The notes: generated by a model from the sequence alone, not told the origin. Shown: positions 1 through 64,000, counted from the first letter of the stretch. The stretch is DNA of 64,000 nt from an uncultured Desulfobacterales bacterium (GCA_964440795.1 CAYTTQ010000005.1:1415-65414); one strand, 5' to 3'. Made by a program: numbers and translations.

Positions 1-1
1 G

Positions 2-2365
2 GGGACCAACATTCAGTTCGCCCATGACCCGAGAACCGGACGGGTCGTCGTCATCGAGATAAATCCCAGAACCTCCAGGTCTTCGGCCCTGGCGTCCAAG
101 GCCACCGGATTTCCCATCGCTTTGGTCTCCGCCATGCTGGCCGGAGGCATGACATTGGACGAAATCCCATACTGGCGAGCGGGGACCTTGGACAAGTACA
201 CACCGTGGGGCGATTATGTGGTGGTTAAGTTCGCTCGATGGGCCTTTGAAAAGTTTCACGGCGCCCAGGACAAACTGGGCACCCAGATGCGGGCGGTGGG
301 CGAGGTCATGAGTATCGGCAAAACGTACAAAGAGGCCTTTCAAAAAGCCATCCGGTCACTCGAAAACGGCCGCCACGGGCTGGGATTCGCCGAAAACTTC
401 CATACACAAACAGTGGACGAACTGATGGAACAGCTGGCGGAACCGACCAGTGAACGGCAGTTTGTTATGTACGAGGCCCTACGGAAAGGAGCCAGAGTCG
501 ATACGTTAAGCAAAAAGACGCACATCAAGAAATGGTTTGTGGAACAGATGAAGGAACTGGTGGACTTGGAAGAAGAGATACTGGCCTACCGCGGACAGGT
601 TCCGCCGGAACCGCTTCTTACCCGAGCCAAACGGGACGGATTCGCAGACGCCTATCTATCAAAGATTTTGGATATTCCGGAACGGGATGTCCGGCAACAC
701 CGCACGGCCCTGAAGGTGGTGGAATCATGGGAACCGGTACCCGTAAGCGGGGTGGAAGACGCAGCCTATTATTTTTCCACCTACAACGCACCCGACGCCG
801 TAGCCACCAGTTCGAAACGTAAGATCATGGTCTTGGGCGGGGGGCCCAACCGCATCGGACAAGGCATTGAGTTCGATTATTGTTGCGTCCACGCCGCCTT
901 CGCCTTGCGGGATGAAGGATTCGAATCCATTATGGTGAACTGCAATCCCGAAACCGTATCCACCGACTACGATACCGCCGACAAGCTCTACTTCGAGCCC
1001 CTCACCGTGGAGGATGTCCTCAGTATTTACGAAAAGGAACAACCCGAGGGGGTTATCGTCCAATTCGGCGGGCAAACTCCGTTAAACATCGCCAACGAAC
1101 TGGCTGAAACGGGGGTTCGGATCATCGGCACGTCTCCGGAAACCATCGACCTGGCGGAAGATCGGGACCAATTTCGTCAAAAGATGCGCAAGCTGGGAAT
1201 TGCACAGCCCGAATCGGGCATGGCCAGCCGACTGGAAGAGGCCTTGGATATTGCCGCCGACATCGGCTATCCCCTGATGGTTCGGCCATCCTACGTCCTG
1301 GGAGGACGGGCCATGGAGATCGTTCATGATGAAGAGATGCTCAGGGAATATGTGACGGCGGCCGTGGGGGTGTCACCGCAACGGCCGATCCTGATCGACA
1401 AATTTTTAGAAGATGCCATCGAGGTGGAAGCCGACGCCATAGCCGACGGTTCGGACGCCTTCGTACCGGCGGTGATGGAACATATCGAACGGGCCGGGGT
1501 CCACTCGGGTGACTCGGCCTGCGTCATCCCGCCGATCAGCATCCCAGCCAAACATGTGGACACCATTTGCGAATATACCCGGCGCATAGCCATGGAGCTC
1601 AACGTGGTGGGCCTCATGAACATACAGTACGCCATCGCCGATGATGTGGTTTACATCCTGGAAGCCAACCCGCGTGCTTCCCGGACAGTCCCCTTGGTCT
1701 CTAAGGTATGCAATATCTCTATGGCCCGCCTGGCCACTCAGCTCATGCTGGGCAAGCGACTGGCGGACCTGGACATAGGTCCTAAATCCGTTCCGCACTT
1801 CGGCGTGAAGGAAGCGGTTTTCCCCTTTAATATGTTTCCCGAAGTAGACCCGCTCTTGGGCCCGGAAATGCGAAGCACCGGTGAGGTCCTGGGGCTGGCG
1901 GACTCGTTTGGCCTGGCCTTTTACAAAGCCCAAGAAGCAACGCAACAGGTACTGCCTTCGGAGGGAACGGTACTGATCACCGTAGCGGAAAAAGACCGAT
2001 CGGCCGGCCTGGAGGTAGCCAAGCGATTCAAGGAATTGGGGTTTAACATTCTAGCCACCGGCGGCACCCATGCCTTTTTGGCCGGCCACGGGATTGAAGC
2101 CGAGGTGGTCCGTAAGATGCACGAAGGACGGCCCAACATCGTGGACGGAATAAAGAATGGCGAAATCCAGCTGGTTATCAATACCCCCAGCGGCAGGCTG
2201 AGCAAGCATGATGATTCCTACATTCGGAAAGCGGCCATCAAGCATAAAATACCCTACGTGACCACCACGGCGGCCGCTATCGCCGCCGCCAAGGGTATCA
2301 GCGCGTTCAGACAAGGTCACGGCCGGGTAAAATCGCTACAGCAGTATCACGGTGACATCGGATAG
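2..2365 (+). CDS. carB: Carbamoyl-phosphate synthase large subunit, C-terminal part (5' end lies outside the window)
   Basis: The frame is open from base 2 (GTNIQFAHDPRTGRVVVIEINPRTSRSSALASKATGFPIA precedes the listed ORF). Second ATP-grasp half is present (GPNRIGQGIEFDYCCVH, MVRPSYVLGGRAME, EANPRASRTVP), followed by an MGS-like tail. Confidence 0.95.
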   Translation, partial: GTNIQFAHDPRTGRVVVIEINPRTSRSSALASKATGFPIALVSAMLAGGMTLDEIPYWRAGTLDKYTPWGDYVVVKFARWAFEKFHGAQDKLGTQMRAVGEVMSIGKTYKEAFQKAIRSLENGRHGLGFAENFHTQTVDELMEQLAEPTSERQFVMYEALRKGARVDTLSKKTHIKKWFVEQMKELVDLEEEILAYRGQVPPEPLLTRAKRDGFADAYLSKILDIPERDVRQHRTALKVVESWEPVPVSGVEDAAYYFSTYNAPDAVATSSKRKIMVLGGGPNRIGQGIEFDYCCVHAAFALRDEGFESIMVNCNPETVSTDYDTADKLYFEPLTVEDVLSIYEKEQPEGVIVQFGGQTPLNIANELAETGVRIIGTSPETIDLAEDRDQFRQKMRKLGIAQPESGMASRLEEALDIAADIGYPLMVRPSYVLGGRAMEIVHDEEMLREYVTAAVGVSPQRPILIDKFLEDAIEVEADAIADGSDAFVPAVMEHIERAGVHSGDSACVIPPISIPAKHVDTICEYTRRIAMELNVVGLMNIQYAIADDVVYILEANPRASRTVPLVSKVCNISMARLATQLMLGKRLADLDIGPKSVPHFGVKEAVFPFNMFPEVDPLLGPEMRSTGEVLGLADSFGLAFYKAQEATQQVLPSEGTVLITVAEKDRSAGLEVAKRFKELGFNILATGGTHAFLAGHGIEAEVVRKMHEGRPNIVDGIKNGEIQLVINTPSGRLSKHDDSYIRKAAIKHKIPYVTTTAAAIAAAKGISAFRQGHGRVKSLQQYHGDIG

Positions 2366-2378
2366 CCACGGAACGCCC

Positions 2379-3074
2379 ATGAAGGAAGAGCAAATCTTTG
2401 AAAAGCATATTGAAGCGTTGACCCGGATCAGCAAGGCAATCACGTCCGATCGATATATTGAAGACATTCTGCGGCTTATCGTAACGGTTACCGCCGAAGC
2501 GATGCACTCTAAGATCTGCTCCCTCTGGTTATTGGATGAAACAGAGAGAATTCTCAAGTTACGGGCCACCCAGAGTATCAGTGAAGACTACCTGCAGGAA
2601 CGGTCTTTAAAAATGGGAGAGGGTATCGTGGGCAAGGTGGCACTCACCCGGAAACCCTGCTCGGTCATCAATGTGCTGGAAAACGACGCCTACAAAGAAA
2701 AGGAACTGGCCAAGAAAGAAGGGTTGGTCTCCATGTTGAGTGTTCCCATGGTGGTGAAGGATCGGGTGCTGGGCGTGGTCAATTGCTACACCTCCCGACC
2801 CCATGAATTTACGGAAACCGAGCAAAACGTCCTCGTCACGGTAGCCAACGAGGCGGCGGTAGCCATAGAAAATACGGAACTCATGGTCAAAAGCAAGGTG
2901 ATTCAAGAAGAATTGGAGACACGCAAATTGATTGAGCGGGCCAAAGATGTCCTCATGGCCCGCCGGGGCATGTCGGGCCAGGATGCCTTTCGATGGATGC
3001 AAAAGCGAAGTATGGACGTGAGAAAATCGATGCGAGAAGTGGCCGAGGCGGTCCTGTTGACTGAAGAACTGTGA
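2379..3074 (+). CDS. GAF domain plus ANTAR RNA-binding (antiterminator-type) regulator
   Basis: N-terminal GAF-like region (ICSLWLLDE..LKLRA..GEGIVG..VLGVVNCYT). C-terminal ANTAR signature (RKLIERAKDVLMARRGMSGQDAFRWMQKRSMDVRKSMREVAEAVL). The ATG at 2379 is preferred; an alternative GTG at 2352 would overlap the carB stop. Confidence 0.85.
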   Translation: MKEEQIFEKHIEALTRISKAITSDRYIEDILRLIVTVTAEAMHSKICSLWLLDETERILKLRATQSISEDYLQERSLKMGEGIVGKVALTRKPCSVINVLENDAYKEKELAKKEGLVSMLSVPMVVKDRVLGVVNCYTSRPHEFTETEQNVLVTVANEAAVAIENTELMVKSKVIQEELETRKLIERAKDVLMARRGMSGQDAFRWMQKRSMDVRKSMREVAEAVLLTEEL

Positions 3075-3092
3075 AAAGCCGGTTTAACGGTT

Positions 3093-3151
3093 TAACCCTT
3101 CGAACCTTTGAACCTTGAACCTTTGAACCTTGAACCTTGAACCGGGAACCC
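3093..3151. repeat. Tandem 7-8 nt repeat array with seven GAACC cores spaced 8,7,8,7,7,7 nt (CCTT(T)GAA units)
   Basis: Read directly: ...cttcGAACCtttGAACCttGAACCtttGAACCttGAACCttGAACCggGAACCc. It fills most of the ANTAR-iorA spacer and ends 7 nt before the iorA GGAGG RBS. Confidence 0.9.
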
Positions 3152-3170
3152 TGTTTATGGAGGTTAATCG

Positions 3171-5048
3171 ATGCATCCGCTTTTGACCGAAGAAACCGGC
3201 AAGACGGTGCTCCTGCTGGGAAACGAAGCAATCGTCCGAGGCGCCTTGGAGGCGGGGGTGGCATTTGCCACCACCTATCCGGGGACACCCTCCTCCGAAA
3301 TTGCCGAGAATTTTTTCCGCATCGCCCAAGAGTCGGAACTCTATTTCGAGTATTCCACCAATGAGAAGGTTGCCCTGGAAACGGCCGCCGGCGCCGCAGT
3401 TTCCGGAATACGCAGCATTTGCAGCATGAAACACGTGGGATTGAACGTAGCAGCGGACCCTTTGATGACCCTCGCCTATGTAGGGGTCCGCAGTGGTCTG
3501 GTCATTGTGACCGCTGATGATCCCTCCATGTTTTCCAGCCAAAACGAGCAAGACAATCGATATTATGCCCGGTTTTCCAGCCTTCCCATGCTGGAACCGT
3601 CGTCGGTCCAAGAAGCCAAGGAGATGACGAGAGAGGCGTTCCGTATCTCCGAGGAGCTGGAGCTGCCCGTACTGTTGCGCACCACGACACGCCTTAGCCA
3701 TGCCCGGGGAACGGTAACCCTGGGACCGCTGGTGGTTCCTCAGACCCAAGGCCGGTTTGAGAAAGAAAGCAGTCGGTTCGTCACCGTACCGTCAGTGGCC
3801 AGGACCCGTCATAAGATCCTCTTAGACCAGGCCGAGAAGGCCAAAGAGATGTCATGTCAATCCGACTTGAACCGTCTTGGCGGTACCGGTTCATATGGGA
3901 TTGCCACCAGCGGAATGGCCTATACCTACGTAAAAGACGCTTTGAAAGACCTCAATATGGAAGGTCGGGTACAACTGTTGAAATTGGGGTTTTCGTTCCC
4001 CCTCCCCGACACCCTGGCCTTGGAGTTTATTCGATCCACTCAAAAAATCCTGGTGGTGGAAGAGCTTGAACCGCTGTTAGAAGACGGCCTGAAAGCCCTG
4101 GCCCAGACGCATGGCCTTACCACACTCATTGCCGGGAAAAGACCGGATCTTTTCTCCCGGCTCTACGAATACCACCCCGGGCTGGTGCGGGACGTTATCG
4201 CCCGGTTTTTTGACATCGACTATACCCCGCCACAGCCGGTGGACGTCACCGAAGGGGCCGACCCCATACCGTTGCCTATCCGTCCGCCAAACCTTTGTGC
4301 GGGCTGTCCTCACCGTGCCAGCTATTACGCAGTCAACAGTGCCTTGGCGGAAATGGAAACGGAAGCCGTTTTTCCCACGGACATCGGCTGTTACACCTTG
4401 GGACTCTTGCCACCCTTACAGACAGCCGATTTCGTCATCTGTATGGGCTCCAGTGTCTCGTCGGCAGCGGGTATTTCCAGGGCCACGGCCAAGACCGTCA
4501 TCGCTTTTGTGGGAGACTCTACGTTTTTTCACTCCGGCATTACCGGACTGGTGAACGCCGTTCACAACCAACATCGCTTTGTGCTGATCATCTTGGACAA
4601 CGGCACCACCGCCATGACGGGGCATCAACCCCATCCCGGAGTCTCACTCACCCCGAAGGGATGGGACAAACCCACGGTTTCCATCGAAGCGATCGTCCGG
4701 GCCTGCGGGGTGGATAATGTTGCGGTGGTCAATCCCATCAACCTCGGTAAAATGAAGGCCGCTGTTCGGCAGGCCGTTTCGTCGAAAGCGCTTTCCGTCA
4801 TCCTGGCCAAGGCCCCCTGTCCCTTGTACGAAAGGCGGATCCTTGGATCGAAGCCAAAACGCAAGTTTGTGGTCGGACCCGAATGCAACACCGATTGCAC
4901 CATGTGTGTCGATTCTTTCGGTTGCCCGGCACTCTACAGAAACACCGACCCCGACGTCGAGACCACAATGACCATCGACCAACAGTTGTGCATCGGATGC
5001 GGGGTATGTATTCAAATCTGTAACAAGATCAGGCCGAAGAAGGCGTAA
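3171..5048 (+). CDS. iorA: Indolepyruvate:ferredoxin oxidoreductase alpha subunit
   Basis: 625 aa. TPP-binding block GDSTFFHSGITGLVNAV and C-terminal ferredoxin Cys motifs (CTMCVDSFGCP, CIGCGVCIQIC). GGAGG RBS lies 8 nt upstream of the ATG. Confidence 0.9.
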   Translation: MHPLLTEETGKTVLLLGNEAIVRGALEAGVAFATTYPGTPSSEIAENFFRIAQESELYFEYSTNEKVALETAAGAAVSGIRSICSMKHVGLNVAADPLMTLAYVGVRSGLVIVTADDPSMFSSQNEQDNRYYARFSSLPMLEPSSVQEAKEMTREAFRISEELELPVLLRTTTRLSHARGTVTLGPLVVPQTQGRFEKESSRFVTVPSVARTRHKILLDQAEKAKEMSCQSDLNRLGGTGSYGIATSGMAYTYVKDALKDLNMEGRVQLLKLGFSFPLPDTLALEFIRSTQKILVVEELEPLLEDGLKALAQTHGLTTLIAGKRPDLFSRLYEYHPGLVRDVIARFFDIDYTPPQPVDVTEGADPIPLPIRPPNLCAGCPHRASYYAVNSALAEMETEAVFPTDIGCYTLGLLPPLQTADFVICMGSSVSSAAGISRATAKTVIAFVGDSTFFHSGITGLVNAVHNQHRFVLIILDNGTTAMTGHQPHPGVSLTPKGWDKPTVSIEAIVRACGVDNVAVVNPINLGKMKAAVRQAVSSKALSVILAKAPCPLYERRILGSKPKRKFVVGPECNTDCTMCVDSFGCPALYRNTDPDVETTMTIDQQLCIGCGVCIQICNKIRPKKA

Positions 5049-5099
5049 GCCCCAATGTCAACGGGTTATCGGTTGAACCAGTGTAGGAGGAAATGAAAC

Positions 5100-5684
5100 A
5101 TGGCCGAATATCGGGTATATCTCACCGGCGTGGGTGGACAAGGAACGCTCCTGGCTACCAAGATCCTTGCCGAAGCCGCCATCCATGCGGGCCACCATAC
5201 GGTTGCCAGCGAAGTACATGGGATGGCCCAACGGGGGGGCATCGTCGAATCGACGGTCCTGGTGGGAGACGTGGGCAGTCCGATCATATCGGACGGAGAG
5301 GCAGACGTCTTGTTGGGATTCGAACCATTGGAGACCTATCGGGCCATGGCAAAGTGTTCCAAAGATTCGGTGGTCATCTCCAACAACGTCCCCGTCATGC
5401 CGTTCAGCGTGGCGATCGGGAAATCCACGTACCCGGACATCCCCCCCCTTTTTGATTTGATCCGAAAACAGGTGCGACAGTTAAGCACATTGAACGCGCA
5501 AGCCTTAGCCATGAAAGCAGGGGCGGCATTGTCCGCCAACATCGCCATGCTGGGTGCGCTGGCCCGAAGTCACATCCTTCCCATTCCCAAAGAGGCCTTT
5601 CAGGAAACAATCCGCAACAAGACCCGAGAGCAGTTTGTGGATGCCAATCTTGAGGCCTTCGAGTTGGGATATACGGCATCATGA
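5100..5684 (+). CDS. iorB: Indolepyruvate:ferredoxin oxidoreductase beta subunit
   Basis: 194 aa. 2-oxoacid:Fd oxidoreductase gamma-like N-terminus (LTGVGGQGTLLATKIL..SEVHGMAQRGG). AGGAGG RBS. Directly follows iorA. Confidence 0.9.
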   Translation: MAEYRVYLTGVGGQGTLLATKILAEAAIHAGHHTVASEVHGMAQRGGIVESTVLVGDVGSPIISDGEADVLLGFEPLETYRAMAKCSKDSVVISNNVPVMPFSVAIGKSTYPDIPPLFDLIRKQVRQLSTLNAQALAMKAGAALSANIAMLGALARSHILPIPKEAFQETIRNKTREQFVDANLEAFELGYTAS

Positions 5685-5794
5685 GGAAGGTGCGCCCCCC
5701 GAAAAGGCTTGACTTTTCCGGACCTGTCTTGTAGGAGACTTCGGTTGGACAGATTTCAAAAACACAACGGCGTGTTTTTTAGGTAATGACAAAG

Positions 5795-5833
5795 GAGTCC
5801 GTCACTCCCCTCAAGGGAGGTCGGACTTTTTTA
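5795..5833 (+). terminator. Possible intrinsic terminator or attenuator hairpin between iorB and the gltB-like gene
   Basis: GAGTCCG-TCA-CTCCC-ctcaa-GGGAG-GT-CGGACT followed by TTTTTT. It lies only ~35 nt upstream of the next start codon. Confidence 0.45.
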
Positions 5834-5870
5834 TTTACACGACAATCCGATTAAAGGAGGGACTAAGCGT

Positions 5871-7454
5871 ATGAATTTACACCAACCCAATGCCAACGAG
5901 GCCTTGCGGACGAAAAACCGATCTCGTAGCGTTGCTCCCCAGTCCGGGATTTGCAGCCGTTGCCTGGATGGATGTAAAGGCAACTGCGATTTGTTCAACG
6001 CCACGTTTCGGAGCCGTGAGCTGCTCTACCCGGCGCCTTTCGGTGAAGTGACGGCAGGTGCCGATAAGGACTATCCGGTCGATTATTCCCACCTCAACAT
6101 CATGGGATACGCGTTGGGCGCGCAAGGAGCAGCAGCGGATCCCGATTACGCCACGTTTCCGGCGGTAAGCACGGAAACCGCCTTCGGGGTCACCGACAAA
6201 GTCAAGATGAAGATTCCCATGTTTACGGGCGCTCTCGGGAGTACGGAGATCGCCCGGGCCAATTGGGAGCATTTCGCCATTGGGGCTGCGATTACCGGCA
6301 TTACCCTGGTTTGTGGTGAAAACGTCTGTGGTATCGACCCCAAATTGAAGTTTGACAAGAACGGCATGGTTAAAGAGGCGCCGGACATGAAGCGGCGAAT
6401 CGAAGAATATCGCCGCTACCACCAGGGATATGGAGACATCCTGGTCCAGTTGAACGTTGAGGACACCCGACTTGGGGTGGCTGAACACGTCATCGACAAG
6501 CTCGGGGTGGAAACCATCGAGTTGAAATGGGGGCAAGGTGCCAAGTGCATCGGCGGAGAGATCAAGGTCTCTTCTCTGGAACGGGCCTTGGAACTCAAAA
6601 AGCGGGGCTACATCGTCACCCCGGATCCGGAAAGCAAGGCCAATCAAGCCGCCTTCAAAGCGGGAGCTATAAAAGAGTTCGAGCGTCACTCCCGCCTCGG
6701 CTTTGTCGATCGGGAAAGCTTCATGGCCGAAGTATTGCGCTTGCGACAGTTAGGCGCCAAGCGGGTCACTCTCAAGACGGGCGCATATCCCATGCGGGAG
6801 CTGGCCATGGCCATCCGGTGGTCCTCCGATGCCAAGATAGACCTGTTGACCATTGACGGCGCCCCCGGCGGCACTGGGATGAGTCCGTGGCGGATGATGG
6901 CGGAATGGGGCATTCCGTCCATCTACCTGCATTCCATGGCTTACGAATTGTGTCGGCGATTGGCTGAAAAGGGCAAATGGGTACCGGACATCGCTTTTGC
7001 GGGCGGATTTTCATCGGAAGACCACATCTTCAAGGCCCTGGCCCTGGGTGCGCCTTACTGCAAGGCGGTCTGCATGGGACGGGCACTCATGATCCCGGGG
7101 ATGGTCGGAAAGAACATCCAACGATGGATCGACGGCCAGGACGGCGGCTTACCGAACACCATCTCCAAGTTCGGTACGACCAAGGAAGAGATCTTTGTAT
7201 GTTATGAAGAATTGCGAGAAAAATTCGGCAAAGAGGCTGATAAATTCCCCTTGGGCGCCGTCGGCATATACAGCGCCGGAGAGAAGATCCGTGTGGGCCT
7301 CCAACAGCTCATGGCAGGCGCTCGGAAGTGGCGGGTGGATCTAATTTCGAGAAATGATCTCGCCTCACTTACCGAAGAGGCCACCAAGATTACCGGCATT
7401 CCCTATATCATGGATGCATATCGAGACGAGGCCTTGAAGATTATCGACGCGTAA
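5871..7454 (+). CDS. FMN-binding glutamate synthase family protein (stand-alone GltB domain-2-like) with an N-terminal Cys4 motif
   Basis: 527 aa. Central TIM-barrel signature (IELKWGQGAK..GGEI, DGAPGGTGMSPW). N-terminal CSRCLDGCKGNC. AAAGGAGGG RBS. Confidence 0.85.
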   Translation: MNLHQPNANEALRTKNRSRSVAPQSGICSRCLDGCKGNCDLFNATFRSRELLYPAPFGEVTAGADKDYPVDYSHLNIMGYALGAQGAAADPDYATFPAVSTETAFGVTDKVKMKIPMFTGALGSTEIARANWEHFAIGAAITGITLVCGENVCGIDPKLKFDKNGMVKEAPDMKRRIEEYRRYHQGYGDILVQLNVEDTRLGVAEHVIDKLGVETIELKWGQGAKCIGGEIKVSSLERALELKKRGYIVTPDPESKANQAAFKAGAIKEFERHSRLGFVDRESFMAEVLRLRQLGAKRVTLKTGAYPMRELAMAIRWSSDAKIDLLTIDGAPGGTGMSPWRMMAEWGIPSIYLHSMAYELCRRLAEKGKWVPDIAFAGGFSSEDHIFKALALGAPYCKAVCMGRALMIPGMVGKNIQRWIDGQDGGLPNTISKFGTTKEEIFVCYEELREKFGKEADKFPLGAVGIYSAGEKIRVGLQQLMAGARKWRVDLISRNDLASLTEEATKITGIPYIMDAYRDEALKIIDA

Positions 7455-7484
7455 TAATTAATACCGGTACAATACGGAAGGAGC

Positions 7485-7519
7485 CGGTGAACCGCAAAAG
7501 CGGTTCGCCGGTTTTTTCT
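7485..7519 (+). terminator. Rho-independent terminator after the gltB-like gene
   Basis: CCGGTGAACCGC-aaaa-GCGGTTCGCCGG followed by TTTTTT. Confidence 0.75.
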
Positions 7520-7520
7520 A

Positions 7521-7955
7521 TTACCGATCACCCACGTTCATTTTGGGGACGTGCCAACAATAATCGTCGATGAAACAGTCGATCTTGGCTTTTTGACTCT
7601 CGGTCAGACCTTCAAAGCGAACACTGCATCGCCGGGTTCGCAGCTCATCGGAACCGGAGACGATCTCTGCGTCCGAAACGGTTCGGCAAGGCAGTTTTTC
7701 CATAAACCGAGTGCTGTCGGGCAATATCATCTCTAAATCTAAACTCTGGTTGAGCGCTTCGGGCACCCCGGTATAAGAAAAGGCGACCCCTCCCTTACCG
7801 ATGTCGGCAATTTCCGCAATCTTTGGAGAGTGTGTCTCATAGTAAGCAAAGACCCGACCTTCAACTTTAAATCGCTGGTGCTGCCGTCTATCCTTCATTG
7901 GCTCCTCTGGCATCCGAATTCGCTGTAGCGGTTTCTTTCCTGCTGGTTGACTCAT
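7521..7955 (-). CDS. PilZ domain protein (c-di-GMP receptor family)
   Basis: RRQHQRF (RxxxR) and DIGKGGVAF (D/NxSxxG-like) motifs with PilZ spacing. The start is ambiguous: the M at 7955, or an internal MKDRR preceded by GAGGAG. Confidence 0.75.
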   Translation of the reverse strand: MSQPAGKKPLQRIRMPEEPMKDRRQHQRFKVEGRVFAYYETHSPKIAEIADIGKGGVAFSYTGVPEALNQSLDLEMILPDSTRFMEKLPCRTVSDAEIVSGSDELRTRRCSVRFEGLTESQKAKIDCFIDDYCWHVPKMNVGDR

Positions 7956-8123
7956 GATTTATGCGCAAGCAAAAACCATGCGAGCCTGCAAGCGCCGTGT
8001 TTTCAACAGGTTAGTTTTGGGAAAACCAGAGAAAAGAGAAAACTAATGCCAACAGTTGGTACTTTGATTGACACCGGATGCAGAATCCTTCCCAATTTCC
8101 AGACTCACCCCCCCCGTGACCGG

Positions 8124-9209
8124 TTACCCGTACTTTTGGGCGAAAGTCTTCATAAAATCGACCAACGCCTTCACTGCATCCAGAGAGGTGGAATTATAGA
8201 TCGAGGCACGACACCCACCTACGGAACGATGTCCCTTGAGCCCTCCCATCCCGTTTTCCAGGGCCTCTTGAACGAACCGGCTTTCCAGGGATTCTTCCGA
8301 AAGCCGGAAGGTCACGTTCATGACCGAACGGCTATCCGTTTCAGCCGTCCCACGGTAGAAGGGGTCGGCGTCAATGGCTTCGTACAGGAGATCCGCCTTC
8401 TCCCGATTCCGTGCTTCCATCCGAGCCAGCCCCCCAATGGTTTCCTCCAGCCACTTCAGTACCAAGCTGACCGTATAGACGGCAAAACAAGGCGGCGTAT
8501 TGAACATGGAGTTTTTTTCGACAAACGTCGTATACTTCAACATGGTGGGGAGGTCTTCCGGCACCCGATCGAGCATGTCTCTGCGAAGGAGCACCAGGGT
8601 CGCCCCGGCAGGGCCCAGGTTCTTTTGGGCACCCGCATAAATCAATCCGAAGGGAGTCGGATCAAACACCCTGCTCATGATGTCGGACGACATATCACTG
8701 ACCAGAGGTACCTTTCCTGTCTCCGGAAAAGCAGACCATTGGGTCCCCTTGATCGTATTGTTCGAGGTTAGATGGACATAAGCGGCGTCTGGAGAAAAGC
8801 GAATTTCTTTGGGGATATAAGAAAAGTGCTTGTCCGCCGAAGAGGCAACCACATTTACCGATCTTCCCAGACCCTTGGCCTCTTTGATCGCCTTGGTAGA
8901 CCATGTCCCCGTGTCAACATAATCGGCGGGTTGGCCCGGCGGACACAAATTCATGGGGACCATACAAAACTGCAGGCTGGCCCCGCCCTGCAAAAACAAG
9001 ACATCAAATTGATCCTCGAGACCCAGAAGCCGCTTGGTCCTTGTCACGGCGTCTTCGATCACGTCATCAAACCACTTCGATCGATGACTTACCTCCGTGA
9101 CGGACATTCCTGATCCCTTGAAATCCAGGAACTCGGCCTGTATTTCTTCCAACACCGGCAGGGGAAGCGCGGCCGGTCCCGCGTTGAAGTTATAGATTCT
9201 ATTGCTCAT
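8124..9209 (-). CDS. serC: Phosphoserine aminotransferase
   Basis: MSNRIYNFNAGPAALP start with GGAGGTGGA RBS. The listed ORF's 49-aa N-terminal extension was rejected. Class-V aminotransferase body. Confidence 0.93.
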   Translation of the reverse strand: MSNRIYNFNAGPAALPLPVLEEIQAEFLDFKGSGMSVTEVSHRSKWFDDVIEDAVTRTKRLLGLEDQFDVLFLQGGASLQFCMVPMNLCPPGQPADYVDTGTWSTKAIKEAKGLGRSVNVVASSADKHFSYIPKEIRFSPDAAYVHLTSNNTIKGTQWSAFPETGKVPLVSDMSSDIMSRVFDPTPFGLIYAGAQKNLGPAGATLVLLRRDMLDRVPEDLPTMLKYTTFVEKNSMFNTPPCFAVYTVSLVLKWLEETIGGLARMEARNREKADLLYEAIDADPFYRGTAETDSRSVMNVTFRLSEESLESRFVQEALENGMGGLKGHRSVGGCRASIYNSTSLDAVKALVDFMKTFAQKYG

Positions 9210-9395
9210 ATCCACCTCCTCATTGTCATGGGAACCTATAAAGACAAAGCCCGAGGGTGTCAAGGCAAAAAGCCCCCCGAGGAAAGGCCGGACGGCCAAC
9301 ACGAGTCTTGACACTTGGGTATTTTGTCGGTAGAAAATAGATATCGGCGTGAACAAGCGTTATGTCGAAAATCGGCACACAAAGGAGACTTGGGG

Positions 9396-10976
9396 TTGAA
9401 AGTTTTGGTAAGTGACAAACTGGCTGAAGTGGGCGTTCATATGTTGCAGGAAGCGGAAGGTATCGATGTCGACGTAAACGTTGGTCTGCCTCCTGAAGAA
9501 TTGAAAACAATCATCGGAGACTATGACGGACTGGTCATCAGAAGCGCTACCAAGGTAACCGCTGAAATCCTGGAAGCGGCTCCCCGATTGAAGGTAATCG
9601 GCAGGGCCGGTATTGGGCTGGACAACGTGGATATCCCCGCGGCGACCAAACGAGGGGTCGTGGTCATGAACACCCCGGAAGGCAATGTCATAACGACGGC
9701 CGAACATGCGGTGGCCATGATGCTCGCGTTATCCCGAAATATCCCTCAAGGTACGGCGTCCCTGAAACAAGGACGGTGGGAAAAGAAGAAGCTGCAGGGA
9801 AAAGAAGTTTTTGGCAAGACCCTGGGGGTTCTGGGTTACGGCCGCATCGGTAGCATCGTTGCCGACCGGGCACGGGGACTAAAGATGAAAGTCATCGTCC
9901 ATGATCCCTATGCAAACCAGGAATTCATCGAACAGGGTGGGTGTGAAGTCGTATCCCGAGAAGAACTGTTTGCTCGGTCCGATTACATAACTATCCATGT
10001 GCCCAAGATGAAAGAAACGGTTAATCTCATCAACAAAGCGGCATTCGACCAAATGAAACCGGGCGTCATGTTGATTCACTGCGCCCGTGGAGGAATCGTC
10101 AGCGAAAAGGATCTGGATCAGGCCTTGGCGTCCGGCCAAGTGGGGGGCGTGGCGTTAGACGTTTTCGAAACCGAACCCCCGGGAGAAAGTCCATTGCTGA
10201 AACACGACAATGTCATATGCACGCCGCACCTGGGAGCGTCAACTGCAGAAGCCCAGACCAACGTTGCCGTCGCCGTTGCCGATCAGATCATCCGCTATCT
10301 TCAAACAGGCACCATCATTAACGCCGTCAATGTCCCTTCCGTCACCGGAGACGCACTCACGCTACTTCGACCCTATTTGACTCTGGCGGAACGTATGGGA
10401 TCGCTGCAGGGACAGTTGGGACAGAAGGCCCCTACAGAACTCAATATTAGATATGCCGGGGATTTCTCCGGCATCGATCTCACACCGGTGACAACAGCCG
10501 CCCTTAAGGGTATGCTCACCTGCTTTCTGAAAGACGCAGTCAACTTTATCAACGCGCCGGTAATAGCCAAGGAGCGACAAATAAAGGTCATCGAATCTCG
10601 AAGTGCCGAAGCGCAAGACTATAACACGCTCATCACCTTGGAGACTGTGTCGGCTGAAGGAACAAGTACGATTTCCGGGACCATATTCGGCAAGTTTGAC
10701 CCCCGCATCGTTCGAATCAATGATTTCAGACTCGAGGTGGTACCGGAAGGCCATCTCATCCTCATCCATAACGAGGACAAACCCGGGGCTATCGGGAGCA
10801 TTGGGACGGTGTTGGGAAAGCACCGGGTCAATATCGCCAGAATGCATGTAGGCCAAGAACATCACGGTCAAAGGAATGTCATATTTCTGGACACCGATAC
10901 CATCGCCCCGCCGGAGACCTTGGAAGAGCTGCGGAGTTTGCCCATGGTCAAATCGGTGATCCCGTTGGAATTGTAA
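9396..10976 (+). CDS. serA: D-3-phosphoglycerate dehydrogenase (long form with C-terminal ACT domain)
   Basis: TTG start at 9396, 8 nt after AAAGGAG (LKVLVSDKL...). NAD motif GVLGYGRIGS. ACT-type tail (LILIHNEDKPGAIGSIGTVLG). Divergent from serC. Confidence 0.93.
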   Translation: MKVLVSDKLAEVGVHMLQEAEGIDVDVNVGLPPEELKTIIGDYDGLVIRSATKVTAEILEAAPRLKVIGRAGIGLDNVDIPAATKRGVVVMNTPEGNVITTAEHAVAMMLALSRNIPQGTASLKQGRWEKKKLQGKEVFGKTLGVLGYGRIGSIVADRARGLKMKVIVHDPYANQEFIEQGGCEVVSREELFARSDYITIHVPKMKETVNLINKAAFDQMKPGVMLIHCARGGIVSEKDLDQALASGQVGGVALDVFETEPPGESPLLKHDNVICTPHLGASTAEAQTNVAVAVADQIIRYLQTGTIINAVNVPSVTGDALTLLRPYLTLAERMGSLQGQLGQKAPTELNIRYAGDFSGIDLTPVTTAALKGMLTCFLKDAVNFINAPVIAKERQIKVIESRSAEAQDYNTLITLETVSAEGTSTISGTIFGKFDPRIVRINDFRLEVVPEGHLILIHNEDKPGAIGSIGTVLGKHRVNIARMHVGQEHHGQRNVIFLDTDTIAPPETLEELRSLPMVKSVIPLEL

Positions 10977-11023
10977 GGTCCGCCCCTTCAAGGTACCGGA
11001 AAAGGCTTTATGGAGGAACAACC

Positions 11024-11440
11024 ATGTCAGAAGAAGAAAAAGGATTCGTTATAAAAGATAGACGCTCTTTCGGTTCGGAAACCGGTCAACCCGAGGCGGA
11101 GAGTCCTAAGACGGAAACCGCGGGAGACAAAGGCCAAGAGGAAGCGAAGACCGCGGGGCCTGAAAAGGAAAGATCGTCGGATGAAGATGTTCAGCTCCCC
11201 GAGATCAATTTTTCCACCTTTGTTTTTTCCCTGAGTTCTTCAGCCTTTCTCCATCTGGGAGAGGTGGAGGATCCCTCCACCGGAAAAAAGCAAAAGAGCC
11301 TGCCCATGGCCAAACATACCATAGATATCTTAGGAATGTTGGAGGAAAAGACCCAGGGGAATCTGACGGAAGACGAAGGTCAGCTTCTCAAGAATATCCT
11401 CTATGACTTGAGAATGCGCTATGTAAAGGAAAAATCATAA
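11024..11440 (+). CDS. DUF1844 family protein
   Basis: PEINFSTFVFSLSSSAFLHLGE...AKHTIDILGMLEEKTQGNLTEDE..LYDLRMRY matches my recollection of the DUF1844 signature. Confidence 0.7.
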   Translation: MSEEEKGFVIKDRRSFGSETGQPEAESPKTETAGDKGQEEAKTAGPEKERSSDEDVQLPEINFSTFVFSLSSSAFLHLGEVEDPSTGKKQKSLPMAKHTIDILGMLEEKTQGNLTEDEGQLLKNILYDLRMRYVKEKS

Positions 11441-11453
11441 AAGGAGATCCCCT

Positions 11454-12923
11454 ATGAGGTCACAAAATCGGCAACGAAGAAGCAGCCTCCGCCTACGGAT
11501 TTTTTTGGTCACCCTGGTATCAATGGGCCTCGGCGGCGGACTCTGGCTTACCCCGAAAACCATAGCGGCCGACCCGTCCACACAATATCGCGTACCGCAC
11601 AGTTTCGCCGAGGTCGCAGAACGGGTAAGCCCGGCAGTGGTCAATATCAGCACGGAAAAGACGGTACGTACTCCCGGAGGACGGCGTTTTAGACATTTCC
11701 AAAGCCCATTTGGTGAAAATGACCCGTTTCATGACTTTTTTGAAAGGTTTTTCGGCAACCAACCCCCTCGGGAATTCAAGGAACGCAGCCTGGGCTCCGG
11801 TTTTATCATCAACGAAGAGGGCTATATCGTAACGAACAACCACGTGGTGGAAAACGCCGACAAAATCAAGGTTAAGTTGACTAACGGCAGAGAGTACGAA
11901 GCCATGATCGTGGGCAGGGACCCGAAGACCGATATCGCCTTGCTCAAGGCGGAGGATCTGAAACTGATCAAGGCTTTAAAGATTGGGGATTCCGACGAAA
12001 TCAAAGTGGGCCAGTGGGTAGTGGCCATCGGCAGTCCCTTTGGGTTGGAACATACGGTAACGGCCGGTATTGTCAGCGCCAAGGGTCGCGTCATCGGCTC
12101 CGGGCCCTATGACGATTTTATCCAAACCGACGCGTCGATCAATCCGGGAAACAGTGGCGGCCCGCTGGTCAATATGAGCGGCGAAGTTGTGGGCATCAAT
12201 ACGGCGATTGTCTCCCGGGGAGGCGGTAATGTGGGAATCGGCTTCGCCATACCGATCAACATGGCCCGGGGAATTATCAACCAACTGCAAACGACCGGAT
12301 CGGTAACCCGCGGATGGTTGGGGGTAACCATTCAAGACCTAACTCCGGAACTGGCAGAATACTACGGCCTGGAAGGGGCGAAAGGTGCCATTGTCGGTGA
12401 GGTGTTCGAAGGAGATCCGGCTGATAAAGCAGGGATTCAGCCCAAGGACGTCATCGTGGAAGTTAAAGGAAAGACCATTGAAGATAGTCGGGACCTTTCA
12501 CGGGTCATCGCAGCTATCAAGGTGGGAGAAAAGATCACCATCAAGGTTTTGAGAGACGGCAAAAAGCGTACCTTCCGCATCAAGATAGCCAAGCGGACGG
12601 ATGACAAGGAAACCCTGGCCAGAGCCGACGCGGAGGAAGCCGGTGCACTGGGCATGGTGGTGTCCCCAGTGACCCCGGACCTGGCCCGGCGCTTTAATAT
12701 TCCCGATGGGGGCGGCGGCATTGTTGTGGTGGCCGTGGACGCCCAAAGCGAAGCAGACAAAGCCGGGATCGAAGAAGGGGATCTGGTTCTGGAAATCAAT
12801 CACAAACAGGTCAAGACCGTCGAAGACTATCAACAATATATTGACGACGTAAAAGAAGGGGAGACCATATCCCTTCTGATTCAGCGAAAAGCCGGTCTTT
12901 TTGCGGTCAATATCCGGAAATAG
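11454..12923 (+). CDS. htrA: Periplasmic serine endoprotease, DegP/HtrA (Do) family, two PDZ domains
   Basis: Signal-like N-terminus. Catalytic His/Asp/Ser blocks (TNNHVV, DIALLK, GNSGGPLVN). Two PDZ-like segments. Confidence 0.92.
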   Translation: MRSQNRQRRSSLRLRIFLVTLVSMGLGGGLWLTPKTIAADPSTQYRVPHSFAEVAERVSPAVVNISTEKTVRTPGGRRFRHFQSPFGENDPFHDFFERFFGNQPPREFKERSLGSGFIINEEGYIVTNNHVVENADKIKVKLTNGREYEAMIVGRDPKTDIALLKAEDLKLIKALKIGDSDEIKVGQWVVAIGSPFGLEHTVTAGIVSAKGRVIGSGPYDDFIQTDASINPGNSGGPLVNMSGEVVGINTAIVSRGGGNVGIGFAIPINMARGIINQLQTTGSVTRGWLGVTIQDLTPELAEYYGLEGAKGAIVGEVFEGDPADKAGIQPKDVIVEVKGKTIEDSRDLSRVIAAIKVGEKITIKVLRDGKKRTFRIKIAKRTDDKETLARADAEEAGALGMVVSPVTPDLARRFNIPDGGGGIVVVAVDAQSEADKAGIEEGDLVLEINHKQVKTVEDYQQYIDDVKEGETISLLIQRKAGLFAVNIRK

Positions 12924-12940
12924 GAACAAGAAAAGCATTG

Positions 12941-13055
12941 ATGGCCGTCCTGAACCTATAACCTTTTCAAAAAGTCGATCAAGTTTGGCATGACGATTGG
13001 AAGACTTTTACGACGCCGTCAAAATAGACTTTACGATTTGATCATTTTTGAACCG
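12941..13055 (+). repeat. Copy of a dispersed intergenic repeat family (see 53623, 59631, 59914-59980, 60250)
   Basis: ccgtcctgaacc-tataaccttttcaaAAAGTCGATCAAgtttgg...ttggaagac aligns base-by-base with 59914-59980. TTTTACGACGCCgTCAA matches 60305-60325. Confidence 0.75.
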
Positions 13056-13077
13056 CTGAATCGGTGACTTTCCACAA

Positions 13078-13929
13078 GTGAATCCTGTTACTCTGGCTTC
13101 GCCCGCCAAGATCAACCTCTACCTCAAGGTGCTGGGGAAACGACCCGACGGGTATCATGACCTGGAAAGTCTGATGTGCCGGGTAAACCTGTGTGACACG
13201 TTACGGCTATCCTTTGACACCCCAACCGGGACCACCATCTGTGACCATCCCGGCGTACCCGACGGATCGGCGAACCTGGCCCGGAAAGCCGCATCCGTCT
13301 TTTTTGAATCCCTGTCCACACCGGGGGACGTGACCATCTTCATCCACAAAAAGATCCCCGTGGCAGCCGGATTGGGCGGGGGCAGCAGCAACGCCGCGAC
13401 TATGTTACACGCACTTAACGCCTATTACGACAATCCGTTTTCCACGCCTCAACTCATGGACATGGGCCTTCGGATCGGCGCCGATGTTCCCTTTTTTCTG
13501 TTTGAACATACCGCCGTGGCCCAGGGAGTGGGGGAATCTTTGGAAGCCTGTTCGGGAATGTTCCCTTTTTGGGTGGTTCTCGTAAATCCCAGAATTAGAG
13601 TATCCACCACCTGGGTCTTCGGACAGCTAAATTTGGGATTGACAAATTGCCCCGAAACTTATAATGTTTCGGCGTTTTTGGAGGACCCCTCACGGATCAA
13701 GGGCTTTTTGTGTAATGATTTGGAGAAGGTAACTATCGGGGCATTCCCGGTAATATCCGCCGTAAAAGGGGCTCTCCTCGATTATGGCGCTGAGGGCGCA
13801 TTGATGTCTGGAAGCGGCCCTACGGTGTTTGGCCTCTTTTCAGCCTATGGTCAAGCGCGCCATGCGTATGAGGCGATTCAAAGCCGGGGGTGTTGGGATA
13901 CCTATTTAGCGGACCTGCTGCTTCCCTGA
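13078..13929 (+). CDS. ispE: 4-diphosphocytidyl-2-C-methyl-D-erythritol kinase
   Basis: GTG start. PAKINLYLKV, GHMP kinase motif PVAAGLGGGSSNAA. Conserved position before tRNA-Gln and prs. Confidence 0.9.
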   Translation: MNPVTLASPAKINLYLKVLGKRPDGYHDLESLMCRVNLCDTLRLSFDTPTGTTICDHPGVPDGSANLARKAASVFFESLSTPGDVTIFIHKKIPVAAGLGGGSSNAATMLHALNAYYDNPFSTPQLMDMGLRIGADVPFFLFEHTAVAQGVGESLEACSGMFPFWVVLVNPRIRVSTTWVFGQLNLGLTNCPETYNVSAFLEDPSRIKGFLCNDLEKVTIGAFPVISAVKGALLDYGAEGALMSGSGPTVFGLFSAYGQARHAYEAIQSRGCWDTYLADLLLP

Positions 13930-13941
13930 CGGGCTTTATGT

Positions 13942-14016
13942 TGGGGTGTCGTCAAGTGGTAAGACACAGGATTTTGGTTCCTGCATTCGGAGGTTCGAAT
14001 CCTCCCACCCCAGCCA
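13942..14016 (+). tRNA. tRNA-Gln (anticodon TTG)
   Basis: Cloverleaf folded by hand: acceptor TGGGGTG/CACCCCA, anticodon arm CAGGA-TTTTGGT-TCCTG, T-arm GGAGG-TTCGAAT-CCTCC, encoded CCA. Confidence 0.93.
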
Positions 14017-14081
14017 CGTGTTTGTGCCACGCACCGTCGAAGGTGCTGGAGATATCGTGACCATGAGATCAACGGTGAAAT

Positions 14082-15020
14082 ATGCACAGACTTGTTGTGT
14101 TTTCCGGCAATTCTAATCTTGACCTGGCCAAAAGTGTCTGTAACGACATCGGCATTCAATTAGGCCAAGCCAAGGTTCAAAAATTTAGCGACGGGGAAAC
14201 CCAAATCGAAATCAGCGAGAATGTTCGGGGTAAGGACGTCTTTATCATTCAATCCACCTGTGCCCCCGTAAATGACCATTTGGTGGAACTGTTGATGATG
14301 ATCGACGCCTTTAAGCGGTCGTCGACCAAGCGAATCACGGCGGTCATACCCTATTACGGCTATGCCCGGCAGGACAAGAAGGTGGCGCCTCGAGTGCCGA
14401 TCAGCGCCAAATTGGTTGCCGATCTGATCACCACCGCCGGAGCCGGCCGAGTGATTACTATGGACCTTCATGCCGGGCAGATACAAGGGTTTTTCGACAT
14501 TCCCGTAGATAACCTCTTTGCAGCCCCGACCATACTCGACTACATCAAACGCACCTTCGACAATGACACGGTCATTGTATCCCCTGACGCCGGTGGTGTT
14601 GAACGGGCCAGAGCCTTTGCCAAAAGACTTCACGCTCAATTGGCGATTATCGATAAACGCCGGCCGGCCCCCAATAAGGCCAGGGCCATGAACGTTGTAG
14701 GCAAGGTGGAAGGAAAGCGGGCGATCATCGTCGATGACATGGTGGACACCGCGGGTACACTTACCGAAGGCGCCTCGGCACTCATTGAACACGGCGCATC
14801 GGAAGTCCATGCCTGTTGCGCCCACGCGGTTCTTTCAGGTCCCGCAGTGGACAGAATTACCAATTCGCAAATCAAGACCCTCGTGGTTACCAACACCAAT
14901 CCGTTACAGGAAAATGCCCAAAAATGTGACAAGATACGGGTGCTATCCGTATCCAAGCTTTTGGCCGAGGCCATTCAGCGTTCACATACGGGCAGCTCAG
15001 TGAGTTCACTTTTTGTCTAG
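14082..15020 (+). CDS. prs: Ribose-phosphate pyrophosphokinase
   Basis: [46 protein letters not shown] motifs. Confidence 0.95.
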
Positions 15021-15034
15021 GGAGGTTACAACCA

Positions 15035-15691
15035 TTGGACGCATTCGATCTAAAAGCAACCAGGCGAGAAAAAACCGGCAAGGGTCAGGCCCGGGAACTG
15101 CGCCGGCAAGGCCTCGTCCCGGCCGTATTGTACGGCCCCAAGATAGACGCGGTGCCTTTGACCATATCGGTGAAGGCGCTCCAAAGCATCTACAAAGCAA
15201 GTGGCAGCGAACATATGGTCCTGAGTTTAATCATCAATAACGGCGGCACCCAAAGGAAGACGGCCATGATAAAGGAGCTTCAAAGGGCGCCGGCCACGAG
15301 CGATTACCTACACGTCGATTTTTATGAAGTTGCCTTGGATCAGGCCATTCAAGTCAATGTGCCTGTGGAGGTGGTGGGTACATCCAAGGGCGTCGAGCGT
15401 GGGGGATACCTGCAGGTGGTCCGTCATGACCTGGAGGTATCATGTTTACCCACTGACGTCCCGTCCAGTATCACCGTCGACATCTCGGACCTGGACATCG
15501 GCGATTCCATACATGTGGATAAAATCACTGTCGGTGACGAAGTCACCCTTCTGTATGAAACCAACTTTACGGTCATAACCGTGGTAGCACCCACGGCTGA
15601 GGAAGAAGAACCCGAAGAAGAGTTGGAAGAAGGTGAAGAAGCCGAAGTCAGTGAGGGTGAAGAAGAGACAGGAGAATCTGCGGAATCGTAG
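15035..15691 (+). CDS. rplY: 50S ribosomal protein L25 / general stress protein Ctc, with acidic C-terminal tail
   Basis: TTG start 9 nt after GGAGG. ATRREKTGKGQARELRRQGLVPAVLYG N-terminus. E-rich tail. Confidence 0.9.
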   Translation: MDAFDLKATRREKTGKGQARELRRQGLVPAVLYGPKIDAVPLTISVKALQSIYKASGSEHMVLSLIINNGGTQRKTAMIKELQRAPATSDYLHVDFYEVALDQAIQVNVPVEVVGTSKGVERGGYLQVVRHDLEVSCLPTDVPSSITVDISDLDIGDSIHVDKITVGDEVTLLYETNFTVITVVAPTAEEEEPEEELEEGEEAEVSEGEEETGESAES

Positions 15692-15699
15692 GATTTTAG

Positions 15700-16293
15700 A
15701 TGCCGGAGGATCGCGTTCGCTTGATTGTGGGGTTGGGCAACCCCGGACCGAAATATAGGTTGACTCGTCACAACGTGGGCTTCATGGTAGTAGACTGTTT
15801 GGTTCAACGTCACGGCTTGACGTTGGACCGACACAAGTTTGATACCCGTTACGTTCGTGGCAGGATGTGCGGATCGGCGGTTCTGGTCGCCAAGCCCATG
15901 ACATTTATGAATCGCGTCGGACCGGCGGTCAGGAATCTGGCCCACTTTTATCGGGTGGATACACAAGATATCACAGTCATCCATGATGATCTGGATCTTG
16001 TATTTGGCACAATAAAAATTAAAGAGAAAGGAGGGGATGGAGGACATAATGGCGTCAAGTCTTTGATCGTTGCGCTGGGAACTCAACGCTTTAACCGCAT
16101 CCGGGTCGGTATCGGTCGCCCCCAAGACCCACGCCAAGTCACGGGCTATGTCTTGGACCGGTTCGATACCACCCAGGAAAAGTGTGTGGCCGAGGTTGTC
16201 ACACAGGCAACGGATGCGCTGGAGATGCTGATTGCCGGCGGCGTATCGGAGGCAATGAATCGGTTTCATGGCAGAAACATTACGCAATGTTAG
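15700..16293 (+). CDS. pth: Peptidyl-tRNA hydrolase
   Basis: LIVGLGNPGPKY..TRHNVGF..FMNRVG..HDDLDL..GGHNG motifs. Confidence 0.93.
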   Translation: MPEDRVRLIVGLGNPGPKYRLTRHNVGFMVVDCLVQRHGLTLDRHKFDTRYVRGRMCGSAVLVAKPMTFMNRVGPAVRNLAHFYRVDTQDITVIHDDLDLVFGTIKIKEKGGDGGHNGVKSLIVALGTQRFNRIRVGIGRPQDPRQVTGYVLDRFDTTQEKCVAEVVTQATDALEMLIAGGVSEAMNRFHGRNITQC

Positions 16294-16308
16294 GTTGGGA
16301 GGAAAACT

Positions 16309-18351
16309 ATGAATGAATTGATTAATTGGGAACTTTACAGCACGCTGGTGGGTATTGCCGGAGTGGTTTTCGTGCTGTTTCTAATTGGTGTCGTAAAGAG
16401 TGCCCCATCTGGGGATGAAAAGATGAACGAGATTGCTGAAGCAATCAAGGAAGGGGCCATCGCTTACCTGAATCGTCAGTTAAAGACCGTTTTTATCGCT
16501 GCAGCCGTGATTGTCATCATTATCGGAGCCACCATGGGAATTCAAACAGCCATCGGCTTCTTGATCGGTGCTGCGGCCTCTTACATTGCAGGGTATATCG
16601 GCATGCGGGTTTCCGTTCTGGCCAATGTCCGTACCGCTGAGGCCTCCAAGAAAGGGCTGGCCGCCGGTTTGGGAATGGCCTTTAAGGGCGGTACCGTAAC
16701 CGGGATGATCGTGGCCGGCCTGGCCCTCACCTCGGTAGCCGGCTACTACACCATTACCCACGACATTCGAGCCCTGGTGGCTTTGGGGTTTGGTGGCAGC
16801 TTGATCTCTATCTTTGCCCGTCTCGGCGGCGGTATCTTTACCAAGGGCGCCGATGTGGGTGCCGACCTGGTCGGTAAGGTAGAAGCCGGGATTCCCGAAG
16901 ACGATCCGAGAAACCCGGCGACCATCGCCGACAACGTCGGCGACAATGTGGGTGATTGTGCCGGCATGGCGGCGGACCTTTTTGAGACCTATGCGGTAAC
17001 CGCCGTGGCGGCCATGATGCTGGCCCACCTTGTCTTTCCGGAAGCGAAAGTGGGCCCGGAAGTCTATCACAACGCCGTAACCTTCCCGCTCGTTCTGGGT
17101 GCGGTATCCATCATCGCATCGATTATCGCCAGCTTTTTTGTCCGGCTGGGGAGTGGAAGCGAATACATCATGGGGGCCCTCTATAAAGGCATGTTCGGCT
17201 CGGCCATCATTGCGGGCGCGGCTTTCTACTGGGTGACCCAGAAAATGATGGGCGGCATTGGCATTCCGATCATGAACATCTATCTGGCCACTCTCGTGGG
17301 TCTGGTACTCACCGTGGGTATCGTTATTGTCACCGAATATTACACCGGGGTCCGCGGCCCGGTAAAGGCCATCGCACAGGCCTCCACCACCGGACATGGG
17401 ACCAACATCATCGCCGGACTGGCCGTCAGCATGCAGTCCACGGCGATTCCGGTACTCCTGATTTGTGCCGCTATTCTGGCATCTTATCTCTTAGCGGGTC
17501 TCTTTGGCATCGGCCTGGCGGCTATGAGCATGCTGTCCATGACCGGTATGGTTATCGCCATTGACGCCTATGGTCCCATCACCGATAATGCCGGCGGGAT
17601 TGCTGAAATGGCGGGAATGGACGAAAGTGTGCGGGCGGTTACCGATCCCCTGGACGCCGTGGGAAACACCACCAAGGCCGTCACCAAGGGATACGCCATC
17701 GGTTCGGCCGGCCTCGCCGCCTTGGTACTCTTCGCTGCTTACATCCAGGACCTGGTAGCCGAGATGAGTCACGCCTCCGGTGGTGCAGAGGAACTCATCT
17801 TTGACCTGGGCAATGTGTATGTCATTGTCGGGCTTTTTCTCGGCGGCCTTCTGCCCTTCTTGTTCGCCTCCATCGCCATGAATGCGGTGGGCCGGGCGGG
17901 CGCTCAGGTCGTCACCGAGGTAAGGCGGCAATTCCGAGAGATTCCCGGTATTATGGAGGGAACCGCCAAACCCGATTATGCCACTTGTGTCGATATCGTA
18001 ACACGCTACGCCCTTAAGGAGATGATTGTTCCGGCACTCTTGCCGGTGGTGGTGCCCGTTCTTGTGGGATTCTTCCTTGGGAAAATCGCCCTCGGCGCAC
18101 TACTGATCGGCAGTATCGTGACCGGTATTTTCGTAGCCATTTCCATGACCACCGGCGGGGCGGCTTGGGATAACGCCAAGAAATATATCGAAGACGGTCA
18201 TTTCGGCGGCAAGGGCAGCGACGCCCACAAGGCAGCCGTAACGGGTGACACGGTCGGCGATCCGTACAAGGATACCGCCGGGCCGGCCATCAACCCGATG
18301 ATCAAGATCCTGAACGTTGTTGCCCTCCTGATGGTCCCCTTCTTGATTTAG
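16309..18351 (+). CDS. hppA: Membrane-bound proton-translocating pyrophosphatase (K+-independent type by the GNTTKA Lys)
   Basis: 680 aa polytopic protein. [19 protein letters not shown] and [19 protein letters not shown] motifs. Lys rather than Ala in GNTT(K/A)A is the classical K+-independence marker. Confidence 0.95.
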
Positions 18352-18395
18352 GCATACCGGGGCATCAGGGGCTTCAACGTAACAGCCCAGAGTAA

Positions 18396-18436
18396 AGGAT
18401 TGGCACCTCCACGGTGCCAATCCTTTTTCTTTTTGT
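18396..18436 (+). terminator. Rho-independent terminator after hppA
   Basis: GGATTGGCAC-ctccacg-GTGCCAATCC followed by TTTTTCTTTTT. Confidence 0.85.
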
Positions 18437-18632
18437 CTCCTCTTAACGAACACCTCCACCCGCCTAAACCGAGCACCCTGCCATACTGACGGGTTCCGTA
18501 GCCCATACTTCCTTTTTGTATTGATTGAATTCCAAGAAAATGCTATACAAAGATAGAATTCGGCGACGGTTTATCCAAATTTGGGCCCGATACGGGCATG
18601 TTTCTTTGGTAGTATACGATAGGAGTAAAAAC

Positions 18633-19121
18633 ATGTTTAAGATTGGCGACCTGGCAGTATACCCCGCGCACGGGGTAGGACGAATAGAATCGGTGGAGTC
18701 ACGGCAGGTATCGGGAAAAGATCAAGATTTTTACATAATGAAAATCTTGGAAAATGAAATGATTATCATGATTCCGGTAGACAAGGTCACCTCTGTCGGA
18801 CTTCGAGATATTATAGACGTGGCGGAGGTCACTAAGGTCTATGACATTATGAAAAAGCGGGATATTCCGTCGGACAACCAGACGTGGAACAGACGGTACC
18901 GGGAATATATGGAAAAGATCAAGACGGGATCGGTGTACGAAGTCGCGGAAGTATTGCGCGATTTGTATTTGCTCAAAGAGGAAAAGGACCTCTCCTTTGG
19001 GGAACGAAAACTACTGGATACTGCCCAGAGCCTCCTTCTTAAAGAGCTGTCTATTGCCAAAAAAACGGACGAGGGGGCCATTATGTCGGACATCAACACC
19101 ATATTCGACGTAGAAGAATAG
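18633..19121 (+). CDS. carD: CarD/CdnL family RNA-polymerase-binding transcription factor
   Basis: MFKIGDLAVYPAHGVGRIESVE start 8 nt after AGGAG. The listed 36-aa upstream extension was rejected. Confidence 0.88.
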   Translation: MFKIGDLAVYPAHGVGRIESVESRQVSGKDQDFYIMKILENEMIIMIPVDKVTSVGLRDIIDVAEVTKVYDIMKKRDIPSDNQTWNRRYREYMEKIKTGSVYEVAEVLRDLYLLKEEKDLSFGERKLLDTAQSLLLKELSIAKKTDEGAIMSDINTIFDVEE

Positions 19122-19134
19122 GCATTTCTATTGG

Positions 19135-20118
19135 TTGAAATCATCAGGTGTATCGGTCATCACATTTCGTGCAACTAACAGGGAAGCCGGGCGTCGACTG
19201 GATAGTGTGTTGGCCGCCCGGTTTGCTTTTCTATCCCGTTCTCAGGCCAATCAACTAATCCGGGAAAATCGGATCCGGGTCAACGGCACGGCCACAAAGG
19301 CAGCCTATCTTCTCAGACCTAACGATTCGGTACGGGGGGTCATTCCGCCGTTGTCGGATCCTCACTCTCCGCCTCTGGTAGAACCGGAACCGATCTCTCT
19401 TGACATCCTATTTGAAGACGATCAGATCATCGTATTGAACAAGCCTCCCGGGGTCATAGTCCATCCCGCGCCGGGCCACGCCGGCGGAACCCTGGTCAAC
19501 GCCTTGGTTTACCACCACCCCGACATCAGCAGGGTGGGAGATCCCGCCCGTCCGGGTATCATTCATCGTCTCGATAAGGATACCTCCGGCACCCTGATCG
19601 TTGCTAAAACAGCACCGGCTTATAATCACCTAAAAAAGGCGTTTAAGCATCGGCAGGTCCAGAAGCAATACTTGGCCCTGGTCTATGGGCGGATTGCGGA
19701 TACGGCCGGCGTCATTCAAACGCCCGTGGGCAGGCACCCCGTCCACCGAAAGAAGATGTCTACCGTAAGCCCTCGAGGGCGACCTGCAGAAACAGAGTGG
19801 CGTATACGAAGCGTGTTGAATTCCGCCACCCTGATCGATGTCCGGATACGAACGGGGCGAACTCACCAGATTCGCGTCCATTGCGCCGATATGGGGCATC
19901 CGGTTGTCGGAGACATCCGCTACGGCGGCAAAAAGCGCTGGAAGGAAGCAACCGCTTCGGAATATATCCGCCGAATGCTTCAGTCGGTAAACCGCCAGAT
20001 GCTCCATGCTTGGCGGCTGACATGTGTTCACCCATCGCTCGGTCGCGAGCTGTGCTTTGAATCTCCGGTACCGGAAGACATGGCCGGGGTCATCAAGGCC
20101 TTGCAATCGGTGGATTGA
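19135..20118 (+). CDS. rluD: RluA/RluD-family 23S rRNA pseudouridine synthase (S4 domain plus catalytic domain)
   Basis: S4-like N-terminus (RLDSVLA..SRSQANQLIRENRIRVNG). Catalytic HRLDKDTSG motif. TTG start, uncertain. Confidence 0.88.
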   Translation: MKSSGVSVITFRATNREAGRRLDSVLAARFAFLSRSQANQLIRENRIRVNGTATKAAYLLRPNDSVRGVIPPLSDPHSPPLVEPEPISLDILFEDDQIIVLNKPPGVIVHPAPGHAGGTLVNALVYHHPDISRVGDPARPGIIHRLDKDTSGTLIVAKTAPAYNHLKKAFKHRQVQKQYLALVYGRIADTAGVIQTPVGRHPVHRKKMSTVSPRGRPAETEWRIRSVLNSATLIDVRIRTGRTHQIRVHCADMGHPVVGDIRYGGKKRWKEATASEYIRRMLQSVNRQMLHAWRLTCVHPSLGRELCFESPVPEDMAGVIKALQSVD

Positions 20119-20122
20119 TAAT

Positions 20123-20587
20123 TCATCGCTGACACGGGAGAAACAGAATGTCCGATTGTGGCATATGACTTCCGTTGCACCACCGACGACGATACTTTGA
20201 TAATGCGGCTGTCGCCCACCGAAAATGGCTCCCATGTTCCTTGCCTTGGCCTGCCAGGTGATAAAAATGGAGGATATGATTGTAAATATACTCCGCACCC
20301 ATAGCCAGGTTTCTTAACAGCGTTCCGCCCCAAAGCACTTTCGCCCCGAAGGCCGCATCCAAGGCTCTGACACTGGCCATCTGATGAACGCTGTAACATA
20401 CACCGCAGAAACGGCTGGTCACAAAGGAGGCGTCCCTGGGATCTCTTCCCTGCAACAGGGCCTCAAATCCCCGGGCCATAGTACCGCTACTCCAAGCGTC
20501 TTTTACCTTGCCGTCTTCCACCTCAACCGTTATGCCAAGGTGTCCTTCAATTCGTGTTACCGGATCGACCGTAATCATCTTACCCAT
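20123..20587 (-). pseudogene. [NiFe]-hydrogenase large subunit, N-terminal stump only (homology ~20251-20587)
   Basis: VDPVTRIEGHLGITVEVEDGKV...RFCGVCYSVH (RxCGxC Ni-binding motif)...HFYHL, then unrelated residues up to a stop 4 nt from the convergent rluD stop. Retains a strong AAGGAGGTGAT RBS. Full-length large subunits are several-fold longer, and no small-subunit gene is present. Confidence 0.7.
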
Positions 20588-20796
20588 TTTATATCACCTC
20601 CTTTCATGCCTTCTCCTTCGTCCGTTTCCTGAGTATCCCCCGTGGGGTTATCCGGAATCGTTCCATTCGCTTCATTCATTGTATATATACTCGCCTCGGC
20701 TTTAAGTTTCGGGGCAAAGTCCCCACCACACAACTCGGGGGATTAACCCAGGTGTCAACACCGTGTAGCCAATCCCCCACATGATAATTCATCTAT

Positions 20797-22890
20797 CTAT
20801 ATGTCACGATCGTAACAGGTCAAACAGCACCGCATACACCGATTCGCCTCTTTTAAGGCATCCCCTTCGCTGATCGTCAAATCCACCTCGGCGTACGTAT
20901 GCTGTCGTTCATATGAACCCGGTTCCAGTTCGGGTTGGCCGATACGGCCCTTTTTCTGAACACCTTCCACATGTTCGAATATGGTCCCGGGGATATGCCC
21001 GGTCATCCGTCCCGAATCGACTCGAAGCCTTGTCTCGGGGAAGGCCATTTCCTCGCCCACAAGATACTTGTGGATGCCCCGGGCGGCCCGCCTCCCCGCC
21101 CCGATGGCGGTAACCAAAAGTCCCGGCGGTCCGGCGGAGTCACCACTTGAAAAGACATACGGAATATCCGTTTGCTGCGTGTCCGGATCACAGACAATGG
21201 CCCCTTTCTGTGTTGAAAGTCTGGCCACGGCGGCGCCTTCCTCATTGACAAAGGAAGAATCCGTTACCTGGCCGATCGCCAAGACAAAGTTGTCCAGGGG
21301 AAGCACCGTTTCCGACCCTTCGATGGGCACCGGTTTTTGCCGCCCGCTGGCGTCGGGTTCTCCAAGTTCGTTTTTCAGATACTCGATACCGGTAAGGTTC
21401 CCGTCTTCGTCCGTGACGAACTTGGTCGGCGTACACAGCGTAATAAATTCGATGCCTTCGTGCTTACACGCCTCGATTTCCACCTGATTTGCCGGCATGT
21501 CCTTGATCTCTCTTCGGTACAGGCAGTAAACCTTTTCGGCGCCTAAGCGCACACTGGTTCGCAGGGCATCCATGGCCACATTGCCGCCCCCGATGACACC
21601 GACGCGCTTGCCGATCGGATTGGCCTCACCCAGACCTTGGCGTCTCAAAAAGATCGTCGCCGGAATAACCCCTTTGACTTTGTCTTCGTCGGGAATACGT
21701 GCCGACGCGTGATTCCATGCACCGATAGATGTAAGTACGGCGTCGTACCCAGCGCCCACGAGGGATTCCAAATCGAAGTCCACGCCGAACTTCACCCCCG
21801 TTTTGACTTGAACCCCAAGGTCGAGTATCCGTTGCACATCCTGACCCAGTATCTTCTTGGGCAGGCGATATTCCGGAATCCCATAGTAAATCATACCCCC
21901 GAGCTCCGGCATCCACTCATAGATCTTCACCTGGTGACCCAGCCGCCTCAAGAAAAATGCCGCACTCAAACCACTCGGACCGCCGCCCACAACGGCCACT
22001 TTGAATCCGGTATCCGGCGCCACCGGGATATTAATGGGCGCATTGTTATCAAATACCCAGTCGGAGCAAAACCGTTTTAGCTGGTTGATGGAAACGGGGT
22101 CGTCACCGCCCACCGCCCGGCGGCATGCGTCTTCACAGGGATGCGGACAAACCCGACCGATGGAAAGAGGCATGGGATTTCGTTCCATGATCGTCAGATA
22201 GGCCTGATCATATTCTTCATGTTTAATGTGGTCGATATACTTCGGGATATTGATTTCGGCAGGGCAGGTCTGCCGACAAGGGGCCAACCGATCCGTTCGC
22301 TCATGAAATCGCAAGACCCGCTGAGAAGGCGTTCTCACCTGCATGATGCCTTTGGGACATACGGACTGGCAAGCGCCGCAACCGACACAATTTTCAACCT
22401 TCACCACCGGGACGTTATCCGGCCCCATCTCCAGGGCGTCGAATAGACATGACTTAACACAAGTGCCGTATCCCAGACACCCGACGGTACACTCCTTGGC
22501 GCCCCCATAGAGCTGGGCGGCGGCTCGACAATCACTGATGCCCATATAATAGTACTTTTCCGGCGCCCGGAACCCTCCCGTACAGGTATTTTCGGACGTC
22601 AACGGTTCGGCGGCACCCACTTCCATGCCCATGACCGCCGCCGCACGGGTTGCGGAACCGGCTCCCCCGACGATGCAGGCGCTCACCGGGGCTTCCCCGG
22701 ACACAATAGCGGCGGCACAAGCACTGCATCCGGTATATCCGCACCCCCCGCAATTGGCACCGGCCAAACAGTCCTCAACTTCGGCAATCCGCGGGTCTTC
22801 CCAAACATAAAAGACCTTTGAGGCAATCCCCAGCAGGGTTCCCGAAACAGTCCCCAATCCCAACATGACAAGCAAGGCGTCTATCATCAT
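20797..22890 (-). CDS. rnfB: RnfB-like Fe-S subunit fused to a GltD/NfnB-type FAD/NAD(P)H oxidoreductase (697 aa)
   Basis: aa 1-~190: RnfB N-terminus (TM helix, AGANCGGCGYTGCSACAAA) plus a 2x[4Fe-4S] ferredoxin region (CVKSC.., CVGCGACQSVCP). aa ~200-697: CRQTCPAEINIPKYI..VCPHPCEDACRR, then VAVVGGGPSGLSAA and VGVIGGGNVAMD Rossmann motifs. Last gene of the rnf operon. Confidence 0.85.
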   Translation of the reverse strand: MMIDALLVMLGLGTVSGTLLGIASKVFYVWEDPRIAEVEDCLAGANCGGCGYTGCSACAAAIVSGEAPVSACIVGGAGSATRAAAVMGMEVGAAEPLTSENTCTGGFRAPEKYYYMGISDCRAAAQLYGGAKECTVGCLGYGTCVKSCLFDALEMGPDNVPVVKVENCVGCGACQSVCPKGIMQVRTPSQRVLRFHERTDRLAPCRQTCPAEINIPKYIDHIKHEEYDQAYLTIMERNPMPLSIGRVCPHPCEDACRRAVGGDDPVSINQLKRFCSDWVFDNNAPINIPVAPDTGFKVAVVGGGPSGLSAAFFLRRLGHQVKIYEWMPELGGMIYYGIPEYRLPKKILGQDVQRILDLGVQVKTGVKFGVDFDLESLVGAGYDAVLTSIGAWNHASARIPDEDKVKGVIPATIFLRRQGLGEANPIGKRVGVIGGGNVAMDALRTSVRLGAEKVYCLYRREIKDMPANQVEIEACKHEGIEFITLCTPTKFVTDEDGNLTGIEYLKNELGEPDASGRQKPVPIEGSETVLPLDNFVLAIGQVTDSSFVNEEGAAVARLSTQKGAIVCDPDTQQTDIPYVFSSGDSAGPPGLLVTAIGAGRRAARGIHKYLVGEEMAFPETRLRVDSGRMTGHIPGTIFEHVEGVQKKGRIGQPELEPGSYERQHTYAEVDLTISEGDALKEANRCMRCCLTCYDRDI

Positions 22891-22897
22891 CTATCTC

Positions 22898-23545
22898 CTA
22901 AATCATCCCCTTGAATCCCAGAAAGGCCAGCGACATGAATCCCGCCGTCACCAATGCAATGGCCACGTCCTGCAAGGGCCCCGACACCCGCCCGATGGTG
23001 ACCCGGTCGCGCATCCTCTTGTCGATCAAGGCAACGCCGGTCCTTTTTCGGGCCGTCACCCGTCCGACATTGATTCGCTCCCGAAGGCCGGCGAAAAGAA
23101 TAAGCGCCAACCCAAAACCGGCAGAATAGGACAAAGAAGAAACCAGCATCTCCAGAAAATTGTACTCCTCCGTGACATTGATCAAACAGACCCCCATGAC
23201 GGCGCAGTTGGTGGTGATCAGAGGCAGGAAAATCCCGAGACCGGCATACAACGCCGGTATGGTCTTTTTGAGGAACAACTCCACGAATTGGACCAACGAA
23301 GCGATTACCAGAATAAACACGATCGTTCGAATATATTCCAGGCCCAGCGGCTTAAGGAACACCATCTCCAAAATCCATGTAACGATGCCGGCCATGGCCA
23401 GCACGAAGATCACCGCCATGGCCATGCCTGTGGCCGTCTCCATCTTTTTGGAGGTTCCCAGAAAGGGGCAGTTGCCCAAATACTGAATCAACAAGATGTT
23501 GTTCACTAGGATGGCGCTTACGGCCAGCAACATGTAATCTCCCAT
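22898..23545 (-). CDS. rnfA: Rnf complex subunit A
   Basis: ILVNNILLIQYLGNCPFLG..LPLITTNCAVMG..LVTAGFMSLAFLGF. Carries a ~22-aa basic insertion before the last helix. Confidence 0.9.
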   Translation of the reverse strand: MGDYMLLAVSAILVNNILLIQYLGNCPFLGTSKKMETATGMAMAVIFVLAMAGIVTWILEMVFLKPLGLEYIRTIVFILVIASLVQFVELFLKKTIPALYAGLGIFLPLITTNCAVMGVCLINVTEEYNFLEMLVSSLSYSAGFGLALILFAGLRERINVGRVTARKRTGVALIDKRMRDRVTIGRVSGPLQDVAIALVTAGFMSLAFLGFKGMI

Positions 23546-23627
23546 CAGATGACTCCTTCATCGCCTCCGTTTTTCAGAAGGACGGCTAACCAGAAACCCT
23601 TTTATCGCCAAATCGGTCCACCAGTGT

Positions 23628-24242
23628 CTATCCCTTATTCCCCACCAGGTCCATCAACCCCAGCATCAGGCCCAAACAGACAAAAGCCCCGGGCGCCTCC
23701 ACCATAAACGTGAAGGGCTGGAAAGAGGGCCCGAAAAGCGGAATCACTTGGTCTGTTAAAGGAATGGAGACCGTTCCGTTGCCCAGGATTTCGCGAACAG
23801 CACCAACCGCGGTCAGCGAAAGAGTAAACCCCAGACCGATGCCGAGCCCGTCTGCGGCCGCATAGGTCACACGGTTCTTGAAGGCAAAGGCTTCGGCGCG
23901 CCCCAAAATGACACAGTTCACCACAATGAGCGGTATGAAAATGCCCAGCTGCAGAAACAAAGGATAAGCGACCGCCTGCATCACCAGCTCCACCACCACA
24001 ACAAAGGTGGCGATAATAATGATAAAACAGGGCACCCGAACCTTAACCGGGATTATGGATCGCAGTATGGAGACCAGAACGTTGGAACACAACAGTACGA
24101 AGGTGGCGGCCACCCCCATGCCGAACCCGTTGGCCACCGATTTGGTTACCGCCAAAATCGGACACAGGCCCAGCACCAGCCGGAAGGGTGGGATCTCTTC
24201 CCACAACCCCTTGGTGAATTCTTGAACAATCGTCTTGGCCAT
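23628..24242 (-). CDS. rnfE: Rnf complex subunit E
   Basis: FRLVLGLCPILAVT..IPLIVVNCVILGRAEAFA signature. Position between rnfG and rnfA. Confidence 0.9.
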   Translation of the reverse strand: MAKTIVQEFTKGLWEEIPPFRLVLGLCPILAVTKSVANGFGMGVAATFVLLCSNVLVSILRSIIPVKVRVPCFIIIIATFVVVVELVMQAVAYPLFLQLGIFIPLIVVNCVILGRAEAFAFKNRVTYAAADGLGIGLGFTLSLTAVGAVREILGNGTVSIPLTDQVIPLFGPSFQPFTFMVEAPGAFVCLGLMLGLMDLVGNKG

Positions 24243-24253
24243 TATTTCTCCCC

Positions 24254-24835
24254 CTAGTCGGTAACGGACTTCGCCTTTTCAACGATTTTCGGTTTCAGTC
24301 GTTCGTAGAAATCGGCGCTCTTGTTAATTCCCGTACACACACCTTTAGACGTAATGGTTGCTCCGGAAACGGCGTCCACATCATCAACCTCGATGGGGTC
24401 TTTTAAGGAAAGCCCCTGGAAACTGTTTTTGAACGCCTGGTCGGTTTTGGCTCTGGCGCCCAAGCCGGGCGTTTCGGAGTGAGTGGTAATGCCTACCCCT
24501 ACGAGTTGGTCGGTTTTGAGATCCACCCCGACCATGATGCCGATATCTCCGCCGTAACCCTTTCCAAAGGCCTCGTAGGCAACGGCCGTCGGTCTATTTT
24601 CAAACTTGCCCACAAAAAACGTCCGTTCCGTATCCCCGTCCATGAGCTTGAATCGATCCTGAATGGGATCGTTGGCTGCACCTTCCAAAATTGCTTTTAT
24701 GGCCGGCCCTTTTACAAATTTAAGCTGCTGGACCTCAATCTGTTTCGCCGTCCCGGACTTAACGGCCGCCAGCAACGCGCCGGAACATGCGGCCAGGAGG
24801 CCGAGAACCACGATCATCCGGATGATATCACGCAT
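24254..24835 (-). CDS. rnfG: Rnf complex subunit G (FMN-binding)
   Basis: Start at MRDIIRM with AAGGTGG RBS. Covalent-FMN motif DAVSGATITSKG. Confidence 0.88.
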   Translation of the reverse strand: MRDIIRMIVVLGLLAACSGALLAAVKSGTAKQIEVQQLKFVKGPAIKAILEGAANDPIQDRFKLMDGDTERTFFVGKFENRPTAVAYEAFGKGYGGDIGIMVGVDLKTDQLVGVGITTHSETPGLGARAKTDQAFKNSFQGLSLKDPIEVDDVDAVSGATITSKGVCTGINKSADFYERLKPKIVEKAKSVTD

Positions 24836-25805
24836 TTTCAACCACCTTTCCAACCGCTTTCGGTCTAATTTTGTCGAGGAGAGGGTTGGCGAGATTCAAC
24901 AACAGAATGGAAAATGGAACGCCGTCTACGTAGGCCCCCACATTACGAATCAACACGGTCATGAGGCCGGCCAGGCCGCCGAATATCAGCATGGGAATAA
25001 GGTTGACCGGGGATGAGGAATCTTCCGGAACCAGGAAAAATGCGGCGATCAACGTATAACCGGTAAACAAGTGGAATAGGGGACCGGCGTATGCGGTGGA
25101 ATCGGACAGATTAAACAGCCATGCCGTGATGAAGACACCCGCCAAGAAAGAAAGGGAGAGTTCCCACCGTACGTACCCTCTCAGGATCAGGTATATGCCT
25201 CCGATCACCAGTCCCAGCCCGAAAGTGGACCCGACCCCGCCGATCTGCTTGCCCATAAACAAGTCACCGACACTAAAGTGGGCAATACCCGCCGTTCCCA
25301 GGGCCTTCAAGTCGGCAAGGGGATAGGTCATGGCAAACCCCAATTCGTAATTACGCAGGGCCGTATTGAAGTCAAAGATACTTGCAAACGAAATGACCAG
25401 CATCGCCAAGGCCAGCAAGGGGGGATTTAAGGGGTTCAGACCGAGGCCGCCGAATATTTGTTTGCCTATGATGATCGCCAAAAACGTGCCCAAAACGACA
25501 ATCCACCAAGGTGCGGTCGCGGGTAACAGCATCCCGAACAAGAGGCCGGTTACCGCCGCGCTTCCGTCACCGATGGAAATACGCTTGCCGAGCAACAAGT
25601 TCATGATAAATTCCCAAATGACGGCCGACGCCGTCGCCAGGGAGATCATGCCCAGCGCCGGACTGCCATATTGGCTGATTCCCATGATTACTGCAGGAAG
25701 TGCAGCAAGCATCATCTGCCGATGCCTGGATGAAACCGTTCTGCCGTCATGCCAGTAGGGGGCATAAGAAACAACCAGTTTTTCACCACTTAAGTCCCTA
25801 TTCAT
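24828..25805 (-). CDS. rnfD: Rnf complex subunit D
   Basis: Polytopic NqrB/RnfD-like protein. The start overlaps the rnfC stop (ATGAATAG). Confidence 0.9.
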   Translation of the reverse strand: MNRDLSGEKLVVSYAPYWHDGRTVSSRHRQMMLAALPAVIMGISQYGSPALGMISLATASAVIWEFIMNLLLGKRISIGDGSAAVTGLLFGMLLPATAPWWIVVLGTFLAIIIGKQIFGGLGLNPLNPPLLALAMLVISFASIFDFNTALRNYELGFAMTYPLADLKALGTAGIAHFSVGDLFMGKQIGGVGSTFGLGLVIGGIYLILRGYVRWELSLSFLAGVFITAWLFNLSDSTAYAGPLFHLFTGYTLIAAFFLVPEDSSSPVNLIPMLIFGGLAGLMTVLIRNVGAYVDGVPFSILLLNLANPLLDKIRPKAVGKVVENA

Positions 25806-27090
25806 TTTCTGCCTCCGCGGCTTCCCTTAGGCCCAGTTCGCGCTTTGCCATCTGAATATACTGAAAAATTGGAATCCTGGACGGACACACATATGCACAC
25901 AAGCCGCATTCAATACAACATGCCAATTCATACATATCTCTGGCATCTTCGTAAAGGCTTGCTTCCAAAAAGCGAATGAGCATGTTTACCGGTATCTTAA
26001 CCGGACAGATCTTAATGCACTCTCCACAGTTGATGCAGGGATGATCCGCCAACAGCGGGCTTTCCTGCTGATCTTGTACCACCAGGCCGTCTGTTTGGGG
26101 CTCTACGGGCAGTTCGTCCGAGTAGGTAGCGTTCCCTCTCATCGGGCCACCCAAGACCAGCCGGTCGCGATCCTTGACGGTAATACCACAGGCCCCAAGC
26201 AGTGCTCGTAAGGGAGTCCCGATCCTGACTTTCAGATTGGTGGCCTTTCCGCCTTTCCTGACAACGCTGACCATTTTAGTGACGCACAGTCGGCCCGTGT
26301 CCACGCAGGCCCCCAAGGCGGCAACCGCTTCTGCGCTGATAAAGAACGCCCCGGCCTCCTCCGGTGTCTGACCTTCCGGTATCACGGTTCCCACAACGTC
26401 TTTCATAATCATGTGCGGTAGGCCGGACGGATACTCGACGCTCAAGGCCTTCGCCTCCGCACCGGTCGAAATCGCTTGTTGCACCATACCCTCGGGGACA
26501 GTGAGTAAAATGCGATCCACACCCGTCATATCTTTGAGCGCCTTAACTCCTGCCTTGACGGCGTCAAGCTCGTTGTGGATGATAATTTGATTGGCGGTCA
26601 AAAGCAAATCCTGGTCCTGGCCGCATATGACGATCATCCGTATTGAGGTGTTCGGATCGGCAAAGGTGCGGAAGGACGGGTTGCCCGGCAGATATTCAAA
26701 GAAGCGAAGGGCGGTGTCCAGTGAGGCGCCCCCCGTATATTCATCATCCCATTCGTCTTTTTCGTCAGCAGCGATGGTTATGGCGGTATACGATTGTTCA
26801 AATATGCCTCCGTAGGGATAGACTTCCCCGAAAGAACCGACATAGGGAAATAGACTGGAGATGGTCCCGGTTACGGAAGAAATGACATAGGTTGAGCTTT
26901 CGGCGGACTTACTCAATCTCTGGCCGGTTTTCACCTTGGCCCCGACCTCGAGATCCCCCCCCGCTTCGGGATTGTCGTCTCTCAACAGTAGGGTCACACT
27001 CTTCGGCACTTTAAGCTCTTGAACTTCATCCGGAACCACGTTGTAGTTCAGTTTCGGCCTCATAATTCCCAGAAACGGTCTTTTTATCAT
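25798..27090 (-). CDS. rnfC: Rnf complex subunit C-like, with a degenerate NADH/FMN-binding region
   Basis: Start MIKRPFLGIM at 27090; the listed 95-aa extension overlaps the cytochrome gene and was rejected. RnfC_N barrel and C-terminal 2x[4Fe-4S] (CINCGECIKICP, CIECGLCAYVCP) are present. The expected GxGGAGFP / ECEPY blocks read YLPGNPSFRTF / CGQDQDL. Confidence 0.85.
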   Translation of the reverse strand: MIKRPFLGIMRPKLNYNVVPDEVQELKVPKSVTLLLRDDNPEAGGDLEVGAKVKTGQRLSKSAESSTYVISSVTGTISSLFPYVGSFGEVYPYGGIFEQSYTAITIAADEKDEWDDEYTGGASLDTALRFFEYLPGNPSFRTFADPNTSIRMIVICGQDQDLLLTANQIIIHNELDAVKAGVKALKDMTGVDRILLTVPEGMVQQAISTGAEAKALSVEYPSGLPHMIMKDVVGTVIPEGQTPEEAGAFFISAEAVAALGACVDTGRLCVTKMVSVVRKGGKATNLKVRIGTPLRALLGACGITVKDRDRLVLGGPMRGNATYSDELPVEPQTDGLVVQDQQESPLLADHPCINCGECIKICPVKIPVNMLIRFLEASLYEDARDMYELACCIECGLCAYVCPSRIPIFQYIQMAKRELGLREAAEAENE

Positions 27091-27124
27091 AATACGATCC
27101 CCTGTGTTGGTATCCCTGTTGGCC

Positions 27125-27496
27125 TTAGTACTGCAAGTGGCATGTAGCGCATTCAACCGGACCGGCGCCGCTTTCTTCATGACAGCCCTGGCAATTGGTA
27201 TGGAAGGCATCCGATCGGGTGGGTTCGGTGTCCGCACCATGGCAGTAAGGTCCGCCACACCCCATGCCTCCGTCATCTTGCTCGTAGTGATGACAATCCT
27301 CGCAGTAAAAGCCGTAACCATCCTCGGACAAATGGGTTTGATGATCAAACAGGACCTTACCGGCACTTGTGTCAAATACCAGTCTTACCGGTTCATCGGG
27401 AACTTCCTGGGGAAACGATGCGTAACACACTACGCCGATAATGAGCAAGATGGCCGCCAGGCCATAAATAAACAACAGTTCCATCTTTGATGTCAT
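27125..27496 (-). CDS. Membrane-anchored tetraheme cytochrome c (c3-like)
   Basis: N-terminal hydrophobic anchor (LLFIYGLAAILLIIGVV). Four heme motifs: CEDCH, CGGPYCH (CX4CH), CQGCH, CATCH. First gene of the rnf operon. Confidence 0.8.
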   Translation of the reverse strand: MTSKMELLFIYGLAAILLIIGVVCYASFPQEVPDEPVRLVFDTSAGKVLFDHQTHLSEDGYGFYCEDCHHYEQDDGGMGCGGPYCHGADTEPTRSDAFHTNCQGCHEESGAGPVECATCHLQY

Positions 27497-27894
27497 TGTA
27501 TCAAACGTTCCTTTCGTCGTTTGAATCCCGATTGTTCAGAAACCAGGGAAAGTACAGGTCCGTTTATCTGCCGTGGAAGGATGTGTGTGATAGAAAACCG
27601 GGCAATTCCGCTCTTTGGCAACATTATCACCCTCGGTTGCGTAGGATACATCGTCAGGAAATGGTGATGATACAAGCTTCGTAGAGTTCGTCGGCCTTAT
27701 ATGACAAGTAGGCACTAATGTCAAGAAGAGATTTTCCGGGAGGCGGCACCCAGACGGTTCAGCGGAAAGGCGATAATTCCGACCCGCAGGTAGGAGACCC
27801 AGTGTCGGGCGGGCGTCTTGCCCATTTGAAACCGTGAGGTCCGGACCTCATGGACAGCGCCCATATCGGGGCATATCCCCATCTTCCGGCTTGG

Positions 27895-28329
27895 TTAACG
27901 GGCGTTCAAGGTCTCGTTAACCACCTTGATCAGTTCAGCCGGGTCGATCGGCTTCTCGATGTAGCCGTCCGGAACCGTATACTTGGAAAGCCCCGTCGTC
28001 TCCACAAACTTCTTTTCATCCCGCATCGGCTGTTTGAACATGAAGTTTCGAAAATCAACACCTGTAACGTCCGACACACCCGTTACGATGATGACCGGGA
28101 TATCACTCAGTTCAGGATCTTTTCTCAGCTCCTGAAACATGGTAATCCCGCTTTTTTTGGGCATCATGAGATCGAGCAACACCAAGTCCGGTTTCTCTTT
28201 CCGCAACAGTTCCAGCCCCTCCGTCCCGTCCTTGGCACTCACGCTTTCATAACCGTTCTCCTCAAGAAGCGCACTGAGAAAAGTAATGATGTCTAGCTCG
28301 TCATCCACAATCAGAATTTTCTTGGACAT
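27895..28329 (-). CDS. Single-domain response regulator (CheY-like receiver)
   Basis: MSKKILIVDDELD..DLVLLDLMMPKKSG..IVTG. GGAGGAAAAGG RBS. The listed 20-aa extension was rejected. Confidence 0.88.
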   Translation of the reverse strand: MSKKILIVDDELDIITFLSALLEENGYESVSAKDGTEGLELLRKEKPDLVLLDLMMPKKSGITMFQELRKDPELSDIPVIIVTGVSDVTGVDFRNFMFKQPMRDEKKFVETTGLSKYTVPDGYIEKPIDPAELIKVVNETLNAR

Positions 28330-28530
28330 CCTTTTCCTCCTTTCGGTACCAACAATCGGGCACGAACCATGGTGCGTTCGCTCTCGCACCGAAAACTATT
28401 TCACAGGCTGCTTTTTGCGTCTGCGGGAAAACATTTGATCACTTGATCACTCTGTTCCAGTATGTTATGTATCCGCGTCATGCGGAAGTTTTCTATACCA
28501 TTGAGAGAGTGACTGTGTCAAGGACTATGA

Positions 28531-28767
28531 GTGCCGCAGAGGAAATTGTCCCATGAACGAGTCCGGGAACCGGAAGACCTCTGCATCGAATTGCCCCTGG
28601 GCCTTTCCGAGGTCTTCGAGGCTTTGAAACAGATCTCATCGGGAAATCCCGAACCCCGGGTATCGGAAGAATCCAACCTGGAACTCATCTCCAAACTGAA
28701 GCACCTGGTGGCGGTGGTTTCCGACACGGGTGAGGGAATATCGACAACAAGGGGAGCCCAAAGATGA
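28531..28767 (+). CDS. Small hypothetical protein with a HAMP-like segment (78 aa), translationally coupled to the following kinase
   Basis: GTG start 6 nt after AAGGA. The stop overlaps the next ATG (ATGA). LSEVFEALKQISSGNPEPRVSEESNLELISKLKHLV resembles the N-terminus of the protein at 50100. Confidence 0.45.
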   Translation: MPQRKLSHERVREPEDLCIELPLGLSEVFEALKQISSGNPEPRVSEESNLELISKLKHLVAVVSDTGEGISTTRGAQR

Positions 28768-29918
28768 AACTGCTCATCATTGACGATGAAAAACCGGTCC
28801 TGGAAATGTTGGAACATAGCCTGATCAGTGAAGGCTATGAAGTTCTTACGGCGCAAAGCGGTCAGGAAGGACTTGAAATCTTCGCGGAGGAGTCACCCCA
28901 AATCGTCATCACGGATATCAACATGCCCGGAATAGACGGCATAGACGTGCTCAAGCGAATCAATGAGTCCGGCAGCGAAACCGAGGTCATTGTCATTACC
29001 GGCCACGGGGACATGGATTCGGCCATACGGGCGCTTCAAAACGGGGCTTCCGATTTTATTGCCAAGCCCCTGCGTGACGAAGTGCTTATGTTGTCGCTGG
29101 AAAGAGCCAAAAAAAAGCTCACCATGGCCCAACAGCTTAGGGACTATACGGAAAATTTGGAAGATAAGGTCGAAGCCTGCAGGATCGATCTGGAAGAAGC
29201 CCAGGAGGAGCTCATTCTAAATGAACGGCTTGCCACCATCGGCGAAACAGTGGCCGGCTTGGCCCATTACATCAAAAATATCCTTACCGGTTTGCGAGGT
29301 GGCATGTACATGGTGAACGTGGGTTTGAAAAAGGACAAACCCAAAATGTTGCGCGAGGGGTGGGGAGTGGTCAGCCGAAATGTGGAACGGGTATCCGAAC
29401 TGGTTATGGACTTGTTGACATACTCCAAAGACAGAAAACCGGAGCCCACGGACTGCGATCCGAAGGAACTGGTTTCCGATGTATTAGACCTGGTAAAAGA
29501 TTACGCGGCAGATCACCAGGTCGAATTGAAAACAGAACTCGATCCCTCAATTAATCACGCCCGATTGGACAAATCGGGTATCCACCGGGTTCTTCTCAAT
29601 TTGGTCTCCAATGCCATCGACGCGTGCATTTTCGATCCCGACAACACCAAGGACTGGCAGGTTGAGGTACGAACCCGCATTGGCGACGATGACGACGACA
29701 CATTGGTTTTCGAGGTAAGCGACAACGGCGTGGGGATGACTCCGGAGATTCGAAAGAAGCTATTTTCCCGTTTTTTCAGTACCAAAGAAGGGCGGGGAAC
29801 CGGACTGGGGTTGCTGATTACCCAGAAGATTGTTGAAGAGCATGGCGGCCAAATCGAAGTTTCTTCCACCTCCGGGAAGGGAACAACTTTTTCCGTTCGC
29901 CTTAAGGCAGTTCTCTGA
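28764..29918 (+). CDS. Hybrid receiver-histidine kinase (REC-HisKA-HATPase_c)
   Basis: MKLLIIDDE..VITDINMPGIDG receiver. H-box ETVAGLAHYIKN. N/G boxes LVSNAIDA, DNGVGM, GTGLGL. Confidence 0.9.
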   Translation: MKLLIIDDEKPVLEMLEHSLISEGYEVLTAQSGQEGLEIFAEESPQIVITDINMPGIDGIDVLKRINESGSETEVIVITGHGDMDSAIRALQNGASDFIAKPLRDEVLMLSLERAKKKLTMAQQLRDYTENLEDKVEACRIDLEEAQEELILNERLATIGETVAGLAHYIKNILTGLRGGMYMVNVGLKKDKPKMLREGWGVVSRNVERVSELVMDLLTYSKDRKPEPTDCDPKELVSDVLDLVKDYAADHQVELKTELDPSINHARLDKSGIHRVLLNLVSNAIDACIFDPDNTKDWQVEVRTRIGDDDDDTLVFEVSDNGVGMTPEIRKKLFSRFFSTKEGRGTGLGLLITQKIVEEHGGQIEVSSTSGKGTTFSVRLKAVL

Positions 29919-29979
29919 TCGGCTTCAGCCCTCTTTGGATGAAAAACGGGTATATTTCATCTTGCGGAAAAAGATCCGT

Positions 29980-30465
29980 CTACATCCCCAATAGCGTGCC
30001 GATTTCCGGATGCTTGCCGATTACTTTCAAGAATTGGGCCGTTCTGCGTTCCAGACGATTTTCCAAGATCCGTGCCGCCTTCTTCATGACCATATATCCC
30101 GTTTCTCGTTCCCGACCGAGAAATGCCGTCAGTTCCTGTCCGGAAAAAACGAACACTTCACTTGGCTCCGAGCAGACCGCGTAGGAGCTATGGGGCGCAT
30201 TCGGCAAAAACAGGGCCGACCATCCAAAGGAATATCCCGGTTTGATGGCGCCTACGGAGATGATGAAGTTCGGAGCAAGCTCTGACTCCAGCAATACTTT
30301 CCCCCGCTTTAGAGAGTAGAAGTTATCGGCCTCCATGCCGGGCTCGTAAATGATCTGCCGTTCTTCCATGGATTGTTCTTCCACCAGCGGAAGCAGCCGC
30401 TCCAGAAAATCGTCCGGCAAATCTTCAAACAGAATCACTTCTTTTAAGTTTTGTACAGAAGCCAT
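29980..30465 (-). CDS. Cyclic-nucleotide-binding domain protein without a DNA-binding domain
   Basis: Start MASVQNLKEVILFEDLPDDFL. cNMP-binding beta-barrel features (YSLKRGKV.., FGWSALF). 161 aa, no HTH. Follows the last mrp-like gene. Confidence 0.8.
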   Translation of the reverse strand: MASVQNLKEVILFEDLPDDFLERLLPLVEEQSMEERQIIYEPGMEADNFYSLKRGKVLLESELAPNFIISVGAIKPGYSFGWSALFLPNAPHSSYAVCSEPSEVFVFSGQELTAFLGRERETGYMVMKKAARILENRLERRTAQFLKVIGKHPEIGTLLGM

Positions 30466-30590
30466 ATATCTTTGTCTCTCCTTCCGTACCGATCCTGAAA
30501 CCGTTTCAGCACCGTGCGCCGATCTGTCCAATCGGCTGTTAACCGAGGAGGTCTTCCTCCCATGCTCATGGCCTTTTTTCCATATCCATA

Positions 30591-32366
30591 TCACATCAAG
30601 AGGAAAACCAACACCAGAAAAATCGTGGCCACTGCCGCGCTGATGCCCACGGGCGCCGTACCCGTTTCCAGGGCCGCTCGCGTCCTGGCGATCTTGCGCT
30701 GCAACGCCTCGCCTTTTGTCCCGACGGCGGACCAGAGCGGAACCAAGGTTCCCAACGTTAAAATCTCGGGCAACCGCCTGGAAAGTCGACCCAGGACCCT
30801 AGGCACCCCCCGGGCGAAAAGGCGGTCTGACACACCGTTGATGCCGTTAAATACCTTGTCCGCTGCGTAATAGAATAGACGGCCACCCATCCGGTAAAAC
30901 CGGTCCACATCCAGGTTCACACACCGCTTCTCCGGCGGATAGACGCCCGCAAGCATCAGAAGAACAAAGGCCGCCGCCGCAAACAGAAGAAGTTGGGCCA
31001 TCCCCACTACGTGGGCGCCGGTGTAAGGGGCGAAATCCACCACCGGATAAGGCAACAGGTCATACAGCGGATAGGGATAAAGACCGATGGCAATGCACAA
31101 AAAGGCGGCGATCCCCATGGCAAAACGCATGTTGAGCGGTGCCTCTTTGGGCCGCATTCCGGAGTCGTGCCCGAAGAAGGCGAAATAGGGGACCTTGATA
31201 CCGGCGTGCTCCAGCACCCCAACGGAGGCGAACATCAACAGAAACCAGACCACCACCATGTGATGATTGCCCACCGCCGTTATGGTCATCGACTTGGTGA
31301 CGAATCCGCTCAGCAAGGGAAACCCGGATATGGATGCCGCAGCGATGATACAGCATGTCGCCGTGAAAGGCATCGTTCGGTACAGTCCGCCCAGAGCGGT
31401 GCAATTGATCTTGCCGGTTCGGTGGAGGACCGCCCCCATGGACATGAACAACAGGGCCTTGTAGATACAGTGGGCAAAGACGTGAGATACGGCACCGTTG
31501 ATGGCCATCTGTGTGCCGACGCCGATGCCGCACACCATATAACCGACCTGGTTGATCAGGCTGTAACTCAATACCCGTCGCAAGTTGTTTTCGATAACGG
31601 CAAAAAAGACCGGAAACACGGTCATGATGGCGCCTATCCAAATCAGGATTTCCGTGCCGGCAAACCCTCTGGCCAAGGTATAGACGGCTGTCTTGGTCGT
31701 ATAAACGCTCAAAAAAACCGTTCCCGTGGGAGTGGCTTCAGGATAGGCGTCAGGGAGCCACGCATGGAAAATCGGCCAAGCCGAGTTTATCCCGAAGCCC
31801 AGGAAGATCAATAGGGACGACGTCCCGTTCAACCCGATATGTCCAAATTCGATACTCCCCGTTTCTTTCAGGTGCAGCACGATTCCCGCCAAGAGCACCA
31901 GCCCGCCCACGGCGTGAACCAAAACGTAGCGATATCCCGCCCGGGTGGACTGAGTCGTCCGGCGGGACCAGATAAGAATGGCCGAACCGACGGTGAGCAT
32001 CTCCCAGAAGAGAAACAGTGAAAGGAGATCTCCTGCGAAAACGACACCCAGGGCGCTTCCCGAATAGATGAGCCCCGCCACGTGTTGCAGGTCGTCTTTG
32101 ACATGCAGGGCATAGAGTAAGGAGGTAAAAGCGATGATATGGTAGACATATCCAAAGAGGAGGCTCATCTTGTCCATTCTGCCGAAGACGATATCCTGGC
32201 CAAAGGCGGAAACGACGAAATGTGTGCCCTCGGGGATATGGATCAGGTTGAGGAAACCGATCACCGGCACAAGCAACATGAAGGCGCTTTTCCACTTGCC
32301 TTTGATCAGCGGAACCAGCAGGCCCCCGACAATGAATATGGCCGCCGGCGGTACGGTGCTAATCAT
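30591..32366 (-). CDS. Antiporter-like subunit (NuoL/MrpA/MrpD family) with a C-terminal amphipathic extension and terminal TM helix
   Basis: Proton_antipo_M-type body (LFLFWEMLTVGS..). The extra ~100-aa tail (RFYRMGGRLFYYAADKVFNG...GISAAVATIFLVLVFLL) recalls a NuoL-type lateral helix. The ATG overlaps the upstream stop (ATGATTAG). Confidence 0.85.
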   Translation of the reverse strand: MISTVPPAAIFIVGGLLVPLIKGKWKSAFMLLVPVIGFLNLIHIPEGTHFVVSAFGQDIVFGRMDKMSLLFGYVYHIIAFTSLLYALHVKDDLQHVAGLIYSGSALGVVFAGDLLSLFLFWEMLTVGSAILIWSRRTTQSTRAGYRYVLVHAVGGLVLLAGIVLHLKETGSIEFGHIGLNGTSSLLIFLGFGINSAWPIFHAWLPDAYPEATPTGTVFLSVYTTKTAVYTLARGFAGTEILIWIGAIMTVFPVFFAVIENNLRRVLSYSLINQVGYMVCGIGVGTQMAINGAVSHVFAHCIYKALLFMSMGAVLHRTGKINCTALGGLYRTMPFTATCCIIAAASISGFPLLSGFVTKSMTITAVGNHHMVVVWFLLMFASVGVLEHAGIKVPYFAFFGHDSGMRPKEAPLNMRFAMGIAAFLCIAIGLYPYPLYDLLPYPVVDFAPYTGAHVVGMAQLLLFAAAAFVLLMLAGVYPPEKRCVNLDVDRFYRMGGRLFYYAADKVFNGINGVSDRLFARGVPRVLGRLSRRLPEILTLGTLVPLWSAVGTKGEALQRKIARTRAALETGTAPVGISAAVATIFLVLVFLLM

Positions 32367-32619
32367 AGTAATCCTCTCGTCTCTCAACTATCGGCCGCAG
32401 AATGTATTTGGCCACCACCACCACGAATACGAAGGCGACAAAACCAAAAACCGCATAAAACTCGGGCCAGTTCTCCCACGGGAAATGGGCGTGCTTGTGA
32501 ATCACAAAATCGGCGATCAACAAGAGGGCGAGCACGGCCAAACAACATCCCATGATGATCTTCACGTTCCTCGGGTTGTCGAAAAAATAACCCTTTTCTT
32601 CAGATGTGTGCTGTGCCAT
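32359..32619 (-). CDS. Small two-TM membrane protein (86 aa), function unknown
   Basis: Two hydrophobic helices (IIMGCCLAVLALLLIADFVI, FYAVFGFVAFVFVVVVA). Tightly packed in the operon, with a GGGAGA RBS. Confidence 0.55.
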   Translation of the reverse strand: MAQHTSEEKGYFFDNPRNVKIIMGCCLAVLALLLIADFVIHKHAHFPWENWPEFYAVFGFVAFVFVVVVAKYILRPIVERREDYYD

Positions 32620-32639
32620 GCCCAGGTCTCCCGCTTCGC

Positions 32640-32786
32640 CTACAGGGTGGCGGCAAAGATCACCGCCAGGTATACGGCCCCGATGGCGGTTACCACAAAA
32701 AGGATCTTCTTGAAAGGCGGTACACCGTCATGCTGGAGTACCATTTTTCCTTCTATTTCATCACTTCTTTCGATCGTCATCGTCAT
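32640..32786 (-). CDS. Small single-TM protein (48 aa), function unknown
   Basis: The ATG overlaps the upstream stop (ATGA). One helix (ILFVVTAIGAVYLAVIFAATL). The longer listed ORF overlaps the mrpD-like gene and was trimmed. Confidence 0.45.
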   Translation of the reverse strand: MTMTIERSDEIEGKMVLQHDGVPPFKKILFVVTAIGAVYLAVIFAATL

Positions 32787-34264
32787 ATTCCCACAATCCG
32801 ATTCACCGTCATGGTGGCCAGCTCTAGAAAAGGCTGGGGATAAAACAACAGGGCGATGGAGATTATCGCTGTAATCACCAGCGGTACCACGCAAAAAGCC
32901 GGTGCCTCTTTTACTTTGTTCTCAAAAAGGGCGTCTTCGGGCTTACAAAAGAAGGCCTTGTAGACGATCGGCATAAAGTATGCGGCGTTCAGCAGCGAAC
33001 TGAGAAGTAACACCACCACGATGGCCCCTTGACCGGCTTCCAACGATCCCAACAGAAGATACCACTTACTCCAAAATCCCCCGCCCGGGGGAAGCCCCGT
33101 AATACTTAAGGCGGCAATAAAAAAAGCGGCCATCGTCACCGGCATTCTCCTGCCGATGCCGATCATCTCGCTGATGTTTTTCCGCCCGGTGGCCACGAAT
33201 ATCGCCCCGGCACAAAAGAAGAGGGTAATCTTCCCGAAGGCATGCATGGCGATATGGAGCATGCCCCCTGTCATCCCTTTCGGCGATAACAGGCCCACAC
33301 CGAGTACGATGTAAGACAGCTGGGCAATCGTCGAAAACGCCAAGAGCCGCTTAAGGTTATCTTGGGACAGCGCGATCAATGAACCGATGAGAATCGTCGC
33401 CGAGGCGGCCACGAGCAAAATCCAGTTCAGATTGAGGGAAAGCAACAGGTCTGTTCCGAAGACGCCCGTAACGACCCGCACTACGCTGAACACGCCGACC
33501 TTGACCACGGCTACCGCGTGCAGCAGGGCGCTGACCGGCGTAGGAGCCACCATGGCCGCAGGCAACCATGAATGGAATGGCATGATCGCCGCCTTGGCAA
33601 ACCCAAAAACCAGTAACACCAAGAGGAGGGCCATTAACCCTTTGGATCCCGTTCCCGCCAGGAACCCCTGCCGACCGAACTCGAGCGTGCCCGAAAGATC
33701 ATAGCAAATCAGCATTGCCGGCAAGACAAACCCGATGGACGTGCCCATAATGTACAACAGATACTTCCGACCGGAACGGCGGGCTTCCTCGTCTTGATGA
33801 TGGGTAACCAGGGGATAGGTAGCCAGGGAAAGCATTTCATAAAAGAGATACATGGTTAAAAGGTTGGCGGAAAAGGCGACACCGATGGTGGCGGACAGGG
33901 CAAGGGCAAAAAAGCAAAAATATCGCGTCTGACTGTGTTCGTTCTCCCCGCGCATGTATCCAATGGAATAAGCGGAAGTAATGATCCACAAAGATGAAGA
34001 AACCAGGGCAAAGAGCATTCCCAGGGAATCGACTCGAAACTGAATGGCCGCCCCCGGCAGGAACTCGGCCACGGTGTATACGATTTCCGTACCTTTTAGA
34101 ATGGTCGGAACCATCGACAACACGATCAGGAATTTTACGCCGGCGGCCGCAAAAGTCCAGGCTTCCCTCACATTCGGCGCCCTGCTCGACGCCAGGATGG
34201 GCGTCACCATCAAGGAAACCAAAACGGCGAGAAGCGGTTTTACGGATACGATGGTATCGGTCAC
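32783..34264 (-). CDS. mrpD: Antiporter-like subunit, MrpD/NuoM/N family (copy 2)
   Basis: 493 aa. LYLFYEMLSLATYPLV, HSWLPAAMVAPTPVSALLHAVAVVK motifs. The GTG start overlaps the upstream TAG. Confidence 0.88.
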   Translation of the reverse strand: MTDTIVSVKPLLAVLVSLMVTPILASSRAPNVREAWTFAAAGVKFLIVLSMVPTILKGTEIVYTVAEFLPGAAIQFRVDSLGMLFALVSSSLWIITSAYSIGYMRGENEHSQTRYFCFFALALSATIGVAFSANLLTMYLFYEMLSLATYPLVTHHQDEEARRSGRKYLLYIMGTSIGFVLPAMLICYDLSGTLEFGRQGFLAGTGSKGLMALLLVLLVFGFAKAAIMPFHSWLPAAMVAPTPVSALLHAVAVVKVGVFSVVRVVTGVFGTDLLLSLNLNWILLVAASATILIGSLIALSQDNLKRLLAFSTIAQLSYIVLGVGLLSPKGMTGGMLHIAMHAFGKITLFFCAGAIFVATGRKNISEMIGIGRRMPVTMAAFFIAALSITGLPPGGGFWSKWYLLLGSLEAGQGAIVVVLLLSSLLNAAYFMPIVYKAFFCKPEDALFENKVKEAPAFCVVPLVITAIISIALLFYPQPFLELATMTVNRIVGI

Positions 34265-35757
34265 TAGATGAGCCCCTTCGGTATGGCAATTCGAATGATG
34301 TGATCCACAATATCTCCCGTGTATAGGCCGACCAGAATGAGTCCGGCAGCTACGATCAACAGCGGAAGGACCATACTGAGCGGCGCTTCGTTCATCGGTT
34401 CGGGATGATGGTCGTGACCGTGATGGTCGGAAAAAGGCTCAAAATAGCCGATTTCGATGACCCGAAAGAAGAGCACAACACTCACCAGACTGCTGAACAG
34501 GAGCGCGACCATGAAGTGATACTGTCCGGATTGGATGGCCCCGGTAATAAGATACCATTTACTGAAGAAACCGCAGGTCGGTGGCACGCCGATAATGGAA
34601 ATGGCTCCAATGACGAATCCCCCCATGGTAAAGGGCATTTTCTTGAACAGCCCCTGGAGATTCTCGAAGTGGTGGCCCTTTTTCCGGTATACGATATTGC
34701 CTACAGCCAAAAAGACACACAGCGTCATGAGGGCATCGTTTACGATGTGCAGAATCGCCCCGGTCATTCCCGCCCGGTTTCCAAGCCAGGCACCCCCCAC
34801 CATGTACCCGACCTCGGCAACAATGATGTAGGTCAACATCTTCTTGAGACTCCGCTCCTTCAAGGCAAGGAAAGCGGCCACCACGATGGCGACGACGGCA
34901 AACCACACCACCGCCTTGCTGATGGCCAGCGTGGTGAAGGTGAAATCCGGGGTGAATACGGTCAGGATCAATCGAATCATGACATAGATCATCACCTTCG
35001 TGGCCAAAGGTGCGATGAGGCTGCTGGACGGAGAAGGTGCATGGGTATACGAATTGGGCAACCAGGCATGAAGCGGGAAAAAACCCATCTTCAACCAGAC
35101 CCCTACCATACAGATGACGAAGGCGGCCACCACGGCCTTGGACTCGTAAATGGACGGCAACCGTTCGGCGATGTCCACCATATTCAAGGACCCCGTCATG
35201 ATGTAGAGATAGCCCACGCCGAGCAGATAAAAGCAGGCCCCGATGGTTCCCATGTACAGGTAATTCAGGGTGGCCAGCGGTGCGCGGCCTTCTTCTCCCA
35301 TGGCCAGCAATCCATATCCGGTCAGTGCGGCGATTTCCAGGAGCACATAGAGGTTAAAGGCGTCCCCGGTGGCCACGATACCCAGCAATCCGGTAACCAT
35401 GAGAACGTACAGGGTGTAAAAGGCGCCTTGATTGTCGGGAAACTTCTGTTCGATGCTCTTTTTCGCCGGAATGAGGTTGGCCAGTGCCACGACCGAAACC
35501 ACCACGAGCACCAACGCATTCAGGTGATCGACATAATAAGCGATTCCCCACGGGGGGTCCCATCCCGCCAGCCGGTAAACGATGACGCCCTCGTTGATGA
35601 CCCGAAACAGGAGCCCGACGGCCGAAGCGGTGGCCGTCACCAGAGCCGCAAGTGCGATCGGAAAGCAGAGCCGCTTGTTCGCCCATCCGGCAGCGCTGAT
35701 CAGTAACGCGGACAGGAGGGGGACAACGACCACGAGTGCGGGATATTGTTGACTCAT
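34264..35757 (-). CDS. mrpD: Antiporter-like subunit, MrpD/NuoM/N family (copy 1)
   Basis: 497 aa. LYVLLEIAALTGY, HAWLPNSYTHAPSPSSSLIAPLATK motifs. ATGA overlap with mrpC. Confidence 0.88.
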   Translation of the reverse strand: MSQQYPALVVVVPLLSALLISAAGWANKRLCFPIALAALVTATASAVGLLFRVINEGVIVYRLAGWDPPWGIAYYVDHLNALVLVVVSVVALANLIPAKKSIEQKFPDNQGAFYTLYVLMVTGLLGIVATGDAFNLYVLLEIAALTGYGLLAMGEEGRAPLATLNYLYMGTIGACFYLLGVGYLYIMTGSLNMVDIAERLPSIYESKAVVAAFVICMVGVWLKMGFFPLHAWLPNSYTHAPSPSSSLIAPLATKVMIYVMIRLILTVFTPDFTFTTLAISKAVVWFAVVAIVVAAFLALKERSLKKMLTYIIVAEVGYMVGGAWLGNRAGMTGAILHIVNDALMTLCVFLAVGNIVYRKKGHHFENLQGLFKKMPFTMGGFVIGAISIIGVPPTCGFFSKWYLITGAIQSGQYHFMVALLFSSLVSVVLFFRVIEIGYFEPFSDHHGHDHHPEPMNEAPLSMVLPLLIVAAGLILVGLYTGDIVDHIIRIAIPKGLI

Positions 35758-36164
35758 TTCTTCCTTATCTGTGCCAGGATTTCATCTTCTTCGAGCGTGT
35801 TGTAGTGCTTGTACACCCGAAGGGCCAGGGCCAGCGCCACACCCAGCGTTGCCACTCCGACGACAATAGCTGTGAGCATGAGCACATGGGGCAAGGGATT
35901 CATGTAATCCGCCGCGTGGACCGCATGAGAACCGGCCCCGTGCGCCGCCGGTCCGTGACCATGTTCCAGAATCGGAATGGTGGCTCCTTTTTTGGCTCCT
36001 ATGGATACGTAAAAAAGGACGATCGCGGTCTGAAAGATATTCATGCCCAGGATCTTTTTCACCAGGTTATTTTTTGAAATGATCGCATAGAGGCCGATCA
36101 TCATCAGGGTAATGTAAATCCAGTAGTTATATTTTGCGACCACCAGTTCGAGAAAGTCGGGCAT
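35754..36164 (-). CDS. mrpC: MrpC/MnhC (NuoK-like) subunit
   Basis: NYWIYITLMMIGLYAIISKNNLVKKILGMNIFQTAIVLFYV signature. Confidence 0.85.
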   Translation of the reverse strand: MPDFLELVVAKYNYWIYITLMMIGLYAIISKNNLVKKILGMNIFQTAIVLFYVSIGAKKGATIPILEHGHGPAAHGAGSHAVHAADYMNPLPHVLMLTAIVVGVATLGVALALALRVYKHYNTLEEDEILAQIRKK

Positions 36165-36167
36165 GAT

Positions 36168-36998
36168 TTAGAGTCCCTCGTCGTATTTGCCCCTGGACGA
36201 GACATTGTTGTAAATCCAGACCATGGCCGTCGTCACCGCAATGGCCACACCGATTTCCACAATAAGGATGCCGTGAGATCGCGCCATCACGGGCCCCACC
36301 CTGAGCACCGGGGCGAGGGCACTGTAATCGAGAAAGTTGAGACCCAGCAAGAGACACAAGGCACCCGTACCCGCATACAGCAAGACTCCCATGGCACATA
36401 AGACCCCCACCACTTTTTCTCCGATTCGCCGGAGCTCCGTACGCAAATCGTGGGACATGGCCAAGACGATGATGCTCGCCCCTAAGATCACCCCGCCTTG
36501 AAACCCGCCCCCGGGGCTATGGTGACCGTGGGCGACCACGTACAGGGCGAAGATCTGGATAAAGGGAACCAAGATCCGGCATATGGTCTTGATGATGAGA
36601 TCGTGGGGAGTCCAGGAATCGTCGATCCGCTCAAAGTCATCGGAGGGCGGTATCTTTCCGCCTTCTTTGACTCGAACCGTCACCCCTGTCAGCACGTGCC
36701 TGTAGAGCCGTTCTTTGCGTTCGTCCTCTTTCAAGAACGTGCGCAAAATAAAGAAACAAGCCACGGCTGCGGAAAAGATCACCGCTGTTTCGAACATGGT
36801 ATCGAAGGTACGATAATCTGCCAGCACGGCGGTAACGATATTGGGAACGGAGGTTTCCTCCATGGTCTTTTCGATGAAATGGGGAGAAACGTGTGTGCTG
36901 GCGGGTGATTGGGGATCCCCCCAATCGGGAAAGTCCACCGCCGCATAGACCAAAAAAACGCCCGTTGTGAAAGCGATGACAAGACCTAGAAATTTCAA
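36168..36998 (-). CDS. mrpB: MnhB/MrpB-domain membrane subunit
   Basis: TTG start overlapping the upstream TGA (TTGA), with a GGAGG RBS. NIVTAVLADYRTFDT and ALYVVAHGHHSPGGGFQGG motifs typical of the MnhB domain. Confidence 0.8.
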   Translation of the reverse strand: MKFLGLVIAFTTGVFLVYAAVDFPDWGDPQSPASTHVSPHFIEKTMEETSVPNIVTAVLADYRTFDTMFETAVIFSAAVACFFILRTFLKEDERKERLYRHVLTGVTVRVKEGGKIPPSDDFERIDDSWTPHDLIIKTICRILVPFIQIFALYVVAHGHHSPGGGFQGGVILGASIIVLAMSHDLRTELRRIGEKVVGVLCAMGVLLYAGTGALCLLLGLNFLDYSALAPVLRVGPVMARSHGILIVEIGVAIAVTTAMVWIYNNVSSRGKYDEGL

Positions 36999-37240
36999 TC
37001 CTTGGTCCTCCTGGTGGTCCTGAAAACAGCCGCAACGAAGAAAACCGTGCTTACCCCGGCCCCGACCGAAGCCTCTGTAAAAGCCACATCCACCGCACCC
37101 ATGATGGTCCAAAGCAGACACATCATAAAACTGTACGAACCGAAAAGTATGGCGGCACCCAACAGATCCCTGACCATGAGCGACCCGATAGCGGCAATCA
37201 CCACCAAAGTAAGAATGGCCAAGTCAAGTTGCCAGATCAC
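36995..37240 (-). CDS. DUF4040-type small subunit (MrpA C-terminal / MbhD-like)
   Basis: 81 aa, three helices. AILFGSYSFMMCLLWTIMGAVDVAFTEASVGAG resembles DUF4040. Confidence 0.75.
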   Translation of the reverse strand: MIWQLDLAILTLVVIAAIGSLMVRDLLGAAILFGSYSFMMCLLWTIMGAVDVAFTEASVGAGVSTVFFVAAVFRTTRRTKD

Positions 37241-37243
37241 GGG

Positions 37244-37567
37244 CTACCTCCTCCTTTCCCCTTTGACCCACGGCTCCAGGCCCGCCCGGACACCGGCATC
37301 GACGATGGCGTGCGTGGCCGTAGGGCTGGCCAAGAAAACAAAAACGACGATCAAGAGAATCTTGATGCTGGTCAGCAAAGAACCCAAAGAAAAGTGATGC
37401 AGACCGAACAGGGCCAGAGCGGTCATCGACAACAGCAGACCCAGGGTATCCAGCTTTCCGGCGGGATGAAGTCTGGAATAAAAGTCCGGGAATCGCAGTA
37501 TACCGACGGCACCGCCGGTAAAAAAGAACAACCCGGCAAGTAGGAGAAAAATCACGATTACATCCAT
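37244..37567 (-). CDS. mrpG: MrpG/MnhG subunit
   Basis: GAVGILRFPDFYSRLHPAGKLDTLG signature. Confidence 0.85.
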   Translation of the reverse strand: MDVIVIFLLLAGLFFFTGGAVGILRFPDFYSRLHPAGKLDTLGLLLSMTALALFGLHHFSLGSLLTSIKILLIVVFVFLASPTATHAIVDAGVRAGLEPWVKGERRR

Positions 37568-37591
37568 TTTTGATCCCTCCGCGGCAAGGAT

Positions 37592-37870
37592 CTACGCCTC
37601 ATCGTACAATCCTTTGCGTTTCTGGAAATATCTGGAAGCCGCCAATACGGCGATGAAGTTCAACATGGCATAAGCGAGTGCAATGTCTACAAACATCTCC
37701 ACACGGTGATACATATACCCGATCAAAATCAGCAAAACAGTCGTCTTGCTTCCTATGGCGTTGACGCCGATCATCCGATCCGCCACTGTGGGACCGAAGA
37801 CCCCCCTGTAGAGGGACAAGATCATGAGAAAGGCCAGGTATAAGCCGGAAAACAAAAAGAACGTGTCCAT
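37592..37870 (-). CDS. mrpF: MrpF/MnhF subunit
   Basis: Start MDTFFLF (the listed extension was rejected). GPTVADRMIGVNAIGSKT signature. Confidence 0.8.
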   Translation of the reverse strand: MDTFFLFSGLYLAFLMILSLYRGVFGPTVADRMIGVNAIGSKTTVLLILIGYMYHRVEMFVDIALAYAMLNFIAVLAASRYFQKRKGLYDEA

Positions 37871-37871
37871 T

Positions 37872-38447
37872 TCAGACCTCGTTGAACGCCCTAGCCACCC
37901 GGGTTTCCATTTCTCCCGGCAGGGGACCCCCGGAGGCGGGATCGATGGCGTGGACCTTAAAGTCTCCGTCAACTGACACATAGACGGTAACTGTGCCCGG
38001 GGTGAGCGTAATCGAATTGGCAAATGTAACCAGCGCCAAATCCCTTTTGAGGTGACTGCGAAACTTAACAATCTTTGGGTCGATGAGTTCCATCATCCGG
38101 GGGTGAAATACCAGGTACGTAACATGGAAGCTCGCCTTAAAAACCTGTACCAACAGCCACGAAATGTACCGTATGAAACGCACCCACTGCGAAAAGCGGC
38201 TTTGTTGGGCACGGGGGGAAAAGAGCAGATCCGATGAGAGGTAGGCAACAATGGCACAGGAGATAAGACCCAAGCTCAAATGAAAGCCATCGAATTTTCC
38301 GGACAGAAGTATCCAGACGGCGAACATGATGACGAAGGTAAGTACAAAGGGCTCAAAATTGAGTCGTCTGGACGACGACTTCCCGCTTGTGCCGGTTTCT
38401 CCGGGAGCCTCCCGACTGATTCTATTTTCCGGATCTGGTCTGTCCAC
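37872..38447 (-). CDS. mrpE: MrpE/MnhE subunit with an N-terminal hydrophilic extension
   Basis: GTG start. FVIMFAVWILLSGKFDGFHLSLGLI and ITLTPGTV motifs. First gene downstream of the sigma-54 promoter. Confidence 0.8.
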   Translation of the reverse strand: MDRPDPENRISREAPGETGTSGKSSSRRLNFEPFVLTFVIMFAVWILLSGKFDGFHLSLGLISCAIVAYLSSDLLFSPRAQQSRFSQWVRFIRYISWLLVQVFKASFHVTYLVFHPRMMELIDPKIVKFRSHLKRDLALVTFANSITLTPGTVTVYVSVDGDFKVHAIDPASGGPLPGEMETRVARAFNEV

Positions 38448-38529
38448 GTTTACCTTATCCCTCCGGTGACGACGAATCTAGCAATCAACCGCCCGTAGGC
38501 CTTAATAAAGACGGACTATTGGGGGCTTG

Positions 38530-38545
38530 AGCAAGTCATGTGCCA
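38530..38545 (-). promoter_or_regulatory. Sigma-54 (-24/-12) promoter for the mrp-like operon
   Basis: The minus strand reads TGGCAC-ATGAC-TTGCT, which fits TGGCAC-N5-TTGC(A/T). It lies ~80 nt upstream of the mrpE start, with a sigma-54 activator gene divergent from it. Confidence 0.72.
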
Positions 38546-38780
38546 AGCCCGCGAATCTGCCTTTTGAAGCCACAACCTGCTAATATCGCACTTTTAATCA
38601 TCGGCCGGTCCCCAAAGGACGTCCCACCTATACCGGCATATTTTTGCCTCAATTGATCGCAGCGGGTAAAAGTTGACATGTTTATGCCGCTTTGATAAAA
38701 GGGCCGAGGTTTTTTCGCACCCGGTTGCCCGCTTGAAAACCCGGCGGCGGCAAAGGGGGCGGTCCCGGTTTCGGGAGCGT

Positions 38781-38796
38781 TGGTAACGGTTTGGCC
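38781..38796. promoter_or_regulatory. Perfect 16-bp palindrome TTGGCCGGCCGGCCAA (candidate activator binding site)
   Basis: Read directly. It lies ~240 bp upstream of the sigma-54 promoter (minus sense) and ~75 bp upstream of the activator gene start. Confidence 0.35.
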
Positions 38797-38869
38797 GGCC
38801 GGCCAAAGGCAGTCGGCCACGCCGAAGAAAGACGGCAAAAAACAACTCAAACGTGGGAGGTAGCGGACC

Positions 38870-39952
38870 ATGTGCCCTCATAGGGTCGCCCTGCACGACC
38901 GGATAGAACCGGATGTTTTCCCAGAGTTTGTCGTGGTCAGCGCGCACATGCGCGCTGTCATGAAAGCGGTTCAGCAGATCGCCCGCTTTGATGCCAACGT
39001 ATTGATATACGGGGAGTCGGGAACAGGGAAAGAACTGATGGCACGTATCGTGCACCAAAAGAGTGGGCGCAACGACAAACCTTTTGTCCCCGTAAATTGC
39101 GGCACGCTTTCGGGAGAATTGTTTGAAAGCAAGCTTTTCGGCCACGAGATGGGCGCCTTTACAGGAGCCACCAAACGCACAAAAGGCAGATTTGAACAGG
39201 CCCACCGGGGCACGCTTTTTCTCGATGAGGTTTCGGAAATCTCCCTGCCGAACCAGGCAAACTTTCTTCGTGTGCTGGAAGATGGGTGTTTTCGCAGGAT
39301 CGGAGGCGAGGCTCCCACACAGGTGGACGTACGGATCATCGCCGCAACAAACAAAAACCTGGTGGAATCGGTAGAGGCGGGACTCTTCAGGAAGGACCTT
39401 TACTATCGGCTACAGGTCATTCCCATCAACCTGTTGCCGTTGAGAAAAAGGAAAGAGGCTATCCCCCACTTGGCGGCATATTTTACGGAACGCTTTGCCA
39501 AAATATACCAGAAAGAAAAGATCACGCTCAGCAACGACGCCGTCGAACACTTGGTGAATTACGACTGGCCCGGCAACATCCGTCAACTCAAGAACCTGAT
39601 GGAACGCTTGTCCTTGATGGCCCCAGAGACATGGGTCACGCCGGAGGATTTTCCGGAAGAACTTACGTCGTCCGTCTCCCAACGGGAAGCGCGGGAGACC
39701 TCCTCGGCGGACCAACCGGAAGAAGCCGCCACCGGTTATCCCGTTCCCGGAGGCGTTGAGCCGCTGCGTACGGCCCGGCACCGAATTGAAAAAACCTTGA
39801 TTGTTCGCGCCTTAGAAATAACCAAAGGGAGGCGGGTCGCCGCAGCGGAACTATTGGAAATCAAGCCGCGCACGTTGAGACAGAAAATGAGTGATTATAA
39901 TATTAAGTTTCAACGGAAAAGGGCCACGGACACCGCGGTGAGTGATAGATGA
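38870..39952 (+). CDS. Sigma-54-dependent transcriptional activator with AAA+ and Fis-type HTH only (no N-terminal sensory/receiver domain)
   Basis: Walker A GESGTGKE begins ~aa 45. GAFTGA loop (GHEMGAFTGAT). C-terminal HTH (AAELLEIKPRTLRQKM). GGGAGG RBS. Confidence 0.9.
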   Translation: MCPHRVALHDRIEPDVFPEFVVVSAHMRAVMKAVQQIARFDANVLIYGESGTGKELMARIVHQKSGRNDKPFVPVNCGTLSGELFESKLFGHEMGAFTGATKRTKGRFEQAHRGTLFLDEVSEISLPNQANFLRVLEDGCFRRIGGEAPTQVDVRIIAATNKNLVESVEAGLFRKDLYYRLQVIPINLLPLRKRKEAIPHLAAYFTERFAKIYQKEKITLSNDAVEHLVNYDWPGNIRQLKNLMERLSLMAPETWVTPEDFPEELTSSVSQREARETSSADQPEEAATGYPVPGGVEPLRTARHRIEKTLIVRALEITKGRRVAAAELLEIKPRTLRQKMSDYNIKFQRKRATDTAVSDR

Positions 39953-40085
39953 CGACAAGAAACCTTGTGCGCATCCGTCTTAAAAAACGACGGCCCATAC
40001 TCAAACGCGAGGAGCCTCAAAGTCGCTCACCCGGAGGAAAAACGGGAGTTCTCCGACAGGCGGCTGGGCAGGCAGCGAGTTATTA

Positions 40086-40553
40086 TTGGGACTGATGGCC
40101 TCAGCAAAACCAAATGCCAGCCCCAGGCTGCTGCTCGTCGACGACGAGGAAATGTACCTGGAATATCTTTCCCGACGCCTGATCAATCGGGGCTATGAGG
40201 TAACCACATGTCTTTCCGGCGAGGAGGCTCTGGAAAAGGCGGGGCGCCACACCTTTGATGTCATCGTCCTGGATGTGCTGCTTCCCGGAATCGACGGCAT
40301 AGAAACCTTGCGGGAAATCAAACGAACAACCCCACTGGCCGAGGTAATCATGCTCACCGGGAACGCCTCCCTGGAGTCCGGCATTGAGGGAATGAAACTC
40401 GGGGCGTATGACTATCTGCGAAAACCCTGTGATACGGCCGATCTGGTAGCTGCGATCAATGACGCATACGGCAAAAAACGGGCGCAAGAACAGCGCATCG
40501 AAGAAACCCTGGAGCGGTATAATGTGCAAGAAAACGGCGGCTCACAGCCTTGA
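40086..40553 (+). CDS. Stand-alone response-regulator receiver protein
   Basis: RLLLVDDEEMYLE..DVIVLDVLLPGIDG..MLTG..KLGAYDYLRKP. Start is either TTG 40086 or ATG 40095. Confidence 0.85.
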   Translation: MGLMASAKPNASPRLLLVDDEEMYLEYLSRRLINRGYEVTTCLSGEEALEKAGRHTFDVIVLDVLLPGIDGIETLREIKRTTPLAEVIMLTGNASLESGIEGMKLGAYDYLRKPCDTADLVAAINDAYGKKRAQEQRIEETLERYNVQENGGSQP

Positions 40554-40608
40554 ACAATCATAGCCTTGACCAATCGTAGTTTTGAACAATCGTAGTTTTG
40601 AACAACAA
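40548..40608. repeat. Tandem 16-bp repeat, about 3.5 units (CCTTGAACAATCATAG / CCTTGACCAATCGTAG / TTTTGAACAATCGTAG / TTTTGAACAAC..)
   Basis: Read directly. It lies in the convergent 3' spacer between the receiver gene and the PAS kinase gene. Confidence 0.85.
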
Positions 40609-40631
40609 GACACCTTCATCAGCGTTTCTCG

Positions 40632-41804
40632 TCAGATGGCGGGGAGGGCCACGATAAAGGTCGTCCCCTGACCTTCCCGGCTGTCGAACCCGATGGTTCC
40701 CCCCAGGTTATTGATAATGTTTTGGCAAATGGACAAGCCTAGGCCGGTTCCTTTTCCGGGAGGTTTCGTCGTATAAAAAAGGCTAAACACATCAGGCTGT
40801 ATGGCTTTCGGTATTCCCCCGCCGTTATCTTCAATACGTATTTCAATCTCAGAGTCGACACGTGCCGTCGTTAACTTAACATAGCCGCCGGTTTCCCGAT
40901 TTTCCGAAACCGCGTGAATCGCGTTGGTAATCAGATTGACAAACACCTGTTCCGACAGTACTGGATCGGATACGACGGAAAGCGGTGTTTCGGGGAAGTC
41001 AAATTCGACCTCGACACTGGCGTGTTTAAGTTCCGATCGCAACAGCTCCACGGTCTCTCGAAGTAGGGCATGGACATCCAGTTCAACCTTGGACGGCGCC
41101 GAATCCCGCACAAAATCGAGCAGCTTGTGAGTAATGTTTCGGCACCGCTTGGTCTGAGCGTTGATTTTGTGGACGGTATCCAGCAGCTCTTGACGATCCT
41201 CCGGTTTTAGCCCTTCGGTATCGCTGATTATTTCTTCAGCCCACCCGGAAGCCTCATTAATTATCGCCAGTGGATTGTTGATTTCATGGGCCAGGCCTGA
41301 AGCCATGCGACCCATTTCCGCCAAGCGGTCAATTTGCACCAAGTCTTCCTGAAGCTTTTTCCAATGCGTTACGTCCTGACAGACACCGATCGTGCCGACT
41401 CTATTGTTTTTACGGTTGATCAGTTCCATCAAACAGACATGGCAATCCACCGGCCGCCCGTCTTTATGGCGAAAGATCACGCCTGCACAACTGGCCTTGC
41501 CGTCCTTCTGACACTGCTCCATCAAGGCTTCAAAGGCGTCCGGATCTTGAGCCAAGTCTCGAACCGGTCGGCCGATAACCTCTTCCATGGTGTACCCCAG
41601 GGAGTTTTCCGCCCCCTTGCTGAAGGATACGACCAAACCGGTCACTTCCGTCATGAAAATCATGTCGGTGGAATTTTGTAAAACGGAATGGAGATATTTC
41701 CGGGTCTGGTCCAGCTCTACCTTATAGCTGGCAACCTCTCTGGCAAGCTTTCTTAATTCATCTGGTACCGAACTAGTCGATTCCATAGATTCTGCGTAGC
41801 TCAA
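40632..41804 (-). CDS. PAS-domain sensor histidine kinase
   Basis: PAS segment (STDMIFMTEVTGLVVSFSKGAENSLGY). H-box GLAHEINNPL. N/G boxes LITNAIHA, DNGGGIP, GTGLGLSI. Confidence 0.9.
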   Translation of the reverse strand: MSYAESMESTSSVPDELRKLAREVASYKVELDQTRKYLHSVLQNSTDMIFMTEVTGLVVSFSKGAENSLGYTMEEVIGRPVRDLAQDPDAFEALMEQCQKDGKASCAGVIFRHKDGRPVDCHVCLMELINRKNNRVGTIGVCQDVTHWKKLQEDLVQIDRLAEMGRMASGLAHEINNPLAIINEASGWAEEIISDTEGLKPEDRQELLDTVHKINAQTKRCRNITHKLLDFVRDSAPSKVELDVHALLRETVELLRSELKHASVEVEFDFPETPLSVVSDPVLSEQVFVNLITNAIHAVSENRETGGYVKLTTARVDSEIEIRIEDNGGGIPKAIQPDVFSLFYTTKPPGKGTGLGLSICQNIINNLGGTIGFDSREGQGTTFIVALPAI

Positions 41805-41816
41805 TCTTTGGCCCGA

Positions 41817-42302
41817 TCAGGGGGCCACAGCCTTTGTGGCCTGGAACACCTCTCCAATAAGGGCGTCTTTCAAGATTATTCCCACCACTGATTGTTCCGC
41901 AACCACGGGGAGCCAATCCGTGCCCTGCAAGTGCATCAGATGAACCGCCTCCGTTAAGGTACCGGTTTCGTGGATTACCCGCGTAACCGGAGACATGACA
42001 TCCGCGACGGCGTTACCGAAAACAGCCTCACATTCCTCCTGAAACTGGCCCTGCCAGAATATGGGGAGTTCATCCGCCGGCTCTCGGGAAGACTCCATGT
42101 GACTGAGAAGCGTTTCGGGCGACAACATCCCGAGAATCTCTTCTTTCTGATCGACCACCTCCACCACCAACAAAAAAGCGGGCAACCCCTGGTACTTTCT
42201 GGTTTTTAAAACCTTGACGGCATGGCCGACCTTTTCTTGGGGGGATATATGCGAAAAGGCTTCCAAAGAAAGCATTAAATCTTTTATACGCTTTTCCGCC
42301 AT
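41817..42302 (-). CDS. CBS-domain pair protein
   Basis: ATG at 42302 with GGGAGA RBS (the listed TTG at 42323 is also possible). Two CBS-like repeats. Co-oriented with, and 12 nt upstream of, the PAS kinase gene. Confidence 0.78.
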   Translation of the reverse strand: MAEKRIKDLMLSLEAFSHISPQEKVGHAVKVLKTRKYQGLPAFLLVVEVVDQKEEILGMLSPETLLSHMESSREPADELPIFWQGQFQEECEAVFGNAVADVMSPVTRVIHETGTLTEAVHLMHLQGTDWLPVVAEQSVVGIILKDALIGEVFQATKAVAP

Positions 42303-42362
42303 ATGGCGTCTCCCGTTACCCAAGCCTGAATGATGGAGGCTCCCTCGCTACAGTGAGGACTA

Positions 42363-42378
42363 AGCAAGCCACGTGCCA
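42363..42378 (-). promoter_or_regulatory. Sigma-54 (-24/-12) promoter for the CBS/PAS-kinase operon
   Basis: The minus strand reads TGGCAC-GTGGC-TTGCT. It is identical to the 38530 promoter at 14 of 16 positions and lies ~60 nt upstream of the CBS gene ATG. Confidence 0.7.
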
Positions 42379-42604
42379 CTAAGCTCACAGCCCGCAAAAG
42401 AACTTAAGGATTTAACTTTACAGGCACTTCTAAAACATCGCCGCTAAAAAGGGGGGGGTGTACAGAATGGGCAAAAACCTGCCGCTAGCCACGTAACGAG
42501 ATCTATGGACGGACGGTGAAGCGAGGGCGTCGATGTGGATCCTCAATGTACGGACGCAAAAAACGCATCATGGGAGCGATCGGTGGTATGGCATTTTTCC
42601 CTCA

Positions 42605-44698
42605 TCACGCCGGTTTTGGCGGTTCAGGGGGCTTATTTATCAGAAGCCGCAACCCGCAACGCAGACAGCGATTCGCTTCAGACCGAGCGGTCTCTTCGTC
42701 AAAAACGGCTTCCACTTCAGGAAATGACGGACGTATTCTTTGATCGATGGGGATGGTCTGCACCTTCGCTCTGGCCAGCGCCGAAAAGTCGTCAACGGTC
42801 CCCAAGCAGCCGTCCGGCGTTTCGATGCGCGCAATGGGCTCAAATATCTCTCCGGTTCCACCCAAGTACTTGTCAATGTCCACAGCCGCCGCCTGTCCCT
42901 GCTTTATCGCTCCCACCACCGTGGCGGGACCGGTTACGGCATCTCCCCCGGCAAAGAGACCGGGCCGCTTACAAGACGATGCCCCGCCCCCTTCTGTTCG
43001 TATTCGTCCCCGATCATCCGTGTCCGCACAAAGGCTTGCGGGTATTTCCGAACGCTGCCCGATCGCCATAATCAAATAGTCGAGTTCCAACCCGAACCGA
43101 GACCCTTCCACAGGAATCGGCTTTCGTCGGCCACTGGCATCCGGACTCCCCAATTCCATATGTATACAGTCGACGTTGATTTTACCGTTCGACTGCGTAA
43201 CCGCCACCGGTGCGGTAAGATAACGGAAAGCCACACCTTCTTCCTGGGCCGCGCCTATCTCATGGGCAAATGCGGGCATTTCTTCACGGGTGCGCCGATA
43301 CAAAAGGGTCACATTCGTCACCCCGATTCTGAGCAGACTCCGAGACACATCCACCGCTACATTGCCCCCACCGACCACGGCAACGGATTGTCCCAATTCA
43401 ACGTTTTCCCCTAAATTGATCTGATAGAGCACGTCAATGCCGTCGAGCACACGAGGAGAGTCACCGCCGGGAATATTCATGTGGACACCCTTGGGGGCAC
43501 CGGGGGCCAAAAAAACCGCATCCGCCCCCTCCTGAAAGAGACGGTCCACCGATTCGATTTTAGTATTCGTTCTTATGTCGACGCCCAATTCGGTGATGGC
43601 TTGAATCTCGCAATCCAACGCCTCATCGGGCAACCGATATGGCGGAATACCCGCTCGCATCATCCCGCCCGCTTTGGGGCCCATTTCATAGACGACGATG
43701 TCGTGTCCTTTTTTTCTTAAAAACCATGCAGCCGTCAACCCGGCCGGACCACTTCCGACAATGGCTACGTGCTTCCCGGTATCCGGGCTCACGGTTATCT
43801 TGTCCTTCCAATCGCCGGAATCCGTCTCGGCCACATATCGCTTCAGATCCTTGATGCAGATGGCCTCATTGACTTCACGTCGGCGGCAGACGTCCTCACA
43901 CGGATGTGGGCACACACATCCCAACGACAAGGGGAACGGCACCTTTTCCCGAATGACATTCAACGCATCTTGATACCGTTGCCCGGCGATCAGGTTGACA
44001 TACCGGGGCACATCAATACCGGCGGGACAGGCCACCCGACAAGGCACCAGGGTGTTTTCACGATTTTGGGCATCTACCGGCTGTTTTTCCCGCAAAGCCC
44101 CGGTCGGACACACTTCCACACATGCCCCACAAAAACGGCACACCGTTTCCCGCAAGGGCCGATCATAACTTGTAGCCACATAACTTTTAATGCCCCGATT
44201 GGCCAGGCCGATGGCGCTGATTCCCCGAATCTCTTTACAAGCCCGATGACAACGTCCACAGAGAATACACAAATTAAGGTCCCGAATGAACAGGGGGTCA
44301 TCTTCGTGTACGGGAACCTGCTTTCGTTCGGGAACAAAGCCGGGTAGTACATCTTTAAGACCGATATAATCGACGACCTTCTTGAACTGGGTTCCTTCGC
44401 GCAGCTCGTCTTCGGGACATTCCGTGAGGAGCAACCATATCAGGTCCTGTCGCAGTTGCCTGAGTTTTTCCGTATCCGTTCTAACGATCATCCCCTCCGT
44501 GGCCTGAACGGTGCACGAGGGCGGCAAGCCTCTCATTCCGTCGATTTCCACGACACAGAGCCGACACGCACCCAACGGCTCCAAGTCCGGATGGTAACAT
44601 AAATTGGGAATATAGATGCCTGCACCGAGACATGCCTCCAGGACGGTGGCACCGGCTTCAGCTTGAATATCTTTGCCGTCTACATTGATGGTAACCAT
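42605..44698 (-). CDS. [2Fe-2S]/[4Fe-4S] N-terminal module fused to a GltD/NfnB-type FAD/NAD(P)H oxidoreductase (Bfu 'A'-type subunit, StnC/NfnC-like)
   Basis: The MVTINVDGKDIQAEAGATVLEAC..CRLCVVEI 2Fe-2S fold resembles NuoG/HydA N-termini. Fe-S Cys clusters follow. Then CRVACPAGIDVPRYV..VCPHPCEDVCRR, VAIVGSGPAGLTAA, VAVVGGGNVAVD. Confidence 0.85.
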   Translation of the reverse strand: MVTINVDGKDIQAEAGATVLEACLGAGIYIPNLCYHPDLEPLGACRLCVVEIDGMRGLPPSCTVQATEGMIVRTDTEKLRQLRQDLIWLLLTECPEDELREGTQFKKVVDYIGLKDVLPGFVPERKQVPVHEDDPLFIRDLNLCILCGRCHRACKEIRGISAIGLANRGIKSYVATSYDRPLRETVCRFCGACVEVCPTGALREKQPVDAQNRENTLVPCRVACPAGIDVPRYVNLIAGQRYQDALNVIREKVPFPLSLGCVCPHPCEDVCRRREVNEAICIKDLKRYVAETDSGDWKDKITVSPDTGKHVAIVGSGPAGLTAAWFLRKKGHDIVVYEMGPKAGGMMRAGIPPYRLPDEALDCEIQAITELGVDIRTNTKIESVDRLFQEGADAVFLAPGAPKGVHMNIPGGDSPRVLDGIDVLYQINLGENVELGQSVAVVGGGNVAVDVSRSLLRIGVTNVTLLYRRTREEMPAFAHEIGAAQEEGVAFRYLTAPVAVTQSNGKINVDCIHMELGSPDASGRRKPIPVEGSRFGLELDYLIMAIGQRSEIPASLCADTDDRGRIRTEGGGASSCKRPGLFAGGDAVTGPATVVGAIKQGQAAAVDIDKYLGGTGEIFEPIARIETPDGCLGTVDDFSALARAKVQTIPIDQRIRPSFPEVEAVFDEETARSEANRCLRCGLRLLINKPPEPPKPA

Positions 44699-44710
44699 TT
44701 TTAAATTTCC

Positions 44711-46465
44711 TCACCGGATCGCCATAAACTCACAGGCCAATATACAGGATTTACATTTTATACATTTTTCTTTGTCGATCTTGGCATACGACTTTTTCTT
44801 CCAGGTGACGGCCTCTGCAGGACACACGTGGGCACACCGCCCACACTTCGTGCACTTGGTTTCATCCACCTCAAAGTGTAACAAGGCCGTACAGACATGC
44901 GCTGGGCATTCCCGTTGCTCAACATGGGCTTCATATTCATCCCCAAAGTACCTGAGCGTGGTGAGCACTGGATTGGGAGCCGTGTTTCCCAGACCGCAAA
45001 GGGAGGTATTCTTTATCGTCTCGGACATGCTTTGGAGAAAACCGATGTGTTCTGTTTTACCCCTACCTTCGGTAATTTCCGTCAACACCTCGTGAAGTCT
45101 TTTGAGGCCGACGCGACAAGGAACACACTTACCGCACGACTCCTCCACCGTGAAGTTAAGGAAGTATCGGGCCACATCCACCATACACGTCTTGGCATCC
45201 ACCACAATAATGCCGCCCGAACCCATGATCGCCCCGGTTTCATTAATCGATTGATAGTCGATGGGCAGATCATGAAGGTCGGCGGGAATACATCCGCCGG
45301 AGGGCCCGCCCATTTGCACCGCCTTTACCCCCGCTCGCTTGTTTAGAGGGCCACCCCCGGGACCGAATACAAGGTCATGGATAGAGGTTCCCATTGGAAC
45401 TTCCACCAGGCCCGTATTTTTGATCTTCCCCGCCAAGGCAAACACCTTGGTCCCCTTTGATTTTTCGGTACCGATGCCGGCGAACCATCCGGCCCCTCGG
45501 GTAACGATATGCCTGACATTGGCCAGGGTTTCAACATTGTTGATGTTTGTCGGCTTGCCGTACAAGCCCTTCTGAGCCGGAAAGGGTGGCCGTACCCGGG
45601 GCATGCCCCGCTGGCCCTCAATCGAGGCCATCAGGGCCGTTTCCTCCCCGCAAACAAAGGCACCGGCGCCCTGAACGATCGACACCTCAAAAGAAAAGTC
45701 CGTTCCCAGAATATTCGCGCCGAGCAAGCCCTCGTGTCTGGCTTGATCGATGGCAATGTTAAGGCGCTTCACCGCTAAGGGGTACTCCGCCCGACAGTAG
45801 ATATATCCCTCCGAAGAGCCCATGGCATAGGCACCGATGGCCATCCCCTCCAATACTGCATGAGGGTCGCCTTCCAGGACGCTCCTGTCCATAAATGCGC
45901 CCGGATCGCCTTCGTCGGCGTTACAAATCATATATTTAATGTCTCCCGGTGCCGCCCTGGCAAACTGCCACTTCAACCCCGTACTAAACCCGGCGCCACC
46001 CCGGCCGCCGAGGCCTGAATCCTTCACTTGCGCTATTACTTCATCAGGCGTCATCTCTAGGGCCTTAACCAGGGCCTCATAGCCACCGACCGCCCGGTAT
46101 TGGTCTATACGCTCCGGATCAATCTCTCCACAGTTGGCGAGGACCACCCGCATTTGTCCCTCAAAAAACCGTTCATAATCCTTACCGGCCAGCCGATTGT
46201 CGACACACACCCCGTCTCGAAGATGCTGTGTCACAATAGTGGAAACATCCTCGGCGGTTACGTATTCATAGGTCACCCGTTGGTCATCTTCAAATACGAT
46301 ATCGACGAGGACGTCCCTGAAAAGGCCTCTGTCCCCCACCCTAACCACCTCATAATCGCTCGTCAGGCCCTGGTGGATCAGTTCCCTTTCAAATGCTTCC
46401 GCCACATCAAGCGCGCCGGCGGAAATCCCACTGGAACCCGTACAGATCAAAATCCTGTTCGCCAT
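44711..46465 (-). CDS. NuoF/HydB-like NADH-binding flavoprotein subunit with a C-terminal 2x[4Fe-4S]
   Basis: GRGGAGFSTGLKWQF FMN/NADH loop, CGKCVPCRVG (N3 cluster), CTKCGRCAHVCP and CIKCKSCILACE. Confidence 0.9.
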   Translation of the reverse strand: MANRILICTGSSGISAGALDVAEAFERELIHQGLTSDYEVVRVGDRGLFRDVLVDIVFEDDQRVTYEYVTAEDVSTIVTQHLRDGVCVDNRLAGKDYERFFEGQMRVVLANCGEIDPERIDQYRAVGGYEALVKALEMTPDEVIAQVKDSGLGGRGGAGFSTGLKWQFARAAPGDIKYMICNADEGDPGAFMDRSVLEGDPHAVLEGMAIGAYAMGSSEGYIYCRAEYPLAVKRLNIAIDQARHEGLLGANILGTDFSFEVSIVQGAGAFVCGEETALMASIEGQRGMPRVRPPFPAQKGLYGKPTNINNVETLANVRHIVTRGAGWFAGIGTEKSKGTKVFALAGKIKNTGLVEVPMGTSIHDLVFGPGGGPLNKRAGVKAVQMGGPSGGCIPADLHDLPIDYQSINETGAIMGSGGIIVVDAKTCMVDVARYFLNFTVEESCGKCVPCRVGLKRLHEVLTEITEGRGKTEHIGFLQSMSETIKNTSLCGLGNTAPNPVLTTLRYFGDEYEAHVEQRECPAHVCTALLHFEVDETKCTKCGRCAHVCPAEAVTWKKKSYAKIDKEKCIKCKSCILACEFMAIR

Positions 46466-46502
46466 TCACATATCCTCTTTCAATTGCGTATTTCCGTCGC
46501 AA

Positions 46503-46973
46503 TCATTCCTTGCACCGGCATTCCTCTACCAGCACTTTGCTTTTGGCAATCGAAGACTTTCCGTAAAGCTTGTCATCGATATTGATCACCGGGGCCATGC
46601 CACAACATCCCAAACAAGCCACCGTTTCCAGAGTGAACATCCCGTCATGTGTTGTTTCGCCTACCGAAACGTCGAGCGTGGTCTTAAGTTGTTCCAGGAT
46701 CTCCCGACCACCCATTATATAGCACGCCGTCCCTTGACAGGCCCGGATCGTATGTTTTCCCCGTGGTGTGAGATAAAACTGCGAATAGAAGGTGAGGACA
46801 CCGTACGTGTCAACGGCGGGAATCCCGAATTCTTCGTAGATCAATTCCACCACCCCGGGGGGAACGTAGCCGAAGGTTTCCTGGATGTCCTGTAATAGGG
46901 GAATTAGGATTCCTTTCTTGTTCCTGTAAAAATCGAGTACCGGCCTAAGCTGAGAAAGATCTATGTCCGCCAT
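46503..46973 (-). CDS. NuoE/HydC-like thioredoxin-fold [2Fe-2S] subunit
   Basis: IRACQGTACYIMG ... CLGCCGMAPV Cys pattern. Confidence 0.9.
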   Translation of the reverse strand: MADIDLSQLRPVLDFYRNKKGILIPLLQDIQETFGYVPPGVVELIYEEFGIPAVDTYGVLTFYSQFYLTPRGKHTIRACQGTACYIMGGREILEQLKTTLDVSVGETTHDGMFTLETVACLGCCGMAPVINIDDKLYGKSSIAKSKVLVEECRCKE

Positions 46974-47148
46974 GTCACGCTCCTTACCAAACGTTGCCCC
47001 CCCGAATAGAGGGATATTTCTTAATCCATATCACTATCTTTCCTTCAGGTCCAGGCCTTCGATTCTTGGAACGCCTGTTCCGGCCGGCAGTGGTCGTTTT
47101 TCCGCTCTTGGCTTACACCTTATCAAAGCTCACCCGGGAGCATCGCAT

Positions 47149-48561
47149 CTACCCCTTACCCCGCATCATGGCCAAGACCGCACCGATGATCGCCACCCCC
47201 GCGGCGGCTACCAGGGACAACCTGAACGCCGACATGAACGCCGGTTCCAAAGAATCCGTGTAACTCCGGAAGGTCTCCCCACCAGTGAGACGGGAAAAGG
47301 TACTATTGAAAATGGCCCCGGCTTGGGCTACGCCGATCACCATACCCAGATTACGAGCCATGGCCACCGTGGCCGCGGCGGTCCCACGTCGGGCTACCGG
47401 TACGGCCGTCATGGCCGCAGAGCTGTTCGGTGGTAAAAAGACCGCCGTTCCGATTCCGATCAATGCCAAACGCCAAAGAATTTGCGTGATCGACGCCGAA
47501 GCGGCGAGTCCCGATAGGGCAAAAAGCCCCGCAGCCAAAAATATCATCCCCACCGTGCAAAGGGACCTGGATCCCAGAAAGTCATAGATCCATCCTGAAA
47601 GGGGGGAAAGAAAGAAAAGAAAGACAAACGGGGTCACCATGATCATTCCCACCGTGTCTACGCCGAACCCGCACGGATGAACCAGATAAAAAGGCATGAG
47701 GAATACCACGGCAAAAAGGGTAATAAACAGCATCACGGCACTCATGACCGGAAACGTAAACAAACGAATGGTGAACAGGGAAAGGTCCATGACGGGACAG
47801 GGAATCCGCTTTTCCGCATGTATAAAAACCCCCAACGAGACGATCCCTATAACCGCCAGGGCAAGGGTCCGAAGGGATGCATACCCCCAGGAATATCCAT
47901 GACTGAGGCAAACCAGCAAAGCGGCGAGAGAAAACACCAGCAACAATGCCCCGACCCAATCAAACCTTTCTTCAACACCTTGATCAGCGTGGCCTCCCCG
48001 AAGAAGCCTGGAGATAACCAAGGCGGACACCAGTCCGATGGGGACATTGACATAGAAGATAACCGGCCAGGGAAACAGATGCAACAACACCCCACCCAAG
48101 GCGGGACCCGCCGTTAACCCGGCGGCGACAACGGTGCCCACCATACCGAGCGCCTTGCCACGTTGCGAGGCCGGAAAGGTATCCACGATCAAGGCCGGCG
48201 TGCATGCCATGATCATGGAAGCACCCACACCCTGCACGAGGCGAAAAGCAATGAGCCAAGGCGCGCTTTGAGCAAGGCCGCAAAGCAGAGAAGCAATGGA
48301 AAAAACGATCAATCCCCGGCTATACACCCACCTCCTACCTCGGATATCACTCAGTCTCCCAAAATTGAGGAGAAGGGAGGAAACGGTCAGCAAGTAGATC
48401 ACCACCACCCATTCCATTGTCGATAAAGGCACATTGAAGTCTTCCATGATGGTCGGCAGGGCCACGTTGACGATACTGCTGTCTAAAGTGGACATAAAGA
48501 TGCCGATGGCCACAAAACAAAAGACCAGCCATTTGCTCGGTTGTCTTAAGTCGTTTTCCAT
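47149..48561 (-). CDS. MFS transporter, DHA2/EmrB-like (14 TM)
   Basis: Start MENDLRQPSKW. LDSSIVNVALPTI and GRLSDIRGRR motifs. Confidence 0.88.
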   Translation of the reverse strand: MENDLRQPSKWLVFCFVAIGIFMSTLDSSIVNVALPTIMEDFNVPLSTMEWVVVIYLLTVSSLLLNFGRLSDIRGRRWVYSRGLIVFSIASLLCGLAQSAPWLIAFRLVQGVGASMIMACTPALIVDTFPASQRGKALGMVGTVVAAGLTAGPALGGVLLHLFPWPVIFYVNVPIGLVSALVISRLLRGGHADQGVEERFDWVGALLLVFSLAALLVCLSHGYSWGYASLRTLALAVIGIVSLGVFIHAEKRIPCPVMDLSLFTIRLFTFPVMSAVMLFITLFAVVFLMPFYLVHPCGFGVDTVGMIMVTPFVFLFFLSPLSGWIYDFLGSRSLCTVGMIFLAAGLFALSGLAASASITQILWRLALIGIGTAVFLPPNSSAAMTAVPVARRGTAAATVAMARNLGMVIGVAQAGAIFNSTFSRLTGGETFRSYTDSLEPAFMSAFRLSLVAAAGVAIIGAVLAMMRGKG

Positions 48562-48716
48562 AAATGAAGTCCGGTCTGCAAATATATCCAGAACCTCATA
48601 ACACAATGCCATAAGCGGATAAAGGGCATCGCCGGGGTATTGTCAGGAAACTCCCGGCGTGTTATCATGTGGGCGCAGTCATTCAGTGAAATATCCCCAG
48701 AGCTTACGAGGTAGCC

Positions 48717-48992
48717 ATGAAGACCCGGTTGATTGAAATGCTTTGCCCCAAGTCGTTTATGCACGATGAGAAACCGATATACACGCTGGCCTCCGGCCGC
48801 CGGAGCCAATATTATATCAATTGCAAGCCCACGACGTTACATCCCAAAGGCATGTTTCTGGTGGGACACCTGGTACTGGAGCGCATTAAGGATCCCCATG
48901 TGGAAGGCGTCGGTGGCCTTACTTTCGGCGCCGATCCGGTGGCCATGGCAACCGCCTTTGCCTCCTACCTGGAGAAAAGTGGACGAATATAG
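48717..48992 (+). pseudogene. Orotate phosphoribosyltransferase-like N-terminal stump (91 aa)
   Basis: [16 protein letters not shown]-type N-terminus and [11 protein letters not shown] are present. The ORF stops before any PRPP-binding (VxxVDDVxTTG) motif, and no continuation appears in any frame. Confidence 0.6.
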
Positions 48993-48993
48993 C

Positions 48994-49746
48994 GTGAAAG
49001 AAGACGGTATCAAACAGGCCGCTCGAAACGACCTGCCGGCGGTACAAAACCATATGGGTGGACGCATCTGTCTCGCCTGTGGGTGTACCCCCCTGCCCAA
49101 GCGAAGGCGGCGGTATTGTAGTGATAAATGCAAACAGCGCCTCGATTTTGCACTTTACATCTGCACAGGGCTCTTACAGGCCTTGCGTTGCCGATATGCC
49201 GCTTTTTCCTACACGTCAAGCATCCTGATTTTGGATGTATTGCCCGTCGGCTCGGAGGTCATCTCCCGGTTTGTATGGCAACGAAACGGGGCGGGCAAAG
49301 TGGCCGACGAACTGCTGCAAATGGTTGATCATGCCGGTCGACAATGGTACCGGAAGGAAAGTGAAACCGGTTCGAGTTGGTGGGCGTCACAACATCTGCT
49401 GGATGAAACTCTTCGCAAAGACATCCCCGTGAACACGGTCGTTCCTGTCTCCAAAAAGAGGCCCCAACTCAACGAGGCTCAGACACGGGCCCTGAAGCTT
49501 TTAAAACTGACCAAGGAACAGATTTTGTCCGGTAACGGGGTGGAGTCACTGAAATCGGCATACAGAAAAAAAGCCAAACAACACCATCCGGACAAAGGCG
49601 GTATGCGCAGCCGTTTCGTCCGTATCAACGAGGCCCATGCCCAACTCTTGAACTGGGCCAAAAACCCAAAATTCTCTTCCAAGGCGGCCCTCTACAACAG
49701 CTGGTGTTACGATGCCGCCAAAGCACGCTGGGTGCCGCCGGCCTAA
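48994..49746 (+). CDS. Zinc-ribbon plus C-terminal J-domain (DnaJ-like) protein, function unknown
   Basis: CLACGC...CSDKC Cys4 near the N-terminus. C-terminal LKSAYRKKAKQHHPDKGG...INEAHAQL J-domain with HPD. The start is uncertain (GTG 48979/48994 or ATG ~49054). The first 87 codons of the listed ORF overlap the pyrE stump out of frame. Confidence 0.6.
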   Translation: MKEDGIKQAARNDLPAVQNHMGGRICLACGCTPLPKRRRRYCSDKCKQRLDFALYICTGLLQALRCRYAAFSYTSSILILDVLPVGSEVISRFVWQRNGAGKVADELLQMVDHAGRQWYRKESETGSSWWASQHLLDETLRKDIPVNTVVPVSKKRPQLNEAQTRALKLLKLTKEQILSGNGVESLKSAYRKKAKQHHPDKGGMRSRFVRINEAHAQLLNWAKNPKFSSKAALYNSWCYDAAKARWVPPA

Positions 49747-50099
49747 AGGCTCGCGGAAAGGGCGTCTTCGCCTGTGTTTGTTGGGACCAACATGGACATT
49801 GGCTGACCGAGCCTTCCCATGACTCACCGCAACCATGAGGTACTCTACCCAACGGCGTCGATGTCAACGTGTTGACAAATCAGGAGCATATAGACCATTT
49901 ACCCGGCCCGCCACCGGGAACCCCGCCGCCCCCTAAACACTCAACTGATTGATGTTGCTAGATAAATATAACTGTAGCCATTAATGGCATGCTTCATGCA
50001 TTAAAGATGCGACAGTCAGGGGCAGGGGCAACAAACCCCATGATTTATTCGATAATTCGAATCGAGTCCCCGCACAGAGAGTCACGGGCAGCATGAACA

Positions 50100-52244
50100 A
50101 TGAATAGACCAATGATTACCACTGACAACATACAAAATGCCGACAACGAATACGCTCAGAGCATTCTACGGGCGTCTGTCGAACCCGGTTTTACCGAACT
50201 GAAAGCCGCTCTGACCGAGGTGTGTGACGCGTTAATGGCAATTTCATCGGGGAACCCGGCCTGCCGTGTTTCGGAAAAAGGTGACGCGGAACCGATCAGG
50301 ACATTAAAACGGGCGGTGAATGAAACAGCCGAGGGTTGCGGTCAAATGGTTGAAATGGCCCATGAGTTCGCCATCGGCATGGCCGAACTCTTTGATGTCT
50401 TCAATCGGGTGGCCGCAGGCGATCTCACCGCACGAATGCAAGGCCACTCGGACATGGAGCTGATGAATCTGCTAAAAGAACGGTCCAATCAGATGATTCA
50501 CAGCGTTTCTACCGAGATTGAGCGGCGCAAAGAGGCACAAGAGGCGCTGGGCGGCCTCCACAAAGAATTGGAAGACCGAGTCAAACAACGAACCGCACAG
50601 TTGTCCAGAGCCAACAAAAAGTTGAGAAGTCAAGTCAGGGAACGCAGACAGACCGTAGATGAGCTGCGCCTGGCCAACCGGAAGATCGTAGAACAGCAAC
50701 GGGCCGTGGTTCAGGGAGAAAAGCTCGATGTACTGGTTCAGATGGCCGGAGCTACCGCACATGAATTGAATCAACCGCTGACGGTTCTATTGGCCAACAT
50801 TGATCTTCTCAACAAGCACTTGAACGACCCAAAAAGATTTTCAGAATACGTCTCCCGGATAGAAAGTGCGGGAACCCGCATTGCCGACATTGTCAAAAAG
50901 GTGGGCAACATTCGTCATAACGATGTTCGCCCCTATGTGGGCCGTACGGCGGTCATTGACCTGGATCAAAAAATCAAAGTCCTGTTGGTGGAAAGCCCGG
51001 CAAATTACCTTCAGAAACTCAACGGTATCTTGCAAGACAATGCACAAATCGATGTCACTCGGGTGGCAAGCATTGAGGAGGCGGGAAAACGGGTGGAGTC
51101 CGACTCTTTCGACGTCATCTTTTCCACCCATATCATTGATGATGGGAATTCCTTTTCCCTGATGGAATACCTGCAAGAAAGGCGGGTGGAAACACCGGTG
51201 GTGGTATTTACGCAACGAGCAAATGAGGTCATCGCTTCACAGGTCATCCGGGCCGGCGCTTGCGATTCCATGCCTGTCGACCAAGTCGATGCGGAAACCG
51301 TCTACCTGGCTATCGGCGGGGCTCTGGAAAAGGCCCGATTGAAGAGACAAACCAAAATGATTGCCCAGAGAATCGGCCTCTTGACAACCAGAGACCAACT
51401 GACCGGCCTTTTGACCCGCCCGCGTTTCATGGAAATGCTGGGACACCGGATCGCCGTTCATCAAAAAGGCAGTGGGAATTTGGCTCTCCTCATTGCCGAC
51501 ATCGACGGCCTGAAAGACATTAACGACCGATATGGGTATGGTGCCGGCAATGCCGTGTTACGCGACGTGGCCGGCATATTGTCGGAATCTATCGAAGAGG
51601 GAGACTTGACTTGTCGCTACGGTGGCCAAGAATTCACGGCTCTTTTGCGAAATACCAGCCCGAAAAAGACTCGTTCCATATGCGAAAGATTTAAAAACCG
51701 CGTAGAACAAGAAAAGTTCCGGGCCCGCACATCCGAGATTTCTGCGACGGTGAGCATCGGCTATGCAAATTATCACCAGTTAACCCGAGCGTCAGCCGCC
51801 GAATTCGTGGAAAAGGCTTGTCAGGCATTGGCCCGCGCCAAGGATAATGGAAAAAATCGCCTGATGGCCTATTCCCACCACCTGCCGTGGCAGGCACCCC
51901 GGCTGGGACGACTCTTGGTATCAGAAGGTATCGTAACGGAAAGACAACTCGACAAAGCCTTGTCCGAGCAAAAACGTCGGTTTGGAGAAACGCTCGTTAA
52001 CGGCGGGCGCATCGAGCCGGACCAACTCGAAGAGGCCCTGAAAGTCCAAAATCAGACTTCCGAGAAGCTCGGACAAATCCTCAAACGTCTGGGACACATC
52101 ACTACCGGCGATATCATGTGGGCCGTAAACACCATGAAACGAAAGCTCGGCGCCATCATGCAAGAAAATGGGTTTCTCACCCACTATGAACTCCATCAGG
52201 CGCTGGCCATGCAGCAATATCGCCCCCGATGGACCTCGTCATAA
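50100..52244 (+). CDS. Multidomain c-di-GMP signalling protein: HAMP-like, coiled coil/DHp, pseudo-receiver, GGDEF-family domain (GGQEF), tandem MshEN-type motifs
   Basis: H-box-like AGATAHELNQPL with no HATPase domain. Receiver-like fold lacking the acidic pocket (LLVESP, DVIFSTH). RYGGQEF at 51621-51635. C-terminal RLGRLLVSEGIVTERQLDKALSEQ plus three further 24-residue repeats. Confidence 0.88.
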   Translation: MNRPMITTDNIQNADNEYAQSILRASVEPGFTELKAALTEVCDALMAISSGNPACRVSEKGDAEPIRTLKRAVNETAEGCGQMVEMAHEFAIGMAELFDVFNRVAAGDLTARMQGHSDMELMNLLKERSNQMIHSVSTEIERRKEAQEALGGLHKELEDRVKQRTAQLSRANKKLRSQVRERRQTVDELRLANRKIVEQQRAVVQGEKLDVLVQMAGATAHELNQPLTVLLANIDLLNKHLNDPKRFSEYVSRIESAGTRIADIVKKVGNIRHNDVRPYVGRTAVIDLDQKIKVLLVESPANYLQKLNGILQDNAQIDVTRVASIEEAGKRVESDSFDVIFSTHIIDDGNSFSLMEYLQERRVETPVVVFTQRANEVIASQVIRAGACDSMPVDQVDAETVYLAIGGALEKARLKRQTKMIAQRIGLLTTRDQLTGLLTRPRFMEMLGHRIAVHQKGSGNLALLIADIDGLKDINDRYGYGAGNAVLRDVAGILSESIEEGDLTCRYGGQEFTALLRNTSPKKTRSICERFKNRVEQEKFRARTSEISATVSIGYANYHQLTRASAAEFVEKACQALARAKDNGKNRLMAYSHHLPWQAPRLGRLLVSEGIVTERQLDKALSEQKRRFGETLVNGGRIEPDQLEEALKVQNQTSEKLGQILKRLGHITTGDIMWAVNTMKRKLGAIMQENGFLTHYELHQALAMQQYRPRWTSS

Positions 52245-52266
52245 GCAAGACTTTTTCAATCGGAAG

Positions 52267-53568
52267 CTAGTCGTCGAAGTCGCCCCCAGGGCCCTTATCT
52301 TTGGAAAGGGCCACGCCCCGTTGTCTGATCTTTTCTTCGGTCCACTCCTCGGCGGGTTCGATTCGACCCACCTTATCACCCGGATCGAAGCCCCCTGCTT
52401 GAAGAATACGGCCAATGGCTACGTCCGCCGTGTCCTTGGCGTTAAACACGTTGACCAACATCCCATACACGAAGTCTTCCACCCGTCGGACCATTCGTTC
52501 CCGGACTGCATTTTCCTGTCCCAGGAGCTTGTTTTCAAACGGCAGGTTTAGTTTCTTGTAGTCTCCTTTCTTCCACCCCCGTTCGTTTGCATAGGCGACC
52601 ATTTCTTGCCACATCTGTTCGGTAACGCCTTCCCCTTCTACCTTTTTGAAGTTTCCTTCCGCGTCGAGACTTGCGTTTCCATAGTCATTGACCTCGAGGC
52701 CCCAGGACAGCATCTGCAATGCTGTGGCCACATTGGCTTTGGTGGTTCGGGTCTTTTCCGCGATCTCTCGGAGTCGATCCGAACTATTCCCTGAAGTCCC
52801 GTGCTGCGCCCCGGATACCGCATACTTTTTGAGGGCTTCGTGGATCTGCCGGGTTAAATCGACCTGAATCCCCTTGTCACTGGCTTCGATTCCGTGGGTC
52901 GTTCCATTATTTAAGGCAATCCAGTTGGGATGAATACCGTTGGCGTTTAACCCTTGAATCAAGAATGTCGCCTCTTCCGGGGTGGAGAGGCCCTCCTTTC
53001 CCTTTATTTCTCCAACCTCTGTTTCCAGACCCGCCCACTTAGGAATACACGGGTTGAGTTCGATGCTTGCAAGCAAATTGGCGTCATCGGGTAGGTGGGA
53101 AGCATCTACGGCAATGGACGTCATTCCCGCCTCGAACAGGGTGGGAATCTCCACCTTAGCGGGCCCGATATCGGCTTCCTTCTTGATTCCATAGTGATCG
53201 GCATGAATGGCCACGGGGACGGTAATACCCATTTCGTTACAAAAGGCGTCAACTAGTCGGGCAATATTCCAGTAATTCACCGCACAATACGGATTGGCTC
53301 CGCCTTCTGAACGAGCGATTTCCATGATCAAACAGGCATTCGCCTTCTGAGCGGCTCGCAAAGCACCTCGAATGACGAATGAATTACGGCCGTTTGCCGC
53401 CATGGCAATCGCTTTTCCTTTTTCAATCATGGCCAAATCGATGAACTTGCCACTCACAATCAGCGCCTTCGAATTGGGAAAAAGATGGGCGATGTTGGGT
53501 GGACGGCCTATCTCGAGCGCTCTTTGAAAGTCAGCCGAATACTCTACCTTTTGTGTCACCATAACCAA
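52267..53568 (-). CDS. fba: Class II fructose-bisphosphate aldolase family protein (long form)
   Basis: IHADHYG, SIAVDASH, LNNGTTHG, GAQHGTSG metal/substrate motifs. Confidence 0.88.
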   Translation of the reverse strand: MVMVTQKVEYSADFQRALEIGRPPNIAHLFPNSKALIVSGKFIDLAMIEKGKAIAMAANGRNSFVIRGALRAAQKANACLIMEIARSEGGANPYCAVNYWNIARLVDAFCNEMGITVPVAIHADHYGIKKEADIGPAKVEIPTLFEAGMTSIAVDASHLPDDANLLASIELNPCIPKWAGLETEVGEIKGKEGLSTPEEATFLIQGLNANGIHPNWIALNNGTTHGIEASDKGIQVDLTRQIHEALKKYAVSGAQHGTSGNSSDRLREIAEKTRTTKANVATALQMLSWGLEVNDYGNASLDAEGNFKKVEGEGVTEQMWQEMVAYANERGWKKGDYKKLNLPFENKLLGQENAVRERMVRRVEDFVYGMLVNVFNAKDTADVAIGRILQAGGFDPGDKVGRIEPAEEWTEEKIRQRGVALSKDKGPGGDFDD

Positions 53569-53622
53569 ACCTCCTTTTCCAGTCCCACATCACAGGGTGC
53601 ACTCGCAACAAGTCAAGCGGAC

Positions 53623-53710
53623 GGTTTCATCACACCACGGTGGATCAAGTTCGTTGTCGACAGGAAGCCGCGGGGCGGCTTAACCCCGCTTCTTCCGAAG
53701 CCGTTAACGG
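53623..53710 (+). repeat. Copy of the dispersed palindromic intergenic repeat (family R)
   Basis: GGTTTCATCACACCACGGTGGATCAAGTTCGTTGTCGACAGGAAGCCGCGGGGCGGCTTAAC... aligns with the reverse complement of 59631-59710 and with 60250-60331. Contains the hairpin AAGCCGC-ggg-GCGGCTT. Confidence 0.8.
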
Positions 53711-53712
53711 AC

Positions 53713-55293
53713 TCAAACCGATTTCTTGGACATATTCTTTCCCGAATTGCCCATTTTCGTTATCTCTGAAACCTTCTTTTCCATGATTAACACCTTGTCA
53801 ACCACCATCTCAAGGGATTTCTTGTTGGGATCATTGTCACGCATATTCTTGCTGATTCTCCGCGCGAATCCGCCCACCGCGGTCAACGGATTCCGAAGTT
53901 CGTGGGCCACCGTATTGGCCATCTGCCCCAAGGCGGCAAGCCTTTCGGCCTCCACCAGTTGCCGATTTTTGTTTTTAAGTTCCTCGGTCCGTTCCCGGAC
54001 CTTTTCTTCGAGTTCCAGGTTAAAGGCTTCCAATTCGTCGTGGGCCTTCCGCAACGCCTCTTCGGCTTCCTTTCGTTCTGTAACATCCTGGACCAGACCA
54101 TCATAGGACAACAACCGACCATGGCGGTCATAGTTTAAAACCAACGTACTCTTGGCCCACCGGGTCACACCGTCCTTGCGTATGATTCGATGTTCCAAAG
54201 CAGGCGCTTTGGCGCCCGACAATGCTTGTTCGGCCTGCTCTTCAACCGCCTGTCGGTCATCGGGATGCACCATCTGAATCCATAGATAGGAATTATTTTG
54301 GAAGTCTTCGGCCGTATACCCGGTCACTGCCGCACAGGCGGGCCCGTGAATCGTTTCCACTGCGTGGCCGTCTTGCACCAGTACGGTATAAATATAGTCC
54401 GTAATGGCCTCGGTAATGCGCCGGTAGCGATCTTTATTTTCCCGCAATTCCGCTTCCGCCCGCTTACGCTCGGTAATGTCCATGGCGGTAAAGGTAATCC
54501 AGTCTTTCATGTCATCCATTTGGATGGGTGTGGAACTCAAAAGCACATCGATGATCGTAGCGTCCTTGCGCTTCCAGCACGTCTCGATGGTCCCTATCCC
54601 GTACTTGTTGATCTGCGCATACTTTTCCTTTCCCACCCGGGCGTATTCCTCCGGTGTGGGGTAGAGCATCTCGGCCTTTTGCCCCAACAGTTCGTCCTCG
54701 CTGTATCCGGTCATCTCACAGATACGCTCATTGATCCGTTTGAAAATCCGATCGCTAACCAAACCGATGCCTGTAGGGGCGGCCTTGAAAAGGCTGTCCA
54801 ACGTTGCATCCCTTTTACAAAGCGTTTCTTCAACCCGTTTTCGCTTGGTGATATCCAGGGCGACGGACATTGCCCCGATGACATTGCCGGCCGGGTCGTG
54901 GAGTGGGGAGTTATTCCATTCGCAGACGATGATCTTACCGCTCTTGGTCAGATTTTCATTTATGGAGTGATTGGGAAGTTTGCCGTTGACCAGACCAGCA
55001 ACCACATCCTCTACATGACCTTTTTCCGAGTGCGGAATTAAAAAAGAAAAGAAGTTGCGGCCCAGGGCCTCTTCCTTGGTCCAACCGAAGAGTTCCTCCG
55101 CCTTTTTGTTCCAATCGGTGACCCGGGTCTCCAGATCCCAGATGACGAATGCCAGCGGTGCCGTATCATAGAGGTTGCGAAAGAGTTCTTCGCTCTTGCG
55201 AAGGGGCTGCTGGACCTGTGAACATTTTGCCGCCGCAGTTTCCAGTTCCTTGACCTTCAGCTCCAGTGCTTCGTAAGACGGCTTTTCATCCAT
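53713..55293 (-). CDS. Triple-PAS sensor protein ending in a HisKA (DHp) domain, with no ATPase domain
   Basis: Three PAS-like repeats. H-box QMANTVAHELRNPLTAVGGFARRI. The ORF ends ~60 aa later with no N/G1/G2 boxes. Confidence 0.85.
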   Translation of the reverse strand: MDEKPSYEALELKVKELETAAAKCSQVQQPLRKSEELFRNLYDTAPLAFVIWDLETRVTDWNKKAEELFGWTKEEALGRNFFSFLIPHSEKGHVEDVVAGLVNGKLPNHSINENLTKSGKIIVCEWNNSPLHDPAGNVIGAMSVALDITKRKRVEETLCKRDATLDSLFKAAPTGIGLVSDRIFKRINERICEMTGYSEDELLGQKAEMLYPTPEEYARVGKEKYAQINKYGIGTIETCWKRKDATIIDVLLSSTPIQMDDMKDWITFTAMDITERKRAEAELRENKDRYRRITEAITDYIYTVLVQDGHAVETIHGPACAAVTGYTAEDFQNNSYLWIQMVHPDDRQAVEEQAEQALSGAKAPALEHRIIRKDGVTRWAKSTLVLNYDRHGRLLSYDGLVQDVTERKEAEEALRKAHDELEAFNLELEEKVRERTEELKNKNRQLVEAERLAALGQMANTVAHELRNPLTAVGGFARRISKNMRDNDPNKKSLEMVVDKVLIMEKKVSEITKMGNSGKNMSKKSV

Positions 55294-55452
55294 CTACGTA
55301 TCTCTCTCCCATCAGGCAAAACCGAAGAAGGCCCATCGTGATGGTATGTGTCATACCTACGCTTGGGCCTTCATCTGTTCCGTGACACGACGTCAACCTT
55401 TCTGAAACAGCAGGGCATGCCGGGGCTACCGGTAGCGTCCGTACCCAGGAAT

Positions 55453-55528
55453 TGGTGCCCCCGGCAGGAATCGAACCTGCGGCGCAAGGATTAGGAATCC
55501 TTTGCTCTATCCCCTGAGCTACGGGGGC
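55453..55528 (-). tRNA. tRNA-Arg (anticodon CCT)
   Basis: The reverse complement folds as GCCCCCG/CGGGGGC acceptor, AAGGA-TTCCTAA-TCCTT anticodon arm, GCAGG-TTCGATT-CCTGC T-arm, encoded CCA. Confidence 0.92.
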
Positions 55529-55567
55529 GAAGCGGTAATTTACAAATATTCTTTCTCGCCGCCGCAG

Positions 55568-57463
55568 TTATTTTGCATCAACCAAAAGGGTTTGTCCAGG
55601 ATATATCTTGGATCGAGGAGTCAGTTGGTTAATCCGCAGGAACCGTTCCAGTTCCATGTTGTGTAATGTGGCAATTCGATACGGGCTATCTCCTTTTTTA
55701 ACTTGGTAACTCCGCGTCCCCTCCAACGCCGTTTCATCCACCCCCTGACGAACCACCAGAACTTGACCCACATGAAGTCGGGTGGAGGTCATGTTATTGA
55801 GGCGCATGATTTCGCGTATGTTCGTGTTGTAAGCCCTGGCAAGCAACCAGAGTGATTCACCTCTTTTGACCCGGTGGCGAAGGGGTTTTGAAGAATCGGC
55901 TTCAGCCGCCTGTCTTGCCAGGACATATGTCCGGCTCTTCCCACGGGCCGGAATCTTCAACCTTTGGCCGACTCTCACATAATTGGCTCTTCGCAGGTTA
56001 TTTGCGTCCATGATAGCTCGAATACTGGTGTGATAGCGATCCGCCAGGTGAGACAACGTCTCTCCGCGGCGGACACGATGATGCGTATAATAGGTTCGTG
56101 GCGGCACATAGGCGGGAATTTCATCAAGCTTGGCCACAAGCGTGGTTCTCTTGCCCTCGGGGACCTTTAGCTCATACGCCTTGGGCGGGGTGACCTTGTA
56201 ACGGAGTTCTGCATTTAACAGCTGCATCTCTGTTTTCGACACCCCCAAAGACTTAGCGACATCCGCCAAACGGACCTGCTTGGATACCTCGACAACTTCA
56301 TACCGAAGCGGCTCGGCGGGGGCATCCAGTTCGACCCCGAACTTTTCCGGGTTGTTGATGATATGCAATGCCGCAAGAAAGCGGGGAACGTAGCGAGCGG
56401 TTTCATAGGGCAGTTGCCGAAACAGATCCCAAAAATCGTCCAGATAATTGATGTTCTGATTTCGAATCAGCCTAAGGACCCTGAACTCACCACAGTTGTA
56501 AGCAGCCAACACGGTACTCCAATCCCCGAATATGTTGTGGAGTTCCTTTAAATAGGCAATAGCGGCGTGGGTCGATTTGCTGACATCCATACGTTCATCA
56601 ACCCAACGATCTCTCGTAAGGCCGAACTTGTATCCCGTGGACGGAATGAACTGCCACAGACCCAAGGCCCTGGCCCGGGAAAGGGCCCTCACTTTGAACC
56701 CACTTTCAATCAATGGCAGCCACGAAAGCTCCTCGGGAATGCCCGCGTCTTTCAGCGCCTGTAAGATAAACGGGCGAAACCTGCCGGCCCGTTCGTAAGA
56801 CTCGAGCAAGAAACGCTTCTCCGGACCTTGAAACCGCTTTATCTCTTTTTCCACATGCTCATTCATGACGGTCGGAATGGCATTGTGGTTACCGTTTACC
56901 GCCGTGCGTTGGGACGCATATATCTCCAACATCCGTTTACAGATCACGAAACGAATTTCTTCCTTTTGCTGAATAAACCGGGGGCGCTCCTTGGTCTCGG
57001 CCTCCAACAGCAGGCTGTACGCCTCATCCAGAGAAGCGATGGCGTTATCAAAATCCCCTTTACTCCAAAAATCTCGGGACGCTTCACAAAACTCCAAGGC
57101 TTCGTCGAGAATCATTTGGGGATCTTTGACGGGCTCGGCTTCCATTGTCCCTTCCGGGGCAAGCGTCGGGCCTGAAGCGACATCGGACAACGACGACGAC
57201 ACCGTACTTCCCGGAGCAGGCACTGGTTTTAAACGACCAACCCCGGAATTCTTGGCGGTGTCCTCGGCCGACAAGGCACCCAAGTCGGCCGGAGTCAAAT
57301 TCGATGGCACCGCTTTGTCGCCTCCACCGGAGCGGGTCGTTTCCAAAACCTCACGGGACGGGCCCGCCGAACCGACGGGTCCCGATTGATGACCCGTCGA
57401 GGAACAAGCACTGATCAAACAACACATCCCAATCAGTAGGCCTTCCTTAAGATATAAACTCAT
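55568..57463 (-). CDS. Lipoprotein lytic transglycosylase (SLT domain) with 3-4 C-terminal LysM repeats (MltD-like)
   Basis: Start MSLYLKEGLLIGMCCLISAC (lipobox). SLT motif ESGFKVRALSRARALGLWQFIPSTG. LysM repeats (HRVRRGETLSHLADRY, HRVKRGESLWLLARAY, YQVKKGDSPYRIA). Confidence 0.88.
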   Translation of the reverse strand: MSLYLKEGLLIGMCCLISACSSTGHQSGPVGSAGPSREVLETTRSGGGDKAVPSNLTPADLGALSAEDTAKNSGVGRLKPVPAPGSTVSSSLSDVASGPTLAPEGTMEAEPVKDPQMILDEALEFCEASRDFWSKGDFDNAIASLDEAYSLLLEAETKERPRFIQQKEEIRFVICKRMLEIYASQRTAVNGNHNAIPTVMNEHVEKEIKRFQGPEKRFLLESYERAGRFRPFILQALKDAGIPEELSWLPLIESGFKVRALSRARALGLWQFIPSTGYKFGLTRDRWVDERMDVSKSTHAAIAYLKELHNIFGDWSTVLAAYNCGEFRVLRLIRNQNINYLDDFWDLFRQLPYETARYVPRFLAALHIINNPEKFGVELDAPAEPLRYEVVEVSKQVRLADVAKSLGVSKTEMQLLNAELRYKVTPPKAYELKVPEGKRTTLVAKLDEIPAYVPPRTYYTHHRVRRGETLSHLADRYHTSIRAIMDANNLRRANYVRVGQRLKIPARGKSRTYVLARQAAEADSSKPLRHRVKRGESLWLLARAYNTNIREIMRLNNMTSTRLHVGQVLVVRQGVDETALEGTRSYQVKKGDSPYRIATLHNMELERFLRINQLTPRSKIYPGQTLLVDAK

Positions 57464-57804
57464 GTCGTCTCCCTTGTCATTTTGATCGCGATCGGAACCA
57501 TCCAAGAAGCTTAGGACCATCCGTGAAGCTTCGGATTATGATAAAGCCTGTTGTAGACTTGGGCGGCACTTGTTACCAGTCCCCAACTATCTTGTCAACC
57601 TCCATACACCCCCGGCGGGGATAAACCTCTCCTGATAACCCGCGTGTTATCGGCTGAACCTGCACGGCTTTCCAAGTCTTGCGATCTTTTTTCACACCTT
57701 CCGGGCCACGTCAAGTTCTGCCCGTGTTTCTCGCCGGAAGTCATAATGCTTGCAAGCAAGCTTCATGCCCTGCAAAAAAGAAGGGGACTTTCTTCGACAG
57801 GATG

Positions 57805-57990
57805 CTAAGGGTTCGCGCAAAAATAACTTCACAGAATGGGCGCTCGGATTTGGTTCGGATTTGCCCGATCCGATTGAGCAAAATCGCAGGCATAGCAGGC
57901 TATGTCGAGGTTTTGCGAGTGAGGTATCGGGCAAAGACGGGCGGAAGCCGAGATGGCAAAATGTGAAGTTATTTTTGCGCGAGCCCTAAG
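57805..57990. repeat. 186-bp palindromic element with 29-nt terminal arms pairing at 27 of 29 positions (inner 21 perfect)
   Basis: Left arm CTAAGGGTTCGCGCAAAAATAACTTCACA (57805-57833). Right arm TGTGAAGTTATTTTTGCGCGAGCCCTAAG (57962-57990). The right arm covers the hflX stop codon. Confidence 0.85.
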
Positions 57991-59680
57991 TGCCGCCCAC
58001 ATGGGCTTCAATCTTTTCAAGCAACGGCCCCAGCGACTCTTTGTCTTGTGCCGAGATGGCAATACCTCCCCATCTACGGGAAAGCCGCTGCACGGCCGCA
58101 CCGGCGAGGCGGTCTTTTTTGTTGAACACGCGAACCAACGGTATCCGATCCAGCTGAAGCTCTTCCAATATGCGTTCCACCGATTCGATCTGACTCGGGA
58201 AATCCGGATTGCTCAAATCAATCAAATGAATAAGCACGTCGGCATCGCCGAGTTCCTCCAGGGTGGCCCGAAATGCCGTCACCAATTCCCGGGGCAGCTT
58301 TCGGATGAAACCGACGGTATCGGTGACAATGATCTCGGCATCTTTGGGGAGGCGTTTTCGCCGGGTGGTGGGATCCAAGGTCGCAAATAATTTGCTCTCC
58401 ACCAAAACAGAACTATTGGTCAGTGTGTTGAGCAGGGTCGACTTACCGGCATTCGTATAACCGACGATAGATACAATCGGCAACCCTTTCTTTTTTCTCT
58501 TGGCCCGCCGCTGGTCACGTTGTTTCCGAAAACCTTTTAACAGCTTTTCGAGTTGGGCGATTCGTTTTCGGACCCGACGACGATCCACCTCTAACTTGGT
58601 CTCCCCCGGTCCACGCCCCCCGATACCACCGGTGAGACGAGACATGGCGGTCCCTTTACCGACCAAGCGGGGCAACAGGTACTTGAGCTGGGCCAATTCC
58701 ACCTGAATCTTTCCCTCGCGGCTCTGGGCCCTCTGGGCAAAAATGTCCAGGATGAGCTGGGTGCGATCGATCACCCTCAAGTCCGTACAGTCGGTTATGG
58801 AACGCACCTGAGAGGGATTGAGTTCTTGGTCGAAGATCAACAGATCCGCCCCCTTTTGAAGTGCCAGGATCACCAACTCACTCAGTTTTCCCTTTCCCAT
58901 CAGAAACCGGGGGCTGACCGCCCGCCGTCGCTGAATGACCGTATCCACCGCACCGATCCCGCAGGTTCCGGCCAATTGCCTGAGCTCATGAGTCGAGGCT
59001 TGCGCTTCCTTCCGGGGCCGGGTTGATACGCTTACCACGATGGCACGATCCCCCTGACGCTTGATTTTTTGAACCGGTAATTGGGATGCAAATTCGGATT
59101 CGAGAGACCGGATAAGGCGCTGGCAATCAAGATCCAACTCAGCCGGCCTTACAGGAGACAAGACCTCCCAGTTTTCTTTGCCCGTGTCTTGGGGAAGCAG
59201 ATGGGCCACATGCAGGTTTTCCGGGTTTCCGTCTTCCCCGATCGTGACTGCCGCCATCAGATCCAACCGCAAAAACGTCAGATCCATAAGGTCGTCGTGG
59301 GAAAGGGCCTCGTGTTTCAAATGGGTATGGATACACCGCAAGCCCTTCAGCCGCTGTCCCCCGGTACGATACTTGTCTAAACTCGGAATGACGATTCCTT
59401 GGTAATTGCCGACCACTACGTATACGATCCGACCCCGTCGGTCGATCAGGAGACCGATCTGCCGGCGCATTTCCGCCGACAACCGGCAGATGGTTTTGGT
59501 AAGCTCATAGGAAAGCACGTCTGCTGGGGACGTCTTGCGGCGATACAGGTTTCCTAAACGCCGGACCTGGTTTGCCTTTAACCCCCCCGTATTGCCATAA
59601 ACCCTAATATATTCACCCCTCAACGTTGATGGTGTCGTAAAAAGTCGAGTTAAGCCGCGCCGCTGGCCTCCTGTTGACAA
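57986..59680 (-). CDS. hflX: GTPase HflX (long form with N-terminal extension)
   Basis: G1 VGYTNAGKST, G3 DTVGF, G4 NKKD. HflX N-domain. The start is uncertain (TTG 59680 or TTG 59623), because the first ~17 codons lie inside a repeat-family copy. Confidence 0.88.
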   Translation of the reverse strand: MSTGGQRRGLTRLFTTPSTLRGEYIRVYGNTGGLKANQVRRLGNLYRRKTSPADVLSYELTKTICRLSAEMRRQIGLLIDRRGRIVYVVVGNYQGIVIPSLDKYRTGGQRLKGLRCIHTHLKHEALSHDDLMDLTFLRLDLMAAVTIGEDGNPENLHVAHLLPQDTGKENWEVLSPVRPAELDLDCQRLIRSLESEFASQLPVQKIKRQGDRAIVVSVSTRPRKEAQASTHELRQLAGTCGIGAVDTVIQRRRAVSPRFLMGKGKLSELVILALQKGADLLIFDQELNPSQVRSITDCTDLRVIDRTQLILDIFAQRAQSREGKIQVELAQLKYLLPRLVGKGTAMSRLTGGIGGRGPGETKLEVDRRRVRKRIAQLEKLLKGFRKQRDQRRAKRKKKGLPIVSIVGYTNAGKSTLLNTLTNSSVLVESKLFATLDPTTRRKRLPKDAEIIVTDTVGFIRKLPRELVTAFRATLEELGDADVLIHLIDLSNPDFPSQIESVERILEELQLDRIPLVRVFNKKDRLAGAAVQRLSRRWGGIAISAQDKESLGPLLEKIEAHVGGT

Positions 59681-59710
59681 CGAACTGGATCAACCGTGGT
59701 GTGTCAAACC
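59631..59710 (-). repeat. Copy of dispersed repeat family R (inverted relative to the copy at 60250)
   Basis: The reverse complement reads GGTTTGACACACCACGGTTGATCCAGTTCGTTGTCAACAGGAGGCCAGCGGCGCGGCTTAACTCGACTTTTTACGACACCATCAACGTTG. Confidence 0.8.
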
Positions 59711-59724
59711 GTATTGCCGCGTAA

Positions 59725-59928
59725 GGTTCAGGACGGTCTCAGATTTTAATGCTGCTAAAACTCAGCCGTAAGAGTCCCTAAGTTTCGTTGCGGCCGGGTT
59801 TGTTAAATTGACCATGTGGATTTGCCAAGATATGTGGTGCCTGTTGAATGTCAAAGGAACAACGAAACCAAGGGACTCTAACGGCTTCAAACAGTTAGCC
59901 CCATTAAAATCTGAGACCGTCCTGAACC
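59725..59928. repeat. 204-bp palindromic (MITE-like) element with perfect 27-bp terminal inverted repeats and a second imperfect stem
   Basis: GGTTCAGGACGGTCTCAGATTTTAATG (59725-59751) pairs with CATTAAAATCTGAGACCGTCCTGAACC (59902-59928). The inner arms 59764-59790 and 59860-59886 pair with 3 mismatches. Confidence 0.88.
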
Positions 59929-59962
59929 GATAACGTTTTCATAAAGTCGATCAACTTGGGCT

Positions 59963-60139
59963 AAGTTCGTTGGAAGTCCAATATCTGCGTTGCGCTGCAT
60001 CCCTCGTCACTGCGGCGTACGCTAAGTACGCCTCATTCCTCAGGATTTGCGGCGCCTTGTTGGAGCGAAGCGGAAATCCCGCTATCGGGGATCTTGAACT
60101 TTTTACTTAGCCATCTAAAATCGGACTTCCAACGAAGTT
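59963..60139. repeat. Second inverted-repeat unit (17-nt arms, 14 perfect pairs) enclosing ~140 bp with further small hairpins
   Basis: AAGTTCGTTGGAAGTCC (59963-59979) pairs with GGACTTCCAACGAAGTT (60123-60139). Internal hairpin GGCGTAC-gctaa-GTACGCC. Confidence 0.7.
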
Positions 60140-60249
60140 GACTTGTCTTGTTTGAGAAGGTCGCGCGTTGGGGCCGCTTCAAATTTCAAGGCGCCTAAAA
60201 CTCGGCCCCAACGCTTGTAGGTCAGGTTAGGCCGCCAGGCGTTACCTGA

Positions 60250-60331
60250 CAAGTCGGTGATCAAGTTCGTTACCGATAGGAAGCCGCGGTAGCGGCTTAA
60301 ACCGGCTTTTTACGACGCCATCAACTTTGGG
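60250..60331 (+). repeat. Copy of dispersed repeat family R, immediately 3' of dnaB
   Basis: CAAGTCGGTGATCAAGTTCGTTACCGATAGGAAGCCGCGGTAGCGGCTTAAACCGGCTTTTTACGACGCCATCAACTTTGGG. Hairpin AAGCCGC-ggta-GCGGCTT. Confidence 0.8.
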
Positions 60332-60337
60332 CTTCAC

Positions 60338-61696
60338 TTATTCCACGGCCATGGATCGATTTTCAAAGCGAGTAAACTCTTCCAGGAAGGTCAGATTCAC
60401 GGTTCCTGTGGGCCCGTTTCGTTGCTTCGCCACGGAGAGTTCCGCCAATCTCATTTTGGCCTGATCCACCTGTTTGTTGTATACTTCTTCGCGGTAGACA
60501 AAAATGATTACATCGGCGTCCTGTTCAATGGCACCGGATTCTCTGAGATCCGATAGCACGGGTCGCTTGTTGGTACGGTCTTCCACCTTACGGTTGAGCT
60601 GGGACAACGCTATGACCGGAATAGCAAGTTCTTTGGCCAAGGCCTTTAAGGATCTTGAAATCTCGGATATTTCCAGCTCTCGTCGTTCCGCTGAGGTACG
60701 CCCCTTCATTAATTGCAGGTAATCAATGGCGATTAGACCCAGACCTTTTTCCATCTTCATTCGACGGGCTTTGGCCCGAATCTCCAAGGCGGAAATCGAC
60801 GGCGTGTCATCAATAAACAAGTTCGTGTCGTAAAGAACGCCTGCCGCTCGATTGATTTTTTCCAAATCTTCCTGGTTTAAGAAACCGCCTCGCATTCGCG
60901 TGGAGTCCACCCCCGCTTCCGAGGAGAGCATGCGTAGCGACAACTGTTCCTTGGACATTTCAAGAGAAAAAATGGCGGCGGGCTCACCGGATTCCTGCGC
61001 CGCATTGCGGGCGATATTCAATGCAAGGGCCGTTTTCCCCATGGCGGGTCGACCGGCGATAATAATCAGATCGCCCCGTTGAAACCCGGACGTCTTCTGA
61101 TCCAAGTCCTTAAATCCACTGGAAATTCCCGTAACAAGCGCCTTGTTCTCATATGCCTCCTCGACCGCACGGTAGGTGTCCGTCAATATGTCTTTCAAGG
61201 CATAAAACGACGGTTTGACCTTATTTTCCGAAATTTCGAATATACTGCGTTCCGCAAAGTCCAGGATACCTTCGGTGTCCCCCTTGTCCTCGAAACACCG
61301 GGTGGTAATGGCGGCCGATTTCTCAATGAGCCTCCTGAGAATTGCTTTTTCCTGCACAATTTTCGCATATTGACTGGCATTCACCGCCATGGGCACCACG
61401 TCCACCAAATCCGCCAAATAGGAGGCACCCCCGACAGCCTCCAATTGTCCTTGTTGTTTGAGCAGATTGGTCAGGGTGATCAGGTCGGCGGGCTCGTTGC
61501 GTTCAAACAGGTCCACCATGGCCTTAAAAATCTTCCCGTGGATTTCCCGATAGAAGTCTTGCGGAGACAGGACCTCCAGGACCTCGGGGAGGACTTGATT
61601 GTCAATCAAGACAGCGCTGAGAATCGACTGCTCTGCATCCACGCTGTTGGGGGGGACCTTTTGTAACCAGGAATCCTGTGTCGCCATATTGCCCAT
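60338..61696 (-). CDS. dnaB: Replicative DNA helicase
   Basis: PPNSVDAEQSILSAVL N-terminus, Walker A AGRPAMGKTA, DYLQLM. Start is ATG 61696 (TAATG overlap with rplI) or ATG 61687. The listed 73-aa extension was rejected. Confidence 0.93.
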   Translation of the reverse strand: MGNMATQDSWLQKVPPNSVDAEQSILSAVLIDNQVLPEVLEVLSPQDFYREIHGKIFKAMVDLFERNEPADLITLTNLLKQQGQLEAVGGASYLADLVDVVPMAVNASQYAKIVQEKAILRRLIEKSAAITTRCFEDKGDTEGILDFAERSIFEISENKVKPSFYALKDILTDTYRAVEEAYENKALVTGISSGFKDLDQKTSGFQRGDLIIIAGRPAMGKTALALNIARNAAQESGEPAAIFSLEMSKEQLSLRMLSSEAGVDSTRMRGGFLNQEDLEKINRAAGVLYDTNLFIDDTPSISALEIRAKARRMKMEKGLGLIAIDYLQLMKGRTSAERRELEISEISRSLKALAKELAIPVIALSQLNRKVEDRTNKRPVLSDLRESGAIEQDADVIIFVYREEVYNKQVDQAKMRLAELSVAKQRNGPTGTVNLTFLEEFTRFENRSMAVE

Positions 61697-62151
61697 TACT
61701 CTTCCGGAAGGACTTCCACCGTGATTTCCGGTTTTACCTCCGGATACAGCTGAATGGCAACGGTGTACGATCCGACAGATTTGATCGGTTCGGTGAGCAG
61801 AATCATTTTCTTGTCTACGTCGAGTCCCAATTCTTGTAACTTCGCCTCGATATCTCTGACGCCGACGGAACCATAGAGCCGATCTTCCTCGGAAACTTTG
61901 GCCACAATTTGACACACGGTGCCTTCCACTTGCTTGGCCATCTCTTCCGCCTTTTTTCTATCCTTCATGGCCCGAAGCTCAAGGTGTTTCCACTCTTGTT
62001 CGATCATTTTTCTATTGGTCGGGCTCGCCGGGACCGCTTTTTTTTGGGGAAGGAGGTAGTTTCTCGCATATCCCTTGGCCACCACCACCTCATCTCCGAC
62101 GCTGCCCAACGATTCGACCGCCTCTTTAAGAATTACTTTCATTGTCGTCAC
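61696..62151 (-). CDS. rplI: 50S ribosomal protein L9
   Basis: MKVILKE.V..LG..G..V.V..GYARNYLLP signature. Confidence 0.92.
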   Translation of the reverse strand: MTTMKVILKEAVESLGSVGDEVVVAKGYARNYLLPQKKAVPASPTNRKMIEQEWKHLELRAMKDRKKAEEMAKQVEGTVCQIVAKVSEEDRLYGSVGVRDIEAKLQELGLDVDKKMILLTEPIKSVGSYTVAIQLYPEVKPEITVEVLPEE

Positions 62152-63100
62152 TCACCCCTTTTTTCATTCGTCTGAAATCAACCCATAAATCAAAGAATCC
62201 CAATGCAATCACCAGCAGCAGTATAAACTGTTGTAATACAATAAGCCCGTAAAGAATGACGCGGAGTAATCGCGGAAACCGCTTTTTCTCAAAAAAGAAA
62301 GAAACAATGGCGATACCCTGAAAAAAATATACCATCATCATGATGATGAGCATATTGATGCCCAAAAACTTGAGGCCGTTGTGTGGAATAAGGAGCAAAA
62401 ACCCCGAAAATATAGCCACCCAAACCAACCGTTCCGGCGCCTTCCACTCATTGAGCGCCCCGAAGGCGGGATAAAAGAGTTTTCTGCTGCGCAACAGCGG
62501 GCGGGCTAAAAGCAGATTGCCCCAGACGACCAAAAGCACGGACACCACGACGATGGCGGGCATGATGCGCACCATCACGTACAAGATACCTTCCATAGAC
62601 TGGGAGAGCGCATTGATCTGGTCTGCAGGGATATCCATCTGTCGATACATGTCCATCGCCAGCTCAAGATTTCGGGAAAGATATTGAGTCAACCGATCCC
62701 ACAACGTACCGGTCGAAAACATTTCGTAGATCGCCACCACGGCCAGGCCCACCAAAAGTACCAAGCCGGTGGTAAGCCCTATCGTCTTTTCCAGAGACAG
62801 ATCGCGTTCAAACATCTCGGACAAGACAAACCCGATGAGCCCCAGCTCGAAGAAAAAAACGGCCGGGGTCAGGGAACGCCACTGCATGGCAAAGGCCACG
62901 ATCACCGTAACACAAACCAGGATCAAGGCTCCCTGAGAACGACCCAGCCTCGACCTGTAGAAGAGAACCGGCAGGGGGACAAACACACTTATAAAGAGAC
63001 CGATCACGGGAAGGTATAGGCCCGCCAAAGCAAGGAGGGCAGTGATTCCCGTGGCGGTCAAAAACTCCTTGTGCCCTTTTCGTACGTCCGTATCGTTCAC
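62126..63100 (-). CDS. DUF2232 (YybS-like) polytopic membrane protein
   Basis: Multi-TM protein in the conserved slot between rpsR and rplI. Confidence 0.72.
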   Translation of the reverse strand: MNDTDVRKGHKEFLTATGITALLALAGLYLPVIGLFISVFVPLPVLFYRSRLGRSQGALILVCVTVIVAFAMQWRSLTPAVFFFELGLIGFVLSEMFERDLSLEKTIGLTTGLVLLVGLAVVAIYEMFSTGTLWDRLTQYLSRNLELAMDMYRQMDIPADQINALSQSMEGILYVMVRIMPAIVVVSVLLVVWGNLLLARPLLRSRKLFYPAFGALNEWKAPERLVWVAIFSGFLLLIPHNGLKFLGINMLIIMMMVYFFQGIAIVSFFFEKKRFPRLLRVILYGLIVLQQFILLLVIALGFFDLWVDFRRMKKGVSDDNESNS

Positions 63101-63163
63101 TGGACCCTTTTCCTCCCCCTACCTCCCGTCCTTGCGGAAGGCCGTGAACGGACGAAGACCCAT

Positions 63164-63439
63164 CTATCCGAAGCTGAGCCTGGCGGCGTAAGGCATAAGC
63201 GCAATCGTGCGGGCCCTTTTGATTGCTACCGTCAACTGACGTTGGTGTTTTGCACAATTCCCCGATATCCGCCGAGGAATAATCTTGCCGCGTTCGGTGG
63301 TAAAGAGTCTCAGGGTTCGCGGATCCTTGTAATCAATTGCCATGTTTCGATCGGCACAAAAACGGCAGATTTTTTTTCGCCGGCGAAAAACCCGACGTCC
63401 GCCCTTCTGGGGCCTGCCCTTCGGTCTAAATGCTGTCAT
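63164..63439 (-). CDS. rpsR: 30S ribosomal protein S18
   Basis: [15 protein letters not shown]...[33 protein letters not shown]. Start at MTAFRPKG, overlapping the rpsF 3' end by 14 nt. Confidence 0.9.
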
Positions 63440-63914
63440 TCGGAGTCGCCTCCTTTTCACTGGTTTCTACGCTGTCCGACGGAACCGAAGACGTATCCTC
63501 TGAGGGTGTCTCCGTGGTGCCGGCCTCCACTGATGAAGCCGGGGTCTCTTGCTCGGCAACGGTTTCGGTCTCCGTCTCTTTCGGCTTCGCGGCCTCGATT
63601 TCCGCCTTGACCGCTTCCTTGTCAACTTCTTGAGACGTGCAGATGGTCATGTACTTTAAGGAACGGTCATCCAAGCGGATATTTCGTTCTACTTCTTTGA
63701 CCAGCGGCCCGTCTCCACAAAACTCGAAGAAACCGTAGTACCCCCGGGTTTCCTTCTTGATTTCATAGGCAAGTCGGCGTTGCCCCCACTCTTCGAACCG
63801 AATCAAGAGCCCGCCGGAGCTGGAAATCAGTGCGATCACTTTGTCAAAAAAGGCTTGGCGTTCTTCCTGGGAAACGGACGGACGGACAATAATGGTGGTC
63901 TCGTATCTTCTCAT
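63426..63914 (-). CDS. rpsF: 30S ribosomal protein S6 with an acidic/T-E-rich C-terminal extension
   Basis: [13 protein letters not shown]...[12 protein letters not shown] core, then an ~60-aa E/T/S-rich tail. Confidence 0.9.
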
Positions 63915-64000
63915 ATATCCTCCTTCTGGATGTTATTAGCCCCCGCATGGAGCAAGGAGTTGGAAAAATGATTAATTTACATGCCGTTTGTTGCATTGTC

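Follow-up and report, generated by a model that had tools for sequence, protein, structure and literature searches.

An Rnf2-type operon from an uncultured Desulfobacterales bacterium with an RnfB-flavoprotein fusion and an RnfC lacking FMN/NADH signatures

The window, i.e., the whole 64,000-nucleotide stretch of DNA analysed here, originates from an uncultured Desulfobacterales bacterium and carries an rnf operon on its minus strand (20797-27496). According to the ORF map, a tetraheme cytochrome c3 gene is followed by rnfC-D-G-E-A and then by a 697-aa RnfB fusion, with a spacing of -26 to +82 nt between the genes. All six Rnf subunits are encoded together and were matched by Pfam and NCBIfam profiles, which, with the ORF map, bears out the gene order cytochrome c-rnfC-D-G-E-A-B given in an earlier note on this DNA. 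A truncated hydrogenase gene adjoins the operon. The features are:

27125-27496, minus strand: 123-aa cytochrome c3-family protein with four haem motifs, encoded at the head of the operon (Pfam Cytochrom_CIII, E=6.8e-10)
25798-27090, minus strand: RnfC, 430 aa, with the RnfC fold and both [4Fe-4S] motifs kept and the FMN/NADH signatures lost
26596-26694, minus strand: degenerate FMN/NADH pocket of RnfC (alignment to solved RnfC and 25 canonical RnfC)
25882-26037, minus strand: the two CxxCxxCxxxCP [4Fe-4S] motifs of RnfC, CINCGECIKICP and CIECGLCAYVCP, retained
24828-25805, minus strand: RnfD, 325 aa, membrane subunit without the covalent-FMN motif (Pfam NQR2_RnfD_RnfE, 292 bits)
25314-25340, minus strand: RnfD segment GFAMTYPLA at the [ST]-x-A-T-P-L flavinylation site, Tyr replacing Thr
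24254-24853, minus strand: RnfG, 199 aa by the longest ORF (NCBIfam RnfG_DVU2794, 231 bits, cut-off 205)
23628-24242, minus strand: RnfE, 204 aa, both conserved Cys present
22898-23545, minus strand: RnfA, 215 aa, both conserved Cys present
22285-22890, minus strand: RnfB part of the fusion, aa 1-202, with TM helix, FdI [4Fe-4S] (CGGCGYTGC...C), FdII 2x[4Fe-4S] and a 20-aa linker
20797-22284, minus strand: GltD/NfnB-type FAD and NADPH module of the fusion, aa 203-697 (profiles, conservation, PDB alignments, AF2 model)

The fusion ORF (20797-22890) has zero internal stops. Residues 2-194 match RnfB in NCBIfam and in the structures 9eri_B and 7zc6_B (A. woodii and C. tetanomorphum), with PF04060 at residues 42-73 and Fer4 at 137-182 in Pfam, and residue 200 lies at nt 22293; this agrees with the normal RnfB of ~190 aa, followed by a GltD module from a junction at ~22290, that had been read from the 697-aa ORF before. 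The module itself is covered by Fer4_20 (residues 203-282) and Pyr_redox_2 (296-599) in Pfam, and residues 197-692 match NF009410 in NCBIfam (474 bits). Its eight cysteines, ligands for two predicted [4Fe-4S] clusters (C205, C209, C248, C252 and C256 in Fer4_20; C685, C688 and C692 in the RCxxC...C C-terminal tail), are invariant among 60 orthologues, as are VCPHPCEDACRR, the FAD Rossmann motif GGGPSG (G302-G304-P305-G307), the NADPH Rossmann motif GGGNVAMD (G434-G436-N437-A439-D441), Y458-R459-R460, and G583-D584. The FAD/NAD(P)H-binding residues are intact, as expected of the complete GltD/NfnB-like module described earlier.

In Foldseek searches, the AF2 model of the module (pLDDT 82) had 9bov_A and 9n5u_A (NfnABC) and 8oh5_C (StnC) as top matches, then NfnB, GltD, and DPD. 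The nearest relative of the module is the NADPH subunit of the NfnABC/StnABC transhydrogenases; identity to this subunit (9BOV_A, 9N5U_A, 8OH5_C) and to NfnB/GltD/DPD domain I-III is 34-38% over ~500 aa, and the shared features are the Fer4_20 FeS domain, the two Rossmann domains for FAD and NADPH, the YRR motif, and an 'EAxRCxxC' tail at the C-terminus. YRR is common to these NADPH-using relatives, and the NADPH specificity of the module is predicted from such motif similarity. In NfnABC/StnABC the module sits on a NuoG/HydA-like scaffold, whereas here it sits on a membrane-anchored RnfB. The linker between RnfB FdII and the GltD FeS domain (~20 aa) is collinear with the Fer4-GltD junction of a StnC-like ORF in the same window, and the alignment of that ORF to the fusion starts within the last RnfB [4Fe-4S] motif, which suggests that the cluster there occupies the position of the cluster feeding the GltD module in Stn/NfnABC.

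For rnfC, the likely start is ATG 27090; the longest ORF, from TTG 27375, would overlap the cytochrome gene. In the protein, YLPGNPSFRTF (26662-26694) stands where RnfC has GxGGAxFPT (G(M)GGATFPT in solved RnfC), and CGQDQDLLLT (26596-26625) stands where it has AECEPYLT, so that the earlier reading of YLPGNPSFRTF and CGQDQDL at the GxGGAGFP/ECEPY positions is confirmed. The motifs GxGGAxFPT, ECEPY, and YPQGxEK were all three absent from RnfC in the alignment to solved and 25 canonical RnfC, and no intact FMN/NADH loop was found elsewhere in the protein. A set of 47 operons with complete rnfC was compared, namely, 22 of the degenerate-RnfC type and 25 canonical ones; the three motifs are absent in 22/22 of the former and kept in 25/25 of the latter. 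Profile scans gave RnfC a sub-threshold score for Complex1_51K (24.5 bits, cut-off 31.2, the match beginning at profile position 24) and 184.8 bits for TIGR01945, below its cut-off of 245.95. The loss in RnfC is one of motifs and profile score, not of fold: the AF2 model (pLDDT 79) still predicts an N-terminal barrel and SLBB-like parts, and its best matches are 8ahx_C, 9eri_C, and 7zc6_C (RnfC, TM ~0.65), followed by NqrA (~0.55). Both [4Fe-4S] motifs are kept in all 22 degenerate-type operons, and of their eight cysteines, seven are invariant among 51 orthologues and the eighth occurs in at least 90% of them.

The degeneration extends to RnfD. When the flavinylation site was aligned against 7zc6_D, 9eri_D, and 26 canonical RnfD, [ST]xATPL was present in 26/26 canonical sequences and absent in 21/23 RnfD of the degenerate type (window included), the remaining two retaining only the Thr. 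RnfG, RnfA, and RnfE retain their cofactor sites: the RnfG flavinylation motif SGATITS is intact at 24347-24367, with SGAT present in all loci, and the RnfA/RnfE Cys pairs (four Cys columns) are likewise kept across all loci. RnfA contains a 24-aa basic insertion that is absent from the other RnfA examined.

The operon is headed by a tetraheme cytochrome c gene, as had been noted before; its product has a hydrophobic N-terminal stretch, a signal or an anchor, as well as eight His and the four haem motifs CEDCH, CGGPYCH, CQGCH, and CATCH, and it scores 47 bits, below the cut-off, against the NCBIfam TmcA-like model. Immediately upstream of rnfC, 17/22 degenerate-type operons have a multihaem cytochrome gene, with 4-11 haem motifs, versus 0/25 canonical ones; an adjacent cytochrome gene is absent in four of the 22 (L015, L021, L039, L043).

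This architecture has been published before. The Rabus group described the Rnf2/Tol2-type complex (Wöhlbrand et al. 2016 Proteomics, cited by Dörries et al. 2016, PMC5109826), and according to PMC5109826 and PMC11887813 its RnfB is ~700 aa long and includes an NAD-binding domain, its RnfC lacks the NADH-ubiquinone oxidoreductase/FMN domain, and its gene cluster contains a cytochrome c3. As stated in PMC11887813 (Sci Adv 2025), Rnf2 belongs to the core genome of the Desulfobacteraceae and is made abundantly and constitutively, the cytochrome went undetected in the published proteomes, which its authors explain by its small size, and a cytochrome c3 to Qrc route is proposed; its supplement calls the other Rnf2 subunits 'very similar'. 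The operon in the window shares the fusion plan (~200 aa of RnfB plus a pyridine-nucleotide oxidoreductase), the RnfC without FMN signature, the cytochrome c3 gene, and the Desulfobacterales host, and does not differ substantively from Rnf2 as published. Based on this feature-by-feature match, the domain scans, and the orthologues and shared gene order given below, it is nearly certain that the locus is a genuine chromosomal Rnf2 (Desulfobacula toluolica Tol2-type) operon of Desulfobacterota. For the window itself the result is thus unremarkable, a further example of a complex already on record. The statement in the earlier note that no characterised Rnf has this architecture is true literally, because no Rnf2 member has been characterised biochemically, but the architecture itself was already known as Rnf2.

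The operon is one of many. More than 100 full-length fusion orthologues (54-100% identity) were found, named Desulfobacterales, Syntrophales, or Desulfatibacillaceae, and gene order is identical in Desulfosarcina alkanivorans and many Desulfobacterales MAGs. D. alkanivorans PL12 (L010) is the closest cultured relative seen (51% identity in RnfB, 41% in RnfC); for an uncultured Desulfobacula MAG (L018) the values are 60% and 38%. What the present analysis adds, beyond what the parts consulted of PMC5109826 and PMC11887813 state, is the NfnABC/Stn-type affinity of the module with its YRR and the finding that RnfC is predicted to keep its fold, including the N-terminal barrel. In those parts no mention was found either of the lost RnfD flavinylation motif, as judged by alignment, and the association of degenerate RnfC with an upstream multihaem cytochrome gene is a further new observation.

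In canonical Rnf, electrons return from RnfD-FMN via RnfC-FMN to NAD+. Since the flavin sites of both RnfD and RnfC have lost their sequence signatures here, the electrons may instead be handed to the cytochrome, and we give even chances to the reading that the complex is, overall, an NADPH (and ferredoxin):cytochrome c oxidoreductase with electron exit from RnfG to the cytochrome. The fused module would oxidise NADPH at its FAD and send single electrons via its two [4Fe-4S] clusters into those of RnfB, where reduced ferredoxin probably also still enters. Electrons would then cross the membrane via RnfA/RnfE to the covalent FMN of periplasmic RnfG and pass to the co-encoded tetrahaem cytochrome c3, taken to be membrane-anchored, which would feed the periplasmic cytochrome/Qrc/menaquinone network supplying sulfate reduction, in agreement with the route from cytochrome c3 to Qrc put forward by the Rabus group; Na+ or H+ translocation would take place in the conserved A/D/E core. 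Two loci (L043, L044) have a short RnfB without GltD module and yet a degenerate RnfC and RnfD, and L044, which has no nucleotide site, also has the cytochrome gene, so that the cytochrome link would be independent of the fusion. Together with the RnfD motif loss, these loci suggest that the cytochrome superseded the D/C flavin branch and that the NADPH module was gained as an extra entry point at RnfB rather than being the RnfC site relocated. Tentatively, and with a probability somewhat short of even, this may apply to the whole class of cytochrome-linked Rnf complexes in Desulfobacterota: the path would stop at RnfG, the RnfD and RnfC flavin sites being lost, the complex would be an ion-coupled NADPH/ferredoxin:cytochrome c oxidoreductase, and the GltD module would have been joined later to an ancestral ferredoxin:cytochrome c form, represented by L044. 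Against cytochrome exit it counts that four of the 22 operons have no cytochrome gene next to them, that the cytochrome went undetected in the published proteomes, that FMN could bind RnfD non-covalently, and that the retention of the RnfC [4Fe-4S] motifs in every operon implies selection for some electron traffic through RnfC, which this model leaves unexplained.

Such traffic would be accounted for if the complex still worked as a ferredoxin:NADP+ oxidoreductase along the canonical U-shaped path, in which the RnfB-attached GltD module docks onto RnfC, takes the electrons of its [4Fe-4S] clusters, and replaces the RnfC-FMN/NADH site. This takes literally the proposal of the earlier note that the nucleotide site may have moved from RnfC to the RnfB fusion. 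The only recognisable nucleotide site in the operon is indeed on the RnfB fusion, with the RnfC signatures lost, and RnfC loss and RnfB gain co-occur in 20/22 operons; complete oxidisers, moreover, require an energy-conserving ferredoxin sink, and in solved Rnf the soluble portions of RnfB and RnfC are tightly bound to each other (PMC9588780). However, a relocated site is one reading only in view of the RnfD motif loss and of L043 and L044: the return path needs the RnfD flavinylation site that is lost here, and these two loci are degenerate in RnfC and RnfD without any GltD module. In addition, the short collinear linker would speak for direct wiring to RnfB and for a short circuit, and the former FMN loop of RnfC varies between fused clades and is deleted in Pseudodesulfovibrio, so that no common docking pocket is evident. 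We regard GltD docking on RnfC as unlikely.

It is less probable still, with only a slim chance, that the fused flavoprotein bifurcates or confurcates like NfnB, NADPH sending one electron uphill to ferredoxin and one downhill via Rnf to cytochrome c and menaquinone, or the reverse. Among solved relatives, NfnB (4ylf_B, 5jca_L) comes next in closeness after NfnABC/Stn, and the ferredoxin-like domain of RnfB adjoins the module. In NfnABC and StnABC, however, bifurcation is placed at the HydB-type FMN subunit and not at this FAD; no HydB(NuoF)- or HydC(NuoE)-like partner gene was found within the Rnf operon, the NuoE/NuoF-like genes of the window belong to a separate cluster (42605-46973), and nothing in the sequence marks a bifurcating FAD. 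Lastly, nothing beyond the unusual length and the truncated hydrogenase neighbour suggests that the fusion ORF or the degenerate RnfC arose from an assembly or sequencing error or from pseudogene decay. This reading is rejected as having a negligible probability, because the unsplit ORF has identical junction DNA in four assemblies made independently from different sequencing runs (L081-L084), the fusion and RnfC both have hundreds of full-length orthologues with invariant cofactor residues, and subunits of the homologous complex were detected in proteomes of cultured strains (PMC5109826, PMC11887813); GC3 is also alike in the two halves of the fusion (0.635 vs 0.627).

With the canonical Na+/H+ ferredoxin:NAD+ Rnf (A. 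woodii 9ERI, C. tetanomorphum 7ZC6, A. vinelandii 8AHX), the window's operon shares six homologous subunits, the rnfCDGEAB order, the RnfA/RnfE Cys pairs, the covalent-FMN motif of RnfG, the TM helix and FdI/FdII of RnfB, and an RnfC fold with two [4Fe-4S] clusters; it differs in the lost RnfC FMN/NADH motifs and RnfD FMN Thr, the gained RnfB FAD/NADPH module, and the co-encoded cytochrome c. The Na+-NQR of V. cholerae is rewired along similar lines: its NAD(P)H dehydrogenase flavoprotein is anchored at the RnfB/NqrF side, and its RnfC homologue, NqrA, is poor in cofactors. NqrF, however, is of the FNR-type FAD/[2Fe-2S] kind and unrelated to GltD, NqrA lacks FeS clusters while two are kept in the window's RnfC, NqrB reduces quinone and has kept its covalent FMN, and Nqr has no cytochrome. 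An Na+-NQR identity of the operon was rejected: the sixth subunit is RnfB and not of the NqrF type, none of the Nqr subunit models comes near its cut-off, and the FeS motifs of RnfC are still present. In Methanosarcina acetivorans Rnf, NAD is unused at RnfC, the multihaem cytochrome c MmcA is co-transcribed, and transfer from RnfG to the cytochrome has been proposed (PMC4023990). The co-encoded cytochrome and the proposed RnfG exit parallel the window's operon, although the archaeal system has ferredoxin as sole donor and methanophenazine as acceptor, and a flavoprotein module fused to its RnfB seems unlikely, because the NCBIfam methanogen RnfB model has 265 positions.

Desulfobacteraceae account for a large share of the marine-sediment carbon oxidation that is coupled to sulfate reduction. 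If Rnf2 is an NADPH/ferredoxin:cytochrome c pump, this would explain how NAD(P)H and ferredoxin electrons reach menaquinone/Qmo/Dsr and how much energy is conserved on the way. It would also add to ferredoxin:NAD+ and NADH:quinone a third way of wiring the Rnf/Nqr machine, and be a natural example of the Rnf rewiring proposed for the origin of Na+-NQR. Elsewhere in the window, the cluster at 42605-46973 comprises NuoE-, NuoF-, and StnC-like genes, and translation of its NuoF-like ORF (44711-46465) contains GRGGAGFSTG, as the earlier note had stated.

The rnf region consists of seven closely spaced genes on the minus strand (20797-27496), separated by intergenic gaps of -26 to +82 nt:

27125-27496, minus strand: cytochrome c3-family protein of 123 aa with four haem motifs, eight His and an N-terminal hydrophobic segment
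25798-27090, minus strand: rnfC, read from the ATG at 27090
24828-25805, minus strand: rnfD
24254-24853, minus strand: rnfG
23628-24242, minus strand: rnfE
22898-23545, minus strand: rnfA
20797-22890, minus strand: rnfB fusion, 697 aa

All six Rnf subunits were recognised by Pfam and NCBIfam models, and RnfG passed the curated NCBIfam model 'RnfG_DVU2794', a Desulfovibrio-type signature. The longest rnfC reading frame (25798-27375, minus strand) starts with a TTG at 27375 and shares about 250 nt with the cytochrome gene; the ATG at 27090, located 34 nt past the cytochrome stop codon, is the plausible start since its 430-aa product fits the length of the orthologues and the gene called in independent assemblies. 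Scanning the operon for promoters and terminators gave counts equal to the shuffled expectation. In rnfA, a 24-aa basic insertion, NVGRVTARKRTGVALIDKRMRDRV, is found ahead of the last RnfA helix (about 23000-23075, minus strand). It is absent in all other RnfA inspected in an alignment of about 60 sequences, and a DNA repeat search found no duplication as its source; the 215-aa RnfA is also called in L081-L084, four independent assemblies.

The earlier note had claimed that the last gene joins an RnfB to a GltD/NfnB-type flavoprotein module, and this fusion is real. There is no stop inside the 697-aa reading frame, GC3 is the same in both halves, and the junction DNA is identical on contigs from four different sequencing runs, on one of which the whole operon is identical. 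In addition, public data contain more than 100 full-length orthologues (approximately 690-705 aa, 54-100% identity), the named ones belonging to Desulfobacterales, Syntrophales, Desulfatibacillaceae, and Ca. Desulfarcum, so that neither a sequencing error nor an overlooked stop codon can account for the junction. Over residues 2-194 the protein aligns with A. woodii and C. tetanomorphum RnfB; this part is followed by Pfam matches to Fer4_20 (203-282) and Pyr_redox_2 (296-599), and residues 197-692 match NCBIfam NF009410. An alignment of 60 sequences also rules out a GltD part lacking its cofactor residues: invariant are every FeS Cys of the RnfB part, C205, C209, C248, C252 and C256, the C-terminal C685, C688 and C692, the FAD motif (G302, G304, P305, G307), the NADPH motif (G434-G436, N437, A439, D441), Y458-R459-R460, and G583-D584. 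The AF2 model of the fusion (pLDDT 82) and sequence searches agree that the closest solved relatives are the NADPH-binding subunits of NfnABC (9BOV_A, 9N5U_A) and StnABC (8OH5_C), with NfnB, GltD, and DPD coming next. Because the alignments to the NfnABC/StnABC subunits span the C-terminal tail with 'EAxRCxxC' and share the YRR, the fused module is assigned to the Stn/NfnABC subtype and is most likely NADPH-specific. By homology to StnC and NfnA, the RCxxC tail would complete a cluster in the Fer4_20 domain.

The claimed absence of the FMN/NADH loop from RnfC was borne out as well. Aligned to three solved RnfC and 25 canonical RnfC (from operons that keep the motifs) of other genomes, the window RnfC reads LPGNPSFRT for G(L/M)GGA(T/G)FPT, GQDQDLLLT for (A)ECEPY(L/I)T, and YPSGLPHM for YPQG(A/G/S)EK. 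No intact loop was found elsewhere in the protein by a whole-protein regular expression search and the alignments to the three solved RnfC, and the protein scores under the cut-offs for Complex1_51K and TIGR01945. The RnfC fold itself is predicted to survive, as the AF2 model (pLDDT 79) matches RnfC structures end to end with a TM of about 0.65, NqrA being second at about 0.55. The eight Cys of its two [4Fe-4S] motifs are conserved among 51 orthologues (seven invariant, one in at least 90%). An addition to the earlier finding concerns RnfD: the [ST]-x-A-T-P-L site, to which FMN is covalently attached in characterised RnfD, is missing from 21 of 23 RnfD of the degenerate-RnfC type, i.e., from operons whose RnfC lacks the FMN/NADH motifs. 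The window RnfD reads GFAMTYPLA with Tyr in the Thr position, as confirmed against 7ZC6_D and 9ERI_D. The SGAT motif of RnfG and the four Cys of RnfA/RnfE are kept in both classes alike.

To place these features, the RnfB N-terminus was used as the query of a genome scan, which yielded 80 loci; these were classified by BLAST and alignment. A final homology search for the RnfC and RnfD of D. vulgaris or D. alaskensis, whose DhcA-linked Rnf has been studied genetically, reached only Pseudodesulfovibrio and Maridesulfovibrio. Among the operons with a complete rnfC, 25 canonical ones (Clostridia, Bacteroides, and others) were compared with 22 of the degenerate-RnfC type, the window included.

Features of canonical and degenerate-RnfC operons
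RnfB: short in 25 of 25 canonical; GltD-fused in 20 of 22 and short in 2 of 22 degenerate-RnfC (loci L043 and L044)
All three RnfC FMN/NADH motifs: 25 of 25 canonical; 0 of 22 degenerate-RnfC
Two RnfC CxxCxxCxxxC motifs: 25 of 25 canonical; 22 of 22 degenerate-RnfC
Thr at the RnfD flavinylation position: 26 of 26 canonical RnfD; 2 of 23 degenerate (L015, L039), the preceding Ala missing in both
Multihaem cytochrome gene adjacent, upstream of rnfC: 0 of 25 canonical; 17 of 22 degenerate-RnfC (4-11 haem motifs)

The 20 fused operons include those of Desulfosarcina alkanivorans, Desulfocarbo indianensis, Pseudodesulfovibrio, a Geopsychrobacteraceae MAG, and a Fibrobacteraceae MAG. In L011, L012, and L042 (Desulfovibrionaceae/Pseudodesulfovibrio), a ten-haem DhcA-like cytochrome gene lies ahead of the fused-type operon, and the entire Gly-loop segment of RnfC is deleted, not substituted. 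Membrane-anchored RnfB::GltD paralogues with 35-38% identity to the window fusion protein also occur at sites distant from rnf genes, in diverse gene neighbourhoods (L022-L031; Desulfosarcina, Desulfotignum, Desulfobacula, and other MAGs), e.g., adjoining NuoF-like and RseC-like genes (L028), beside a formate-dehydrogenase-like pair (L023), or upstream of PpaC (L023 and L024). The same subfamily is located within rnf operons in L017, L020, and L021.

The earlier interpretation, namely that the nucleotide site may have moved from RnfC to the fusion, is reasonable and the underlying observation is confirmed; it is not new, as the architecture is that of the already published Rnf2 or Tol2-type complex. 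For the Tol2-type Rnf, Dörries et al. 2016 (PMC5109826) refer to Wöhlbrand et al. 2016 (Proteomics 16:973), and their text assigns D. multivorans Rnf2 and D. autotrophicum to the same type, with subunits detected in membrane proteomes. As described in Sci Adv 2025 (PMC11887813), Rnf2 belongs to the Desulfobacteraceae core genome, is abundant and constitutive in six strains, and also occurs in Desulfarculus baarsii and D. salexigens; cytochrome c3 is co-encoded, and electron delivery via c3 to Qrc and menaquinone is suggested there. No report of a biochemical or structural characterisation of Rnf2 was found in the literature searched. For D. alaskensis, it is reported that attempts to demonstrate in vesicles an ion gradient coupled to ferredoxin:NAD+ were unsuccessful (PMC4841214). 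What the survey adds is the NfnABC/Stn-type nature of the fused, probably NADPH-specific module, figures for how cytochrome, RnfC, and RnfB go together, and the finding that RnfD has lost its flavinylation site. Combined, these lead to a sharper, testable hypothesis, in which Rnf2 would act as an NADPH/ferredoxin:cytochrome c oxidoreductase.

Judged by sequence, the input half (RnfB FeS domains, RnfA/RnfE, and RnfG-FMN) is intact and carries at its cytoplasmic end an NADPH/FAD module with two FeS clusters, the output-half flavin sites of RnfD and RnfC both lack their signatures, and a periplasmic multihaem cytochrome is co-encoded. NADPH, and probably ferredoxin too, would donate electrons at RnfB; these would cross the membrane to RnfG-FMN and exit via the cytochrome to Qrc and menaquinone, with ion translocation kept in the conserved core. 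The drop from NADPH (about -320 mV or lower) to menaquinone (about -75 mV) via c3 haems is wide enough to permit ion pumping, as in Na+-NQR. The main rival is that the U-shaped path is kept and the GltD module docks on RnfC in place of the FMN site, giving a ferredoxin:NADP+ oxidoreductase. Such docking accounts for the retained RnfC clusters, for which the cytochrome c model explains no role, but is disfavoured by the loss of the RnfD motif, by the linker, which is short and collinear with the Fer4-GltD junction of a StnC-like protein encoded in the window, and by L043 and L044. These two loci (Ca. Desulfofervidaceae and Thermodesulfobacteriota MAGs, respectively) encode a short RnfB of about 275 aa, an RnfC without FMN/NADH motifs, and an RnfD without the flavinylation Thr. 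A split RnfB and GltD arrangement is ruled out for both, as no separate GltD gene was found downstream, so they are genuinely short-RnfB operons. A four-haem cytochrome gene lies upstream in L044, and a cluster of Mvh-type hydrogenase and MvhD-HdrA-like genes precedes the operon in L043; both may be examples of a ferredoxin:cytochrome c form that does not depend on a nucleotide. A bifurcating role of the fused-module FAD is also conceivable.

The StnC-like protein belongs to a three-gene cluster (42605-46973, minus strand) resembling StnABC/NfnABC:

46503-46973, minus strand: NuoE-like
44711-46465, minus strand: NuoF-like, with intact GRGGAGFSTG
42605-44698, minus strand: StnC-like, 697 aa, with 2Fe-2S, NuoG-type Fer4, Fer4_20, and Pyr_redox_2 domains

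The StnC-like protein shares 37% identity over 530 aa with the GltD part of the fusion, the alignment beginning within the last RnfB [4Fe-4S] motif. Solved StnC and NfnA have a large C-terminal FDH/HydA-like domain that is missing here. Given its likeness to StnABC/NfnABC, the cluster may encode a bifurcating NADH/NADPH/ferredoxin transhydrogenase. Immediately downstream of the rnfB fusion lies a 154-aa reading frame (20123-20587, minus strand), abutted by a RluD-like gene (19135-20118). Its similarity to the [NiFe]-hydrogenase large-subunit profile is confined to the first ~74 profile positions, RIEGH and RxCGxC included, and is lost beyond them. It seems to be what remains of a truncated hydrogenase gene, and the same frame was found in independent assemblies L081-L083. 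Ion-motive machinery is concentrated around the operon, with a multi-subunit Mrp/Mbh-type antiporter-like cluster of three Proton_antipo_M proteins and MnhB/MbhE just upstream (30591-37121, minus strand) and a membrane pyrophosphatase (HppA) downstream (16309-18351, plus strand).

Follow-up and report, generated by a model that had tools for sequence, protein, structure and literature searches.

An 11-gene cluster in an uncultured Desulfobacterales bacterium probably encodes a stand-alone group 3 Mrp-type antiporter with three antiporter-like subunits and two conserved small membrane proteins

We analyzed a 64,000-nucleotide stretch of DNA (hereafter, the window) from an uncultured Desulfobacterales bacterium and found that 11 tightly packed, co-directional genes on the minus strand (positions 30591 to 38447) probably encode, as judged from their sequences, a stand-alone group 3 Mrp-type (CPA3) secondary cation/proton antiporter. 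The cluster contains MrpE, MrpF, MrpG, MbhD/DUF4040, MbhE+MnhB, MrpC, three Proton_antipo_M proteins (D1, D2 and D3) and two small transmembrane (TM) proteins of 48 and 86 aa (s48 and s86), in the order E-F-G-B1-B2-C-D1-D2-s48-s86-D3. The same genes were obtained from an open reading frame (ORF) listing and from a gene finder run independently on the public contig of identical sequence (L081), in accordance with the sequence-only reading, which had described a stand-alone 11-gene module with three antiporter-like subunits and two tiny TM proteins. The Pfam domains detected were MNHE, MrpF_PhaF, PhaG_MnhG_YufB, MbhD, MbhE together with MnhB, Oxidored_q2 and three copies of Proton_antipo_M, and all NCBIfam matches of the cluster proteins were to Mrp/Mnh subunit models. 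The features are as follows.

38530–38545, minus strand: candidate sigma-54 type –24/–12 element, TGGCACATGACTTGCT (exact consensus match), with mrpE starting 83 nt downstream
37872–38447, minus strand: E, MrpE/MnhE-like, 191 aa (Pfam MNHE, 3.4e-33; L081 gene call agrees)
37592–37870, minus strand: F, MrpF-like, 92 aa (Pfam MrpF_PhaF)
37244–37567, minus strand: G, MrpG/MnhG-like, 107 aa (Pfam PhaG_MnhG_YufB, 4.1e-23)
36995–37240, minus strand: B1, MbhD/DUF4040, 81 aa, corresponding to TM17-19 of the MrpA C-terminal domain (Pfam MbhD, 2.8e-19; MbsD/MbhD alignment)
36168–36998, minus strand: B2, MbhE + MnhB fusion, 276 aa, TTG start, corresponding to MrpA TM20-21 plus MrpB (Pfam MbhE + MnhB)
35754–36164, minus strand: C, MrpC/NuoK-like, 136 aa (Pfam Oxidored_q2; MbsG, MbhG and MrpC alignments)
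34264–35757, minus strand: D1, MrpD/MbsH-type antiporter-like subunit, 497 aa (Pfam Proton_antipo_M)
32783–34264, minus strand: D2, extra antiporter-like subunit, 493 aa (Pfam; Proton_antipo_N domain present)
32640–32786, minus strand: s48, single-TM protein, 48 aa (independent gene call)
32359–32619, minus strand: s86, two-TM hairpin, 86 aa (tblastn conservation)
30591–32366, minus strand: D3, distal subunit of the MrpA-N/MbsH'/NuoL class, 591 aa (Pfam Proton_antipo_M; NF009310)
29980–30465, minus strand: stand-alone cNMP-binding-domain protein, 161 aa, possible 12th gene (Pfam cNMP_binding)

The gene order was as the sequence-only reading had given it, but its statement that nearly all stop and start codons overlap was too strong: five of the ten junctions overlap, by 1–8 nt, and the other five are gaps of 1–24 nt. 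The spacing is operon-like nevertheless. The mrpE gene starts with GTG, preceded by a GGAGGG Shine-Dalgarno sequence, and a 598-aa reading of D3 starts at an upstream TTG. Only two exact sigma-54 consensus matches exist in the 64 kb window, one of which is the element upstream of mrpE. The two closest relatives (loci L001 and L002) have the identical 16-mer in front of mrpE, and L056 has a similar one, the background expectation being 0.004 per 430 nt; a divergent sigma-54 activator gene (38870–39952, plus strand) adjoins the element. These results suggest that transcription of the cluster in the source organism is probably sigma-54 dependent. At the other end, the cNMP_binding gene follows D3 on the same strand after 125 nt, and no terminator-like site was found between the two; such a gene was directly downstream of D3 in nine loci of the 80-locus set described below, all from Desulfobacterota only.

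Group 3 Mrp systems have no intact mrpA but only mrpD-type genes, sometimes several, in an irregular order (PMC8415708, PMC5703873). The cluster has three D-type genes and no MrpA-like protein of ~800 aa, and its layout, which the sequence-only reading had characterized as E first with MrpA in pieces, corresponds to that of group 3 in the same literature. Homologues of every canonical Mrp part (MrpA-N, MrpA-C, B, C, D, E, F and G) are encoded. MrpA is divided over three genes, with D3 providing the N-terminal antiporter-like domain and the lateral helix, B1 providing TM17-19 and the N-terminal part of B2 providing TM20-21; MrpB corresponds to the C-terminal part of B2 (the whole of B2 was compared by alignment to MbsE, MbhF, MbhE, MrpB and the Dietzia MrpA C-terminus), and MrpC, MrpD (D1), MrpE, MrpF and MrpG are separate genes. 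What is left beyond canonical Mrp is one contiguous block, D2-s48-s86. At the level of family models, G scored above the cutoff of TIGR01300 (70.2 versus 63.1 bits), and D3 matched the 'Na(+)/H(+) antiporter subunit D' equivalog NF009310 (PRK12668) with 730.7 bits (cutoff 564) over profile positions 2-583 of 584, whereas D2 remained below the cutoff of NF006236 (657 versus 663 bits).

We fetched 80 loci from among 269 species-level genomes found, and the same gene order recurred in these loci across at least eight bacterial phyla, the taxa being Desulfobacterota, Verrucomicrobiota, Alpha-, Beta- and Gammaproteobacteria, Acidobacteriota, Gemmatimonadota, Planctomycetota, Myxococcota and Calditrichota. 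Carriers include many marine or saline taxa as well as taxa of fresh water and wastewater, such as Accumulibacter, Ramlibacter and Propionivibrio. The cluster type is widespread and has already been annotated in other genomes; its architecture is far from unique. A layout that appears to be the same, E-F-G-B-C-D-D-D, was annotated in Verruconatronum alginivorum as the Mrp Na+/H+ antiporter Mnh/MrpEFGBCD1D2D3, with 11 locus tags as here (PMC13274419), in Ca. Nitrospira alkalitolerans as a group 3 Mrp in which mrpD is followed by two NuoM/L-like genes (PMC7784846) and in a Solemya symbiont as MrpEFGBBCDD (PMC4287430); the layout in Gemmatimonadota of saline habitats was also annotated as an Mrp Na+/H+ antiporter (PMC9426454). 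The Verruconatronum, Nitrospira and Solemya reports are annotations only, however, and describe neither the small subunits nor the substituted residues nor the two clades reported here. We found no biochemical or structural paper on this cluster type in the literature searched.

Among known relatives, the stand-alone group 3 Mrp of Pyrococcus furiosus (mrpEFGBB'CD; PMC8415708) similarly lacks an intact mrpA and a redox module, shares the order E-F-G-B-B'-C-D and has the MrpA C-terminal domain split into MbhD- and MbhE-type pieces. However, it has one antiporter-like subunit, whereas the cluster has three, including one of the MrpA-N/NuoL class with a lateral helix, and it has neither s86 nor s48. 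Canonical group 1/2 Mrp complexes (Anoxybacillus flavithermus 6z16, Bacillus pseudofirmus 7qru and Dietzia 7d3u) share with the cluster the MrpA-N, MrpA-C and B-G parts, the Lys/Glu residues of the antiporter-like subunits (apart from the TM7 Lys of D3), the MrpA-C carboxylates (equivalents of E706, D792 and E796) and the lateral helix, but differ in gene order, in their unsplit MrpA and in lacking D2, s86 and s48. The best PDB matches of the small subunits were MbsB, D, E and G of the P. furiosus MBS membrane arm (6u8y); D1 is closest to MbsH, and D3 resembles MbsH' (~600 aa, with a C-terminal TM15-16 extension). Compared with MBS and MBH (6cfw), which have two and one antiporter-like subunits, respectively, the cluster has three but lacks the M (MbsM/MbhM), J, K, L and N subunits and any MbhI relative. 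Complex I/NDH-1 (NuoL, M, N, K and J) also has three antiporter-like subunits in series, NuoK-like and NuoJ-like parts and a distal subunit carrying TM15, a lateral helix and TM16. In contrast to complex I, the cluster has no NuoH, NuoA or peripheral arm subunits, keeps the MrpE/F/G/B cation module and has Lys, not Glu, in TM12 of all three modules.

The three antiporter-like subunits are 27–30% identical pairwise and, by this comparison, are old paralogues. The best PDB matches of D1 were MbsH (209 bits), MbhH (173 bits) and MrpD (167–171 bits), and D1 has the full set of charged residues (E141, K223, K254, H337 and K400), which is invariant (66/66). D2 resembles MbhH, NdhF, NuoL and MrpA in its PDB matches, has no C-terminal extension and carries the charged set E143, K224, K255, H337, H341, K345 and K400, conserved in 72–73 of 73 sequences. 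D1, D2 and D3 share an invariant TM5 Glu, TM8 Lys, TM11 His and TM12 Lys, and in D1 and D2 the TM7 Lys is invariant as well. The charged residues of D3 are E122, K225, H295, K303 and K358, with Asn194 in place of the TM7 Lys; among 79 loci this position was N in 25 and K in 54, and the Lys is present in all five aligned relatives (Dietzia MrpA, A. flavithermus MrpA, MbsH', MbsH and MbhH). D3 is predicted to have a core of 14 TM segments, followed by TM15, an amphipathic lateral helix of 61 residues and TM16. In its AlphaFold2 model, which is of moderate confidence (pLDDT 67), TM15 (450–472) is followed by a continuous helix (487–547), a short helix (553–568) and TM16 (573–590). The long helix has a hydrophobic moment of 0.5–0.8, compared with 0.1–0.2 for TM segments. 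The top Foldseek matches of the model were MrpA, NdhF, MbsH' and NuoL, the alignments to MrpA chains exceeding 600 columns. These results support the idea, already raised in the sequence-only reading, that the final subunit supplies the lateral helix; D3 is an MrpA-N/NuoL-class subunit with a NuoL/MrpA-type lateral helix.

Along the proposed ion path, the cluster keeps the acidic residue of MrpB and the essential MrpA-C carboxylates (E706, D792 and E796 in A. flavithermus). B1 keeps Asp51 and Glu56 (the E706a equivalent), both invariant (59/59), B2 keeps D66 and E70 (the D792a and E796a equivalents), invariant wherever the region was aligned, and H157, F166 and E248 of B2 are invariant (54/54). 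However, the MrpF-like subunit has Asn37 at the position of the canonical Asp (D35 in A. flavithermus), a residue described as lying on the proposed Na+ uptake path and as highly conserved (PMC7419157). The Asn was present in 53 of 53 family members, whereas MbsB, MbhB and both bacterial MrpF structures keep the Asp (alignments to 6u8y_B, 6cfw_B, 6z16_F and 7qru_F). The MrpC-like subunit likewise differs from canonical Mrp: it lacks the His37/His40 pair, the aligned positions being Thr46 and Val49; its Gln45 is invariant (62/62), and its TM2-TM3 loop is His-rich. Given the MrpF Asn, the missing MrpC His pair and the TM7 Asn of D3 in its own clade, neither the path of the cation nor the distal module may operate quite as in the canonical model.

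The mini-proteins are encoded by conserved genes and not by chance ORFs. The s86 protein, with the motif D..NV-TM1-H[KR]H..WE..F..GF-TM2-K..LR..R.EDYY, was found by tblastn at the same position in ~75 of 80 loci with 35–65% identity and invariant motifs; none of its 250 close homologues has a name or a Pfam domain, and it falls in 1688 clusters of a 50% representative library, the best 150 of which are all 70–170 aa. Its AlphaFold2 model is a hairpin (helices 16–41 and 52–74, pLDDT 77), and distant members likewise lie between the second and third antiporter-like genes. We regard s86 as a hallmark subunit of the cluster type. The s48 protein, in which the motif E-L-x-H-[ED]-x-[VI]-P-[GP]-[YF] precedes the TM segment, is restricted to one clade (clade A), in which an ORF with the same motif occupies the D2-s86 gap of every locus, and its presence coincides exactly with the TM7 Lys-to-Asn change in D3. 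An s48 HMM matched exactly one segment per clade-A locus (24 matches), always in the D2-s86 gap, including loci outside the training set, and no others among 27,062 six-frame segments. That both ORFs are chance ORFs or spacers within what would be an ordinary Mrp of nine subunits, one of them an additional MrpD, might be argued from the lack of any Pfam family or NCBIfam model for either, the lack of a PDB relative (for s86, by sequence or profile), the absence of s48 from more than half of the family and its only two relatives in a large protein database. This is exceedingly improbable, however, given the conservation described above, the calling of both by the independent gene finder and the overlaps with their neighbors (the s48 start with the D2 stop by 4 nt, and the s86 stop with the D3 start by 8 nt). 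The cluster is thus not a well-characterized group matched subunit for subunit with unconserved mini-ORFs. The proposal that the mini-proteins occupy the position of Mbh helper subunits was not borne out, as neither resembled in sequence MbhI or a chain of any solved Mrp, MBH, MBS or complex I structure.

The sequence-only reading had also proposed that the complex might be the membrane arm of a redox-driven, complex I/MBH/MBS-like pump whose peripheral module is encoded elsewhere, such as the Rnf or NuoEF-GltD modules of the window. As in complex I, there are three antiporter-like subunits and a lateral helix (PMC8165549); MBH and MBS both contain a group 3 Mrp module; and Rnf and NuoE/NuoF/GltD-like genes are found no more than 12 kb away. 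However, every known redox-coupled relative needs a NuoH/MbhM-type connector and NuoB/NuoD-type subunits, and neither was present in the cluster, the rest of the window or the flanks of the 80 loci, nor in three further loci reached through s86 homologues. A survey of the 80 loci for conserved neighbors, as the sequence-only reading had suggested, revealed no gene conserved across phyla, redox or otherwise; the flanks in other phyla are unrelated genes (e.g. fucosidase, ankyrin and housekeeping genes). Moreover, the Rnf of the window is complete with its own membrane subunits, and the NuoEF-GltD-like sets have no membrane anchor. A redox arm is therefore very unlikely, and the variant Mrp antiporter that the same reading had offered is the best supported. 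In agreement with that reading, the cluster has no hydrogenase, Nuo Q-module or formate dehydrogenase gene; it has no NuoH-like gene either, and none of the four types was found elsewhere in the window, other than a degraded [NiFe] large-subunit remnant 10 kb from the cluster.

A Mrp-type assembly might alternatively act on another cation or in another direction than Na+ export, as a K+/H+ or Ca2+/H+ antiporter or as a dedicated converter that, together with Rnf and the pyrophosphatase, would exchange sodium- for proton-motive force or the reverse. The neutral substitutions on the proposed Na+ entry path are family-wide (MrpF D35 to Asn, MrpC His pair replaced beside an invariant Gln45), K+- or Ca2+-specific Mrp members are documented (PMC5703873, PMC7419157), Rnf and a H+/Na+-pyrophosphatase are encoded nearby, and some carriers live in freshwater or wastewater. 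On the other hand, the proposed cation-coupling site (the three MrpA-C carboxylates and the D1 TM5 Glu) is invariant, many carriers are marine or saline, and ion specificity is not assignable from sequence alone. We consider such an activity unlikely but conceivable.

For the group 3 Mrp-type antiporter, by analogy with solved Mrp and MBS structures, the subunits would assemble as E-G-F-B-(B1/B2)-C followed by D1, D2 and D3 in a row, with the lateral helix of D3 running back over D2, and possibly D1, and anchored by TM16. Gene adjacency, translational coupling and co-occurrence point to the D2/D3 region as the probable packing site of s86 and s48. Protons would enter via the three Lys/Glu antiporter-like modules and drive export of a cation, most likely Na+, through the B/C/F/G module. 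Because the complex would have three proton modules and not two, its H+:cation ratio would probably exceed the ~2:1 proposed for canonical Mrp. Such a complex may serve Na+/pH homeostasis, or may interconvert Na+ and H+ gradients, in an anaerobe that has both Rnf and a membrane pyrophosphatase.

The gene set was taken from a six-frame ORF list and from an independent gene call on the identical public contig (the Logan assembly of SRR7048225, locus L081), and the two concurred on eleven co-directional minus-strand genes.

Genes of the cluster
37872–38447, minus strand: E, 191 aa
37592–37870, minus strand: F, 92 aa
37244–37567, minus strand: G, 107 aa
36995–37240, minus strand: B1, 81 aa
36168–36998, minus strand: B2, 276 aa
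35754–36164, minus strand: C, 136 aa
34264–35757, minus strand: D1, 497 aa
32783–34264, minus strand: D2, 493 aa
32640–32786, minus strand: s48, 48 aa
32359–32619, minus strand: s86, 86 aa
30591–32366, minus strand: D3, 591 aa

Half of the ten junctions, five in all, are overlaps of 1–8 nt, and at the remaining five the genes are separated by 1–24 nt. Pfam searches identified MNHE, MrpF_PhaF, PhaG_MnhG_YufB, MbhD (DUF4040), MbhE plus MnhB, Oxidored_q2 and, in the antiporter-like subunits D1, D2 and D3, three copies of Proton_antipo_M, with Proton_antipo_N additionally present in D2; the two small transmembrane proteins s48 and s86 matched no family in Pfam or NCBIfam. The gene calls, junctions and Pfam results thus bear out the gene content and order described in the sequence-only reading, except for its wording that nearly all of the genes overlap. 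B1 and the N-terminal part of B2 correspond to MrpA's C-terminal domain (MbhD and MbhE), and the remainder of B2 to MrpB. Compared subunit by subunit, it amounts to a canonical Mrp whose MrpA is divided among three genes, with D2-s48-s86 added as a single contiguous block. The splits and fusions of the MrpA-C/MrpB part vary by lineage (loci L015–L079 of clade B, the family's clade other than the s48-bearing clade A, and also L084 and L086).

Arrangement of the MrpA-C/MrpB part
Window: MbhD / MbhE+MnhB
Many Proteobacteria and Gemmatimonadota: MbhD / MbhE / MnhB
Locus L084: MbhD+MbhE / MnhB
Locus L086: MbhD, MbhE and MnhB all in a single 328-aa protein

Group 3 Mrp systems are defined by the lack of mrpA, the presence of one or several mrpD genes and gene orders such as EFGBB'CD (PMC5703873, PMC8415708), and the cluster is a group 3 Mrp, ordinary in kind. 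The same layout with three D genes has been annotated in Verruconatronum alginivorum ('Mnh/MrpEFGBCD1D2D3', 11 locus tags; PMC13274419), in Ca. Nitrospira alkalitolerans (PMC7784846) and, in part, in a Solemya symbiont (PMC4287430), and an MrpBCDEFG set is reported to be enriched in Gemmatimonadota of saline habitats (PMC9426454). Our literature search turned up no work on the function or structure of the three-D type. To our knowledge, all solved structures of stand-alone Mrp contain two antiporter-like subunits, whereas the cluster in the window contains three.

We scanned for relatives using D3, with one genome per species, which yielded 269 relatives, and fetched 80 loci. When the eleven window proteins were compared with these 80 loci by tblastn, the order E-F-G-B1-B2-C-D1-D2-(s48)-s86-D3 was found to be kept in essentially all sufficiently long loci. 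The carriers among the fetched loci belong to Desulfobacterota, Verrucomicrobiota, Alpha-, Beta- and Gammaproteobacteria, Acidobacteriota, Gemmatimonadota, Planctomycetota, Myxococcota and Calditrichota, and the three-module stand-alone Mrp is present in hundreds of species from at least eight phyla. Three additional loci, reached through distant s86 homologues, contain the same cluster in unrelated surroundings.

Pairwise identity among D1, D2 and D3 is 27–30%, and they are therefore old paralogues; their best matches among PDB chains differ.

Best PDB matches (bits)
D1: MbsH 209, MbhH 173, MrpD 167–171
D2: MbhH 161, NdhF 151, NuoL 148, MrpA 147
D3: Dietzia MrpA 116, MbsH' 114, MbhH 113

D3 also scored above the cutoff of the NCBIfam equivalog NF009310, 'Na(+)/H(+) antiporter subunit D' (730.7 bits; cutoff 564), in an alignment that spans the whole profile and takes in the tail. 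Its AlphaFold2 model, which is of moderate confidence (mean pLDDT 67, pTM 0.63), consists of a 14-TM core, TM15 (450–472), an unbroken 61-residue helix (487–547), a short helix (553–568) and TM16 (573–590). The hydrophobic moment of the long helix is 0.5–0.8, compared with 0.1–0.2 for the TM segments, and Foldseek aligned more than 600 columns of the model with its best matches, MrpA of B. subtilis, B. pseudofirmus and A. flavithermus, followed by NdhF, MbsH' and NuoL. On the basis of the model, the moments and these matches, D3 is the distal subunit of the MrpA-N/NuoL class, with a predicted lateral helix. Helix HL is known to grow with the number of antiporter-like subunits, from one in MBH to two in MBS and Mrp and three in complex I (PMC8165549).

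The charged residues of all three subunits are invariant family-wide (E141, K223, K254, H337 and K400 in D1; E143, K224, K255, H341, K345 and K400 in D2; E122, K225, H295, K303 and K358 in D3), and all three modules therefore look competent by residue set. Position 194 of D3 is the counterpart of the TM7 Lys in MrpA of Dietzia and A. flavithermus and in MbsH', MbsH and MbhH; the window and 24 further loci have Asn there, and 54 loci have Lys. Also invariant are the MrpA-C carboxylates (B1 D51 and E56; B2 D66 and E70) and the MrpB-like residues H157, F166 and E248 of B2. On the proposed Na+ path, the position of the 'highly conserved D35f' of MrpF (PMC7419157; Asp38 in B. pseudofirmus, PMC9568556) is Asn in 53 of 53 family members, and the positions of the MrpC His37/His40 pair are Thr/hydrophobic family-wide, the adjoining Gln45 being invariant. 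The TM2–TM3 loop of MrpC (35754–36164, minus strand; residues 67–85, EHGHGPAAHGAGSHAVHAAD) is His-rich in the window and, in some lineages (L012, L058), is greatly enlarged by long His/Asp-rich inserts; the verrucomicrobial s48 proteins likewise have His-rich C-terminal tails. These loops and tails might be a surface feature binding metal or protons.

The 86-aa protein occupies the same cluster position in about 75 of the 80 loci by tblastn. Its 250 close homologues are without exception labelled 'hypothetical' and have no Pfam family, and its relatives fall in 1688 representative clusters at E ≤ 1e-3, the best 150 of which are all 70–170 aa long, with no fusions. Its motif is D..NV-TM1-H[KR]H..WE..F..GF-TM2-K..LR..R.EDYY, and AF2 predicts a helical hairpin. 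Comparison with PDB chains by single sequence and by profile gave chance matches only (E of 0.17 or worse), and s86 is therefore without a sequence relative among MbhI, MrpA and the complex I accessory chains. An origin as a remnant of the NuoL-type TM15/TM16 extension or as a D-subunit homologue was rejected (hhalign probabilities <1%), and apparent D2-s86 fusions (long ORFs in L032, L034, L048 and L055) proved to be stop-free alternative frames in high-GC genomes. This conserved protein belongs to the three-module Mrp type.

The 48-aa protein has a single TM segment and the motif E-L-x-H-[ED]-x-[VI]-P-[GP]-[YF]. An HMM trained on 19 copies and run against 27,062 six-frame segments matched exactly one segment in each of 24 loci, every time between D2 and s86 and including loci outside the training set, with no other match among these segments. 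It is restricted to clade A (Desulfobacterota, most Verrucomicrobiota and a few others), and among the loci that could be checked, clade A coincides exactly with the D3 Asn194 loci: s48 was found in 23 of the 24 such loci besides the window (L080 gave a weak match, E = 3e-4; the upstream sequence of L009 was too short to tell) and in none of the 54 loci with Lys. The D3 tail is about 25–30 residues longer in clade A. The conservation of s48 rests on the fetched loci; a search of a large protein database returned only two proteins, since the word index restricts what a 48-aa query can retrieve. This protein, also annotated as 'hypothetical', belongs to the three-module Mrp type in one clade.

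The sequence-only reading had noted that no redox genes are attached to the cluster, and the related loci agree: clustering of the 1822 flanking ORFs of the 80 loci revealed no genes for a hydrogenase, a Nuo Q-module or a formate dehydrogenase, none like NuoH/MbhM, and no neighbour conserved across phyla. It yielded only within-clade synteny in Longimicrobiales and one Desulfobacterota-specific cNMP-binding gene. In the window, the latter (29980–30465, minus strand) encodes a stand-alone 161-aa protein with no DNA-binding domain detected and lies 125 nt downstream of D3 with no terminator-like site between them; it follows D3 in nine Desulfobacterota loci and in no other phylum among the fetched loci. 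Regulatory genes flank the cluster in the window: they encode a sigma-54 activator, receiver proteins, histidine kinases and a CBS-domain protein. Farther away lie an Rnf cluster, which is complete, and a NuoE/NuoF/Fe-S-GltD-like set, and the other large ORFs are housekeeping or unrelated genes. The same reading had also proposed that the cluster could be the membrane arm of a redox complex. Since neither a connecting nor a catalytic subunit accompanies the cluster at any of its loci, this possibility is disfavoured. The best-supported interpretation is a stand-alone secondary cation/proton antiporter.

Several neighbouring features were recorded.

Ion-motive, redox and regulatory features in the window
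16309–18351, plus strand: H+/Na+-translocating membrane-bound pyrophosphatase (Pfam H_PPase, 866 bits)
19630–20587, minus strand: two short ORFs, [NiFe]-hydrogenase large-subunit fragments only (NiFeSe_Hases positions 1–74 and 157–192 of 508)
20797–27496, minus strand: Rnf cluster, with a cytochrome c3 gene (about 27125–27496) before rnfC
38530–38545, minus strand: perfect sigma-54 −24/−12 element, 83 nt upstream of the GTG start of mrpE
42363–42378, minus strand: perfect sigma-54 −24/−12 element, upstream of a CBS-domain gene (41817–42323) and a histidine-kinase gene (40632–41804)
42605–46973, minus strand: NuoE-like (2Fe-2S thioredoxin-like), NuoF-like and Fer2-Fer4-GltD-like flavoprotein genes, with no membrane subunit

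With the pyrophosphatase, three ion-motive systems (pyrophosphatase, Rnf and Mrp) lie within 22 kb. RnfB is unusual (697 aa), joining the RnfB Fe-S domain to a GltD/dihydropyrimidine-dehydrogenase-like NAD(P)H flavoprotein (Fer4_20 plus Pyr_redox_2). The hydrogenase fragments overlap a plus-strand pseudouridine synthase gene (19135–20118) and look like the remains of a hydrogenase gene immediately downstream of Rnf. The NuoE/NuoF/GltD-like trio resembles soluble oxidoreductases of the NAD(P)H-linked or bifurcating kind and does not resemble an arm of complex I. The two sigma-54 elements are the only perfect consensus sites in the window. That before mrpE adjoins the divergent activator gene (38870–39952), whose product is without an N-terminal sensory domain, and its 16-mer recurs unchanged ahead of mrpE in the two closest relatives. 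Such an element precedes the cluster in only 3 of 52 loci; it is therefore lineage-specific, and family-wide sigma-54 regulation was ruled out.

In the antiporter proposed here, D1, D2 and D3 would line up as three successive proton modules that the lateral helix of D3 clamps together, with s86 and s48 placed at D2/D3 and cation translocation in the B/C/F/G region. The number of H+ per cation would probably exceed the roughly 2:1 proposed for canonical Mrp (PMC9568556, PMC7419157). Alternatively, the substitutions in MrpF, MrpC and D3 are consistent with an Mrp that may have an altered ion or mode. The cluster is a member of a widespread but uncharacterised subclass that has three modules, mini-subunits of its own and systematic changes of residues. 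Mrp antiporters count as the ancestors of the membrane arms that pump ions in complex I, MBH and MBS. We tentatively suggest, as a somewhat unlikely possibility, that this subclass is a distinct one, with a stand-alone three-pump membrane arm, s86 as a dedicated subunit throughout, s48 tied to the clade with Asn, not Lys, in D3 TM7, and a rewired cation entry (Asp to Asn in MrpF and the missing His pair of MrpC), and hence a stoichiometry or ion different from that of canonical Mrp. If so, it could be a living analogue of an Mrp stage that held a third antiporter-like subunit before, or parallel to, complex I.

A three-module Mrp with a D2-s86(-s48) block and changes in putative Na+-guiding residues provides a natural experiment on how the number of proton modules determines stoichiometry, on the requirements of the lateral helix and its anchors once a further module is present, and on which of the residues along the proposed Na+ path are truly needed. 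In addition, the 86-aa proteins and, in one clade, the 48-aa proteins now annotated as 'hypothetical' become assignable to the three-module Mrp type.

Follow-up and report, generated by a model that had tools for sequence, protein, structure and literature searches.

A sensor-less sigma-54 activator and its predicted two-operon regulon in an uncultured Desulfobacterales bacterium: cis-regulatory wiring and candidate control by free receivers

In an uncultured Desulfobacterales bacterium, the gene for a sigma-54 activator without a sensor domain lies between two near-identical sigma-54 promoters, raising the question of what this activator drives and what in turn controls it. The window analysed is a stretch of 64,000 nt (GCA_964440795.1 CAYTTQ010000005.1:1415-65414), and the host genome searched is 3.07 Mb in size and 98.7% complete. 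The original prediction was that the activator, a free receiver and a PAS histidine kinase form a 'disassembled NtrC' set controlling an Mrp-type antiporter operon and the operon of the kinase itself. The locus is best explained as a sigma-54 regulon module belonging to a Desulfobacterales-type bacterium (Table 1). The predicted parts are present and fit that picture, but the set is larger than first described, with a second free receiver (REC2) in relatives and a hybrid receiver-kinase.

Table 1. Features of the sigma-54 module, with positions counted from the first nucleotide of the window.
Feature	Position	Strand	Basis and remarks
Hybrid REC-HisKA-HATPase kinase	28764..29918	+	Pfam; converges on far end of mrp operon
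Mrp-type antiporter operon (target operon 1)	30591..38447	-	Pfam: MnhE, MrpF, MnhG, MnhB, MnhC and three MrpD-like
P1, candidate sigma-54 promoter TGGCACATGACTTGCT	38545-38530	-	Perfect 16-mer match; upstream of MnhE
IHF-like block between UAS and P1	38573..38587	-	Alignment with relatives
Proximal UAS of P1, CGGCATATTTTTGCCT	38634..38649		Conserved palindrome; matches published DVU2956 sites such as GCGGCAAAAATTTGCCGC
Distal site, CGGCATAAACATGTCAAC on minus strand	38672..38689		40 bp upstream of proximal UAS; block conserved in alignment
Sensor-less bEBP (activator), 360 aa	38870..39952	+	Pfam: Sigma54_activat, AAA lid, HTH_8
REC1, stand-alone receiver, 152 aa	40095..40553	+	PF00072 only; ORF 40086-40553, likely start ATG at 40095
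PAS-HisKA-HATPase histidine kinase, cytoplasmic, 384 aa	40632..41786	-	Pfam; from ATG 41786
REC2 deletion scar	41787..41816	-	Alignment with relative G022
CBS-pair protein, 161 aa	41817..42302	-	Pfam; first gene of target operon 2
P2, candidate sigma-54 promoter TGGCACGTGGCTTGCT	42378-42363	-	Perfect 16-mer match; upstream of CBS gene
UAS of P2, GGGCAAAAACCTGCCG	42469..42484		Conserved palindrome

In the activator, a peptide of 22 residues at the N terminus precedes the AAA+ domain, and a lid and a Fis-type HTH follow it. Pfam places Sigma54_activat at residues 23-186 (PF00158, E = 2.5e-67), the AAA lid at 192-275 and HTH_8 at 305-343. The Walker A, GAFTGA and Walker B motifs lie at residues 48-55, 95-100 and 114-121, respectively, and GESGTGKE, GAFTGA and LFLDEV are invariant through the family (28 aligned members). 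Judged by its sequence, the activator is catalytically complete. Pfam and the family alignment also bear out the earlier view that it is made of AAA+ and HTH domains only, a sensor domain being found in 0 of the 28 aligned members. Moving the start codon upstream cannot add an N-terminal domain, since the open frame is only 362 codons long and offers just two extra. The same architecture recurs in more than 100 database clusters (320-384 aa).

Two familiar classes of EBP were considered for this protein and rejected. An NtrC-type group I EBP would have a fused N-terminal receiver, but here the AAA+ domain begins at residue 23, as it does in the orthologues and the 28 family members. A PspF-type EBP with a PspA partner agrees with the absence of an N-terminal regulatory domain, but a search of the 98.7%-complete host genome for PspA/IM30 (PF04012) gave no match. 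When PDB structures were ranked against the activator AAA+ domain, FleQ was the most similar, with PspF below FleQ, NtrC and ZraR.

Both -24/-12 motifs were confirmed at the minus-strand coordinates given in Table 1. They fit TGGCAC-N5-TTGC, and their GG and GC doublets are exactly 10 bp apart, inside TGGCAC-N5-TTGCW. The 64-kb window contains two matches to TGGCAC-N5-TTGC against 0.09 expected, and the 3.07-Mb genome scan returned 21 against ~6.3 expected from base composition. Transcription is predicted to start near 38519 for P1, ~72 nt ahead of the MnhE start codon, and near 42352 for P2, ~50 nt ahead of the CBS ATG. The genome also encodes RpoN (Sigma54_DBD, E = 5.8e-62; 486-aa open frame, contig C21). 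In an alignment of 14 orthologous promoter regions from 8 genomes of one genus (mean identity 43%), TGGCAC.T..CTTGCT was invariant, and MnhE directly follows P1 in five relatives. P1 and P2 look, from their sequence, like real sigma-54 promoters.

At both promoters a CGGCA-N6-TGCCG palindrome lies 97-99 bp upstream of the -24 element and is kept in the 8 genomes, its centre falling at approximately -122 (P1) and -124 (P2) relative to the predicted start. The palindrome and an IHF-like block are, like the promoter motif, invariant in the 14 aligned regions, and the spacing is fixed. The IHF consensus WATCAA-N4-TTR is matched by the aligned block of the relatives and weakly by that of the window, and the host genome has 12 genes of the HU/IHF family. 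The sequence GGCAAAAAnnTGCC occurs in four copies genome-wide, two of them at the P1/P2 locus. When all genome sites with no more than one mismatch to CGGCA-N6-TGCCG were collected, a perfect sigma-54 promoter was found downstream of just 2 of the 237; these are P1 and P2, at 97 and 99 bp, giving a predicted regulon of mrp and cbs-kinase. A single activator very probably drives both operons via this common, conserved enhancer.

It is very unlikely that the P1 and P2 motifs are due to chance, or are served by a distant EBP while the adjacent activator has other targets. The host genome does encode ~22 EBPs, but the excess of motif matches in the window, the retention of promoter, palindrome and spacing in 8 genomes and the lack of any other palindrome and sigma-54 promoter pairing in the genome all speak against this, and the palindrome is the known site type of the activator's probable family. 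The putative cis-regulatory wiring of activator, palindromes, two promoters and mrp and cbs-kinase targets is supported by sequence and conservation, and we hold it with high confidence.

The locus is not entirely new: its activator is probably in the family of DVU2956 from Desulfovibrio vulgaris Hildenborough, itself a known sensor-less EBP. DVU2956 is likewise an AAA+/HTH protein with GAFTGA, and is likewise divergent from a sigma-54 operon (Kazakov et al. 2015, PMC4641369). The sites listed for it, including GCGGCAAAAATTTGCCGC and GCGGTAATTTTTTGCCGC, have the CGGCA-N6-TGCCG core seen at P1 and P2, and one such site was bound by DVU2956 in gel shifts (PMC4641369). Our candidate sites match that list (supplementary file 4, PMC4641369), with sCGGCA-N6-TGCCGs upstream of a sigma-54 promoter. 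Within a 42-aa HTH segment, DVU2956 and the activator are ~43% identical by eye, including the PRTLR.K recognition helix, and a Desulfomicrobium homologue from a DVU2956-like locus (P0103) is 46% identical to the activator over its full length. The DVU2956 regulon (DVU2957-2967) contains kinases and free receivers too (PMC4641369). By contrast, the DVU2956 target is a TSUP/TauE transporter operon rather than Mrp, its locus holds a second AAA+ protein, the PAS-bearing DVU2960, its activator has no receiver gene immediately after it and two identically designed promoters are absent. What is new here is the shared palindrome with its regulon prediction, the conservation of the promoters in the genus, the deletion of REC2 and the hybrid kinase as a member of the set.

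The separately encoded receiver of the original prediction, REC1, proved to be a receiver-only protein. Its phospho-acceptor pocket is intact (D16, D17, D60, T88 and K110, invariant in the alignment) and its best PDB match is the NtrC1 receiver (1zy2, 1ny5, 4l4u), with which it shares the LTG(H)-...GA.DYL.KP signature and a long alpha-5/linker-like helix. In the REC1 model (pLDDT 88) the (beta-alpha)5 fold has alpha-5 prolonged as a 34-residue helix (residues 114-147). REC2, which in relatives is encoded between cbs and the kinase gene, is found in 7 relatives and in the related locus L116, and both receivers retain all phospho-acceptor residues. The window has lost REC2 through a 649-bp deletion (junction 41801/41800, with TGA microhomology) that left ~9 last codons, and an independent Logan assembly has the identical REC2-less order. 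REC1 in the window also carries N instead of the nearly invariant H90. Taken together, the loss of REC2 and this substitution suggest that the receivers may be dispensable or decaying in the window's species, a point against control by receivers.

As first noted, the PAS kinase operon and the activator-receiver gene pair converge. Across three gene orders in the genus, activator, REC1, REC2, PAS kinase and mrp remain together, and in L116 the activator, two receivers and a kinase form a single operon. The hybrid receiver-kinase is a conserved extra member of this signalling set; its identity to the hybrid kinase adjoining the EBP-REC-REC-HK cassette of L116 is 58%, and its position is kept in four relatives.

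The distal site upstream of the activator gene reads TTGACA-N17-TAAAAG on the plus strand and is overlapped by an activator half-site. By inference, this is a possible sigma-70 promoter of the activator gene, with autoregulation; the consensus promoter scan made no sigma-70 call there. In one rival explanation the activator would be constitutively active once made (cf. receiver-deleted NtrC1 or DctD) and controlled through its amount, by its own promoter and distal-site autoregulation, with receivers, kinases and CBS protein, as regulon members, acting on other targets such as the Mrp complex. The block is conserved as TTGACA-N17-TAnnnG together with its half-site overlap, REC2 was lost while the rest of the module stayed, and a 'regulatory cascade' is one of the options given for sensor-less EBPs by Kazakov et al. 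(2015, PMC4641369), all of which favour this explanation. It is nonetheless improbable. Receivers and PAS kinase stay tightly beside the activator through rearrangements, in L116 without mrp nearby, the consensus scan did not detect the proposed promoter, and with positive feedback onto the partner genes an always-on AAA+ activator would have no off switch.

Our preferred explanation is instead control through the receivers. The activator, probably of the DVU2956 family, would bind the palindromes centred ~120 bp upstream of P1 and P2, probably with an IHF-like bend between palindrome and promoter. It would drive two operons, one for the Mrp-type cation/proton antiporter and one made up of cbs-(rec2)-PAS-kinase, placing the signalling genes under positive feedback. 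Lacking a sensor, the activator would have its ATPase or its ring assembly set in trans. The likeliest controllers are stand-alone receivers of NtrC1-like type: REC1, whose gene directly follows that of the activator, and REC2 where it is retained. The PAS kinase and the hybrid receiver-kinase would determine the phosphorylation state of these receivers, and adenylate or ionic status may enter through the CBS-pair protein. The analogy with NtrC1/DctD and PspF implies that a truncated activator of this kind would be 'on' by default, making the receiver most likely a phosphorylation-sensitive anti-activator.

We infer that phosphorylated receivers plausibly control the activator in trans, the chances being slightly less than even, whilst the best explanation as a whole, cis wiring together with receiver control, stands at about an even chance. 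The split NtrC-like circuit first proposed is supported in part: one activator very probably serves both operons, REC1 is NtrC1-like and the linkage is kept, but with two free receivers in relatives, a second, hybrid kinase and the CBS alternative, the proposal was too simple. Against receiver control, literature searches turned up no earlier case of a bEBP controlled by a free receiver.

A serious rival for the role of regulator is the conserved CBS protein. The activator would induce cbs, and the CBS protein, acting as a ligand-dependent anti-activator, would bind the activator's AAA+ domain, leaving receivers and kinases as outputs or side branches. Sensor-less EBPs held by regulon-encoded anti-activators are known from PspF/PspA and HrpS/HrpV, whose logic this would follow. 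In most sampled family contexts, of Mrp, TauE and Na/sulfate-symporter type, the operon that the activator controls, or from which its gene diverges, contains a ~160-aa CBS-pair gene, and in the window this gene comes first after P2. The CBS protein is conserved between distant loci, with 47% identity to the product of a CBS gene divergent from a family member 61% identical to the activator. Across the wider family, small CBS proteins turn up beside the activator more often than any other neighbour (8/10 sampled loci outside the genus), receiver-only proteins being more variable. However, in genome G010 the sigma-54 promoter of the kinase operon is immediately ahead of REC2 with no space for a CBS gene, no CBS gene lies within 10 kb of the L116 cassette, and no CBS protein is known as a bEBP regulator. 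Regulation by the CBS protein is, in our judgement, unlikely.

Returning to receiver control, several known systems resemble it in part. PspF (with PspA, E. coli) and HrpR-HrpS (with HrpV, Pseudomonas syringae) are alike in domain layout, since these bEBPs too have no regulatory domain at the N terminus and a separately encoded protein controls them in trans, but the partner is PspA/IM30 or HrpV and not a receiver. FleQ is under FleN in trans (Pseudomonas) or paired with a second AAA+ protein, FleT (Rhodobacter); unlike the activator, it bears a degenerate receiver-like domain of its own at the N terminus, it binds c-di-GMP, and neither FleN nor FleT is a receiver. NtrC1/NtrC4 (Aquifex aeolicus) and DctD, whose AAA+ domains are closely related to that of the activator (PDB matches), are fused receiver-AAA+ activators under negative control. 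In the window receiver and AAA+ domain are separate polypeptides, and hence the covalent coiled-coil linker by which NtrC1 is kept in its off-state dimer is missing. Because the order is activator then receiver, simple splitting of a fused NtrC gene does not account for the locus. In DVUA0024/DVUA0025 of D. vulgaris, receiver and AAA+/HTH are likewise on two adjacent genes, but there the cause is a strain-specific single-base deletion (frameshift), the order is receiver then EBP and the AAA+ domain is truncated, whereas the window's separation is ancient, spans >100 protein clusters and has the reverse gene order.

The activator of sister loci has as its neighbour a REC-AAA+ paralogue that lacks the GAFTGA loop, suggesting that receiver supply in trans is a family-wide theme. 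More tentatively, free receivers may be phosphorylation-dependent anti- or co-activators of a sensor-less sigma-54 activator. Receiver and AAA+ output would then be separate polypeptides of one two-component pathway, widespread in Desulfobacterota, with the GAFTGA-less paralogues taking the receiver's role in the sister loci.

Both TGGCAC-N5-TTGC motifs, read in the original prediction as sigma-54 promoters of the mrp and cbs-kinase operons (P1 and P2), were recovered at the positions listed below. They are the window's only two occurrences, where shuffled sequence gives an expectation of 0.09. The 3.07-Mb assembly contains 21 such motifs compared with approximately 6.3 expected from its composition, an enrichment that fits a sigma-54-using genome; the genome encodes rpoN and about 22 sigma-54 activators. 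Pfam confirmed that the activator encoded between the two operons consists of AAA+ (with GAFTGA) and HTH only, the AAA+ domain starting at residue 23. Its open frame is 362 codons, indicating that no extra domain is gained by start-codon correction. The receiver encoded separately behind it, REC1, was likewise found to be receiver-only.

Features of the locus in window coordinates, with the REC-AAA+-HTH paralogues of sister loci (last row) in the coordinates of their own contigs
Feature	Position	Strand	Details
Sigma-54 motif 1 (P1)	38530-38545	minus	plus strand agcaagtcatgtgcca, minus strand TGGCACATGACTTGCT
Sigma-54 motif 2 (P2)	42363-42378	minus	plus strand agcaagccacgtgcca, minus strand TGGCACGTGGCTTGCT
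Palindrome of P1	38635-38648		97 bp upstream of -24 element
Palindrome of P2	42470-42483		99 bp upstream of -24 element
mrp operon	38447 -> 30591		MnhE, MrpF, MnhG, MnhB, MnhC, three MrpD-like (Pfam); downstream of motif 1
cNMP-binding protein gene			after mrp genes (Pfam)
CBS-pair protein	42302-41817		downstream of motif 2 (Pfam)
PAS-HisKA-HATPase kinase	41786-40632		downstream of motif 2, beyond CBS-pair gene (Pfam)
Activator	38870-39952	plus	AAA+ at residues 23-186, lid, HTH_8, GAFTGA
REC1	ATG 40095 (likely), end 40553	plus	receiver-only (Pfam); with activator, between the two motif-led operons
Hybrid REC-HisKA-HATPase kinase	28764-29918		convergent on far end of mrp
REC-AAA+-HTH paralogue	L114:11487-12884; L117:12617-13990; L120:9507-10907; L122:8043-9434

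Besides the promoters themselves, the regions upstream of P1 and P2 have a single element in common, a GGCA-N6-TGCC palindrome whose spacer is A/T-rich. The sequence GGCAAAAAnnTGCC occurs only four times genome-wide, and two of these copies lie at P1 and P2. Allowing up to one mismatch, CGGCA-N6-TGCCG has 237 genomic sites, of which only the two at P1 and P2 have a perfect sigma-54 promoter within enhancer range. The predicted regulon is thus exactly the mrp and cbs-kinase operons. Elsewhere in the same genome, a third promoter, TGGCACATGCCTTGCT (C12:41891, plus strand), has a family-like spacer pattern. No CGGCA-N6-TGCCG palindrome was found upstream of it and it was set aside; another activator presumably serves it.

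Orthologous activators in eight genomes of the same genus are 63-90% identical, with open frames of 361-408 codons. When 14 promoter regions from eight genomes were aligned (mean identity 43%), TGGCAC.T..CTTGCT formed a conserved block, and the proximal CGGCA-N6-TGCCG was conserved at a fixed distance from it. That the two motifs of the window are chance matches is exceedingly improbable. Between palindrome and promoter lies a further conserved block, which in most aligned sequences fits the IHF consensus WATCAA-N4-TTR, to which the window is a weak fit; the genome has 12 HU/IHF-family genes. A distal site, CGGCAnAAAAATGTCAA, is also conserved, 40 bp further upstream of the proximal palindrome (window 38672-38689). 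On the activator's strand this block reads TTGACA-N17-TAnnnG and may represent a sigma-70 promoter of the activator gene with an overlapping half-site, an arrangement that would permit autoregulation of the activator. A consensus scan called no sigma-70 promoter for the activator gene. Control solely by the amount of activator, with the receivers as outputs, is an explanation we consider unlikely. A perfect GC-rich palindrome of 16 bp in front of the activator gene (38781-38796) was not conserved in four orthologous regions and is thus unlikely to be an operator or enhancer.

In D. vulgaris, 4 of 37 EBPs lack N-terminal domains (Kazakov et al. 2015, PMC4641369). DVU2956, one of these four, lies divergently to the sigma-54 operon DVU2957-2967, and gel shifts showed it binding to its predicted site (PMC4641369). 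The DVU2956 sites in the supplementary file (GCGGCAATATTTTGCCGT, GCGGCAAAAATTTGCCGC and GCGGTAATTTTTTGCCGC; PMC4641369) have the same palindrome that we found independently at P1 and P2, lending independent support to the assignment of the activator to both promoters. The DVU2956 regulon includes a kinase (DVU2962), two free receivers (DVU2963 and DVU2966) and a hybrid kinase (DVU2967; PMC4641369). The activator is thus probably a member of the known, mechanistically unexplored DVU2956 family, and the locus belongs to the DVU2956/PspF class of sensor-less EBPs.

Activator homologues are annotated from Desulfobacterales, Deltaproteobacteria and Thermodesulfobacteriota MAGs. The AAA+/HTH architecture is common to more than 100 protein clusters of 320-384 aa in anaerobic Desulfobacterota, DVU2956 included, and has nothing before it but a short, conserved N-terminal peptide. 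This family-wide architecture, the length of the activator's frame and the activator-then-receiver order led us to reject both an N-terminal extension of the activator and the splitting of a fused NtrC gene by a frameshift.

Gene order in relatives was reconstructed from the coordinates of matches in a genome search. The order of the window is shared in five genomes. Two others of the genus, G009 and G013, have the activator and a cbs-rec2-kinase operon in divergent arrangement, rec2 encoding a second free receiver; in G009, REC1 and mrp are also divergent from each other. In a further genome of the genus, G010, a single sigma-54 promoter with two palindromes is predicted to drive one unit made up of rec2, the kinase gene and mrp (contig C12:18155-21589, part of it in L029); this unit has no CBS gene and its activator is 5 kb away. 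On an unrelated contig, L116, a 66% identical activator forms one operon with two REC genes and a PAS kinase, with no mrp nearby. Upstream of this operon, L116:9844-9902 holds a perfect CGGCATATTTATGCCG and a distal TTGACA-type site; no recognisable sigma-54 promoter was found within 750 bp of these sites.

More distant family members (46-62% identical) are divergent from TauE-AlphProTM-Usp-CBS or CBS-CBS-Na/sulfate symporter operons. At most of the TauE-type loci a PAS kinase comes after the activator gene and a REC-AAA+ paralogue after the kinase; in L122 the paralogue comes directly after the activator. In these sister loci the paralogue has lost the GAFTGA loop and often shows a degenerate Walker B. 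This paralogue may act as a receiver-bearing 'dead' subunit regulating the activator in mixed rings. The most constant partner of the family is the small CBS protein, 47% identical between this locus and L120. That it acts as a PspA-like anti-activator is an unlikely alternative to control by the receivers.

Orthologous loci all have REC2, a receiver-only protein of about 165 aa, encoded between the CBS and kinase genes and overlapping the kinase start. It is kept in every sampled relative, the contig of G023 ending before the position, and is lost in the window. The match between the window and the 90%-identical G022 breaks off 16 nt after the CBS stop and resumes 14 nt upstream of the kinase ATG, so that the deletion is clean, spans 649 bp and has TGA microhomology at its junction. 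The last REC2 codons remain (41787-41816) and the kinase start is now 30 nt past the CBS stop codon. The gene order without REC2 recurs in an independent Logan assembly from another run, and five more contigs resemble it, indicating that the deletion is a property of the population and not a one-off assembly error. The locus is thus a natural REC2-deletion variant alongside a closely related species that keeps the gene.

REC1 and REC2 form distinct orthologue groups (43-47% identical), in both of which DD, the phospho-Asp, Thr and Lys are invariant. Residue 90, in the LTGH motif, is Asn in the REC1 of the window compared with His in all 15 other REC1/REC2 sequences. This substitution and the loss of REC2 may reflect a signalling set that is being remodelled or decaying. 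The best PDB matches of REC1 are the NtrC1 receiver entries 1zy2, 4l4u and 1ny5. Its AlphaFold model (pLDDT 88) predicts a canonical receiver whose alpha-5 runs on as a 34-residue helix, which, as modelled, resembles the NtrC1/DctD linker.

The hybrid kinase at the far end of mrp is 58% identical to one adjoining the L116 cassette, and its position is kept in G022, G012, G009 and G010. Its retention in four relatives and beside an mrp-less cassette indicates that it is part of the regulatory set.

Sequence and conservation thus define a predicted circuit of one sensor-less activator, one enhancer motif, two like-designed promoters and two target operons, and the signalling proteins encoded in one of these operons would create a feedback loop. 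This much of the split NtrC-like circuit originally proposed stands; the set is larger than was then supposed, with a lost REC2 and an extra hybrid kinase. These two components, the enhancer motif and the family assignment are additions to the original proposal.

To our knowledge, switching of sensor-less bEBPs is known only for PspF (via PspA) and HrpS (via HrpV). No PspA gene was found in the genome and PspA-type control was therefore rejected. This absence and the activator's lack of a sensor point to control in trans, and the conserved gene neighbourhood puts the free receivers first among the candidates. Such control by the receivers is a tentative reading, which we rate at slightly below even. 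The PAS kinase and hybrid kinase would feed the free receivers. Receiver-less NtrC1/DctD and PspF are constitutively active, and by analogy the receiver would most likely be a phosphorylation-sensitive inhibitor of the activator. The receiver, CBS-protein and activator-amount readings, among others, are not mutually exclusive. In the literature searched, which was incomplete, no case of a bEBP controlled by a free receiver turned up; this is no proof that none exists.

If true, receiver-to-AAA+ control in trans would be a new coupling of two-component signalling to sigma-54, and would for the first time open the regulation of stand-alone group-3 Mrp antiporters to study. With its defined enhancer, two like promoters, one activator, one or two receivers and two kinases, the locus is a compact, testable system, and it represents a clean and widely distributed case in which to examine how a sigma-54 activator may be controlled in trans.

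Two smaller features were also observed. Where REC1 and the kinase gene converge, the short spacer contains a 16-nt unit, CAATCGTAGTTTTGAA, as a tandem direct repeat (40571-40602); no terminator-like hairpin was called there. On the same strand as the cbs-kinase operon, a trio of NuoE-like, NuoF-like and 2Fe-2S/GltD-like genes (42605-46973) ends 280 bp upstream of P2, and read-through from it into the operon is possible.
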